DNA of 62,000 bases from assembly GCA_951406725.2 (NCBI GenBank), contig OX597817.1, forward strand, positions 87,998,001 through 88,060,000. The letters run 5' to 3'. The notes under the pieces are model-generated. The model made no database searches, had not been told where the DNA came from, and saw only the letters and a program-made list of their open reading frames with translations. Made by a program: the position numbers and the translations under genes. The stretch comes from Octopus vulgaris (taxonomy: Eukaryota). Positions 1-62,000 of the stretch are shown here, in pieces. The stretch's first letter is position 1. Each line of letters starts with the position of its first letter.

Positions 1-59
1 ACATTTTAACAATATCCAAAAAAGCTTCTTCTGGGCAAATTCTGAAGTCTACATCTGGA

Positions 60-350
60 TTAAGGGTTACTTGTGCATACTTGGATTGTACCAAAATCTT
101 TGACAAGGTTAACTACAGAATATCATGTTAAACATTGAATAATAGTTGGCATCTGTTTTATGCAAAACCAAAGTTAAATTGTAATGGCCAACAGATCCCT
201 ATCAGCAAGTCTGTAGAAATAAGCAGAGTGCAACATGGTACTTTTATGAGGCCTGTTTTGTTCTTGTTGTCAGACAGGGTTAAAAGTATACATTCAACCA
301 GACTGAGCAGTTATGCTAAACAACACTAAAATGCTGCTACAGATCAAGAC
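60..350 (+). mobile_element. Decayed LINE reverse-transcriptase remnant (CR1/jockey-like)
   Basis: AYLDCTKIFDKV and VQHGTFMRPVLFLL...LSSYA resemble the RT motifs FLDxxKAFDKV, GVPQG and FADD. Confidence 0.55.
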
Positions 351-488
351 AAATGATTATATCTACAAATGCCAACAAGATCTAGATGCCATATACAACT
401 GAGCAAATGCAATAACCACACAGTCCTGTCTGTACCCAAAGAAGTAATTATATAAAATTGATATTGCTACAATGGATTAAAAACTGAC

Positions 489-655
489 CTGGTGGCTAGA
501 CAGTTGTGATGCTGAAGGGGCAGAAATGTTTGATAACTGCTGTAGTTGATAATCTTCATCAAAACTTCCAGGTGTTGCACATTCAGTAACATATGGGAAA
601 GCAGTCTCACTGAATATTTGCCAACATTTCACATGTAGTCGACCTTTTGATGAAA
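489..655 (-). CDS. EPG5: EPG5 exon w32
   Basis: ttatag|[14 protein letters not shown]...SQLSSHQ|gtcagt; 167 nt. Confidence 0.87.
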
Positions 656-3600
656 CTATAATAAAAGACATGAGAAGAGATTACAAGATTTGCATGTATG
701 TGTATATATAAGTGTGTGTATGTAATATAGATAAATATGTTTATATGTTTGTGTATAATATAAATACATATATTTATGTATGTGTTTGAGTATAATATAG
801 ATACATATATTAACACATGCATATGTGTGTCTGTGTGTATAATATAAATAGATATATTTATATGAGTGTATGTTTAATACATATATTTATGCAAGTATTA
901 GTGTGCATCTGTTTGTATGTATATGTCCAAAAATATTAGCACTGAAACTCATACCAAAAACAAAATTCTGAAACATGAATATAATCCACTCTCTGTTCTC
1001 CCTTAATGGAACCAATTATATATTTAACACTGTAACTAAAGTTTTATCAAACAAATCACAAATTACAAATAAATTCAAACTTTGCTTTGGCAAATGTAAT
1101 CACAATATCTAGGGACCCACCTGTCCCTAGATATGTTTCTCCAGATATGATAGTGTTTCTGGATGTTGAATTAAATATAAGCCTCCGCTTTAAACCTAGC
1201 TATGGATCTAATTACTGGTATCTGAGGTATGTACAAGTGAACTGACCAACTAAATAAGCCATTAGAATTGATCACAAGATCAAAACTGTTATTGATAGGG
1301 TTTTTAAAAAATATTTTGCTATGCCTTAATATACGACAGTCAGGAATAGGAGCAGGTTCTCTAGAAATGTAACATGCAACAGACTAGCTTCTTAATCAAG
1401 AGGAGCTGTGTTTTCTATATCTCTGCAAAGATAAGGAAAGGCCCCATGATTTGTAGGGAATTGTTGAAGAAAGAAATGGTGATGTTTCAATCCCAATTTG
1501 TGTTTTCCCATAGATAAAGAGGAAAGAAAATAGAAAAATACTTAATGTATGTTAACTAGAAATGAAATATAGAAAGTGAACACTGAATTTAATAATATTC
1601 CAAACTTACTGTGGCAGTTTACATAAAACGCACACAATAAGTAGTAGTAGCATAGGCAAAAAAGTGAAGAAGAGTTCAGGATTGAGCATATGGATTCATT
1701 AATAATATATTATAATAATTTTGTAAGAAAACACTGTTGTATAATTTATATTTCTGATGGCTAATGTAATTTGCTGAATAATGTACACTACAACATACAA
1801 GCCTGTCTAATTACTGTAATATCCAAGCACAAAACTGGAAGTAGCTCACATATAACTTCTGTATTTATTAAATGATGCTTATCATCCATTGGATTGAATA
1901 CTTTTTTGCCAACACACACACAGATACATATATATTGCTGAATACTCTACACTGAATACATAAATAAGCCAAGTCGATGATACATTAAACTATCACCCCA
2001 TATTATGCAAGTATGGGTATGTTATCATTATATTCCCTAGTAAGGCACTTTACAATATTTATCTAAGGTTACTTAAACTGTATGGAACATCCAAGGAAAA
2101 AAGTTTGTGATAGACTACCTGGAGAAGATTCACCTTGCATTGGCTTAGAGTTTATAGAAATTAAAGTCAAGCATTGACCCTAATAATCTCTTGTACACTC
2201 AGTTTTTAGAAAGGTAAACAGAAACAGGAAAAGATATTAGTAATAACAGATTAGAGGAAAAGGGTGAAAACAGCAAAGACTGACCTTTCAGAAGCATGGA
2301 AAGTATTTGAGAAAGGTAGTAGTGGAAACAAGAATTCAGTACTTTGTGTAAGTGTGTACAGAACAGCTGCAAACAGAGAAATATAATATATTCAATAAGA
2401 AGTGAGTGAAAAGTAGACATGTTCCTGAAATATAATTTCTTTTTTAACAATTGTATTTTAGTACAATATTAGCACTGATTTAAACTGAGAAAATGGACTG
2501 AAAATTAAGCAGGATGTCTTTTTCTCAGCTTATTAAAAGTTGCTTGCTTTTACAAAATGTAATTCCATGCTCAACTGTCCTTCTGTTTGATTGGCAGGAT
2601 CGTTAGGGCACTGGACAAAATGTCCTAAAGTATTTAGTTATAGGCTTTCAAATCCCACTGAATCAGTTTCATTCTTCTTCAGTTAATAAAGTATCAGTCA
2701 ATTACTGGAGTTGATTTCTATAATATATCTAATGCATTAATGGAATTATAATAGAAAACTAAGACTTTGACTTATGCATTAAAGTTAGTTCAAATAATTA
2801 TATACTTCCTACAAAATTGGCCAGAAGAATTCCTTAATAAACAGTGGGACATCTTTTACTTGGTCCTTGGTATTAGAACCTGCTGAAGATCAGAAAACCT
2901 AACACAAACAGGATTATATCAACTTTTGTTTCATCAAATTTCCAGAGGGTGGATAGCTATTTTTTCAAATATAACGCTGTATGATGGCTCTGTAAGTTTA
3001 TATTTTATCCTTTTCTAAGCTCCTTAATGTTATACTAGAAAGAAAGTCATTTGGCAATGCACTTGTACTTCTCTGCCTAATAATGCAATACTACCACTTT
3101 TGCACTATTCTAGATTGCTTGGTAACAGAGAACAATGGCATATTCCTTAAAAAAAGTTGTCAGGGAAACAATGGGTTACATTTTAAGGAAAATGTTCCTT
3201 CCTTTACACTGTGACTAACTTTAACATTCCGCTCTTCACTAGGAAAATTTTGTACCAGCTATACAGACAATTGAATTGACACTGTCTTAACTGTGGACAT
3301 GGTCTTCTCTCAAATTCCACAGGAAATCAATGAACCATTCTGGGTCTATTGAAAAGAGTTCTACTGGTGATTGCAACAATTGATGCATGGAAGAATGCAA
3401 TCTCCACAGGATTTGGGTTCACAGATGGATATTCTGTTGATGATTGTCACAATGACACACTGACAAGTCAGATTCAACAATCATACAAGCAGCAGCAGTC
3501 CAGTATCACTCCAGTGATTGGAGCAGAAATCATAGCTCTATCACAAAGACTAACCAGAGACAAGAAAGAAAAGTAACAGCCATCAATAAACACATAAAGC

Positions 3601-6600
3601 AAGCTAATGAACAGGCACAAGCAAGAAACCATGTTTACAAGGTAGAGCTAACAGGTACCACAAGATACCTCACTTGATACTCTTATAATTACAAGGTATC
3701 TCTAATAATTAAAGGTACCTCAAACAGATACCACATGGTACTTTGTTCAATGCTCTAACAATTCTACCCTTTACTTATGACAGGCAAAGTTGACCTTGGC
3801 AAGATTTGAACACAAAACACTGAGAGTCAGAATAGATATCACAAGGTATTCTATTTGACACTCTCATGACTGTCAACAGACTGCCCTGTACAATTAAATC
3901 ATTAATAATTAGAGATTAATATGCGTTATTAGATCAATTCATTAGAGATAAATTGCATTTTATCCAATGCCCTAATGATTCTACTAATTTGCTGCTCTAA
4001 CCAAATTATTAATAATGAGAGATAAACATGCATTATCAAATTAGTAAATCAGATATGATTTAAGACAAGAAAAACAAATTCAAAAAATGTAATTTATAAG
4101 ATGTAAAAGAACTCTACCTACTTTGTTTAAATAATAGCTACTTTTAATGAAGGAAATGAGCTCTATAAATTTAAATGTGTATATCTAGGATGTTGTGATG
4201 TTCATATCTGAACATAAGTTCCATAAGTGAAGTGAAATGACATCATTACAAACTGAGAATTGAATCTCGGTATCAGCCTCTTGTTTTTTCAAAAGCTCAC
4301 GACATCCCTGTTGAAATACTGAAGTATTCTCAATGAAAGTACTTAGTTATAGAGTTTAGTTTCAACAATGAAAGGAATGAAAATAACGTTAGTTTTGTAA
4401 CACTCACCTCAAAAAGGATCAGTTCCCTTGACATTGGTTCTGCTCCACAGCTGATAAAAGCTGTTGATAATACGTCGATAAGTTTTACAACTTCGGGATG
4501 TGGGAGGTTGAGTTTCTCTAACCAAATACACACATCGAACTAAGAAAGAAACAACAGACACAAATCATAGAAAATATAATCTAAAAGGACTGATGGAAAA
4601 TATAAAAAGAATTACAGATAAATTAATGCTAAATATATTTTGTCTCACAATGCAACTGAAATTAAGGCAGAGTTCTACATAATATTTATACCTTAACATA
4701 TGGGACATCAATATGAGGGAGTGCTGAAAAGTTCCTAGCTTTGGGTAAAAGGAAATACAGGAGGATCAGTTAATTATGGTTTTAGTCAACATATTCCCCT
4801 CTCAGATTCACACACTTATTGCAGCAGTCCTTCAGTTTTTCTAAGCCCTGTAAAAGATCTCGGAAGGTTGGGCCTCCAATGAGATCTTTTACAATACCCT
4901 TAAAGTCAGAAGCTTTCAGCACTCCCTTGTATATTTCTCAAACTGAGGTTCACTTAATCATTCCCAGTCTTATAATTAATTGTAATTTTAGCCCCAATAT
5001 TCCTCTACAACATACAAGGGAATAAATTCAGATCTCTTGCTTGTTATAATGTTCTTGACTCTAAACAAGGGACACAATGGCTAATTGAGAAACTCAAACT
5101 TTATTCCTACTTCATGGTTAGTAATGAGAAGGAAAATCTTCTCCTTCCTAATAACTAATGTAGTAAGAGCAGGATTTGTTAATTAATAAAAAATATTACT
5201 TCATCCATGTAGGAAAAATTGATATAAAACTGTAATATATTAATGACTGGGCTGGGGAGGATGAACAAATGGACAGCATATATTTAAGTGAGGGAAGGGG
5301 CTAATATAATGTAAAGAGGTAAAGAATGTTTTGAAGAGGGGAAAAAAATTAGCTAAATGGAATACTATCGCAAGGGAAACAACTCTAATGTTCAAATTAA
5401 AGATTGAATGAAGATATCCAGTGGGGAGAAGGAATATGATATTTAGTAAATATGATAACTATTGACGTTTTAGTCAAATTAAACCTCTTCAATAAATCAT
5501 GATCTAAGCAATAATTACCTAAACCTAAACTGAGGAAATGTATTGACATTTGAGAGGAAATTATTCACCAAGTAGGCAAATTAAAATAATCCTTTCTACT
5601 TATAGGCACAAGGCCTGAAATCTTTGGGGAGCGGTTGATATAATCAACCCCAGTGCTCAACTGGTGTATATTTTATCAACCCTGAAGGAATGAAAGGCAG
5701 AGTCGACCTTGGTGAAATTTGAACTTGGGATGTAAAGAGCTGGAAGAAATGCTGCAAAGCATTTTTGCCCAACATGGTCACCACCTTAGAATAATTTAAA
5801 ATGATAAGATAGATGCCATCTAGAAGAAAAGCATTTAGTTCATAAGAAGGAGCTTAAGAACTAAAAAAATATGCTGGCAATCATTCATTGTCAAGGAAGT
5901 GAACTCAATATGAAATATGTATAGCTTTTGTTTTTGAGACAATTTTTATCTAGAATAACGTTATTCAGCCTATCTTTCCTTTTATTAAATCGGCAAGGTG
6001 TGACTTGAGGGAGATTTGGTTGCTATTTTCGGTAGGCTGACCAACAATATACAAACTAACTTACTGGTTCACAATTTTTAAGTTCGTTAGTTAGATATCT
6101 CTGGTAAGTTTAGATAAAGCAGTAATTAGTAAAAGAATAATAGATTAAATAGTTAATGATAATATGTAAAATATTTGTAGCATAATGAATTTTAAAAAAT
6201 CAATTAATTAATTTTAGTTGAAACCATTCTACCTCTGAATGATTGTCAAAGGCAGTGGTTCTCAACCATTTTTGGCCTATGGACCCCTTTGATTCCTATT
6301 TTACTCAAGTGCGTTCTCATAACCATTTGATGTATATAAAAAAGTCCTACTGTATTTCAATAATTAAATAAAATTAGAAATTGTATTAAAAAAAATTTTA
6401 ATATTTTGTGTATCGTAGAAGCGTATTCAATTTATTGCAGATAAGTTTTAATAATAAAATCTTATATACCCCTCAAGGGCTATATGGACTCCCAAGGCCA
6501 ATATGGATCCCCAAGGGCCATATGAACCCTGAAGGGCCATATGGACCCTGTTTGAGAACCACTGGTCTAAGGGTAAAACTTGAATGTTTACTCAGAAAGA

Positions 6601-9600
6601 AATCTATAAATGCTCGAACTGCCATTTTAAAATGTAATTCTAAAGACTTACCTTTGATAGCAGCATGAAAGCCATATCTATTTGACATGAACGAAGGACA
6701 ATCAGTTTTTCATACATAGCCAAAAAGCAGCCTGGATTCAGATTGGGTAAGAAGTGAGGAGACATTAAACCTGCAAGGTCAGGATGGTCAAGCACAAAAT
6801 TCAACAGAACAGGGCTTTGGTCAGGCATTTTCTGAACAAATTCCTGCAAGGGAACAAGACATTAAAACATTAAGAATAATTCTGTATTAAATCAATGTAA
6901 ATAATACTGAAACAGTAAAATAGACAAAATGGAATAAGCAGAACAAGGGGAGACATGTGGGATAGAGAATTGCAGAAGAGGTCATAGGATGTGTGATGAA
7001 AGAACTTTGACAAAGAAACTAAAATAATAATAATAAAGCTGAAGTGAAGACCAAATATATATTATGTGTGTTTAATTGGCAAAATATGATCATCCACAAA
7101 TATAACTCTACTTCAACACACAACTTCACAAAAAGTAAAATATTTAATTAATAAAAATTTTTAGCAAAAACAGTTACTGTTTGAAGACAAAAACTTAGAG
7201 AGAAAATCTCTCACGACAAATAATGTGCAGCAATTGTGGCTATTAAGGAGTATAAATCTAGCTTCTAATACTGTATTATTTGCTTAAATAGATAGTTATT
7301 TTGTTTGTATTTAACTAACCAACACAAAAACCCTTTGCATTTCAATGTGTACCATTGAAACAGAGCATTCATCCTCATTCATTTAATGTCTGCTTTCCAA
7401 ACTGGCATGGGTTTGACGGTTTGACTGGAACAAGTAAGCTGGAGAGCTGCATCAGGTTCCAGTCTGACTTGGCATGGTTTCTATGGTAGGATGTCCTTCC
7501 TAACACCAACCATGCCAAGAGTGTAATGGGTGCTTCTTACATGCCACCAGCACATGCTTCAATATCCAAATTCATAAAAACAATCCAACCTACTCCAAAA
7601 AGGAGGAAAATATATAAATATATCTCAAAATTCCTCACAGTAAAATTGTGCTTGGTGAGAACTAGTTGAGTATGTTCAATGATTGGAAGAGTTAAGGTGA
7701 AAGTAAAGCCAAATATTTCGAGTAATAAATTACCAATATTATTTGATGACTAATATTATTTTTTAATAATGAGTACAGGAGATATATCCTGACATTTTAC
7801 TCTTGTTTAGGGTTATCTGAGGCAAGAATAATCCCAACAGAGCTGCCAAATTGAATGACTGTATATAGCAATGTTAAGAGATCAAAGCCACTCTGCCTTG
7901 TCTTTCCTCACTGAGCCCACATATCCAAGTCATTCTTCTGATTCCATATCTATGTGATTCTCCTGGTCCTATTTCAAAGTGATTCTCTTGGACAGAAGAT
8001 GATGGAGGGAGAGGTGGGAAGGAAGAAAGGAAAGAAATATGAAAGATGAAAAGCAAAGAAATATGTGAGATGATGACGATGATGTCAATTCTAAAAATTT
8101 CTCGCTTTGGCAAAAAAACAGCAATTTTGTTAAGTTGGTGACTTAGATCTACAGAATCAGCTACAACTGGGATTGAACTCAGAATGTAAAGAAACAATAC
8201 TGAATATTGAAAGATAGTTAGCCAAGCATGCTACTATGTCTGTGTTTCAACTTTAACTCTATAGCAATGATTATGGTAGCAAAATTGATTATTAAAATAT
8301 AAGGGATTATGATCGATATGTAACAGTGGCTAACAGAATTGGTAGAACTTTAGACTGAATATCTTCTGGTAATTGCTTATATCCTTTTAAATTCTGAATC
8401 AGAGCTCTTCTTTGCAAGGTTGACAAAATGAAATTCCTATCATTTTGTCGATGGAAGTGCATGGCTTAGTGGTTAGGGTATTGTAATCATGACAGTAAGA
8501 TTGTGATTTCGATTCATGGACCATGCAATGTGTTGTGTTCTTGAGCAAAATACTTTATTTCATGTTGCTCCAGTTCACTCAGCTGGCAAAAATTAGTAAT
8601 TCTGTGATAAATTGGTGTCCCATTCAGGAGGATGTTGTGGTCTCAGTCACTTAAATGCTAAGGCAACTGGGTAACCAGTAACCCCAAATCTATATGACTC
8701 AAGAAGGACTTTATCCTTTTTTTTTATCCTTTATTTGTAGGGCTGATATAATCAACTGTATCCTTGAATTAATATAATTGACTCTACCCTAGAAGACAGT
8801 GCCCAATGATTGAAACATCATCCTCTAACATCCATTTTCCATGCTGGCATGAGCTGGGTAGCTTGAACACAGCTGGCAAGCAGGAGAGCTGCACCAGGTT
8901 CCAGTCTGATGTGGCTTGGTTTCAATGGTTGGATGCCCTTCCTAATGCCAATCGCTTTACAGAGTGTGCTGGGTGCATTTTACATGGCACCAGCAAACTT
9001 ATAAAAGAATAAAAGAAAAGTTTCTCTCAATTATTCCATTTCATTCTGACTTACCTGCCCAAGAATATCAAGACAAGAAGCAAAAAACTGTCGGGTTGGT
9101 GGGTAAAAATTGGTTTCATTAGTAACCATATTAGCAAGGTAATAAAAGATGGCGCAACCAATGCTTTGTAGATGCTCAATCTTGTCTACATCTGTCCGTG
9201 CTCGGGTCAACTTAATCAGTGTACTGAAAATAGAAAAAATATAATGTTGAGCAACACTGTAGCAATATGAATATACTGGCATAACACTATAACAATATAA
9301 ATATACAGAAGTATATATAACAATATAAATATACAGAAGTATGTATAACATCATATAGTAATATATTTACAGCAGTAATATATTTACTGCAGTAATATAT
9401 TTACTGCAGTATAACAAAATAGCAATATATTTATATAACACTATAGGAATCTAAATATAGCAGTATAATATAGCAAATAGCAGGTACAACTTCTAAGTCA
9501 TAATGTGGAAACAATTAATTAAGTCTAGTCTAGTAGTGGTCAGCCCTTGGACAGGTCCTGTGCATGTGAATCATCTCCAGCACTCTCTATATAACCTGGG

Positions 9601-12388
9601 AGGGCCTGTATGCTTCCCTGCCACCATTAAGTAGATTACTGGGATTTTGGTTACCCTAACTGGACTTGGGATGAACACTGGAGTGGTTTCCTATTGGCTT
9701 CTCCAAGTGGGTGGGATCGAACTCAGAATGTAGAGAGCCAGAAGATGAACCATAAAGCATTTCTGCCAACGTGCCAACAATTCTGCCACTCTCCCACTTG
9801 AAAAGCAATGTGAAGTGAGGGGTTTTGCTCAAGAACACAACACACTGCCCTGTCTGCAAATTGAACCCATGATCTAACAATCATGAGTGCAACCCCTAAC
9901 TATTAGAGCATGTGGCTTTAATTAAGTGTTTGAAGTTTTAACACTTTAGCATTTAAACCAGCTATATCTGACCTAAATATTCTGCCTGTTTTATGTCCAA
10001 AGTGGCCAAATCTTACCTCTCACGTTTTTCCTACAATGTCATTGAAAAAATATATTATCATATCATTGAAATCTTGAGATAATACATGATTAATTCAAAA
10101 CAATGTGAAACATAACATCTGACATAGTAACTTGACTACTAAAGGGTTAACAGTGTTCTGATTCCTTACCTCTACTGACAGCCCACCTACTACTCTCACC
10201 ACTACCACCATTACCAGAAATTTCTTTATTGAACCATGGCTTTATTTCAACACACTTATCTGACTTATGTAAGTACAGAAAAGGGAACATTACAAAAACA
10301 AGTAACCTCTAAGTACTATCATCATGATGACACCCTTTTATTTTTGTGGCTTGTACCTATAATACACCATATAGTTTAACATTATGCCTAATTTTCATCA
10401 GTTTTGTTTTAAATCACATTATCCAATGCATCCTTCCCTTTTATACAGAAAGATGTGATTTGAGAAAGACTTGGTTTCTATTTCTAGCAGACCAAATAAA
10501 TGTCCTACAATCTTGTTGATAATTATAATGTGAACTCATTTCAAGTCTCTGACAGATATAAAAGAAGGAAAATTATTCTGAATTGAAACCAAGATATTAG
10601 TACACTCAACAGCAATACCACTCAAGGTAATAAACCAGGTTGATACACCCTACTGCACTTATCACTATTTATGAAGTTTATAATTTACCAGGAAAAGTTT
10701 TTCTTTCAAATGTTTCGCTTTTGATTTATAAATGCTCTCCAAAACATTAAGACTTCAAAATTGTGTTTATATTTCCATTTTGGTTGTTATGGTTCAAATA
10801 TCATTCTTTGCATAAGTCATCAACTTACGTGATAATGTTTTCCACATGAACTGCAGCAACACAAACTTTTTGAGGAGGAGGAAGTAAACCTTCTTGTACT
10901 AAAACTTGTTGTTGGCCTTCTATATCATTAAGTTTCTGTTGTATATCGGCGTTTAGAGTTTTTTCACATACCTATAAGATGTGCAGAATGAAGAAAGATG
11001 ATAAATAACAATCACATTTTTAACATCTATCATATAAAGAAGTTGCAGTTTTAATTAAAAGAAAAGAAATATATAAAAATTTACATTCTGGGTTCAGTCC
11101 CACTGCATGGCACCTGGGTCAAGTGTCTTCTGCTATAGTCTCACACTGACCAAAGCCTTACGAGTGGATTTGGTAGACAGAAACTGAAAAAAGCCCTCTC
11201 TCTCTCTCTCTGTATCTCTCTCTTTGTGTTTGTCCCCTACCACCACTTGCCAGCTGGTGTTGGTGTGTTTATACTCTTGTAACTTAGGAGTTTGGCAAAA
11301 GAGATCAATAGAATAAGTACCAGGCTCAAAAAAAAAAAATATTACTGGGTCAATTCTTCAAAGCTGTGTCCTAGCATGGCCGCAGTCTAATGACTGAAAC
11401 AAGTAAAAGATAAAAGATAAGAGATAGAGGAGAGATATAAATGTAGATTCTTTCTCCTGTGGTCAATTCAGATATTGACAGTTTGTCGCTCTTGGACTCT
11501 AAACCATTCTAAACTTAGCTGTATTAGGAATTTACAGTTCTCAGATAATTTCTTTTTCTATTTTGCAATTGGTGATCAATAGTAACATCAGCTACAGGTT
11601 TCCCATGAACCAAATACCAATTGCCTACATTTCTGAATCAAATTGACAAGGGAAGTGTCTTAAATGGTACAAAGGATTCCACTGAAAGTGCACCAGCTTT
11701 CACTGATGTCACTTTGCAAATATATCAGCTAAAGATATAAACATATGAACACACACGCATGCGTGTGCATATACACAGACTGGTGAATGCTTGCGTTTAC
11801 TTAAAAATAAAATGGATTTAATACACAAAGCTGAGTTTACATATTTTATGAGAGTTTGAAGTTTCTTGATATATTACTCTGAATTTTACATTGAGAATCA
11901 TATAAACATCATGACAATATGTAAACAAAAAACAAATTGTAAATACATAAAAATAAAATAAATTGTTGACATTTGATTGTTTACCAAATTACCACCAGAA
12001 ATTATATCATACATTCATCAATTCAACATGGAATATGTTATACTTATCTGGTCACATGCAAACATATTTTCATGTCTTCAGTATTACTGCCAAAAGTCAT
12101 CTCTACAGATTTTCTTTAAAAATTATAGCAAGCACTGATTCAGGCTATAATTTCTTTAGAAAATCTGTAGAGATGACCTTAACATGTGATTTAAGCGCAC
12201 TGCTAACACAGTAGTACATGGTATTGACTTTTTGCAGCATATCATGCTTGCATAATGAAATACCATATGCCTACAACTCATTAATAAGTCTTCAGTATTG
12301 TAGGTATAAAATACATTTAATACATGTCTTTAATATTTTATATACAAAACACATAAAAGCAAGGAAGGTAGCTATGGTTAATAGATCA

Positions 12389-12428
<40 letters not shown>

Positions 12429-15400
12429 GGGTTGGACAAAATAATGTAAACGTCTTAAAGTTTCAAACAAATTTAGCAGTAATTATAGCTTGAACTCTAC
12501 GAGGTATGGACTCATACAAAGTTTTAATTGCTTCCAAAGAAATTTTTGTTCATTCTTCAGCTAAAGCAGTCTCCAGTTCTTGTAGTGATGATGGTGGAGG
12601 ATATTGACTCCTTACTTGTTTTTCTAAAATGAACCATAAATGTTCAATAATATTGAGATCTGGGGACTGTGGTGGCCAGATAAGATGTTCAAATTTGCTA
12701 GAATGTTCCTCATGCCATTCAGTAACAATTTTAGCTGCGTGAATTGGTGCATTATTATCCTGAAAGATTGCGTTTCCCTCCAGAAACAGTTCCGCAAGCA
12801 TAGGATGAATTTGATCAGATAAAATGTTTAGTCTTGACTATTAATTCTGCCATGAAGGGAAACCACTGGGCCAGCAGATATCCAAGATATAGCCCCCCAG
12901 ATCATCACAGATCCTCCTCCATGTTTAACAGTTGGAAGAATGCAGTCTGAGTCAAATCCTTCTTTTGGCAGTCTCCACACTTATACTCGGTCAGTGGTCG
13001 GAAATAAGGTAAAGGATGACTCGTCTAAGAAAATAACATTCTTCCACTGCTCTAGGGACCAATTCTGTAGGTTTTTACTCCACTCTAAATGCTTTGCAAT
13101 GTTTGTTTTTGAAAGTAGTGGTTTTCTGATTGCAGCCCTCCTGTGAAATCCGGCTTTGTGCAGCTCCCAGTGAACAGTTTTTCTGGAAACTGGGTTCTCA
13201 AGGTGGTCATTAAGCTCTGCAGTAATTTGGGGAGCTGTACATTTGTGATCCTTTCTAACAATTCACGTAAGAATCTAACAGTCCTTATCTGAAAGTTTTG
13301 GTTTTCTTCCGGAGTTTTGTTTCAATGAGGAGGTTTTTCCCTCTTTCTCAAAGGTTATCATTACTTTTGAGACAGTACTTCTTGATACACCTAACATTTC
13401 AGCTGTTTTCATTATGCTAACACCAACAATTTGACCTCTTTGAAAGTCTGATAGATCTGTCATTTTAATGAATTCTAATTACCTTTTTCTGGTAATATCT
13501 GAAAAGAAACAGCAATTTTAGCAAAACATATTAAGCAACACTAATAATAAATCAAAAAACATAAAAATAAACAAGCTTTTGGTGGTTTTATAGATATTTC
13601 AAAATTATGATGCTATGTGTTTCCGGTATTTTGTCCAACCCCTGTAGCATGCCTATTAAAGTGCACAACATATAACATTTGAGTTAGAACTCCATATGTT
13701 CATTTCACTCCAAAACAGATGTGTAAGAACAAAATTTGTGTCATTCCACAGATAATTTAATGTGATATGTTTCACCACTATGTCTCACCACATTTTTTTA
13801 TCATCTAGTACATAACAAGAGAAATTACTATCAGAACTAATAGAGCATCAGATAAAATACCTTGCTGCATTTAGTTGCCAACCTTTACAATCTGAGTTCA
13901 AATCCTGCCTAAGCTCATAATAAACTTTGTCTTTCAATATTCCAGGGGTAAAAAATAAAGTATCAATCAAGTATAATCAATTGTTTAACCCCTCAAAAAT
14001 TGTAGCCTTCTCCCTCTGAAATTCATATATAGTGCTTGCTTCAACTAATTATACTCCTATGCAGAAGATTCATGCAATTTGAAGGAATACTATTTAACTA
14101 CTACTACAACTACTACTACTACTATTACTATTACAGTCAGTATGAGGCTCAATAATCGAGGTCGGTGAATCTGTGAAGAGAGAGAAAAAAAGAAAATCAT
14201 GTTGAATAGTGATAGAAGTTGAGCAGAATATGAGAGGATATAAACAATATGTCAACCATAAGAGAAAGTGCTGCAGAGTAACATGCATACAAAATGCACA
14301 ATGCAACAATGAATTATATCTAAATACTTACTCTTACAGATGTTGTGATTGAACCAGAACACTTGTGGGTAAAGTTGATAGTACTCCTGCATTCTAGTGT
14401 TACTGGGACCTATCAACAATTGAAAGATTTAATGTTAATGAATTTGATTTATACAACAGCAATAGTTCAGAAACAGACCAAATGTTTTTAACATTAAATA
14501 AAATAATATGCTTAAATAAAACAAATATGCCAATACCAACAACACCAGCACTTTAACAGGCATATTATAAATATGTGTGTGTGTGTGAGTGTGTGTGTGT
14601 GTGTGTTTGTTTTGATATTCAGTTATAATAAAAACAATAATTTTACATTAATGTGATGGGTTACTCTATACTTTTGTAGAGTATTAATTTTTACTCTTAC
14701 ACAAGAATATTGTTGACTGTAACTTTGAAGTTTCAGCCAATTTGTATACACATAAACATTAAATAGGTACATTATAAACACACACACTACCATCACCATC
14801 CTCCTCCTCATCATCATCATTTAGTGTCTATTGTCCATACTGGCATAGGTTGGATGGTTTGACCAGGACTAGCAAGCTAAGGGACTTCACCCTCCAGTCT
14901 GATTTGGCATAGTTTCTACAGCAGGATACTCTTCTTAATGCCAACCACTCCAAGAGTGTAACAGGTGCTTTTACATGCCACTGGCACAGATACCATTTGC
15001 GTGACAACAGTATCTGCCATGATTGCGATTTCATTTGGCTTGATGGGTCTTCTTCTCAAGCATGGCATATTGCAAAAAGTCTCAGTCATATGTCATTGCC
15101 TCCGTGAGGCCCAACATTCAAAAGGTGCTTTTTACATACCACTTGCACAGGTACAAGCTACACAACACTGGCATCAGACATTGCCTCTGTGAGGCTCAAC
15201 ACTCAATAGGTACTTTTTATGTGCTGCCAGATGCATCCATGAGGCCCAACGCATGATAGAGTTTATTAAGACAGATTTCCTATGGTCAAACGGCCTTCCT
15301 GTCACCAACTGTTGCTTGTTTCCAAACAAGGTAGTATTTGCCCATTTGCAGAATATTGGAAATTAATGATACTCATTTACAACAAGAATGTGATGTGAAG

Positions 15401-18400
15401 ACGAGGACAATGCAAACACACACACACACATTCATGCTCAAATATACATACATATGACAGGCTTCTTTCAGTTTCTGTCTACCAAATTCACTCACAAGAT
15501 TTTGGTTGGCCTAAGGCAATAGTGAAAGACACTTGCCTTAAGGCAACATACAGCTGGAGTGAATCTGACACCATTCTTATATGTATGAGAGGAGAAAGAG
15601 AGAGAGAGAGAGCATAATGAGTAACATACTAATATATTTGATATGATAGTGCTATAAGGTATTTCCAGTAGATTCTCTGTAAATGGCATATGGCTAAAAC
15701 AACCATCAAATTTTCATAAAATGAGTACAACAGCATGTTTAGTGTATTGAAGGAGAAGCTGAGCATAAGAGGAACTAGTTGCAGTATGCAAGTGAGAAGG
15801 CTGCACTTGTTTGGTTAAGTGATGTGTATGGATGTAAACAGTCACATAAAGGAGTGCCAATCACTTAAAATGGATGGAACTTGTGGAAGAGGGAAACCCT
15901 GGAAGACATAGGATGAAACATTGAAGGTCAATCTCAAGACACAGAGCCATATGAAAGAGATGACTAAGGACTGAGATATCTGGCGCATTATAGTACACAA
16001 GAAGACCTGTCCACCACAGCAGGATTAATATCAGTTCTGGCATCACATAAAAAAACACTTGTACCAGTTCCACGTTAAAGGCACTGGTGCTGGTGCCACA
16101 TAAAAAGCACTCAGCATACTCTGTGGAATGACTGGCATTAGGAAGGGCATTCAACTATAGAAACCATGCCAGAACAGACAATGGAGTCTGGTGCGGTCCC
16201 TGGCCTTAACAGCATGGAAAATGGATGTTAAATGATGAAGATGATGATGATAAGTAGAAAACGACAAAGATAAGTTATTAAAAGCAGTTGTTCTATATAC
16301 CTGATTCCATTCATTGCTGTAAAGTTGAGGAAGCAGATCAAGGTATTCTAAATCCATAGTTATATGTCTAGATACCTGCCTGGAGAAATTTCTGAAAATA
16401 ATGAAAGGAAAATATAATACATTAATAGGTAGATCCAAAGTGAAAAATTATTCATCAAATGATTTTACATTTGCCTGTCAGGATAATAATATTTCATTCG
16501 ACTACAAGAGTACACAGAGTGCATCATTTGATGACAGAAGCATGAGGATATTTCATCATTTATTGCTAACTAGAATGATAACTAGTTTAATAGAATATTG
16601 ATCTGATCTCAAAAACTGATAACAGAAAGAGGAAAGACTAACACACTTCATGTCTTACTAATTATAGATACAAGAGAATTGCTTTTATATAGATAGTGAG
16701 ATAGTGTTGTGTACATATGTGTGTGTGTGTGCATGCCTTTGAGAAAAAGTTAAAGGAGGTCATATTGACAAATGTCACTCGATACAATTAATAAAATATT
16801 TGAGGAATTAATTTACTGATATTATTACCTAGCATGGTTGCAGAGTACTTTCAAATCTGTATTTATAATATACATAAGGGTAGACTTCTCTTCAAGTGCA
16901 GTAACAGTCACTTCTGGTACAGGTGGTGATGGATCAGTTATAGGAGGGGGGCCTAGTGGAATGCTGTGTGTTTTTAACCGGTTCAGAATTCGAGTTGTGG
17001 CTAGAAAAGAAAATAGAAAGACAAGACACAAGAATAAAATCAAAAACAAACAAAAAAAATGACAAACCTTATTGACTTTATGATCACTTTATTTATTTTA
17101 TGATCACCTTAGTGATTTTATGATCACCTTATTTATTTTATAATCACCTTATTTATTTTATGATCACCTTAGTGATTTTATGATCACCTAATTGATTTAT
17201 GATCACCTTACTGATTTATGATCACCTTATTGATTAAATGGTTATATTGCTCTGTTGATGGAAAGATGTTTGTGGAGATGTATATCTGAGGACAAACTAT
17301 TGTCTCTTGCAGACTGCCAGTTAGACAGTAAGCTAGCATATATCTGGGTATGATTTTAAACTACATAAAGTAGTGGGGCCCTGGTTCAGTAGTTCCAGGA
17401 TTCTGAAGAGTATGGAACCACCTCTTAGCCATTACTGTTCCCAACCTATGGATTAATTAGCAAGTCAGTTGGGAAAGTGGAGCTTGATAGCCTGGAGTGG
17501 GGGGGGGACCCATCTACATAGTGGAAAGAAAATAGAGTTGTAAATGCCCACTGCCCTGCAGCTATACCTAGCCATGGGAAAGGCTCTGAGTATAAACCCT
17601 GAGGGGGGGGGGGGAATCAATAGTCAGAGTCCCTGAGGCAGTTTGACATTGTCTACAGCCTTGTTCTGGCAACTCCTGTGATGATACTGGTGCCAAACTG
17701 TAATGGCTATGCTATTCCTTTGGATTCATCAGTGATGTAGGGAAGGATGGGAGTAGGGGAAACATGCTGCATGGGCAACAACCTGTCCTTCATACCATAC
17801 TGAACAGGCTTGGATCCTTTCAAACAGACTATACCAGAGTGACAGAACCAGACTACACTACAACCCAAACAGTACCAGGACAACCCACAAGTGCAGCTTG
17901 TGTGGAAGCAACTGCCATTCATGCGTTGGACTGTTCAGCCACAGACAACACTATTCCATTAAGGCAGACAACTAGGATCCTTACCCATGGTTGTTAATGA
18001 CAGACAGAGGTCAAAGAATTTGTTATCAGCAGATATAAGACATCATCTGTCTATCACAGGTGATACTTTCAGAAAATTTCTTATAGCTATTCCTAAACAG
18101 AAACACTTAGATATAAATATTCCAAAATACCTGCAGTGAATATGATTTTACTATATAAAAGCTGAATACTTCTCTGCAATCCCAGAATTCAATGTCATTT
18201 GGGTCTCAGTGAAGACATCAACCTCATGAAATATTTAAGTCCATGTGACAGAACCTATCCTTCTACATCTTACTGGCAACCAATAACAAAAATTTTCTTT
18301 ACTTCTTGTAATTATTAACTGAAAATTTAGGAAATAAAAATCTAAATGAGGTGCTTCACCTAAGAAAATATAAATATACTAACCAGTACTGACTCTGAAG

Positions 18401-21400
18401 TTAGAATCAGTTTTACTTTTCTGCTTATATTGATGATGGTAACTCACAGTAATTTCTTCAGTCCACACAAGTGCCAACGTTACAGATTCATATGTAAGCA
18501 TATTCATATCAATTAACTCCATCCAAGGACTCTGCAAAACAAAAAAGTTTCCAAGTTAAAACATCTTAAGCTATCAATGAAATATTTCAAGTACAACTAT
18601 TCATGAAGTTTTACATATCAGATAATTACATAACTAGAAACAAGACATGTTAATGTAAAGCTCTATGATATTTACTGTATCTAAAGGCATAAAAGATGCT
18701 CAGGCACATTAGATGCACCCCTCATTTCAGCAGCGCATATTCAAATAAAAAATGTTTAGTGCATTAATGCATGTAATATGGGTCCCACTACACATATAGG
18801 GCTCAGGGTGACATTTTGAGACATTTTTTGTTAAAATAAAGTATCTTATAAGCCGCTACCTCCATGCTGCCGTCATCACTACTACCACCACCATCTTCAT
18901 CATCATCATCATTTAACATTTGTTTTCCATACTGGCATAGGTTTGGTGGTTTGACAATAACTGACCAGCTGAAGAGCTGCCCAGGCTCCCTGTCTGTTTT
19001 GGCATGGTTCCTAAGGCTGGATGCCCTTCCTAATGCCAACCACTTTACAGAGTGTACTGGGTGCTTTTACCCAGCCTGGCAACGATGCTTTTAAGTGGCA
19101 CTGGCACAAGTGCTTTTTACATGGCACCAGCAGCCACAAGCCCACAAGATTAGGATCTGTTGTTTAAGGCGGTGAGCTGGCAGAAACGTTAGCACGCCAG
19201 GCGAAATGCTTAGCGGTATTTCATCTGGCATTACGTTCTGAGTTCAAATTCCGCCAAGGTCGACTTTAAGTACCAGTTACGCACTGGGGTCAATATAATC
19301 GACTTAATCCATTTGTCTGTCCTTGTTTGTCCCCTCTGTGTTTAGCCCCTTGTGGGTAGTAAAGAAATAGGTATTTCATCTGCTGTTACGTTCAGAGTTC
19401 AAATTCCACCAAGGTCGACTTTGCTTTTCATCCTTTCGAGGTTGATAAATTAAGTACCAGTTAAGCACTGGGGTCAATGTAATCGACTTAATCCCTTTGT
19501 CTGTCCTTGTTTGTCTCCCCTGTGTTTAGCCCCTGGTGGGCAATAAGGGAATAAAATTAGGATCTGCTGTGGACTGATACAGTCAGTAATGTTAGTCAGT
19601 GAGGTACACTGTTGTCCCACAGAGACAACAAAATATGTTGTCTATAAAGTGGGACACAAAAGGAATGCTCAGCTGAATTGGGATGCAAGGAACATGCATG
19701 TCTGCAAGGACAATTTTACTTAGTTGGATGTATCTTCTCAAACACAGTAAACTGCCAGGAACCATGGTCCTTTGTCATCCTCTCTGTGACACCCAATGTT
19801 TGAAGATCCTTCCTCACCTCTTCATCTCACATCTTCTGGAGTCTACCCCTTCCATTTGTTCCCTCCACAATTAGAGATCAAGTATAGTATTTCAATAGTT
19901 TTAGTTTATATAAAACTGGTTTGGTTAAATTCTATGAGTAATCATTACTTGGAGTATATGAATAAAGATGGCTGATATAGTTTAAACCAGCAGGGAAACA
20001 TTAAGTAACTGAAACAGAATATTGGGCTACGTAGTTTAGACAGTGTACAAAATATTGTAGCTAAGATAGTGCATCATATGATACTGATGTTTCTAAATGG
20101 TATGGGTAAAGCAAATCTGATTGACGACTGTAAATAGGTATGACATATGAATGGCAAGAGGCTTGGATTTCAAAATCTTTGTAACATTTATAAATTGCAC
20201 CAAATACCTGATTTTCTAACCTGATGGAGTTTGAGAAAATATAGATATTTTTCAAATACAATTATTATTATATATTAGATATTTGATAAAAGAATGACAA
20301 GTTTTGCTTTAATCACAGTTTAAAACATTTCAGTTCATTTATGCTACAAATAAAATTAGGAAAACATCAAAAAATGATATTTTCCAATTTTGTCACCACG
20401 AAAAAAATAGGTCTTCAAGAGTAATCCAAATAAGCCAATAACAACAATTTAACTAAGTACAAATTTCTTTAATTTTTTACAAAACTATATTCAACATCTT
20501 GTCTATGGATCATAAGACAACACCAGCTGTGAGATATACACCCATAACTCAACATGATTTCTCTACCATCTGTAAGATATACACCCCAATCTGACTTATT
20601 TAGCCTTAATGAGCTGATTAACATTTAGTTTTATTACAATAACTAATAACCAGTAAGTCAAATAAAGAAACCTAAAAGACAACTGATTCATATCAGCAAT
20701 TCAATCCATATATATTTTATAGTAAGATTAATTAATAATATTCATTTTACATTCAATTAAATGTGAAACAGTTTAAAGCAATATTGACTGAACAAACAGA
20801 AAATGTCAGTAGCATAATATATATATATATATATTATGCTACTGACATATTCATATATAAAGTGTGTGTGTGTATACATGCAAGTATGCTCGCATGCAAA
20901 TTATTGCCTATACACAAATACATTATTATTAATTAATCTTAATTAAAAATAAGAAAATGTTTGTATGATATCAGAGAAATAAATAAACCCACCTTATCAC
21001 AGAAAAATATCTTCTGCAAGCGCTCAGAATCATATTGTGTTGGAAGTGCAGGGAGATATAAGGTAGCTTCATGAAGTCGAGGTTCATCCAGCCAAAATTG
21101 AAAACTCTCAAATAAGCTGAAAGGTGTAGGAGAAAATATTTTCAATTATTTGACACTTCTTGAAATAAGTTTTATTCTCTTCATACTTACACTTACATAC
21201 ACATACACATTTGATTTTAACATTTACAAACATAAACATACACAGATTCGCCAACACTACACCTGATTTTCTCCCCTTCATACACACAAGCATGTATCTG
21301 ACTCATACATTGTCCGCTTTCCAGACATTTGTACATTACTGCATACCCTTTATACACACTTTCTGACAAGTTGTGGTGCACCTGAGCACTGTATACAATA

Positions 21401-21403
21401 ATT

Positions 21404-21439
<36 letters not shown>

Positions 21440-24400
21440 CATAGAATATTGGTTTGTCTCTCAGTGTATCAAGAGCTTCCAAACATTCAGAACAATATCC
21501 AACATAAAAAAAAAGCAACTCACTTTTGTAATGTTGTATGTAATTGAGTATTTAACGACTTCTTTACGGTTTCCTCACATTCTCCTTTCAAAGATTCTAA
21601 AGAAAGGCAACTGGAAGATTCAGACATGGGTGGAGATTCTAAAAATGTACACAAGAAACTATTATTAGATTTTGTCACTGGCATAGGTACTTTTTAAAGG
21701 TAAAAAAAAAAAAGAACATAATTGTTTTTAGATTAGTTCCAGTATGTCTGTGACATATTTTAACTTCTAAAGCTAATTTCACTGCAATTTACTGTGGAAA
21801 AAAATTCTCACTTATGGTAAAGGTGTAAATTCACCATGATCAGTTCGGTGGATTCCTCTCTTGGACTTTTACAAGCATTTCTGGCTCATTATGAGATAAC
21901 CCTGAGTCTATATAACACAATCTTCTCTTAATCAAAAAGAATTCATGTTTTCAGACCAGCTACAAAATGAAACAAGAATATCAAAGACCACCTGGACATA
22001 CAATAAGTACAGTTTGTTGCCACAGCCAACTTCAACATAAACAGTCCCTCCCATGAAAAGCACTTCCAACCACTCCAAAACATCTCTACAATAGAATCCT
22101 TAAGTTTACAAGTCTTCCACTTAGCCCTGACAGACATTAAAATAGAACCAGATACAGAGAGGACTAGAAAAAACATTAAGTACAACATTAGTTGAAATAA
22201 TGTGCTAAGAATGCAGCGCAACACAAACGTGCAGAAGAACACTATCATGCTCTGACCCAATCCATCATACCTGCCTGCATAGTAGTGACCACAATATCTA
22301 CAAACATACAGGCAAGCAAGAGTATCTTTGTGTGGCCATTAAACATACTAGAAACAGCAACCAAATCCCAGTCTACCATATTTCAATAATGTGATCATAG
22401 ATATCCCGAAAAAATAGCATAATTATGACTGAAATGCCTTTAATCATGGGTCTGTTTGATCATAGTAGACCTGGGGCTAAACAACAACAAGAGGCATACA
22501 GAAACAGATTTAACAGTGGAGAGAATATAACATATCTATACTGGCACACTGAATCTCATTTGATTCATCACTGCATATCAAAGTGTACTCTAAGATTGTT
22601 AACAAGGTTGAGCCAATGGAATAATAGATGAAAGGGTTGAACCTGGTTGTTTGGCTAACTACTACATACCATAGAACTATACAACCAGAGCTGACCTATA
22701 TATTGCATAACAACATCCAAAGAATTCATCTTAAGAACAATGAAAAGCAAAGTTAACTCAAATGAGATTTTTACTCAGAAAATAAATGAAAGTAAATACA
22801 TTTTGTTGAGTATATTATCATTTCTATCATTCCACCCAATTTGACACGAGCATACATAAAATATTAAAAAAATTAATACTGACTTCTACCAGAGGCATAA
22901 GATCATAAATAATGACTTTTGTCAAAGGTAGCTACCTACAAATAATAGAAGATGGAGTATAGTCAATTTAAACAACACCATACTTGACTGGTTCATCTCA
23001 GATTGCTTGTGCTCTGACATAAAGTATATATGTACACAACCAGGTATACACACACCATATACATGTATATATAATATAGTATTGTTGATGTTCATGGAAA
23101 TGATCATCTAAAGAGCACTCTATTTTTTTCTATTGCAGAGCTTACACTAGATGCACTAAATGGGGTTGATTGAGTGTTAGGGGAGATTAAGGAATAGATA
23201 TTGTAACTAGGTTGGACTATTTGAAAGTTCCAGGTTAGCTACTGCCAAGTTCTTGATAAAAGTTCATGTGGAATATTGTTTCTTTTGAAAGGATAGTTGG
23301 TTTAAGAAAGGTCAAGGTGGCTTCAGGATTGTAAAGTCAAAAGCAGAATATGCAAAAAATGGAACATTAAAATGAAAGAACTGCTGAGTTCCAGAAATAA
23401 TGGAGAAGTGCTGTTAAGCTGACATCCCTCACCTGTGTTTTCTCCTTCAGAACCTTTGGCACTCTGTAACACAGCAATATGGTGCTGAACTACATCCACA
23501 AGTTTCTTTTTCATTTTTTTCAGCAGGTTTCGGTAACTGAGGCTTTCAAAGAACCGGTTTCCATTGCTTGCTCGTTCTGGTAAGCTGTGAAATACAATAC
23601 AAATATTGTTGCAGATCTATAGAAAAATGAAATTCCAAATAATCAGCTGTAACAAAAATCTGTGATAAAATATGTAGGAGTTTGACTTTAGAGAAGTTGA
23701 TGGCAAACAAGAAGGGAAGAACAAATGGAATGAACCATAGTGGAAGAGAAAACCAGATGACATCTCTGACTTAAGAATAATTCAGAAATAATATTATAGA
23801 TTATATTTACTTTATCTGTCAGAATGCATGATATAGATTTTTAAGAGAACAGCTGGTTAGTTATTAATCTAAGATAAGTTAAAGCAGGAATATAATTAAA
23901 CAACAGAACAAGAAAACAATTATAGTTGCTAAATACTAGTTCACAATACAATTTATAATGTGAAAATAAAACTCTGTATACTGACAAAACAAGAAAAAAT
24001 TTGTAAATATTGACAAAAGTGGTAACTTCATATAACAGCAACATTGGAAAGACAAGAAAAAGGTAAAAAGAATGATCAGAAGAATAAAGGAGCTTTCAAA
24101 AAGTGTAAACTCATAGGGATCATACAATATACAACATACAAACAACAATGAAATCAAAAATAAAATTATGACAATAGGTAGGATGATGAAACATTTCCCA
24201 ATGTATTACATTTCAGGTGACATATGTAGAAATTTGACATTAGAGGAGACATTAATGGCAAACAAGAAGAGGGGAAGAACAAATGAAATGAACTATAGTG
24301 GAAGCGAACAACAAGATGACATAAATATTACAGGAGGCATTAATAAGATTATATTGTAATTTTATGAGAAGTGGAGCCTGCTATGTAATTTCTATAAAGA

Positions 24401-27400
24401 AAACTAAGAGCAGAAATATAACCTCAAAGAAAATGGGTTCTTTTGAAACTAGAAGCTTTTTTTTTTTTTGAGACACTGTAAAATAAAACAGAAATAATTT
24501 ATATAAATGCTACTGCAAGCTAGGAGAAAAGTTGTGCACTACAAAAATAAAGCAATCACTACATGTTAGAAAATAAATTACACCTACACATAATAGAAGA
24601 AAGGAAAAGACATGCTCAGCTGAAAAGTTCCTGGATCTGATTGTATACAAGAAGTCTGTTTGAAATATTTCATCTTATGCATGGAGAGATGGCTACACAT
24701 CTAAAAACTCATGTCACTATTGATAATCAAATATCTGATTAGATAGGGGAAAAAGTTTAAATGGTTGGTATTTAATGAACCATAACATGTGTAAATGGTC
24801 ATTGAACTTCTCTTGAAAGATTAGCTTCTACCAATGGAACAAAAAGTGGGAAGACAAAAAAATTCAAGTAATGAACAACCATCCCTCACTTGAGAGGAAG
24901 CTAAAATGAAAAATAACAAACAGCCATCAAACATGTGAGTTATATGAATTAATTTCAATAAAACCTCTATAGCTGTACATTCCTGGATTGTCAAATATTC
25001 TCATTATGCCTGGTAAAATGGATCAGTTGTTTGATTTGCTGACCAAGTTTTCTCTATCCTAAGACAATTCGTAAAGACTATAGGACTGACTATGAGACTG
25101 ACCAAGTTTCCTTTGTCTAAGGACAGTTTCTAAAGACTAACAAATTGTGAAAAATAAATCATTCACACATTTGAACAAGTTATATGCAATTATATCTCAT
25201 GAAAGGAAAGTATAAAATAAATAAATTTGTAATCATTGATAACTATAAATTAAATGATATACCTTCCAGGTGTAATAGATCTTCCCAAGTAGAGCACAAA
25301 AAAGCGTTGCCATATAAGAGGCAATATAGGATGATCATTAGGAGTGTCTACTGCTTGCTGAGCCCAACGGTAAATATTGAGACGATGGAAAGCAGAGATT
25401 GTCTTTAACTTGAGTTTGACAGCAGATTTCTGAAATAAGTCAAAAAAAGCAAGAAATGTTCAAACATATATTTCAAATAACATGTTAGTCTAAATCTGTA
25501 AATGTTTAATAACCTATAGGTATATAATTTAGAAGACAACCATTTCTGTGATTGCATTTCAGGTTAAAATAATAATACAAAACAGTAAACTAACCTTCCA
25601 GGCTTGTTCCACAGATATTTTGGTATTTGATAAAAGCTCTTGTTGTATAGTAGGCCATAACAGTGTACATTCTTCATACTTTCCTTCAATGCTGAGAATA
25701 AGGTAAGCTAGCCATGGAGCATCAGGTAATGATTGTTTTTCCATGAATGATGGCAGATTCTGACCAGCAGCAATCCAATTCACAAAAGATTCTACAACAC
25801 CCTGACTTCTGTATTCTGCTAACATACACTGAAAATAAACACATAGCAATTTCAAATACAAACAATTTAGTTAAATGTCACTATGCTCTTGGTACTGACA
25901 TTACTTTCAGCTTCTTCCTTATCACTTAACCCTTTCAATACCAAACTGCCCCAACCCACCCTTGATTATATGCTACAAACTTCCTGTTTTTACCCTTTAA
26001 CATTCAGATTAATCTGTCAAATGCCTTGTTTATTTATTCATAAATTTTGTAATTACTCATGAATCATCTCATAGTTTCAAGATTTCAATGAGTTTACCTT
26101 TAGAATGACAATGTAGGATAGGTGTGAGAGGCTGGACCTGGCCAGTTTGAACGAAAAACAGACATAATATTTGGGCCAGATAAGGCCAGTTTGAATGTTA
26201 AAGGGTTAAAGTGATTTAAAGTTAAATCTTCCATAAATCTATGTTTCAAACACCAGTTTAATAATGACTAATTTAATTTACTAAATTCTTCATTATTTTC
26301 AAAATCAATTGAAACAAAGGAAGTATTTTTCAAACAGAAACATGGTAACAAAAGAGATGAGGTGCCTCTGAACTCAGGATGAACTACTGCAGGTTTTAGT
26401 GTCTCTAGGGGAGATTGCAGTAGAAAAAGCTCTTGGAGACTTCTCCTGGTCCATAACATATGGATTCAGCATATGAATTTAAAAATTAAACATTTATTCA
26501 ATTATTCAGTGTTCCCACAGCTTAAACTTTTAGCATTCAGATTACTCTATCAAATGTAATGCTTATCTATTCACATCATTTTGAATTAATCATGCATTAT
26601 CTTGTAGCTTTGACATTTTGATGATGTGATTATATATTTTTAGAATGATATTGTAGGATAGGTATGAGAGGTCAGATCTGGCCAGTTTAAACATAAAACA
26701 GGTAGAATATTTGGGTCAGATATGGTTACCTTAAACACTAAAGGGTTAAAGTAGGAAACCAAACTTAGGCATGGTACTTATTTTTAGAAAAGTGAACTAA
26801 GCCAAAGAATATTTCAGCCATGATTACAGTGAACCTCCATCAATTAATACAAAATCTTTTTAATTTGCTCGGCTGAAACTGCTATCATTATATTGTGTAA
26901 ATCAAAATATCTCAATATCAGTTTTATAACAGCTTTCATATACAAGCATGAATTATTTAGGACTGCAGTACCACATATTTTCAGTTGAATCCATTCTTTT
27001 TATCAAATCTTTTGACATATATCTTAGTTAATTGCCTACCATCAACCACCAACACACAACACTTCTTTGTCAGTTTTAATCATCATCATTTCTTTCAATG
27101 TCCACATTTCCATGCTTAATTGAGTCTGACAGAATTCACTGAAACAGATTTTCTATAGCTGGATGCCTTTCCTGTCACCAACCCTCACCTGTTTTCAAGT
27201 AGAGTAACAGTTCACTTTGGCCAAACATTTTCACAAAAGACTGTAAATAAAGTATACCACTTGTATGATACTCAGACTCGTTTACAGCTATGACACAATG
27301 TTTCAACAAGAAAATACTAACACCCCATGCCATGCCCATATGTGTGTGTGTATTTCCGTCTATCAAATCCACTCACAAAGCATGTCCCTTAGTGGCTGAT

Positions 27401-29964
27401 GATATGTGCATCCCTGATCACAAGCAGGAGTAATAGGGGTGCATCAAAGCCATGTGTTGAGAGGGATTCTTTGAGGTTTGAATAAACATAACAAAAGCAA
27501 ATCTTGAAGAAAATATTAGCCATTTTTCACACTTTCTAGGGGTAAGAAAATAGGAAATGACAGTTGCTACCCAAGGACAAAAATCGTGTTTCACAGTGTT
27601 ATTATTGCACTAATTCAAATAACTATTAGCATTTCCCATACATCATGAAATATTTTCTTAGTTTCACATAAACTAGTGACAAGAAGCTATTTACTTGATA
27701 CTGTTCTGATAGAAGGGTCTCAATCTTCTTCAGTGCTTCTACATAACGGAATGCACTTCGCACAAGGTTGTCCAGCACATAACAGCAGTTTCTATCAAAA
27801 GAACAGAAAGACATTGTAGCATATTTTTTTATCATTTGTTTGAAATATATGACATATAAAATTGAATTTTATTCACACCTTACTCCAAAAGTTAAGCAAG
27901 CAACACAGTGGTGTCCCTCCAAACAACCATACACACAGGCATACAATAATTTAATATTACTGTGATATTTCTACATAACAAAATTTTAACAAATTACTTT
28001 CCCTAATAATGATTTCAAAATTGGCACATGGCCAGCAATTTTGGAGAAGTGCTCAACTGGTACTCTTTTTATCAATCTCAAAAGGATAAAGGGCAAAGTC
28101 AACCTAGACAGAATTTGAACTAAAAACATAAAGACAGACAAAATGCCACTAAGCATTTTGCCTAGGATGCTAATGATTCTGCCAGTTTGCTGCCTTTACC
28201 TACCCTAATATTGAGTGATTTAAAATATTATTCATAACTAATAAATAATAATCCTGGATTTCATTAATAACTGTTTAATATAAGATAATCCACAAAATAA
28301 TCTAATATTTTACAGCAACTATATAAAATGGGGAAGAAGATGAAGAATGAATTTAACACAAATGTTATATTCATTACAATTGTTTCTATACAATTCCATT
28401 TCTAACCACACCGCTGTGCTTGAGTCAAGTATGTCAACATCAACATCAAAGTAAAAATTAAATGGAAATTGTAGTTATGATACTCGTGCTAGTGGCATGT
28501 AAAAGTCAAAGTGTATGTGTGTGTGTGTGTGTGTGTGGTGAAGGCATGTGGCTTGGTAGTTAGGGTGCTGCAAACACACTCATAAGATTGTGGATTTGAT
28601 TCCTAGGTGGGTGGTATGTTGTGTTCTTGAACAAAACACTTCATTTCATGTTGCTCTGCAATCACTTCAACATCAGACGTGTGTGGCACACTGTGCACCA
28701 CTACAGGCAAAATTGGTTTGATAGAGGAAGTAAGTGATTTGATTACTATAAGCAAACCATTTGTACAGGTTTTTCAGAAAGAAATTGCAGAACCCTCACC
28801 TGTTAATTACAACAGGAGAGTCCAACACACACAAATATTTAGAGCATTTAACCAGTAATTACACAGCCTAATATCTGGATATGTATCCACAAAGGTCTAA
28901 TTAATTACCTGTAAATTTGAAAATGTAAAAAAATTACCTGTCCAAACTCCATTTTGGAATTTTCAACATCAAATGAGCCCATAATGCAATGACAGTCACA
29001 GCATCCGCAGGACAATTTGTTGCTTGTATTTGAGTCTAATAAATAAATAGAGGCAAATGAGGAAGTAAAATAACAAAACTACATTCAGATATTAAAAAAA
29101 AATACTGAATTTGTTAAGTTATATAATAATCTCTAGTCACTTTACCAGAATCATGGAATTAAATAATTTGGTCATGGCACCAGGGAAATCAGAAGAAATA
29201 AGGTTTTTTGCAACTCGCATAGGAGTTTCGTCAGCAAGTAAGACATTGTGGAGTGTTTTTAAAAACCTGCAAATAAAAGAAAGTAAGGTGTAAGAGGTTT
29301 CAGTAAACCTTTAGTAAAACATCTTGTTAAACCTTGAAATCCTAAATTTTCAACTAATGAAAAGATGCAGCACACAATTTAAGTCATGTATGTATATATA
29401 CATATAATAAAGTTGAATCAAGGAAACCAGTGGAGGCACATGGCTTAGTGGTTAGGATGTTGAGCTCATGATCGTGAGATTGTGGTTCTGATTTCTGGAC
29501 CAGGTGATGCATTGTGTTCTTGAGCAAAACATTTCATTTCACGCTACTCCAGTCCATTCAGCTGGTAAAAGTGGTAAACCTGCAACGGACTAGTGTCCCG
29601 TCCAAGGAGAAAAATATACACCAAAGAAACCAGGAAACTGGCCTATACTCCACAGAGTATTGTGGAATAACCAATAAAACCAAATATTAATATTTTAAAT
29701 GCATTTAATACACATGTTTCAGATGATTATGCAAGAGAGAAAAAGAATTTGCCTATTACATAATACGTTCTTCAATTAAAACATTTCAAAATATAAAGAT
29801 ACAGTATTATTATACATTTTACAACTCTAAGTCATTACAAGCTAGCCTGTCCTTACTTCATTTACACAGGTATTCTAAAAAGGATTTGGAATGGTTTGTT
29901 CTACTGGATCATGAGTCAAAAAATTCTGGTAAAATGTATTGCTTCTGAGCATAACATGCAATGT

Positions 29965-30009
<45 letters not shown>

Positions 30010-33000
30010 GTTTAACGTCCGCTTTCCGCGCTAGCACGGGTTGGACGGTTCGACCGGGTCTGGGAAGCCAAGGGCCGCTCCAGGCTCCAGTCTGAATCTG
30101 GCAGAGTTTCTACGGCTGGATGCCCTTCCTAACGCCAACCACTCCGTGAGTGGATTGGGTGCTTTTTACGTGCCACCTGCACAGGGGCCGGAGGGTCCGG
30201 CATCGTCACGATCGGTTCGAGCATTTTAACGTGTCAGCGGCACGGGGGCAACGAGGTCCGGGGTACTTTGGGGATCGGGGTACTTTGGGGATCCAGGGTA
30301 CTTTGGGGATCCGGGGTACTTAGAATGGGTAGGGGGTATGTGGAATTGCTGCAGAAAGCAGCCCGGGTCTTTGTAGTCACAGCATATCTCCAGAGATCTC
30401 GGTCCTTCGCCATTGCCTCAGTGAGGCCCAATGCTCTGAGGTCATGCTTGACCACCTCATCCCATGTCTTCCTGGGTCTACCTCTCCCCCTGATACCTTC
30501 AACTGTTTGGGAGTGGCACTTCTTCACACATCTCTCTTCATCCATCCGCAGCACATGACCATACCATCACAAGCGTCGCTCTTGCACACCACATCTGATG
30601 CTTCTTATATCCAGTATTTCTCTCAGGATACTTACACTCTGTTTTGCGTGCACACTGACACTACACATCCAGCGGATCATGCTAGCTTCATTTCTTTCAA
30701 GTCTACGCATGTCTTCTGCAGTCACAGCCCATGTTTCATTACCGTGAAGCATGGCAGTTCGCACACATGCATCATACAATCTATCTTTTGCTCTGAGGGA
30801 GAGACCTTTTGTTGCCAGTAGGGGTAGGAGCTTTCTGAACTTTGCCCAGGCTATTCGTATTCTAGTGGTGATACTCTCTGTGCATCCACCTCCGCTACTA
30901 ACTTGGTCTCCCAGGTAGCGGAAACTATCAACTACTTCTAGTTTCTCTCCCTGGAGTGTGATGGAATCTGTTTTCTGAGTGTCTGTTGTGTCTATTGTCC
31001 CTGTGCATCTGCCGCACATGAAAGCTATCTTATCTGTTAATTTCCCTTTAATGTTGCTGCACCTCTTATGTGTCCATAACTTACATTGGGTGCATCTTAT
31101 GGAGTTTCTACCTGTACCTTTCCTACAGGTTGAGCAGGGCCACCTACCCGAGGGGATGTGTGCTGAGTACCTCTTGCTGCTTACTAATACTTTGGTCTTT
31201 GCTACATTTATTCTAAGGCCCTTTGATTCCAACCCTTGCTTCCACACCCGAAATTTCTCTTCTAGTTCCGGTAGTGATTCTGCTATGAGAGCTAGGTCAT
31301 CAGCATAGAGGAGCTCCCAGGGGCATCCCGTTTTGAATTCCTCTGTTATTGCCTGAAGGACTATGATGAATAAAAGGGGACTGAGGGCTGAGCCCTGGTG
31401 CACACCTACTTCTACCCGGAATTCTTTACTATATTCGTTGCCAATCCTAACCTTGCTGACAGCCTCTCTGTATAGAGCCTGTACAGCCCTTATTAGCCAT
31501 TCTTCAATCTCCAGTTTCCGCATCGACCACCAGATAAGGGAACGGGGAACCCTGTCAAAGGCTTTCTCCAAGTCTACAAAAGCTATGTAGAGGGGTTTAT
31601 CTTTAGCTAGGTACTTCTCCTGCAGTTGTCGGACCAGGAATATAGCATCAGTGGTGCTTCTACCTGGTACAAAACCGAACTGCATTTCATCTAAACAAAT
31701 TCTCTCCCTAATGAGATGGGTTATGACCTTCTCTGAGACCTTCATCACCTGGTCCAACAGTTTGATACCTCTGTAGTTATTTCTATCTAGAGCATCACCC
31801 TTACCCTTGTAGCAGTTGACTATGGTGCTGCTGCACCAGTCATTGGGTATGACTCCATTGTGAACTACCTGGTTTACAATGCGGATGACTATGGCATAGC
31901 CCACATAGCCAGCTGTTTTAAGCATCTCAGCAGTGATTCCTGATAGGCCAGGGGCTTTGCCTGGTTTCATATCCTTAATTGCCTTATCTACAAGGGAGCT
32001 GTCTATTCGGGTAGCTGGTCCCTCTACTGGGTCAACATTTGGCAGGCTCTCCTCCTCCCATTCATTCTCCTCATTCAGCAGTCTTTCATAATGGCTTCTC
32101 CAAGCCTCTTTCTTTTCACTAGTAGTAAAAGCAAGTGCCCCATCATCCATGCGGACACATTTCTCTCCTATAACATCGCTATTTTCTCTGACACACTGTC
32201 TGGCAATCCGAAATACTTCAGCTCTTTGATCCTCGCGACGCTGGACATTGGCAAACTTCTTCTTTTCTGCTACATCTTTGGCAATGTATACCTGCCGCCC
32301 AGCCTCCCTTTTGGCTATCTGGTACAGTTCCCTGCTGCCCCCATCCTTCCAGGCTTTCCAGGCCCGTCTCTTTTCACAGATGGCTTTATCTACTGCACTA
32401 TTCCACCACCACGTAATTCTAGGTCTGGAAGGGACTTTGCACCATCCACAGACTTGGTCTGTGGCACTCAACAAGCTGTCCCGTAGGAATTCCCAGCTAC
32501 CTTCTATGTCTGACGTCTGAAGCTCCTCCTCCCTCTCATCAAATTTCTTGATGAGTATGTCCCTAAATTTCTGACCATGCGAAGGGTTCTTTAGCCTCCA
32601 AATCCTTCTTTTCTGGATTGGTTTGTTTCTTGGAGTCCTTCTGGCCTCAAGCTTAAAGTCACTGATGATTAGTCTATGCTGAGGGATACATTCTTCACCC
32701 GGGAGGGTCTTTGTATTCAAGAGCAACCCTGCATCCCGTTGTCTGGTGAGGATGAAGTCTATTTGGCTAGCGGAGTCTCCTGACTGATAAGTTATAAGGT
32801 GGCAGACTGGCTTCTTGAAGTTAGTGTTGCAGATTGAAAGGTTACATGCATCACAGAATTCCAGCAGTCTAGTTCCCTCATCATTTCTGGTGCCAATACC
32901 ATAGCCACCATGTACCCCAGTGAAGATACCCGATTCCCGCCCAACATGCCCATTAAAATCTCCACCTACAAAGATGAGGTCCTTGTTACTAGTCTTTGAA

Positions 33001-36000
33001 GTAGCCTGCAGAAGGGTATCATAAAAGTTGTCCTTCTGATCATTTGGTAGTCCCGCTTGTGGGGCATAGGCTGAGATAATCATAGCTGTGCCACTCTGTA
33101 GGACCAACCTGAGCTTAAGCACTCTATCACAAACCCTGACAACCTCTATGACCTTATCCACCCATTCCTCCGCAAGGAGAATGCCTACACCCCCTACACC
33201 TTCCGCGTTACCTTGCCAGTAGAGTTTGTACCTAAGTGCCTTGCCCGTGAGGACCCTAGCCGAAGCATCTCTCCATCTTACCTCTTGTATGCAGCATACA
33301 TCAACCTGTCTTCTCTCTAGCATCTCTACAATCTCACTAGACTTGCCTGTCAATGTACCAACATTGATAGTGCCAACTCTGAAAACTGGGAAGGAGATGT
33401 GGGGGGGACGGGGGGATTCAGCGCCTGAGAAGAGGAGGGTTGTTGTGGTGGTGATAGTTTTCGTGGTATTTTTCTTTTGATCTCTCTTCCAACCTGACCA
33501 CGCCGTGGGCAGGAGCTGGTGTTAGCAGTGGACATTCGTTATCGTCACTGAGTAACATAATTAGGTAGAGGAAAGAAATACAGATATTCTAGAGTTGAGT
33601 TGGGAGGGGGGGTCCAGTTGAGGCGGGTAATATAGGGGAGCAACCAGTGGGGAAGGTTGGGGTAAGGAGGAACGATGGCAGGAAGGGTTGGTGTAGGTTC
33701 GTAAGAAATAAAAACGTAGGATATTACGAGGCGGGAGGGTACTAAAAGGGGATGGTCGGATTGAGGCAGTGTCAGGAGGAAGCGTAAGATCGGTGGGCAG
33801 TTGATGAGCTATGGCGCTAGCAGCTTGTCTTTTCACAGTGAAAGCATATGAGGAGAAGGGGTAGTGGGGGGAGGAGGAGGGAGTAGGGCGTATCCGGTGT
33901 AGATGAGTAGGGCGTATCCGGTGTAGATGGTGAGAACAGGGTATACTGGTATTGGTGGTGGGGGTGAGAACAGTGTTCACCGGTATTGGTGGTGGCGGTG
34001 AGAACAGTGTTCACCGGTATTGGTGGTGGGGGTGAGAACAGTGTTCACCGGTATTGGTGGTGGGGGTGAGAACAGTGTTCACCGGTATTGGTGGTGGGGG
34101 TGAGAACAGTGTTCATCGGTATAATGGGGGGGGGCGGGCGCACCGCCAATGGCGGAAAGATGGGAAAAGATGGGATTACGGCTTGAGGTAGCCTAAGGTT
34201 AAATTTCGTAGAGAGAGAGATAGGAAAGATAAATCAAGTTATGGCGAAGGCTTGAAAGTAGCCTAAAAGGTTAAATTTTCGTAGTGAGTGAGATGGGTAA
34301 GACGAATCAAGTTATCAATGTATGAATAAACGTAGTAACAACGAATAAAAATAGTAAGATAAATTTTTAAGAACTTGCTGCGGGCATCGACCGGGAGTTG
34401 AAATTGAAGAAGAAGAAAGTAAGTTGAATTGGGAATTTAAATTGCAGAATCGTAATGGTAATGGCGATTTTCAAGTTTTAGCATAAGAAGAAGAAGAGGA
34501 GGAAAGACCGCCAATGGCGGAAAGATGGGAAAAGATGGGATTACGGCTTGAGGTAGCCTAAGGTTAAATTTCGTAGAGAGAGAGATAGGAAAGATAAATC
34601 AAGTTATGGCGAAGGCTTGAAAGTAGCCTATTTATATATATTATTATCTTCTGCAATACAAGGCAAACTTATGAAATTCAAGGCAAACCGAATACAGAAA
34701 GCATCATTAATACTTCAGTATTGCATTTCATCTAAAATATATATGCTCAGATATTAAACAAATCTTGCTCCAATCATTAAAAGATTTGAAGAGGAAATGA
34801 TTTCTGAACCCAAGCAATGTTAGGGAGGGTTAAGGGGCAGACACTTACACCTTGTTACTAATAAAATCAATTCAAATTGGAATTTAGAAGTTCTCTTCAA
34901 AGTGACTGACACACTGAAGAGTGTCTTTAATGATGAAATGCCATTATTTTATGGTATTGCTTAAATCAGACAAAAAGTGATCAATATTTTATTTATTCCA
35001 CCAATTATTATTTGTAAATATGAAAAACGAAAATTAACAAACCAAAGTTTGATAGTTCTGCAAATAAATTCATACAAGATTTACCTTAAATTTTACAGTT
35101 AAGAATATATAAAGTTTTTTAAAAAATATCAAAATGTTTATCATATGTAATACTAATGACAACTTTAATTAGAATAATCTTAAAAGTATAGAGTAAATAA
35201 CAGAACTCCCAGCATCTTTCACCCTTTACCTTGATCACTTTCTCCCCTGCATTTTCAATGTTTCTTCTTCACATATAACTCACTGCATTTCTTTATCCAG
35301 CACTCATTGTCCATTTATTTACTTCATATTATATAATTACATTACAAGCAATCTCAATAAGAAACTGACAATTATATTCAATCCACATGAATGAAAGAGG
35401 AAAAAAAGATTTCCTATATGAATTCCCACTGAATATGAAGAACCACAGTAGTCTAAGCCAAAATAAAGGCAACCAGAGAGAAATATTTTGTCACTCATCA
35501 ATGCATTTATTTTTACCTTAAAAGAAGCATTGTTACTTACCAATTCAGGGCACTGGCAGACAAAAGCAGAAAAATTACATAATTTTTTATGTACTGAGAT
35601 CTTGAAAACATTATGAAAAAATTCACACCAAAGACCAGTATCTAAATATTTATGACTCCTACAGTAAGAGCTTCTTAGTATTCAAATTAGTCTGTAAATG
35701 CTTATTTATTCACATTGTTTTTAACTGATTGTGCATTATCTCATATCTACGAGAATTTGATGATGTAATTGTCTATTTTAAAATAACTCTGTAGGGTAGA
35801 CGTGAGAAACCAGATCTGGCCAGTTTGAACATAGAATATGTAGAATATTTTGGGGTGGATATGGCCAGTTTAAATACTGAAGGGTTAAAGATGCTATTAA
35901 TAGGAAAATTGTCTCCTTAAGATAACTATGGAAGTAAATAAAAGTGATTTTTGGATAGATGGAAGCAGAAATTTGAGAATTTTCAATCCACAGAAATTTT

Positions 36001-39000
36001 GGAATTTTTTAAAGAATGCTATCAATATTGAGAGGCACAGGAGTGGCTGTGAGTTAAGTGGCTTGCTTACCAACCACATGGTTCCGGGTTCAGTCCCACT
36101 GCGTGGCACCTTGGGCGAGTGCCTTCTACTATAGCCTTGGGCCGACCAAAGCCTTGTGAGTGAATTTGGTAGACGGAAACTGAAAGAAGCCCGTCGTATA
36201 TATGTATATATATGTATGTGTGTGCGTATATGTTTCTGTGTCTATGTTTGTCCCCCCAACATTGCTTGACAACCGATGCTGGTGTGTTTATGTCCCTGTA
36301 ACTTAGTGGTTCGGCAAAAGAGACCGATAGAATAAGTACTAGTCTTATGAAGAATAAGCCCTGGAGTTGATTTGCTCGACTAAAGGCGGTGCTCCAGCAT
36401 GGCCACAGTCAAATGATTAAAACACATAAAAGGATAAAAGAGCAATATAACTCAGTCCTCTTCAGCACTACACAGCAGGTTTGGTTTGGTTTGGTTTGGT
36501 TTGGTGTGGTGTGGTGTGGTTTGGTTTGGTTTGGTCTGGTTTAGTTGGTAGCACTTTTGAGGAAAACAGTTGAAACTGTTGTTGTTTAACCACAGATCAG
36601 TAAACTATGATCAAAAGCTTTCTAACCATGACAGTGCAGACTTTACATACATCTAGGACTACATTATAGTATTCAATGTGTTTATTGTTATAACACAGTT
36701 GTGGTATGATTTGAGAGAGAGAGTTAACTCTCTCAGTGTAGTAAATATGTAAAAACAAATGAAGTACAATGAACTCACTCTTGATTTTCTATCAAATATT
36801 GTCCCTGATTATAAAACATGGGCACGCAATGTCCAATGATATGTATAACAGCTTTGGTATAGTATAAGCTGTTCAGTTTGGAGAGTAAGGGGATTCCATG
36901 AGTAATGAACTCAGCAACACTGAAATCAAGAAAAGAAAATGATTTAACAATAAAAATATTTTTCATAAACAACAATATACATAAAAAAATAATTTCTAAT
37001 GGGTATTTCAGATTTAGTTTGTAAAATACTATTTTTCAATAAGAACGTAGAAAAAGAATCTTTCCAATGATGAATGATTCATCATCATCATCATCATCAT
37101 TATCATTTAACATCTGTTTTCCATGCTAGCATGGGTTGGATGGTTTGACTGAGGTCTGGAGAGCCAGTGGCTGCACCAGGCTCCAATCTGATCTGGCGAT
37201 GTTTCTACAGCTGGATGCCCTTCCTAACGCCAACCACTCCTAGAGTGTAATGGATGCTTTCTACCTGCCACCGGCACAGGAGCCAGTCGGGCAGACCTGG
37301 CATCAATCACGTTCAGATAGTGCTTTTTACGTGCCACCAGCATGGGAGGCGGGGGCTACAACAGAATATCACAAAAGTGATCCTTCTGTTCATTTTGTAG
37401 GCCCGCTTGTGGGGTGTAGGCAGAGATAATTGTAGCTATACAATTCTGCAAGACTAGCCTGAGTTTAAGTACTCTATCATACAACCTCACTACCTCTATG
37501 ACCTTATCCACCCATTTCTCTGCAAGAAGTATGCCCACACCAACTATTCCATCACTATTACCTTCCCAGAAGAGTTTATACCTATATGCTTTCTAATAAA
37601 TAAATTAATGATTTGAAAAGAAATAAGATTTGTAAAATGAGTCCTAATTACAACCCAAAATTCATTTCTTCATCAACTTCCACTTTTTGACCCAAATATG
37701 TTAGCTTTTTATCAGATAGTTCCTTCTTATGAACCTCTATTTCACCAGCATCATTTAATCTCTGATGATCATGATCAACATCATTGAATAATACCCATTT
37801 TTCCTTGCTTGCATGGGTCAGAGAGAACTTATTGAGACAGATTTTCTACAGCTTTTCCTCTCACCAACCCTCACCTGTTTTCAAGTAAGGTAATATTTCT
37901 CCAGGGCCACATGTTTATCACAGAAGACTGGAAACGAACAACATTTCTTGTATGACAGAAGGGAGAAGAGTTCAAACTACCAACACACTTTAACCAGTTC
38001 TTATAACTTCAAATTCAGGTTCGATAATATCAAATACATGTCAAGTTGCTTCTAAATATATAAGAAACTTATAAAGCCAATACTTACTCGTGTCCATATT
38101 TTGTCATGGTCATGGCAACGTACATTGCAATTGGGTTATCAACTTTTAATCCTTGTTGGACAGAAGCTAAAAATGTATCTTTTCTCAGTTCTGGAATATT
38201 ATCCATGTCCACTAAATTAGTGGAAGGCTCAAATGATGAAGGGCGTGGCAAGGTATCATTGTGGAGATGAAGCTTAAACACAAGTTCCCAAGCCCAGCTG
38301 CTGAACTGTTGTTCATTGGTTTGCTGCTGACGCACTACTAACGCCACCTGTGGTACACATGATAAAATTATGGTAATTATTTCAAATAAGTAGTTGCTAT
38401 ACATTATAACTATATTATTTTGAAAGAAATATTTATGATATTTTTTTACAAAGCAAAAAAACCTGCTTTCATGAAAAATTGAGGAGACTTTCAAAGAACC
38501 AATATAGGGAACCCTACCTGCTTAACACCTTCCATAAAGACTGAACCTAAGTGTTTGGATGTTATATAATTGTGATAAGCTTCAACTAATACACAAGCCA
38601 CATATTGATGGATCCAGAGAGGAAGAGCAAGATCTGTGTTCTGAAAAGAAAGCATATGAATAATTAATAGATATTGTTGAAAATAAAAAGCAGCTGATAA
38701 CAGTTTTAATTTTTCTCTGGTGGAGAAAAGGGAGAATTGGTTTGAATACCATAAATCCTCGAGTATAGTCCGCCCTTGAGTATAATACGCAGGGGATTTT
38801 TAGGCGGCTGTACCTCTGAAAAACCTAAACCTTGTGTATAATATGCACCACTTCTCTAACTTGAGTTGTGCGTAATTAAGCCAGCAGCACCTAGTCGAAC
38901 AAACACTTCCCCGCATGCATATTACAATAATGGGAATGTAAATATGTTTGCAAATTGTTTTTGTTACATGTTATTCTGTGTTCTGAATACTTTTATTTTA

Positions 39001-42000
39001 ATAAATGTTGCTTACTGCAAGTTATGGATGATTCTTTTATGATTTCATTGCTTTCAGGCTTAGCTTAAGGTATTTTTGTGCCCGACATCACAAAATGCGT
39101 CTGAATAAACATTGCCGAACAGCAAATAGAGACTCGAATATTGCTTAGAAAATATTTCTCATTTTTAACCTCGTATATAGTAAGCAATAGGGATTTTGAC
39201 CTTTAAATTTTGGGGAAAAAAGTGTGGATTATACTCGAGGATTTACGGTACTTGCATCAAATGAACAATTCTAAAGGTACAGAAAGCTCAGATGGTGGTG
39301 TTAAACTGGGCCCTAGATACCACATACTCAATTTCACTCATTAGGTTTGGACGAGCCAAAACTATGGTGGAAGTAACCTGCACGAAGTGCATGCAATGGT
39401 ACTGACCTACAAGCATGTGACTGTGTATCAAGCTAAATAACTACTCAGTCATGCATGTGGCCAAAATACATCAGTTTCTATTTTCTTTCTATTCACAAAT
39501 ATTTTTATATTGGTTTCAAACATTTGCACAAGGCCAGCAAGTTCAGCAAGAGAAGGTAAGTCAATTACATTGACCCCAGTGCTTAACTGGTACTTATTTT
39601 ATCGACCTTGAACGAATGAAAGACAAAACTGGCCCCGACACATTTGAGCACAAAGCATAAAAACAGACAAAATACTACTAAGCATTTTTGTCCAGGGCAA
39701 TAACAATTGTGCCAGCTCACTGCCTTCATAAATATTTTTATATTATCATTGTTGTTAAGGTGGCATGCTGGACAAAAGCTTAGCAGCATTTCTTCTGTGT
39801 TCAAATGCCACAGAGGTCAACTTCTCTCTCCCTTCAAATGTGCTGGCTTTGCACCAAAAGTTAGAAAGAATTATTATTATAATTGTTGCAAGATATTAAA
39901 GGAAATCCTACAGGATTGTCCAACAGCTCAATTTAACTTTTAAATCACCACTAAATACTTCCCTAGTCTCCAAAATAAGAACAACTTTCTCAATGATTTA
40001 ATATTCAGATGATCTTGTACACATTAGAGAAGAAGTGGACACATAGGTAGAATATCAATCAAATATTTCATATATTCTTAAAGTGAGTAGGTTTGTTTGC
40101 TTTTTTTTTAGTTTTTTTTTTTAGAGGGTATTAAAGGTTGATGCGTCTCATGTAACTAATTGGATTTTTTAAAAATTAAATTCATTTCAATCTAGATTGT
40201 TCAATAAAATATTTGAGAATAAAACAAAACAATAATTTTAAAATAAAATAAAAACAACAAAAATAATAATGCAAATTTTAGGAGAAAAATCGAATCAAAA
40301 ATATTTCATACCTCTTTATTAAGTCCCCAGTTCAGATTGGAAAGAATTGTTCGTCCCAGAAGGTGTTCTGTTGAACTAAGATCTGTACTCACTAACCAGG
40401 AGCGAAGAATAGCCAAATCTGCATTCTCCAACTGCCAGTCATACATGGGTAATTCTTTAAAAAGATATAGCGCCATCTGTCAAAAATAAAGAAAGAACTA
40501 TGTTTATGAATTACACACATAAGATTAGCACCTTTATTTTCCCTCCCTCCTTTCAATTCAGTCCAGTTTCTTAAAAACAATAAACAGTGACGATGATGTA
40601 TATATTCATTCTTAATACATTCTGATAGATTTAAACATGAATATGTTAATCACACCTACTCTTTTCAGATAATGTATGTTCAAGACAAGTCATTGAGGTA
40701 AGGGGACTTTGAGACACCGGAGGCTCTTGTTCATAGAATTCAGTAAAACAATTACCTGCTGATGCATTATCACTGAGCTGTTGAATCACCACTGCAATGT
40801 ACTAGGACAAACCAAGTTGATGAACACATCTTTCAGCACACTATGCTTATACAAGAGTACACAGTACTGCAAATTAAGACACTTGACAATTTTGCCTTAC
40901 TTCCTCTATTTAAAGCAGCTGATTCCCAACTCACAGTAACTATGGGCATATGAAAACTGTCTTGACATTGAATACACTGCTTCGCTGTAGACAAGACACG
41001 AACCACTGATCCTTTGGTTAGCAGTGCAGAACCCAATAAACTTAATTAACCAAAGCTCTCTCTAATCAGTAAAATGCACTGCCCTCTTACTATTCAGTCC
41101 TCCAGTGCAACATTTTGACCTGCTACAAAACAAATGCAATAAAAAGTATTGGTTCATCCCATAAATAATGCAGTTTTTTTTACACTTTTATTTTTCGAAA
41201 TTAAGATAAACTAAGTTCTTTTTTAATCTAAAATATACTCTTCTTCATTTTCTACCATGCTCTTCCATCTGTCCTCCAGTACTGTTCTGACCTCATCTAC
41301 AGAATTCATATTTTTTCCGTCCAAATGATTTTGAAGACTGCGGAATAAATGATAATCAGAAGGGGCAATGTCTGGCGAATATGGTGGGTGGGGCATCATT
41401 TCCCATTCAAACTGCTTCAGCCTTTGGAAAGTCATCCTCGCTGTATGTGACCAAGCATTATTCTAATGAAGGAACACCTTTCATCTTGAAACCAAAGATG
41501 TTCATTTATCTTCGAGTGCAGGTGTCGATAAATGGTTGAACAACCAAATCCAAGCTTCTCTGTTAGCTCTTCAGCAGTTACAATGGGAGTCTGTTCCACA
41601 GAGTTTACAGGACATCCTTGTCAAACTCTACAGATCTTCCAGGACAAAGCTTATCTTCTAGACTGTAGTTTCCAACTCTGAATTTCTGGAACCACAAATG
41701 ACACTGGCTCACACTTATTGTCTAATTCCCATATATTGCATTAATATTCCTTGCATTTTCTGTTCCATTGTTGCCATTATTGAACTCATAAAGCAAAATA
41801 TGCTGCATATGTTCCTTGTCACGTCCATTATAGCTTTGAAAAAAAAAACTGTTAAAATCAAACAGCAGTCTTCAAAATTGCACTAAGAATATGGAAAAGG
41901 TAAAATTACTACCTGCTTTTATAGTAAGTTGATGCAGGTAGTTTATCCCATCACCACCCAACTTTTAGCTCATGCAATTGAAAAAACCACATTATTTATG

Positions 42001-42752
42001 GAATGACCCAATACTAAGAGAAAATTTTTGATATATCAAAAGTTGGATAATGGTTTTTGTAAAGAATAACATGAATTTCAGTTGCTTCAAATTCTTTTGG
42101 AAAGGAAACCTTCACAAATGAAAACAGAGACATCAGGCTATTCTTTTATCTTTTATTTGTTTCATTCATTGGACTGCAGCCAAGCTGGGACACAACCTTG
42201 AAAGGTTTAGTTGCACAAATTGACTCCACTGTCTTATTGTTCTTAAGCTTGATACTTTTTTCTATTGGTAACTTTTGCCAAACTGCTAAGTTAGAGCAAT
42301 ATAAACAAACCAACACCAGTTGTTGAGTGTAGGTGGTGGACAAACAAAAATACACACACACATGTGGGGGAGAAGTGTTTTTGTGTGTGTGTGTAACAGA
42401 CGTCTTTTAGTTTCCATCTATCAAATCCACTCATGAGGCTTTGATCTGCCTAGGGCTGTAGTAGAAGACACTTGCCCAACATGGCATACAGTGGGACTGA
42501 ACCAAAGACCACATGGTAAGGAAACAAACTTCTTAACTACATAACCATGCCTGAAGCTTCTGTTAGAAAAATATATATAATCTAATCTTAGGCGCTGATG
42601 TGGTTGTGTAGTAAGAGACTTGCTTCACCACCACATTGCTCTTGGTTCAGTCCCACTGTGTGGAATCTTAGGCAAGTGTCTTCTACTATAGCCTCGGGAC
42701 AACCAAAGCCTTGTGAGTGGATTTGGTAGGCAAAAACTGAAAGAAGCCTGTC

Positions 42753-42796
<44 letters not shown>

Positions 42797-43759
42797 TTAT
42801 GTGTGTGAGTCATTATGTCTGTGTTTATCCCCACCACCACTTGACAACCATTGTTAGTGTTTCTATGTCCCCATAACTTAGTGGTTCAGCAAAAGTGACC
42901 GACAGAATAAGTATTTGGTTTAAAAAAAATAAGAACTGGGTCAATCCATTCAACTAAAAAATCTTCAAGGCAGTGCCCCAGTAAGGCCACAGTCTAATTA
43001 CTGAAACAAAAGATAAAAGATAAACAATGAGAGAAGTCACTACTTTTGCCTTTCTAGCAAAATTAATGTTTGGTAATGGATTAAACCAGTTGTCTTTTAA
43101 GGTTTTAGAGCACCAACAAAATTTCATGCAATGTTTTCTCAAGACATATAAAGAAAAATCTTCACATATTACATTTCATTATATCGTAGACATAGATCAA
43201 TGAAAGAGATCAGAAACGAACAGAAATGAATTCCATTCTCAATAAACTCACCCCTCCTATATTTCCTCGGACATCTCGTAGTTTATGAATCAAAAATGAA
43301 ATGGTGACTGGATGGACTTGGGCAATGGCAGACAACAGCTCACGGCCAACTTTAGAACAGAAATCTTTAGTATGATCATATAGGTACGCAATCTGAAAAG
43401 AGAGAATATTTCTTAATATTGCATGTGTGTGTGTGTGTATTTGTATGTATATAAGCATAAACATATATATGTCTATGTATATATATATGTATATATTTGT
43501 GTGTGTTTGTATATATGCATAAATGCTGAAAAGTTCCTAGCTTTAAGGGTATCATGAAAAGCATGGTTGAAGGCCCAACCTTTTGAGGGCTTAGAAAAAC
43601 TGCAGGAGGGCTGCAATAAATGTGTGAATCTGAGAAGGGAATTTGTTGAATAAAATCATAACTAACCAATCCTCCAGTATTTTCTTTTATCCAATGCCAG
43701 GAGCATTTCAGCACCCCCTTGTATATATATTTCCCAGTGTATTATATGCATACCTATGG

Positions 43760-43790
<31 letters not shown>

Positions 43791-46700
43791 ATAAACCTTT
43801 ACATAAATAAATAACATGAAATACACGAAGGGACGAACAAAAAGACAAACGGGTCATTCAAAGCCTTCGTTCTTCAGTCAGAAACTGATTCCTCATCGCG
43901 GATACATATATATATATATACCATATCTCTTACTCAGTTTTCAGAGCTGGCACTGTAAATGTAGGCACACTGAAAGGTAGGTCTAGCAAGATTGTAGAGA
44001 TGCTTGAAAGGAGACGTGCTGATGTATGTTGCGTACAAAAGGTAAGGTGGAGAGGAGCTTCAGCCAGAGTCCTCGCAGGCAAAGCACATAGGTATAAACT
44101 CTTCTGGAAAGGTAATAGTGATGGAATAGGGGGTGTGGGCATACTTATACTTCTTGCAGAGAAATGGGTGGATAAGGTCATAGAGGTACTGAGGTTGTGC
44201 GATAGAGTATTTAAACTCAGGCTAGTCTTGCAGAATGGTATAGCTACAATTATCTCTGCTCACGCCCCACAAGCGGGCCCACCAAATGAACAGAAGGATC
44301 ACTTTTATGATATTCTTCTGCAGGCTACCTCAAAGACGAGTGACAATGATCTCATCTTCGTAGCAGGAGACTTTAATGGGTATGTCAGACAGCAATCTGA
44401 TATCTTCCATGGGGGCCATGGGGTTGGTACAAGAAATGAAGAAGGAACTAGGATCCTGGAATTCTGTGATGCAAATAACCTATTGATCTGCAACATCAAC
44501 TTCAGAAAGCCGGCTAGCTACCTGATAACCTATCAATCAGGTGATTCTGCTAGCCAGATCAATTTCATTCTCACCAGACAGCAGGATGCATGGTTGCTCT
44601 TAAATACAAAGACAATCCCTAGTAAAGAATATACCCCACAATATAGACTAGTAATTGGTGACTTTAGACTTGAGACCAGAAGGATGCCAAAAAGCAGACC
44701 AATCTGGAAAAGAAGGACTTTGAAGCTTAGGAACCCTTCACATGGTCAGAGATTTAAGGATATCAATCCTGTTTTCCTTTAGGGATATCAATCCTGTTTT
44801 CCTTTAGGGATATCAATCCTGTTTTCCTTTAGGGATATCAATCCTGTTTTCCTTTAGGGATATTCAATCCTGTTTTCCTTTAGGGATATTCAATCCTGTT
44901 TTCCTTCAGTTTCCAAACCTTGTTAGATAAGGATGTACAATTGGCTTTACGTTTGAGTCTAAAAGATGAAAAATGGTTATTGATAGGTTTTTTTCATATT
45001 TACTGAACATCCTATATATATAAAGTTTCCAGCCTCACTTATGATTGTACATTTATAAATTACATTTTGGATTAGACAGTGGCCCAATAACGGACAGTGG
45101 GATTTAACTCTATAATTGCAACCAAGAGCATTACTACTATTAACATTATTGATATTCCTATCATTATTATTATTATTATTATTATTATCACTATTATTAT
45201 TATTCCTACTACTACTACTACCATATATATATACATATATATACATTTATACACACACATATATATTTGTGTGTATGTGTGTGTTCATTCGCAGCTAATA
45301 ATTAACTACATCATAATTTAAAATTTCTCATGCATATTTTGCCTAAACCAATACATGAACACAGGAAACTCAGAGCAGCGATAAAGGGAATCAACATCAA
45401 TAAATAAACTCAATTTCTCCTATTGAGTATTTTCCCTCTCCTTGTATGCACACACACAAACACATAACATTACAACATAAATGCTGAAGAAGTATAAGAA
45501 AACCAGTTTGTATACATTCACAATCATAATATAAGAAATTTTATGTAGTCTGAAACCTACCTCAAATACTTCCACAGTAATTGTTTGTATAAACTCTGTT
45601 TCACTTTCATGACGACACTGAACCATATTAGAGAATGCAGTGAGGAGATAGATGGCTTCAGAAATTGGCATTTTTTGTAAGCTGTCAGCTAGTTGAGCTT
45701 TTCTTAATGGATCTAAAGTGAAAAATATATATACATATATTGCATAAATTACTACAAAGCCTGAAATATTTTACAATAAGGTTTTATGAAATTAATTATA
45801 TAAAGAAAATTATACTAATTATACCTCCTTAGTACTGGTATGAATGGTGGATGTGAACTATTTTGGCAAATGAACTTAGTGAATCACTGACTATTATCAC
45901 TAGATGTGGGCAGATGAACAGACGACAAACCATTAATGGCCAGGAACAACCAGTTCAGTTAACAAACTATAGCTATCATCTGCAGACATGGTGTGCACAG
46001 ATGAGATATTTCAGCAAATGAAAGACCATTGTGACTAATACCCAGGCCAGACATTAATACTTCATTACTCAATCAGAACATCTGGTGTGGAAGAGTTACA
46101 ATGGTCCAAGAAAGTCACCCAACCAGGATGGATAGCTGGATGGAATGCTGGGGACATGACAGAATGCACCAAGTACATGTTGTAAAATGGTTGCTGGTAG
46201 GAAAAGCATTCCACTACAGAAAACATACCTCAAATGAAATATACAAATGAATGGTGGACTTATAAAACTACATCACAGACTACCGCCCATCTAGGAAGGC
46301 AATAACTCCAAAAGGAAAAGAACTGATAGATGAGAGAGGAGAATCTTTGGTTCTGTTTCAGACAACCCCATGTAATGTTGGTGGCATAATATAATGTTCC
46401 CAGTCCACACTGTAAGACATTCACAACAACAAAGTTGTCCAGTTTTCTGTGTTGATGTGTGTGCTTGATGACAGAGTACAATAGGTGAGGAGATACTGTG
46501 AGATCTATGCAACCTCTGGGGAGAGAAGGAGGAAGAGTTTGGAGAGTTGAATCTGTAATACAGCTTTAATTTCCATCTGATATTTCACTGCACTTTTCAC
46601 TAAGACACTTTTGAAAAAACATGAACGTCACAACTTCAATTTAATGTTCACACCCAGTCAAAAGAAACTATTAATTACATTGTGTAACAAAGCTTTTACC

Positions 46701-47648
46701 TATTTATTTTTTGTCTTTGGTTAGTAAGTGTTAGTTCCTATTTGCTTTTATCTAGAAATCAAAGTAAATGATTAGTATTCCCCTCAAACTTTGCTTTTGT
46801 GACTGGGACATCAATGTTTTGAAACTGACCTATTTTCCATCACATTTCAGACAAATTCAACACTAAGCTGCTGAAGCAGAAATATTGTTATAGCAAATAT
46901 TCTGCTCAATACCACGAATTTGTTCGTCAGTTGCTTGACAGTAAGCACCTGAGTATGTCCCTTAGTGGCTGACAATGTGCATCTCTGAACATGAGCAAAT
47001 GCAATGGGGGAACATCATAACCATGTGTTGAGAGAGATTCTTTGGGGTTCAAATAACTGTAACACAGGGAAGTTTGAAGGAAATATTAGCCATTTTTCAT
47101 ACTTTCTAGGGATAAACAAATAGGAAATAACAGTTGCTACCCAAAGTTATACAATAATTACTGAAATAAAACTATATAAGATATTATTTGGTATACTTAT
47201 CTAAGAGTTCAATGTTCATAATGTATTTAGTCCTACTGTAAAATAATACCAATGGGGTTGTGTCTCCAAATAAATTTAGTGAGCCACATACTAAGAAACA
47301 CAGCTCTTGATCCTTTTTTAGCCTCTCACATAATTTTAGGAAATTAGTGTAGACTTAATACTAGTAAACACCAGGTTGTACAGTGGCAGCCATAAATGAG
47401 TCAAATTTTAAAATATATAAAATACTATAGTAAACTTAACCCATCATGTGTTATTGAGAAAGAGGGAGACAAAGTGGGAAGGTGATAGGGTGGGTTGTGT
47501 AAGGAGGAGGTCATGGGCTATCCTACTTAATGAGGGTAAGGACACAAGGTATGAGGGAAAGGAGATAGGAAGAGAGCAATAGACTAGGGTAACATAGACA
47601 CATACATATAGAGAGACAAAGACAGACAGACAGTGAGTGAAAAAGGAG

Positions 47649-47720
<72 letters not shown>

Positions 47721-50700
47721 GAGAGAGAGATAAAGCAGTAATTGCATTGACAGCCAAAACTCTATGTTATGCTCACAGATAGAAGATAAAGTTAATGAAA
47801 TGGTAGACAGACACAATCCTTATTATTATAATAGATTAAATATGCTTTTACATACAGAACAAAATCAATGTTTTAATATAATATTTAAAACAACTGATCA
47901 TATAAATTTTCTTTCAAAATAAATAAAAATTATGTAAGAAAATCATAAGATTGAAACCTTTTAATTCTGCTTTACACTGTTCAACGGAAGGTAAGTTATC
48001 AGGAAGTACAGATTGATTCTGTCCCATGTGCAACATCCACATGAGTTTCCATGTAGTTTCAAGGGAAACACTGGCATAAGGCATATCTGTCATATATTGC
48101 CAAGACCCCATCCTGAAAGATAAAACAAAATATATCAGGCAATTTAATAAAAATCAAAATAAAAATAATAGTTTGATTCAAAAAGTACAACAATTACAAA
48201 ACAATATCAATTGAAACTTAACTTTTCTGCTAAGGTCATGTATACCAAATAATGATTAAAGTGAATTCTTTTTATAAAGCAAAAGACCAACTTTTGAAAC
48301 ATTCCCATACTATGTTCAAGGAATAAGTGATCTACAAAGTCTCAAACATATGAAGAGATAAAAGAACTCAATTATAACAAAAATTTTTAACAAGGTCAGA
48401 AACTTTGAAAAGAGTTATAACATTGCTAAAGAATCTAATATGCTCTATATAAGGAGAACTGATGTATAAACATCAAAAAAATATCCACAGTAATTAAGAA
48501 CTCAATTAATTACTCAAATATGTTATAACATTGAAGGATATGCAGGTAGAAAAAAATATGCATGTATCTATAAAATTGGGTTAAAATGATCTTTTAGAGC
48601 AGCATATTTAGAAGACAAAGCAGAAAAGCATAAATTTCACAAATAGTTCATAATTTATGCTCAACAGTTGTTTCATTAGCAATAAACATCACTGACTGCA
48701 TGATTAAAGAATTAAGATACATAATTAATTTTAAATAATGTATATTAATTTAAAGTTATGTTTATCCCAAATCGTTATGAGTTATGCTAATCAAAAACCA
48801 TTAATACTAAAATAATCTAAAAGTCTTAGTGTGTGCCACCAACAAATACTGACAAGTCCATACTTGTTTCAAACTTTGGCATAAGACCAGCACTTTGGGG
48901 GCAAGGGAGTAAGTCAATTGCATTGACCCTAGTACTCAACTGGTACTTATTTTATCAACACTGAAAAGTTGATAGGCATAGTGGACCTCAGTGGAATTTA
49001 AACCCAGAACACAAAGACAGATGAAATTCCACTAAGCATTTTGCTCCGCATGCTAACAGTTCTGCCAACTCACCACCATAACTGACAAGTCAATATTGCA
49101 GTGTTATTTATTGCAGGAATCTACAAACATTTGCTGCTTCTAACCTATCCAATGATTTGTAACAATTAAAAATATAAAAACGTATGGCTATGTGGTTAAG
49201 AAGCTTGTTTTATTACCATGTAGCTTCAGGTTTAGTCCCATTGCATGGCACCTTAGGCACCTTCTATTACAGCCCCAAGCCAACTAATGCTTTGTGAGTG
49301 AATTTGGTAGATGGAAACTGTAGAATCCCTCGTGTGTGTGTGTGTGTTGTGTATGAATATATTATATGTTTCTTCCTACCACTGCTTGACAACTAGTGTT
49401 GGTTTGTTTATGTCCTGGTGACTTAACAGTTTATCAAGAGACTGATAAATAAGTACTGGGGTCAATTTTATTTCACTAAAACCTTCCAATGATTGAAACA
49501 AGTAAAAGATAAATTATGTCAGGATGTTACTTCATCTGTAATAACAACACATGGAAATGTCATTAAAGGAAATTTAATTTGATATAAATATGTATTTTTA
49601 CCCTAAACTAAAACAATTTAGAGAGGAGGGTCATAACAAAGAATTATCTAACAGAATTTGAAGCCTTTAGCACTCAGATTACTTTCTAAAATGTAATGCT
49701 TATTTATTCACATTATTTTGTATTAATCAGGCATTATCTTGTAGCTTAGAGATTCTGATGATGTGATTGTATATCTTTAGGTGTGCGAAGATGGATTTGG
49801 CCAGATAGAATATAAAACATGTAGAATACTTGGGTTGGTTATAGCTGGTTCAAATGCTAAAGGATTAAAGGAAAATAGCTTTATATGAGATTGATAAAAG
49901 AAGATGCTCCAGCCTTAGATATAATGGCAAACAAACCAAACAGCTTACCTTTCAGCATTAAGAATACAATGGACAGCACGTAAAAATAGCTGGTCAAACT
50001 CAACTTGTAATCGTTCAAGCATCGCTGGTGGTAAACGTTGGTTGCATTGGCGGAAACTTAACCAGTGATCTGATGTGTATAACATTATTTGCCTGTAAAA
50101 TATAATAAAATAAAGATACTGCAATGTTTAAAAACAAAATTAACAGCAGTTATAGTTATTTGCAGGTGAAATCATTACTTTAAAACAGAACACAAAAATT
50201 AAGCAAAAAAAACTTTAGTTTTTTTTTTTTAAATTAGTGTATTTACTCAGAGGATTCTTGGTCAACATTAGAGATGGCCCAAATGAGAATAGCTACCAAT
50301 AAAATATATCATATTTTAGGCCAATATGCAAATCCATATACCTGATTCTCTTGCTAAATAATTAATGGCACCATAATCTTTCCTAATATAGGTACAAGTT
50401 TTGAAATTTTGTAGGAGAGTGTTAGTCAATTACATCAACCCTAGTGTTTGACTAGTACCATTTTATTGATCCCAAATGAATGGAAAGCAAAGTTGACTTT
50501 GGCAGAATTTGAAGTCAACTTAGACAGAAAGGTACTATAAGGATCTAGAATTTTTTTTTTAAATTGTAAGCAGCTTTGCATAATTCTAACATAATAAGGG
50601 GAAAATTTGGAGCAGATGAAGAAATACCATTCAAATTACAAAAGTGATGATTCTTGTTAGATCTAGTCCATTAGAGAAGTCATTTATGACACTGCCAATA

Positions 50701-53700
50701 AAACAACAATCAGAAACAAGAAACTGTTTAGTGAAGGCAAGAATTACCAAAAAATATAAACTCAAAAGAAGAGACTTACGTGATCATGCGTCCAATTCTT
50801 TTATTCAGCTGTCGGTATCGAGAAAGAGAAAATGTCTTCAAGCCACAACTAAGAATATCGATGAGGCATGTAAAGAATGCAAAGGTTTTCATCATTATTG
50901 ATTCAGAAGTCACATTCACATCATAATGCCATGAACCTGAAAGTGAAAAAAAAAAAATTTTTTTTTTTAATGGCAGCACCAAACTAAAAATTATTTGATT
51001 TGATTTGATTGTCAAGACCAGCTCTGAAGGATTTGATGAGAAAGATATTGGTATTAAAAGCATGAGGCTGCATTTAAAGGGTTATGATGGTATTGAGGTT
51101 TGTATTATCTGCAACAGAACATATTGAAAAAAAAACAGTATAACAGCAAAACTGATGTGGTAGAAATTGGGCAGATAAAAAAATATATTTTCATTTTCAT
51201 AATAAAACTCTTCATACCAAAAGAAATAAACTAATTCTACTGGTATCAGTGAGTGAGAAAATCATTTTTCAAAACTTAGAAGAGCACCAGATATTGAAAA
51301 ACATACAATGAAGAATTATGCATATTATAATTCTGGCTGTTTTATTAGAGCTGTTGGTAATCATCATCACCATTTAAAATCTGTTTTCCATGCTGGCATG
51401 AATTTGACAGTTTGATAGGATCCAATAAATTGAAAGATTGTATTCTTCATCATCATCGTCATTTAATATCTGCTTTCCATGCTGGTATGAGTTGGACGGT
51501 TTGACTGAGAACTGGCAAGCCAGGAGGCTGCAACAGGCTCCAATCAGATTTGCATGGTTTCTACAGCTAGATGCCCTTCCTAATGCCAACCACTCTGAGA
51601 GTGTAGTGGATGCGTTTTACGTGCCACTGGCATGGGAGCCAGTCAGGCAGCACTGGCATCAGCCACATTCAAATGGTGCTTTTTACATTCCACTGGCACA
51701 GGTGCCAGTCAGGCACCACAGGTATTAGCCAAGCTCGAATGGTGCATTTTACATGCCACCAGCACAGGTGCCATTAAGGTGGCACTGGCATTGGCCACAC
51801 TCGAATGGTGCTTTTTACATGCCAGTCAGATGGCACTGGCATCAGCCATGCTCAAATGGTGCATTTTATGTGTCACCGGCACATGCTCTAATATCTGTTT
51901 TGACGTAGCTTTTGTGACTGAATGTCATTCTTAATGCTAACCACTTTACAGTGTACAGAGTAAATACAAAGTGCTTTCTTTTTGTACGTAAAAAACGCGA
52001 GGTCCCCTCACGACTTGTAGAACTAAATGTCCTACAGTGGCTCCCATAAATGAAGAGTAGAGGAAAAAGAGAGTGGGGTTTTTTTTCTGTTTGGCTGCCA
52101 CTTTTCAGTTTCCTCAATTTTTGTTCCAACTGATTTCATATTTAGTGTATTGGTGCAGTTTTGTAAAGTAATCAATGACATGAAATTCATTTTTGCCATA
52201 AATCAATAAATAAAGAGTTAATAGCTTTTAAAGTTTGCAAATTTTGGGTAATTTTAGGCAATCAAAAGGCACAGGCATATAGGTGCCTGTTTCCACAGAA
52301 ATAAGCCAAACTGTTACCAAGCTGCTTACTCACACTGTCATTTTTCACTTATTAAATGGTGGTCATGAGACTTGCTAAAAATAATAACTAAACAGGCCTT
52401 AAATCACACACCAAAATTTTTTTGTTTTTTGTTTTTACATAATCGTATGAATTCTTATGTGTAGAATACAAATTCACAAAAATTTTCTGAAAATTCCAAA
52501 AAATAAAAAAGTTACATGAGTTTATATGAAGTGTGTAAAGCAGAATTCCACCAATATTTCATTTGTTTACAGTTGACAATGTGCTGTCATGCACAAAATG
52601 AGAGTGTCCAAATCCTGTTTTAAATTATCGAACTTTAAACCACTGTAACTTTTTCTTAAAAGTTTTCTGAGAAAAGTGAATTAGTCCCTGAGACTCAGCA
52701 TGGAAAATTACATCAATACACCAAATTTTTTAATTTTCGCTAAACTTTAAAACTTCCACAGGTGCAGCCTAACAGAAAAGATCCAGAGAATGTAATGATT
52801 TTAGGCAAGATAATGGAAAGAGTGAAATATGAAAGAAACAGATTTATAGCTGTTTGAGGATAGTAACAAAGAGAGTAACAGAAGAAACACAATTTGACTA
52901 GAGAGTATGGAAGGAAAAGAATAAAGTATTGGGATTTAGTGAGAAAGGGTAGGAAAGATGGTAAGGATGATGATGAGGTGGGTTGTGTAGAGGGTGGGGC
53001 AAACATTGAAAAGAATAGATACACTCACCATCTTGGTTTAGAGTCATCATAAGAACATGTTGAAACAATTCATTGAGTGCCACTTGTCCTAACATATTAA
53101 CAACATCATTTTCCCGTAGGTATTGCCAAGCATTTTTAGGGTCTTCATTCTGAAAGAAAAATTATTAATAAAAATGGTCATGATCATGATTTTGAATATA
53201 GTCACAAGAACAAATAGAATAAAAAAAGAGTTTATCAACATCTGAAGAACGACAATCAAATTTGATCATAAATACAAAGCATGGCATGAGATAACTAAAT
53301 AAAGGTATTACAATACTTCCTTCTACAGAAAGATGAAAAGGTAAAACTAACATTTTAACTTCCATAATAATAGAAGTGTCTGACTTCGATATTCCAATAC
53401 TTTGGAAGAATAAAAATCAACATCAACAGGGTTGTAACTTCAAATTGTATTGCAAGATAATTTGACCAATACACTCAACTGATTGTGCTACCTACTCTGA
53501 CCTTTCAATAAGAATAATTCTTTCTATTTATAGAAGGATGAAAGGCAAAGTCAGCTTTGGTGGCATTTGAACTCAGAATGTAAGATCAGAAGTAATGAAC
53601 TAGACATTTTGTCCAGCATGCTAATGATTCTGCCAGCTCACTGACGCAGTAGTAGCAGCAGCAGCAGCAATAATAATAATAATAATAATAATAATAATTT

Positions 53701-56700
53701 TGCTCCAATGCTACACAATTTAAAAGATGGATATAACAGACATTTAATTTACAGTGGTTCTGTTAGCAACCCTGAACGGTTGAAAAGCAAAAATCAACCA
53801 GCAACATTTCAACACAAAATGTAAAATTAATGAAAATAAATGCTGCATCTTAAGGCAGGAAATAGTTGGATTATACAAGGTCAAGTATATGACTGTTTTT
53901 TTTTTTTTAAGGCAGAATACAGTTGGTTATAGAGAGCCAAGTATATAAATGGTATTATTTTAGGGCAGGATGTACTTAATTATATATGATTATATATGGC
54001 CAAGTATATATTACTGGTATTACTTCAGGATAGAATATATTTTATCATATAGATTCAAGTACATGACTGGTATTATTTTATCAACCTCTGAAGGGATTAT
54101 AAGCAAATATCATCAGGATTTGAACTCAAAATATAAAGGAGTATAACAAAATACTTGCAAAGCATTTTGCTTGGCAATACCATTTCTTCCATCGGCAACC
54201 AAATAATGATGAGAAGGTAAGAGGAATGATTAAAAATTGATTAAAGGAGCAGCAGTAGAAGGAGCTCATCAAAATACAGATGATGATAGATTAAAATTTT
54301 AGCATGAATTATATTAAACAGAAAGTCTTACAAGAAATGTTATTTTTTTTTTTTCTTAATAAACTTCTTCATATAATTTTAAGTGTTACCAAAAGGAGTA
54401 TGATCTTATAAGAAACCCAAACTTTAATCATACATTTTTTTATAACCTTTCCCTTTTTATATATAAAGAGAATGAAGTTACCTATTTCCAGTGCATCAAC
54501 AGAAATATGTTAGACTAACCATCTTATCTCAGTCCTTAACAGAATACTTGAATCAATAATCAACAGGCCAAAAATAAACTTTGTGACACATCTCATTATT
54601 GCAATGCTCATTTTTCTGTCTTGACATTTCTCTATTTGTACTCAAGTTGATTCCTCTATGCAACTCAACATTCTCATGTGTCATCTAACAATTTATATCT
54701 AAGTTTTCCTTAGGAGAACAAAGTTATTGTGAATAAATTTTAGCCTTAGCTTTAAATATTTACAAAGACAAATAGCATGTAGGGTTCACAGAACTACTTT
54801 CTTACAATAAAGATTTCATGAGAAAAACAAAACAAACTTTAAATGTATATCATCATCACTTTAATGTGCAATTTTCCATGCTTACATGGCTCAACAGTTT
54901 ACTGAGGCAGATTTTCTACAGCCAGATACCTTTCCTGCTGCTAACCCTCATCTGTTTCCAACCAAAGTAATACTTCTCCCTAGCCAGACATGTTCTCGCA
55001 GAATAATGGAAATGAATGCTTGTATGTCAGTGACAATCATTTACAACTATCACATAATGTCAAGACAAAGAGAAGACACTAACACATGATGAGCTTCTTT
55101 CAGTTTCTGTGTACAAAATCTACCCACAAGGCTTTGATTGGCCAAGAGCTACAGAAGACATTATGCCCAAGTATCACACAGTAGGACTGAACTTGGAACC
55201 AAATGGTTGGGAAGCAAACATCTTGCCACACAGCTGTTATATACCTGTTTTATACTAATAAATTTTCTTTACTTCACTTCACCTAAGGATAAGAATTTCT
55301 ACAAAGCAAAAAATCAATTTCATATTCTGCTGCATATCAAAAACAAGTCAGCTTGAGAAAGCACTTTTTGTTCCCAGCTATATCATCATCATCATCATCA
55401 TCATCATTTAATGTCCATTTTCCATGATAGCATGTGTTGGATGGTTTGATATCTGTTTTGGCACAGTTTCTACAGCTAGATACCATCCCTAGCACCAACC
55501 ACTTTACAAAGTGTACTAGGTGCTTTTATGCAGCACTGGCATGGGTGTTCTAGAATGTGAACTTGCAATATTATATGAATCCTGCACCTTTCAGCTAGCA
55601 TCAAATGAAACTTGCCCACCCACTACACATCTATTTTACATGTGTACACCCATGAATCAAGTCACAATAAAACATATTAAAGTAGAACTATTCTAAATGT
55701 ATTACTTCTTCGCCATCAGAATCAACCATAATCCAGGCACCATCATTGCTTTCTGTTCTTTCTTTAAGGTTGGTATTTAAATGTTGTAAGAACTGTTCAC
55801 GACCCCTGCAGGTCAAATATTAAAAAGATGTATTAGAAAGTCAAATAAGTAAAAACAAATGAAATGAAATAAACCTAAGTTAATCACAGAAGACATATAT
55901 GTATTAATGTATGGATTAGATGAAAGATGCTAAGGTCATAAACTTAGTATTAGTTATTGATTTTGACTTTAATCATTAATAGTAACAATAAAACTTAATC
56001 ATTAATATTGAAATAATATGTAAGCATTAATATTGAAATAATAAATTATCTAATCATTAATGCTCGTAATAATACATAACCATTAATGTTGACATAATAG
56101 TTACATAATCATTAATACTGAAATAATCACTACATGATCATTAATGTTAATAATAATGCATTATCATTAACATTGTAAACTTACTTGATTGGTTGAAGAA
56201 TTGTAGCCAAAACAGTAACCATGTGATCTAGACTTGGACTGACAAACGTTGTCTCATCAATGTTCACTAACAGTGGAATTTGTATGTACTGGGCTGCCCA
56301 AGATCCCACACCAGCTGGACATCGGAGGACATGGTTTAATAGAAACAAATGATCCTCAAAGGAGGCTACTCTCAGTAACACAGATACCTATAAGCAGAAA
56401 ATGAAATAACTTTTAAACACCTGTGATTCATTTTGATATCATTATATCAATCAGAGGTACATTTTCCCATAAAAAATACTGGGCCGACATTTCAAATGAA
56501 TAACTAAGAATTTACATAGGAAAACTTCTCTGCATTCAGAGGGCACAGCTCCTGTACTGTGGATATGTAATTAGAACAGTTCAACAAAGATCCACAAGAC
56601 AGATTCTTGAAGCTGAGCCAACCAAAAAGAGATCAAGGGGTAGATCAAAATGAGATGGTTGAATAATATCCAGAGTTTAAGTTGGTCATGCATAAGAATC

Positions 56701-59700
56701 CATCCAGAAGGTCTAATGATGGAGGAGGTGCCTGAGGACCCTACCCCAATAACCCTTTCGGGAATAGTAGACAGAGATAGATGTATCTAAATATTATTTT
56801 TCATAACATTGGAAAACTCAGTTGTCAGTTGTTAGATTAGTACAAAATTGTTCAATGTAAAATGTCAAATTTTAAATCATTACCTTTCACTGATAATATT
56901 TAAGTTATCAACTTTACTTTAAATGCTATTAAACTACCAACAAAGAATAATTACTAATGAAAAATTAATGAAATCTTATCTAATGTATCTAATCTAAAAG
57001 AAAATTAGGATACACAATTTCTTAAAAACACATGATATAACAGAAATAACATGATTTTTATGTTCACCTTTAATGAATGCATTATTTTAATCATCATTTT
57101 CTAGTTTTATTTAAAATTAAAATTCATTTAATATGACAATTAATTTGATTGAGTAATTAACCCTTTTGATAGCATACTATCTGAGACTGCCACTAGTTCT
57201 CTGATATAAATTTTCCCAAGTCATCTCAAAACCTTCAAACACCAGATTAATCATGACAAAGTTATTTTAAGTAAATCCTTCATTAATTTTGCAATTAATT
57301 GAAACAAATGTAGTGTGTTTCAACAGAAATATGGTAACAGAAGGGTTAAAGACACTGTTGTTTAAAGAAACAGAAAAATGTGAATTATTGATAAAAATTA
57401 TCTCACTAGTCTTTCTGTCCATATTCGCAAATTTTCAACAAAGTTATGGTCATCAATTGGTCGTCTGTGCATAGAAAACAAGATTGAGATGCAGTCCTTC
57501 AGTCTCTGAATCTGGTGAAGAACAGTCATGCTCTGCTTTGCTTGAACTCGAACTAAAAAGAGAATTTGTCATCATATAGATAAGAGATATCACAAATACA
57601 ATATTTCTCAATAATATCTGAACCATTTTTCAAAATCAAGATCTATTTAGTATGACTTTCCTACATTATTAACTCTAAACATTCATAGGAACTCTAAAAA
57701 ATAATTACATATTCAACTGAACCATTTTTAAGACAACCAGCAAAGTGAAACGTTTCTGAAAAATATTCATTTTGAAACTGTGCTTTCCATGTTTAGGGTT
57801 CAGTTTTTTTAATAAAAATTAGTATTTATTACATTTCAAAATACAAACGTTATAACAATTGTTTATAAACTGATTGATTGTATGGAGATTTAATAGCTAC
57901 AAGACTAAAGTTTGGGTTTCTTATCAGATCATCATCATCATTTAATGTTCATTGTCCATGCTGTACACAAATAAACAAATTTACGAATACCATCTCATGC
58001 TAGCATAGAATATCAAGCGGACGGAATTACTAAACTCATAGTTATTCCGATTTTGAATGGATGGACTTGGTGCAAACTTAACTGTATCTATTATTATTAT
58101 TATTATTAATATTAATAGTAATTTATATTGACTTTTATAGGTTTATAATTTTATGAACTGAACTATGGTTTTTTTATTATTATTTTCAGGTATAGGTATG
58201 ATTTTAATTTAAATAGTAGTGCGCATACATCTCCCTATGTGTTAGTTTTTAGAACTATTAGGCAAATATGTAAAATAACTGTGCTTATTAATATTAATAT
58301 ATACACTGATATATATTTTGTTTTATTTTGTTTTGTTTACCTTGCATTATTGTATCAATGAGTATTATATATATTATATATGTGTAGCATTATGGAGTTT
58401 ATGCACAAGTTTTTATATTTTACATTTTTATATTTATATGTATATGAAAAAATAATTTTTTCACAATTATAACAAATTAAATTCTCTGAAGAGGCCGTGG
58501 GGCATCCTTGTTAATGCCTCATTTATACCTGCCTTTATGGCTTATAGGTTAAATGAGGTATGACTGCCCTTACTGCCGAAACAGCTGTCAGATATGATAT
58601 AATTACATATTATATTTTATATTTTATATTTCTATTTCCTTGTCTATTTATATTTACTATATATTTTGTATAATGCCTTTACTGATATGTAATGGTGTAA
58701 TAAAGTATTGATTGGGTATCATCTGAGAGTTGATGTTTTATTGATTTAAGTATGTTTCTCCATTTTCTAATTTTGTAATATAATCCTCAAGCCGTAATCC
58801 CATCTTTTCCCTTCTTTCCGCCATTGGCGGTCTTTCCTCCTCTTCTTCTTCTTATGCTAAAACTTGAAAATCGCCATTACCATTACGATTCTGCAATTTA
58901 AACTCCCAATTCAACTTACTTTCTTCTTCAACTCCCGGTCGATGCCCGCAGCAAGTTCTTAAAAATTTATCTTACTATTTTTATTCGTTGTTACTACGTT
59001 TATTCATACATTGATAACTTGATTCGTCTTACCCATCGAAAATTTACGAAAATTTAACCTTTTAGGCTACTTTCAAGCCTTCGCCATAACTTGATTTATC
59101 TTTCCTATCTCTCTCTCTACAAAATTTAACCTTAGGCTGCCTCAAGCCGTAATCCCATCTTTTCCCTTCTTTCCGCCATTGGCGGTCTTTCCTCCTCTTC
59201 TTCTTCTTATGCTAAAGCTTGAAAATCGCCATTACCATTACGATTCTGCAATTTAAACTCCCAATTCAACTTACTTTCTTCTTCAACTCCCGGTCGATGC
59301 CCGCAGCAAGTTCTTAAAAATTTATCTTACTATTTTTATTCGTTGTTACTACGTTTATTCATACATTGATAACTTGATTCGTCTTACCCATCGAAAATTT
59401 ACGAAAATTTAACCTTTTAGGCTACTTTCAAGCCTTCGCCATAACTTGATTTATCTTTCCTATCTCTCTCTCTACAAAATTTAACCTTAGGCTGCCTCAA
59501 GCCGTAATCCCATCTTTTCCCTTCTTTCCGCCATTGGCGGTCTTTCCTCCTCTTCTTCTTCTTATGCTAAAGCTTGAAAATCGCCATTACCATTACGATT
59601 CTGCAATTTAAACTCCCAATTCAACTTACTTTCTTCTTCAACTCCCGGTCGATGCCCGCAGCAAGTTCTTAAAAATTTATCTTACTATTTTTATTCGTTG

Positions 59701-60826
59701 TTACTACGTTTATTCATACATTGATAACTTGATTCGTCTTACCCATCGAAAATTTACGAAAATTTAACCTTTTAGGCTACTTTCAAGCCTTCGCCATAAC
59801 TTGATTTATCTTTCCTATCTCTCTCTCTACAAAATTTAACCTTAGGCTACCTCAAGCCGTAATCCCATCTTTTCCCTTCTTTCCGCCAGCCCCCCCACCC
59901 CCACCACCAATACCGATGAACACTGTTCTCACCCCCACCACCAATACCGGTGAACACTGTTCTCACCGCCACCACCAATACCGGTGAACACTGTTCTCAC
60001 CCCCACCACCAATACCAGTATACCCTGTTCTCACCATCTACACCGGATACGCCCTACTCATCTACACCGGGTACGCCCTACTCCCTCCTCCTCCCCCCAC
60101 TACCCCTTCTCCTCATATGCTTTCACTGTGAAAAGACAAGCTGCTAGCGCCATAGCTCATCAACTGCCCACCGATCTTACGCTTCCTCCTGACACTGCCT
60201 CAATCCGACCATCCCCTTTTAGTACCCTCCCGCCTCGTAATATCCTACGTTTTTATTTCTTAGGAACCTACACCAACCCTTCCTGCCATCGTTCCTCCTT
60301 ACCCCAACCTTCCGACACGTTAAAATGCTCGAACCGATCGTGACGATGCCGGACCCTCCGGCCCCTGTGCAGGTGGCACGTAAAAAGCACCCAATCCACT
60401 CACGGAGTGGTTGGCGTTAGGAAGGGCATCCAGCCGTAGAAACTCTGCCAGATTCAGACTGGAGCCTGGAGCGGCCCCTGGCTTCCCAGACCCGGTCAAA
60501 CCGTCCAACCCGTGCTAGCGCGGAAAGCGGACGTTAAACGATGATGATGATGATGATGATAATACACAATACTATAAATTAGAGTTGTATTAAAATTTGA
60601 AAAATTAATTTAATTTAATAAACAAATATTTAATAAATATTTGAAATGTAAATAATCCAACAATTCCAAATTTTGCAAATTCATTTGAAGAATATCTTAA
60701 CATGATGAAATGACTACACATTTGAAGATAGCATTTATAATTCACTCACTTGGGCCATCAGCTCGAATCTTTTGAAGAATGGGTAAGCTTTTGAATAAAT
60801 TATGAATGTAAGATTCTACTTGAAGC
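489..60826 (-). CDS. EPG5: EPG5 (ectopic P-granules protein 5 homolog, autophagosome-lysosome tether), partial multi-exon CDS of 32 exons; both gene ends lie outside the window
   Basis: 32 GT-AG exons join in one open frame (4567 nt = 1 + 1522 codons). Peptides such as [69 protein letters not shown] and [17 protein letters not shown] are colinear with human EPG5 as recalled from memory. Confidence 0.93.
2285..2366 (-). CDS. EPG5: EPG5 exon w31
   Basis: ttgcag|[27 protein letters not shown]|gtcagt; 82 nt. Confidence 0.88.
4408..4539 (-). CDS. EPG5: EPG5 exon w30
   Basis: tcttag|[44 protein letters not shown]|gtgagt; 132 nt. Confidence 0.9.
4714..4929. mobile_element. mariner-type MITE
   Basis: TIR tgagggagtgctgaaa/tttcagcactcccttg with TA flanks; a related copy lies at about 43515-43722. 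Confidence 0.75.
6253..6564. mobile_element. hAT (Charlie-like) MITE
   Basis: TIR cagtggttctcaa/ttgagaaccactg; 8-bp TSD gtcaaagg/gtctaagg. Confidence 0.88.
6652..6843 (-). CDS. EPG5: EPG5 exon w29
   Basis: ttgcag|EFVQKMPDQ...LMSPHFLPN...DMAFMLLSK|gtaagt; 192 nt. Confidence 0.92.
9055..9223 (-). CDS. EPG5: EPG5 exon w28
   Basis: tttcag|TLIKLTRA...[22 protein letters not shown]|gtaagt; 169 nt. Confidence 0.93.
10829..10971 (-). CDS. EPG5: EPG5 exon w27
   Basis: ttatag|[14 protein letters not shown]...[19 protein letters not shown]|gtaagt; 143 nt. Confidence 0.9.
12426..13644 (-). mobile_element. Tc1-like (DD34E) DNA transposon, defective
   Basis: TIRs caggggttggacaaaata/tattttgtccaacccctg with TA on both sides. 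Transposase pieces [23 protein letters not shown] and [15 protein letters not shown] lie in broken frames. Confidence 0.93.
14332..14409 (-). CDS. EPG5: EPG5 exon w26
   Basis: tgatag|[26 protein letters not shown]|gtaagt; 78 nt. Confidence 0.85.
14800..15250 (-). mobile_element. RTE 3' UTR fragment
   Basis: (CAT)n tail plus the conserved 3' UTR core. Similar short copies lie at about 7370-7560, 8820-8995, 18895-19140, 27080-27200, 54840-54990 and 55380-55550. Confidence 0.75.
15740..16255 (+). mobile_element. 5'-truncated, decayed RTE copy
   Basis: Degenerate C-terminal ORF (GRGKPWKT-like) followed by the 3' UTR and tgatga tail. Confidence 0.75.
16301..16391 (-). CDS. EPG5: EPG5 exon w25
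   Basis: tttcag|[30 protein letters not shown]|gtatat; 91 nt. Confidence 0.88.
16829..17000 (-). CDS. EPG5: EPG5 exon w24
   Basis: ttctag|[19 protein letters not shown]...[12 protein letters not shown]|gtaata; 172 nt. Confidence 0.9.
17074..17235. repeat. About 21-bp minisatellite, roughly 8 copies
   Basis: tttatgatcacctta(g/t)tgatt units, about 70 nt upstream of the w24 acceptor. Confidence 0.85.
17250..18060 (+). mobile_element. Possible decayed 5' part of an RTE-BovB-like LINE
   Basis: GC-richer block with tctggcaactcctg...ctggtgccaaactgta...gcatgggcaaca, which I recall from RTE-BovB-type 5' regions. No intact ORF. Confidence 0.35.
18384..18531 (-). CDS. EPG5: EPG5 exon w23
   Basis: ttgcag|[49 protein letters not shown]|gttagt; 148 nt. 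The distal donor is required to keep the frame. Confidence 0.83.
19168..19545 (+). mobile_element. tRNA-derived SINE family A, representative copy with internal duplication
   Basis: ggcggtgagctggcagaa...gagttcaaattccgcc. Other copies lie at about 2590-2720, 3760-3880, 5600-5790, 13820-13990, 28020-28200, 39525-39725, 48870-49080, 50390-50520 and 53480-53645. Confidence 0.85.
20993..21116 (-). CDS. EPG5: EPG5 exon w22
   Basis: tttcag|[41 protein letters not shown]|gtgggt; 124 nt. Confidence 0.9.
21524..21638 (-). CDS. EPG5: EPG5 exon w21
   Basis: ttttag|[37 protein letters not shown]|gtgagt; 115 nt. Poorly conserved, but it supplies the required phase 1 to phase 2 link. Confidence 0.8.
23433..23584 (-). 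CDS. EPG5: EPG5 exon w20
   Basis: tcacag|[28 protein letters not shown]...GENT|gtgagg; 152 nt. Confidence 0.88.
25263..25429 (-). CDS. EPG5: EPG5 exon w19
   Basis: tttcag|KSAVKLKL...[34 protein letters not shown]..|gtatat; 167 nt. Confidence 0.93.
25595..25828 (-). CDS. EPG5: EPG5 exon w18
   Basis: tttcag|[28 protein letters not shown]...VEQAWK|gttagt; 234 nt. Confidence 0.9.
25927..26209. mobile_element. piggyBac-like TTAA MITE
   Basis: ttaacccttt...aaagggttaa ends. Related copies lie at about 9947-10150, 26522-26749, 35620-35888, 49660-49868 and 57158-57348. Confidence 0.7.
27695..27791 (-). CDS. EPG5: EPG5 exon w17
   Basis: tgatag|[32 protein letters not shown]|gtaaat; 97 nt. Confidence 0.88.
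28938..29035 (-). CDS. EPG5: EPG5 exon w16
   Basis: tattag|[32 protein letters not shown]|gtaatt; 98 nt. Confidence 0.85.
29146..29266 (-). CDS. EPG5: EPG5 exon w15
   Basis: ttgcag|[40 protein letters not shown]|gtaaag; 121 nt. Confidence 0.88.
29430..29660 (+). mobile_element. tRNA-derived SINE family C, representative copy
   Basis: ggaggcacatggcttagtggttagg...tgtgttcttgagcaaaac. Other copies lie at about 8453-8720 (+), 9640-9920 (-) and 28535-28830 (+). Confidence 0.8.
30234..33353 (-). pseudogene. RTE endonuclease-reverse transcriptase ORF with one premature stop at 30567-30569
   Basis: APE motifs ([33 protein letters not shown]), RT motifs ([22 protein letters not shown]) and C-terminal [16 protein letters not shown] continues in frame to the stop at 30234. 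Confidence 0.93.
33948..34117. repeat. 34-bp tandem repeat x5 in the RTE 5' region
   Basis: ggtattggtggtgggggtgagaacagtgttcacc at 33948, 33982, 34016, 34050 and 34084, with no spacers. Confidence 0.95.
34142..34630 (-). repeat. RTE 5' monomer array, 365-bp unit, about 1.3 copies
   Basis: accgccaatggcggaaagatggg recurs at 34142 and 34507. Confidence 0.9.
35541..35552 (-). CDS. Candidate 12-nt alternative microexon of EPG5
   Basis: tttttctgcttttgtctgccag|TGCCCTGAATTG|gtaagt; frame-preserving and stop-free between w14 and w15. No transcript evidence available. Confidence 0.4.
36044..36440 (+). mobile_element. tRNA-derived SINE family B, representative copy
   Basis: A/B-box-like head (gtggctgtgagttaag...ggttcagtccc), microsatellite middle and aaaagata tail. 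Other copies lie at about 11080-11420 (+), 15460-15560 (-), 49185-49510 (+) and 55090-55235 (-). Confidence 0.85.
36478..36545. repeat. (GGTTT/GGTGT)n pentanucleotide microsatellite
   Basis: Direct inspection. Confidence 0.95.
36779..36919 (-). CDS. EPG5: EPG5 exon w14
   Basis: tttcag|[15 protein letters not shown]...[15 protein letters not shown]|gtgagt; 141 nt. Confidence 0.9.
37081..37590 (-). mobile_element. Deleted RTE copy: endonuclease fragment fused to 3' UTR and tail
   Basis: [18 protein letters not shown]...AYTPQAGL (37356-37538) directly abuts the RTE 3' UTR and (CAT)n tail (37081-37340). Confidence 0.85.
38088..38347 (-). CDS. EPG5: EPG5 exon w13
   Basis: ccacag|[29 protein letters not shown]...[15 protein letters not shown]|gtaagt; 260 nt. 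Confidence 0.92.
38518..38640 (-). CDS. EPG5: EPG5 exon w12
   Basis: tttcag|[25 protein letters not shown]...FMEGVKQ|gtaggt; 123 nt. Confidence 0.9.
38749..39248. mobile_element. Tc1/mariner-superfamily MITE (Tc2/pogo-like ends)
   Basis: TIR ccataaatcctcgagtata/tatactcgaggatttacgg flanked by TA. Confidence 0.85.
40312..40476 (-). CDS. EPG5: EPG5 exon w11
   Basis: tgacag|[15 protein letters not shown]...[12 protein letters not shown]|gtatga; 165 nt. Confidence 0.92.
41147..41700 (-). mobile_element. mariner (DD34D) transposase remnant
   Basis: [21 protein letters not shown]. The end sequence ttggttcatcccataaataatg is also seen at about 61850. Confidence 0.85.
42143..42553 (-). mobile_element. 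SINE family B copy (minus arm of an inverted pair)
   Basis: Reverse complement of the family B layout seen at 36044. Confidence 0.85.
42588..43023 (+). mobile_element. SINE family B copy (plus arm of an inverted pair)
   Basis: ggcgctgatgtggttgtgtagtaag...ggttcagtcccactg...gataaaagataa. Confidence 0.85.
43252..43392 (-). CDS. EPG5: EPG5 exon w10
   Basis: tttcag|[28 protein letters not shown]...GNIGG|gtgagt; 141 nt. Confidence 0.92.
43935..44760 (+). mobile_element. RTE endonuclease-domain fragment (same family, older, no 3' end)
   Basis: ORF 44000-44782, [17 protein letters not shown]...GDFNG...INFIL, is colinear with the N-terminus of the 30567-33353 ORF. Confidence 0.9.
44758..44909. repeat. 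25/26-bp tandem repeat x6
   Basis: ggatat(t)caatcctgttttcctttag repeated at the RTE/Penelope junction. Confidence 0.95.
44884..45130 (-). mobile_element. Penelope-like element GIY-YIG endonuclease fragment
   Basis: [24 protein letters not shown]...YIGCS and, after a frameshift, [32 protein letters not shown]. Confidence 0.75.
45561..45712 (-). CDS. EPG5: EPG5 exon w9
   Basis: ctttag|[29 protein letters not shown]...TITVEVFE|gtaggt; 152 nt. Confidence 0.9.
45890..46520 (+). mobile_element. Decayed LINE remnant
   Basis: GC-richer block with fragmentary RT C-terminal-like peptides. No intact ORF. Confidence 0.35.
47648..47730. repeat. (GA)n microsatellite
   Basis: Direct inspection. Confidence 0.95.
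47958..48112 (-). CDS. EPG5: EPG5 exon w8
   Basis: tttcag|[25 protein letters not shown]...CKAELK|gtttca; 155 nt. Confidence 0.88.
49949..50092 (-). CDS. EPG5: EPG5 exon w7
   Basis: ttacag|[13 protein letters not shown]...[23 protein letters not shown]|gtaagc; 144 nt. Confidence 0.92.
50780..50936 (-). CDS. EPG5: EPG5 exon w6
   Basis: tttcag|[21 protein letters not shown]...[13 protein letters not shown]|gtaagt; 157 nt. Confidence 0.92.
51370..51890 (-). mobile_element. RTE 3' UTR fragments with an internally repeated module
   Basis: catcatcgtcatttaa...gatgcccttcctaatgccaaccact, then about four copies of a ggtgcttttac-gccac-ggcac module. Confidence 0.75.
53029..53149 (-). CDS. EPG5: EPG5 exon w5
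   Basis: tttcag|[40 protein letters not shown]|gtgagt; 121 nt. Confidence 0.9.
55706..55805 (-). CDS. EPG5: EPG5 exon w4
   Basis: ctgcag|[33 protein letters not shown]|gtaata; 100 nt. Confidence 0.88.
56185..56387 (-). CDS. EPG5: EPG5 exon w3
   Basis: ttatag|[36 protein letters not shown]...ILQPI|gtaagt; 203 nt. Confidence 0.92.
56525..56790 (+). mobile_element. Decayed RTE/Rex3-like LINE 3' fragment
   Basis: Translates to [11 protein letters not shown]...[25 protein letters not shown]. Confidence 0.65.
57407..57552 (-). CDS. EPG5: EPG5 exon w2
   Basis: ttttag|..[48 protein letters not shown]|gtgaga; 146 nt. Confidence 0.88.
58090..58784 (+). mobile_element. Probable Penelope-like element terminal (pLTR-type) fragment carrying the hammerhead
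   Basis: T-rich stretch with a minimal hammerhead and a downstream AATAAA near 58698. No ORF is visible and the boundaries are approximate. Confidence 0.45.
58483..58592 (+). ncRNA. Type I hammerhead ribozyme (Penelope-like minimal type with extended stem II)
   Basis: tct-CTGAAGA-GGC...GCC-GAAA-C-AGCT-G-TC|AGA; all core nucleotides present; predicted cleavage after 58589. Confidence 0.8.
58785..59888 (+). repeat. 355-bp tandem monomer array, about 3.1 copies
   Basis: cctcaagccgtaatcc at 58785, 59140, 59495 and 59850. Confidence 0.95.
58785..60560 (+). mobile_element. Internally deleted non-autonomous derivative of the same RTE family
   Basis: 5' monomers, 34-bp repeats and 5' UTR are joined at 60313/60314 directly to the 3' UTR and (TGA)n tail. 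Near-identical to 33651-34630 and 29965-30235. Confidence 0.93.
60750..60826 (-). CDS. EPG5: EPG5 exon w1 (window numbering, transcription order)
   Basis: tttcag|[27 protein letters not shown]|gtgagt; 77 nt. Confidence 0.85.
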
Positions 60827-61024
60827 CTGAAATTATACGATATAATAAAAGAAAAATATATTGGTTTGAAACCCACTTGATGCATTAATCAACAATATAA
60901 TTTTAATAGCACACATACACACACACATAAATGTGTATTTGTGTGTGTGTGTATAAAATATGAGTGTGTGTATATATATATAGAAAGAGAGAGAGGGAGA
61001 GCTTACCGATAAAGCACATTCACT

Positions 61025-61219
61025 TACACAGTGTTCATTGTGTATTTGGTTAATGAGAGAGATGGACGATATGAGAATTTTAAATATCCCACCTGTGAGG
61101 AATCGATGCTAGATGAGTCAAAACAATTGAAGTGATTAACAAAAATTCTCGTATCTTCCTTCTCTCTCATTAACCAAATTTACATCCATCCATTCATCCA
61201 CCCGCTCGCCCACTGTGTA
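61025..61219. repeat. Long imperfect inverted repeat (MITE-like hairpin) with a decayed hammerhead-like core
   Basis: Perfect 19-bp arms 61044-61062/61161-61179, 14-bp inner arms with one G-U, and outer tacacagtg/cactgtgta. Confidence 0.7.
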
Positions 61220-61249
61220 CCCAAAACATGTACTGAGAGTGATAAAAAT

Positions 61250-61802
61250 CAACATCCAGTCATCATTGTATTTGGAGTGATCACTACGGAGGCCTACATC
61301 AAATGCCTGGAGGAGGTAGTGTTACCCTAGGTCAAGAGGGTGGCTGTTGGACAACCCTATGTCTGGCAACAGGACTCTACACCATGTCACACAAGCAGGA
61401 GAACCCAATCATGGTTGTCAGACAATTTCTGCAACCACATCATCCCTAACATCTGGCTATCTAACTTCCCAGTCTGCAACCGCCTTGATTATTATGTGTG
61501 GGGCTTAGTTAAATGAGTGACCAACAAAACTCCTTGTAACACCAAAGATAAACTGAAGGCAAGGATTATGGCAGTATTCACCAACTTAACCATGGAGACC
61601 ATCTAGAGGAGTTGCAGGAGATTCTGAAGTCTTCTGGAAACCATGGTTGAAGTCAATGGCAATTTTGTTGGATAAATTTACTCTTTAGTATTTCATGATA
61701 TTTTTTAATGTAATTTTGGTAAATATATCTGTTAAAATGAGATGACAGTGTTATTTTCATTTTTGCATAATTTAGACAACAATATATTCACCACAACCTG
61801 TG
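61250..61802 (+). mobile_element. Tc1/mariner superfamily (maT/DD37D-like) transposase remnant
   Basis: YIKCLEEVVLP..YVWQQDSTPCHTSRRTQSWL...LDYYVWG with stops. Confidence 0.7.
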
Positions 61803-62000
61803 TATATATATATGTGTATACATATATATATATATATATATACATACATTGGGTCATCCCATAAATAATGGGATGAAGTTGTGAAGGCTAACTAAGTAAG
61901 AGAAGAAGACAAAGAACTATACTAACTGCCAATATACAGTGTTACAGAAGACTCCTACACCCATAGTAAAATGCACCCTAACACAAGAGCAGTGTTTAAG

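What the first reader, a model, noticed from the sequence alone, without database searches (positions are those of the whole stretch)
58483..58592. Intact type I hammerhead ribozyme with an unusually long stem II, antisense in an EPG5 intron
Seen: tct (58483-85), CUGAAGA (58486-92), GGC...GCC closing stem II, GAAA (58578-81), C-AGCU-G, then UC|AGA. Stem II is an 85-nt multi-helix arm, including atgcctcattta/taaatgaggtat (12 bp), gggca/tgccc and an apical gcc-tttat-ggc. Known: a 3-bp stem I plus a 2-bp stem III with a palindromic loop (acagctgt) is the minimal hammerhead of Penelope-like elements, which cleaves efficiently as a dimer. Inference: this is a potentially active self-cleaving RNA, and the long stem II is atypical for the minimal type. 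It lies on the strand opposite to EPG5, so it would cut antisense or element transcripts rather than the pre-mRNA.
Basis: partly seen in the sequence, partly recalled or inferred. Interest (0 to 1): 0.75.

Follow-up and report, generated by a model that had tools for sequence, protein, structure and literature searches.

The report
Retroelement hammerhead ribozyme with long arm
The motif is a genuine hammerhead-ribozyme core with an unusually long, very stable 85-nt second helix, and it is the best-conserved part of a young, ORF-less retroelement present in over a thousand copies that inserts the way Penelope-like elements do; whether it actually cuts is untested.

Summary
Positions 58483-58592 (+) hold UCU / CUGAAGA / 85-nt helix II / GAAA / C-AGCU-G / UC|AGA. 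A descriptor finds it once in the window and never in 200 shuffles.

It is not a solitary intronic motif. It sits about 190 nt from the 3' end of a 5'-truncated copy (58009-58782) of a roughly 2.46 kb ORF-less retroelement. The 2.8 Gb genome gave 1374 first-look candidates, many identical over 141 nt. Copies have variable 5' truncation, end at (TA)n, form head-to-head inverted pairs and carry an optional 3' extension. These are Penelope-like (PLE) insertion hallmarks.

The hammerhead is the most conserved block of the element (Fisher P about 1e-6). None of the 13 core sites varies. Five other element families in this genome combine a minimal hammerhead, a 26-59 nt helix II and a (TA)n 3' end.

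Caveats:
- No Rfam hammerhead model matches.
- Helix I has only 3 bp.
- The lowest-energy fold hides the core.
- Within-family covariation has no power.
- The autonomous partner was not identified, and cleavage and the EPG5 context are untested.

Verdict: a new variant (long helix II) of the known PLE minimal hammerhead. Moderate interest.

The parts
58009..58782 (+). 5'-truncated, short-3'-end copy (774 bp) of a roughly 2.46 kb ORF-less interspersed retroelement. A full copy is L065:246-2700.
   Evidence: BLAST against 30 genomic copies gives 93-97.5% identity, with the 3' end fixed at 58777-82 and variable 5' ends. Full-length copies share a sharp 5' end 2.2 kb upstream of the hammerhead. 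The largest ORF is 119 aa and has no Pfam match.
58483..58592 (+). Type I hammerhead motif (110 nt).
   Evidence: Read directly from the sequence. The descriptor hit is unique and absent from 200 shuffles. The 13 core sites carry 0 changes in 546 site-copies.
58483..58485 (+). Helix I, 5' strand (UCU). It pairs with AGA at 58590-58592.
   Evidence: Only 3 contiguous bp; older subfamilies add 3-4 interrupted A-U pairs.
58486..58492 (+). Core C3-A9 (CUGAAGA).
   Evidence: Invariant in all 19 distinct sequences of alignment A1.
58493..58577 (+). Helix II: an 85-nt three-segment hairpin closed by G10.1-C11.1.
   Evidence: MFE -38.4 kcal/mol, z -6.1. 98.5% of cells are paired across 19 distinct copies. 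All five shared substitutions are wobble/Watson-Crick interchanges.
58578..58581 (+). Core G12 A13 A14 A15.1 (GAAA).
   Evidence: invariant.
58581..58588 (+). Helix III palindrome ACAGCUGU. It forms 2 bp plus an AGCU loop in a monomer and 8 bp between two molecules.
   Evidence: RNAcofold predicts the intermolecular helix.
58589..58590 (+). Predicted cleavage site, after C17 (58589).
   Evidence: Inferred from the hammerhead numbering. No read-end evidence is available because the runs are held as contigs only.
58593..58782 (+). 3' module: a variable linker (58593-58689) and a conserved terminal block (58690-58782) ending ...UUUUGUA at the insertion end.
   Evidence: Conservation profile. 3' junctions of 30 copies. 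Word depth is higher and other families join at 58663, 58688 and 58740.

Best explanation
The motif is the hammerhead module of a non-autonomous retroelement that is copied by the machinery of Penelope-like elements (PLEs). The window holds one dead, 5'-truncated copy.

Shown:
- The hammerhead core is complete.
- Helix II is an extremely stable 85-nt hairpin.
- Helix III is a palindrome.
- The motif is the most conserved block of a young family with more than 1000 copies.
- The family inserts at (TA)n with 5' truncation, head-to-head inverted partners and an optional 3' extension.
- The same layout (minimal hammerhead with a long helix II, then 40-200 nt, then a 3' end at (TA)n) recurs in at least five other element families of this genome.

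Inferred:
- In the element's RNA, two hammerheads pair through ACAGCUGU into an 8-bp helix III and cut after C58589. A lone copy stays mostly uncut because helix III (2 bp) and helix I (3 bp) are too weak and a competing 5-bp pairing hides the core.
- Full-length copies start 2.2 kb upstream at a fixed point, not at the cleavage site. Cleavage therefore does not define the ends of new copies.
- The hammerhead plus its long arm is more likely kept because it is part of the 3' module that the reverse transcriptase needs. Self-cleavage would then be a conditional side activity.

My odds: PLE-type hammerhead module of a PLE-mobilised element, 0.7. Measurable cleavage in vitro as a dimer, about 0.55. 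As a monomer, about 0.1.
For: Motif and chance.

Stability.

Dimer.

Copy number and youth: 1374 first-look candidates, and 20 of the 40 scored hits are 100% identical over 141 nt.

Full-length form, no ORF, (TA)n on both flanks.

Insertion signatures:
- Variable 5' ends and a fixed 3' end.
- (TA)n follows most 3' ends.
- All 5 close pairs among the 40 hits are head-to-head, with no tandem and no tail-to-tail pairs.
- In 4 of 4 resolved pairs, one copy has the roughly 200-nt 3' extension and the other does not.
- These match the PLE structure described in PMC8557442.

Conservation:
- Among 19 copies chosen by their 5' end, shared-variant sites are 6/110 in the hammerhead against 152/627 elsewhere (P = 1e-6), and none of the 13 core sites varies.
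- Contigs from four organism labels show no variant at 10% or more inside the hammerhead, except A>G at 58544 and 58546 in two runs.

Other families: 6 motifs observed against 0.15 expected in 98 kb around PLE genes, each 40-200 nt from a (TA)n end. L075 and L089 differ by 4 compensatory pairs out of 16 in helix II.

PLE presence: the genome gave 6136 first-look GIY-YIG candidates, including a young RT + GIY-YIG element with a 781-aa open frame in many copies. This element also ends at (TA)n.
Against: - No Rfam hammerhead model matches.
- Helix I has 3 bp, and the window's subfamily has lost the interrupted extension seen in older copies.
- The active fold (-35.6) is 6.7 kcal/mol above the MFE.
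- There are no compensatory changes within the family, and covariation is no better than shuffles.
- The element has no RT gene and no pLTR or tandem copy in the loci sampled.
- Its 3' module has no significant similarity to the one canonical PLE whose 3' UTR I could read, and that UTR has no CUGANGA.
- The optional 3' extension is about 200 nt, not the 30-40 nt PLE 'tail'.
- No junction or contig end marks 58590, although contigs cannot show ends.
- In the one PLE studied biochemically, hammerhead cleavage was not needed for insertion (PMC11167929).
Confidence: 0.7

Rival explanations
1. The hammerhead core is a non-catalytic relic. What is conserved is the 85-nt hairpin and its surroundings, acting as a binding site for the mobilising reverse transcriptase/endonuclease or as another structural signal. 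The RNA is never cut at C58589 in vivo.
For: Helix I is marginal and has eroded in the young subfamily. The MFE fold hides the core. Full-length copies do not start at the cleavage site. No junction appears at 58590. Hammerhead mutants did not affect insertion by the Anolis PLE, and no RNA-seq ends were found at its cleavage site (PMC11167929). The module boundary seen in contigs lies at 58476, right at the 5' edge of the motif.
Against: All 13 core nucleotides, G10.1-C11.1 and the helix III palindrome are invariant in 42 copies, while neighbouring positions vary. The same core plus a palindrome recurs in sequence-unrelated families, which a mere hairpin handle would not require.
Confidence: 0.2
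2. The roughly 2.46 kb 'element' is not an independent non-autonomous family. It would be the untranslated pLTR/UTR portion of an autonomous PLE whose coding part I did not sample.
For: PLE units are complex tandem and inverted structures.
Against: Dozens of copies share the same sharp 5' end, flanked by (TA)n or unrelated DNA. There is no RT or GIY-YIG similarity within 2.46 kb and no similarity to 30 loci around GIY-YIG genes.
Confidence: 0.06
3. It is a non-LTR retrozyme: a tandemly repeated hammerhead unit that propagates through small circular RNAs.
For: Type I hammerhead with a short palindromic helix III, as in metazoan retrozymes (PMC7229834). Retrozymes are proposed to be PLE derivatives (bioRxiv 10.64898/2026.07.22.740005).
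Against: No head-to-tail copies were seen: all 5 close pairs are inverted and there are no internal repeats. The unit is 2.46 kb, against the 170-400 nt I recall for retrozyme units (not checked in the papers read here). The copies are dispersed and 5'-truncated.
Confidence: 0.03
4. Chance resemblance: an AT-rich repeat that happens to contain CUGAAGA and GAAA flanking a hairpin.
For: Rfam models do not match. There is no covariation within the family.
Against: 0 of 200 shuffles produce the motif. The core is invariant and conservation is significant at P = 1e-6. Five further families have the same architecture, 6 observed against 0.15 expected.
Confidence: 0.01

Closest known systems
Minimal hammerheads of Penelope-like elements (Cervera & de la Pena 2014, PMC4209133; the Lunse et al. 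dimer-cleaving variants, known to me only as cited in PMC6765202)
   Same: Type I topology. Full core with G10.1-C11.1. Helix III is reduced to 1-2 bp with a palindromic loop, so two copies can form an extended helix III. Helix I is short and open. The motif lies near the 3' end of a retroelement with PLE insertion signatures. It is highly uniform within a young family, as in D. virilis.
   Different: Helix II is an 85-nt, roughly 33-bp three-segment hairpin instead of 6-8 bp. [quoted passage not shown] The carrier has no RT/GIY-YIG ORF and no pLTR in the copies sampled.
Naiad/Chlamys 'HHR_half_core' cases (Craig et al. 2021, PMC8557442)
   Same: CUGANGA and GAAA lie in a PLE 3' UTR but too far apart (35-50 nt) for the standard descriptors. 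The elements target (TA)n.
   Different: Those cases were left unclassified, with no helix model. Here the two halves are 85 nt apart and are joined by a demonstrably stable, conserved helix with helices I and III in place.
Metazoan non-LTR retrozymes (PMC7229834; bioRxiv 10.64898/2026.07.22.740005)
   Same: Non-autonomous, PLE-related, type I hammerhead with a weak palindromic helix III.
   Different: Retrozymes are tandem arrays of small units, which I recall as 170-400 nt, expressed as circRNAs. This element is a dispersed 2.46 kb unit with a single hammerhead, and no tandem copies were seen.
Schistosoma Sm-alpha/Sj-alpha SINE-like hammerhead elements (as summarised in PMC6765202)
   Same: High-copy, ORF-less retroposon carrying a type I hammerhead.
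   Different: From memory, those are about 330 bp, carry a canonical hammerhead with loop-loop contacts near the 5' end, and have a pol III-type promoter. Here the hammerhead is 3'-proximal, minimal and has a long arm.
Rfam Hammerhead_1 (RF00163)
   Same: Same core and helix order. The model does find six other hits in this genome, three of them 108 nt long.
   Different: This sequence does not reach E<=10 against any Rfam hammerhead model.

Membership tests
Hammerhead ribozyme (type I) | Conserved core C3 U4 G5 A6 N7 G8 A9 / G12 A13 A14 / A15.1-U16.1 / H17 | tested here: met
   CUGAAGA at 58486-92, GAAA at 58578-81, U58588, C58589. Invariant in 42 copies.
Hammerhead ribozyme (type I) | Three helices around the core, with the 5' and 3' ends in helix I | tested here: met
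   Descriptor hit with helix I of 3 bp, helix II closed by 3 bp (about 33 bp in all) and helix III of 2 bp. Helix I is at the lower limit.
Hammerhead ribozyme (type I) | Match to a curated covariance model (Rfam RF00163, RF00008, RF02275-7) | tested here: not met
   No hammerhead family at E<=10 in the 6 kb search or the 161-nt search.
Hammerhead ribozyme (type I) | Site-specific self-cleavage 3' of position 17 | not testable with these tools
   Only assembled contigs were available, and these cannot show RNA ends.
Hammerhead ribozyme (type I) | Helix pairing supported by covariation | tested here: inconclusive
   Within the family there are 0 double changes and the score equals shuffles, because the family is too young. 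One-sided changes that keep pairing occur at 8 pairs. A possible variant lower helix appears in contigs of other organisms. An unrelated family pair shows 4 of 16 compensatory pairs.
PLE minimal hammerhead | Helix III absent or 1-2 bp, with palindromic 15.2-16.2 and loop, allowing a dimer | tested here: met
   ACAGCUGU is a perfect palindrome. Cofold gives an intermolecular 8-bp helix and about -9.7 kcal/mol relative to two monomers.
PLE minimal hammerhead | [quoted passage not shown] | tested here: not met
   A9 (58492) is followed directly by G10.1 (58493), which pairs with C58577. The feature is listed in PMC4209133.
PLE minimal hammerhead | Helix II of about 6-8 bp | tested here: not met
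   85 nt with about 33 bp in three segments.
Penelope-like element (autonomous) | ORF with RT and GIY-YIG endonuclease | tested here: not met
   The largest ORF in a full copy is 119 aa with no Pfam hit. The element is therefore at most a non-autonomous dependant.
PLE-type insertion (autonomous or dependent) | Variable 5' truncation with a fixed 3' end | tested here: met
   5' ends are scattered between 58009 and 58466, and 3' ends fall at 58777-82.
PLE-type insertion (autonomous or dependent) | Inverted 5'-truncated copy adjacent to the 5' end (head-to-head) | tested here: met
   L007, L008, L009 and L011. 5 of 5 close pairs are head-to-head. L019 and L037 carry inverted fragments of the 3' extension next to the 5' end of a copy.
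PLE-type insertion (autonomous or dependent) | Microsatellite, (TA)n, target preference | tested here: met
   (TA)n follows most short-form 3' ends and flanks both sides of L065. The canonical RT-GIY-YIG element of this genome ends at (TA)n too.
PLE-type insertion (autonomous or dependent) | [quoted passage not shown] | tested here: inconclusive
   An optional 3' extension exists and is one-sided in 4 of 4 inverted pairs, but it is about 200 nt long.
PLE-type insertion (autonomous or dependent) | pLTR or partial tandem copies | tested here: not met
   No same-strand neighbours among the 40 hits. No internal direct repeat.
PLE-type insertion (autonomous or dependent) | 3' end shared with an autonomous partner | tested here: inconclusive
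   No significant similarity to the 3' 300 nt of the 781-aa PLE. Only a short recurrent CATTTTC-like motif lies near the ends. Other PLE families could not be fetched.
Non-LTR retrozyme | Tandem arrays of short hammerhead-bearing units | tested here: not met
   The only tandem repeat nearby (58785-59888) belongs to a LINE 5' region.

The most novel reading that the evidence does not exclude
The long helix II is not a tolerated insertion. It would be the recognition handle of a (TA)n-targeting PLE system. On this reading, the hammerhead core, the 85-nt arm and the short 3'-terminal block form the minimal module that the reverse transcriptase/endonuclease binds, and several ORF-less families have captured it. 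Long-arm hammerheads would then be a whole class that the standard descriptors and Rfam models miss. That could mean PLE clades reported as lacking hammerheads (the 'half-core' cases) actually have them.
Probability: 0.2. Interest if true: 0.7.

Novelty: new variant of a known kind. Interest (0 to 1): 0.45.

Why it matters
Hammerheads in Penelope-like elements have been known since 2014, but their role is still unclear, and censuses rely on descriptors with a short helix II.

This case shows a complete core split by an 85-nt conserved hairpin, in a family that is young, abundant and apparently still moving. It also shows that at least five other families in the same genome follow the same plan.

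This has three consequences:
1. Hammerhead counts in PLE-rich genomes are probably underestimates.
2. The genome offers a natural series, with helix II from 26 to 85 nt, for asking whether the arm serves catalysis, dimerisation or protein binding.
3. An ORF-less, non-tandem, 2.5 kb PLE dependant differs from both retrozymes and SINE-like hammerhead elements.

For the host locus itself, the copy is an ordinary dead insertion.

Tried and rejected
1. Rfam. No hammerhead model hit in the 6 kb search or the 161-nt search. The miRNA-like hits to the arm are insignificant (E 3-5), so the pre-miRNA reading is not supported.

2. Within-family covariation. No power.

3. Autonomous partner.
- 30 loci around GIY-YIG genes share nothing with the element except TA-rich ends.
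- The 781-aa PLE's 3' UTR has no CUGANGA and no significant similarity to the element's 3' module.

4. pLTR or tandem structure. None found.

5. RNA evidence. All runs offered are Logan contigs of uncertain type (the 'RNA?' label is a guess). They show no begin/end table and no junction at 58590. This gives no evidence either way on cleavage or expression.

6. EPG5.
- Exon-like ORFs on the minus strand (25562-25861, 38087-38494, 43213-43464, 9034-9354) have no Pfam, PDB or informative Atlas match.

7. The search of earlier findings never opened.

8. Retrozyme reading: rejected (no tandems). Chance motif: rejected.

9. The 355-bp tandem repeat next to the element is not part of it.
Full report
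**Observation.**
- UCU at 58483-85 and CUGAAGA at 58486-92.
- An 85-nt segment closed by GGC/GCC (58493-95 / 58575-77).
- GAAA at 58578-81, then C-AGCU-G, U58588, C58589 and AGA at 58590-92.

I wrote a type-I descriptor requiring the core, G10.1-C11.1, at least 3 bp in helices I and II, and a palindromic helix III insert. It finds this site and nothing else on either strand of the 62 kb window, and nothing in 200 dinucleotide-preserving shuffles. The helix II arm alone folds at -38.4 kcal/mol with z = -6.1. The whole 110 nt gives z = -5.1.

**What it belongs to.** The 141 nt around the motif give 1374 first-look candidates in the window's own 2.8 Gb assembly. Of the 40 scored hits, 20 are 100% identical.

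Aligning 30 fetched copies to the window shows a repeat spanning 58009-58782. Its 3' end is fixed at 58777-82 and its 5' ends are scattered from 58009 to 58466. This is the pattern of reverse transcription that starts at the 3' end.

Longer copies continue 2.2 kb upstream to a sharp 5' end shared by dozens of copies. A full copy (L065:246-2700, about 2455 bp) is AT-rich and is flanked by (TA)n on both sides. It has no ORF above 119 aa, no Pfam match and no internal direct repeats. The window copy is therefore a dead, 5'-truncated insertion, and the hammerhead lies on the element's sense strand about 190 nt from its 3' end.

**Insertion signatures.**
- Most copies end ...UUUUGUA(G) followed directly by (TA)n.
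- About 40% of copies continue for another roughly 200 nt (for example L009:2447-2646) and then also end in TA-rich sequence.
- All five close pairs among the 40 best hits are head-to-head, with none tandem and none tail-to-tail.
- In the four pairs I could resolve (L007, L008, L009, L011), one partner has the extension and the other does not.
- L019 and L037 carry an inverted fragment of the extension next to the 5' end of a copy.

Variable 5' truncation, an adjacent inverted 5'-truncated partner, a one-sided extra 3' piece and a (TA)n target are the structural hallmarks described for Penelope-like elements (PMC8557442; PMC11167929). The published 'tail' is 30-40 bp, though, not 200.

The genome is rich in PLEs. 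[quoted passage not shown] This family also ends at (TA)n.

I could not show that it is the partner. Its 3' UTR has no CUGANGA and no significant similarity to our 3' module. Only a short CATTTTC-like motif recurs near the ends of several families, and it is too short to test.

**Is the hammerhead selected?**
- Among 42 non-redundant copies, the 13 core positions carry 0 changes in 546 site-copies. Paired sites show 1.45% and the 31 flanking nucleotides 4.6%.
- The first 30 copies were chosen by similarity to the motif itself, so I repeated the test on 19 copies chosen by their 5' end. Sites with a variant shared by two or more copies number 6 of 110 in the hammerhead against 152 of 627 in the rest of the 3' 740 nt (Fisher P = 1e-6). 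No core site varies.
- The 5' half of the arm is the most conserved 50-nt bin of the element. The linker at 58593-58689 is the least conserved, and the terminal block at 58690-58782 is conserved again.
- All five substitutions shared by several copies inside helix II interchange G.U with G-C or A-U and keep pairing.
- There is no double compensatory change, and the formal covariation score is no better than shuffles. The family is too young for that test.
- Contigs from runs labelled as four organisms carry the element. They show no variant at 10% or more inside the hammerhead, except A>G at 58544 and 58546 in two runs, while the flanks have many.
- Word depth rises about six-fold at 58477. 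Loose ends show other sequences joining at 58476 and at 58663, 58688 and 58740. The hammerhead plus 3' block therefore appears to be a module shared by more copies or families than the upstream body. 5' truncation contributes to this gradient as well.
- Two loose ends (before 58508 and after 58557) would together give an arm of the same 85-nt length. Its lower helix would be replaced on both strands yet remain complementary. They come from different contigs, and one carries a C at U4, so this is only suggestive.

**A class, not a one-off.** A relaxed descriptor run on the 98 kb fetched around GIY-YIG genes finds six further motifs. These have helix II of 26-59 nt and palindromic or near-palindromic helix III inserts (CUCGAG, CGAUCG, CACAUG/CAUGUG, UUGGAACCAA). 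Shuffles predict 0.15. Each lies 40-200 nt upstream of an element end abutting (TA)n, and L076 is again a head-to-head pair. L075 and L089 are diverged relatives, and 4 of 16 predicted helix II pairs differ on both sides while staying paired. Rfam's Hammerhead_1 model, run over the whole genome, also returns three 108-nt hits above its cut-off.

**How it probably works.** Helix III is 2 bp in a monomer but an 8-bp duplex between two molecules. Cofolding predicts that duplex and about -9.7 kcal/mol relative to two monomers. The catalytic fold of the monomer (-35.6) lies 6.7 kcal/mol above an alternative in which UCUGA pairs with UCAGA and buries C3-A6 and the scissile C17.

Helix I has 3 bp. 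Older subfamilies add three or four interrupted A-U pairs that the window's subfamily has lost.

I therefore expect little or no cleavage as a monomer and possible cleavage after C58589 as a dimer, as reported for other PLE hammerheads (PMC4209133 and PMC6765202).

Genomic pairs are inverted, not tandem, so a dimer would have to form between two transcripts. Full-length copies begin 2.2 kb upstream rather than at 58590, so cleavage does not set the ends of new copies. In the only PLE tested biochemically, cleavage was dispensable for insertion.

My preferred reading is that the hammerhead with its long arm is retained as part of the 3' module needed for mobilisation, and that dimer-dependent self-cleavage is a conditional activity whose role is unknown. 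The structural and conservation steps are shown. Cleavage, dimerisation in vivo and protein binding are inferred.

**Comparison and membership.** The motif works like, and by core and helix III belongs with, the PLE minimal hammerheads. It differs in four ways:
- the 85-nt helix II (published examples have 6-8 bp);
- failure against every Rfam hammerhead model;
- an ORF-less, non-tandem 2.46 kb carrier.

It is not a retrozyme, because there are no tandem units. It resembles the unclassified 'half-core' cases noted in Naiad PLEs. I rate it a new variant of a known kind.

**Not settled.**
- The EPG5 intron and antisense claim. The exon-like minus-strand ORFs gave nothing in Pfam, PDB or the Atlas.
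- The host species is not identified. A cephalopod is my guess from genome size, composition and PLE content, and this is untested.
- The earlier-findings tool never opened.

Noticed in passing
window 58785-60563 (+), and 29986-34630 (-): Directly after the element's 3' end lies an internally deleted copy of a LINE. It consists of the 5' region with 3.1 copies of a 355-bp monomer (58785-59888, 99% alike) joined to the LINE 3' end (60314-60563). The same LINE is present with an intact 928-aa endonuclease-RT ORF at 30567-33353 (-), where about 1.4 copies of the monomer lie upstream.
   Followed up: partly
window 58544 and 58546: A>G at about 10% share in the two runs guessed to be RNA (X1, X5), but 0 in the deep runs X16 and X19. 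Both As sit in UA contexts in the upper helix II arm, which would suit A-to-I editing of the hairpin. The runs come from different organisms, so a species-specific subfamily explains it equally well.
   Followed up: no
L074, L079 (and many places listed): A canonical Penelope-like element (RT, weak IBR-like zinc-finger linker, C-terminal GIY-YIG) with a 781-aa open frame in many identical-scoring copies. Its 3' UTR carries repeated TGACGT-containing units and ends at (TA)n. It looks currently active.
   Followed up: partly
L071:626-697(-), L075:39-123(+), L076:451-536(+) and 127-212(-), L079:2961-3021(-), L089:2957-3036(-): Five other element families carry minimal type I hammerhead motifs with helix II of 26-59 nt, 40-200 nt upstream of a (TA)n-abutting 3' end. 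In L076 and L079 they sit tail-to-tail with the canonical PLE across one (TA)n tract.
   Followed up: partly
G000 C7:15930010-15930117(-), C1:98507175-98507282(+), C15:53489332-53489439(-): Three 108-nt matches to Rfam Hammerhead_1 above its gathering score. These would be further long-insert hammerheads. They could not be fetched.
   Followed up: no
3' ends of the element (58760-58782), of its long form (L013:1150-1130 region), of L075/L089 and of the 781-aa PLE (L080): A short CTCCATTTTC/GCATTTTC-like motif recurs 10-25 nt before the (TA)n junction in several otherwise unrelated families. It may be a shared priming or recognition signal. It is too short to test statistically here.
   Followed up: no
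window 12550-12801 (-) and 41223-41435 (-): ORF fragments with mariner/Tc1-type transposase C-terminal wording (judged by eye from the translations, not scanned).
   Followed up: no
window 36171-36441, 11180-11417, 42139-42362; L013:1129-900: An abundant SINE-like repeat follows the (TA)n tract after several long-form copies and occurs three times in the window. It is unrelated to the hammerhead element.
   Followed up: no
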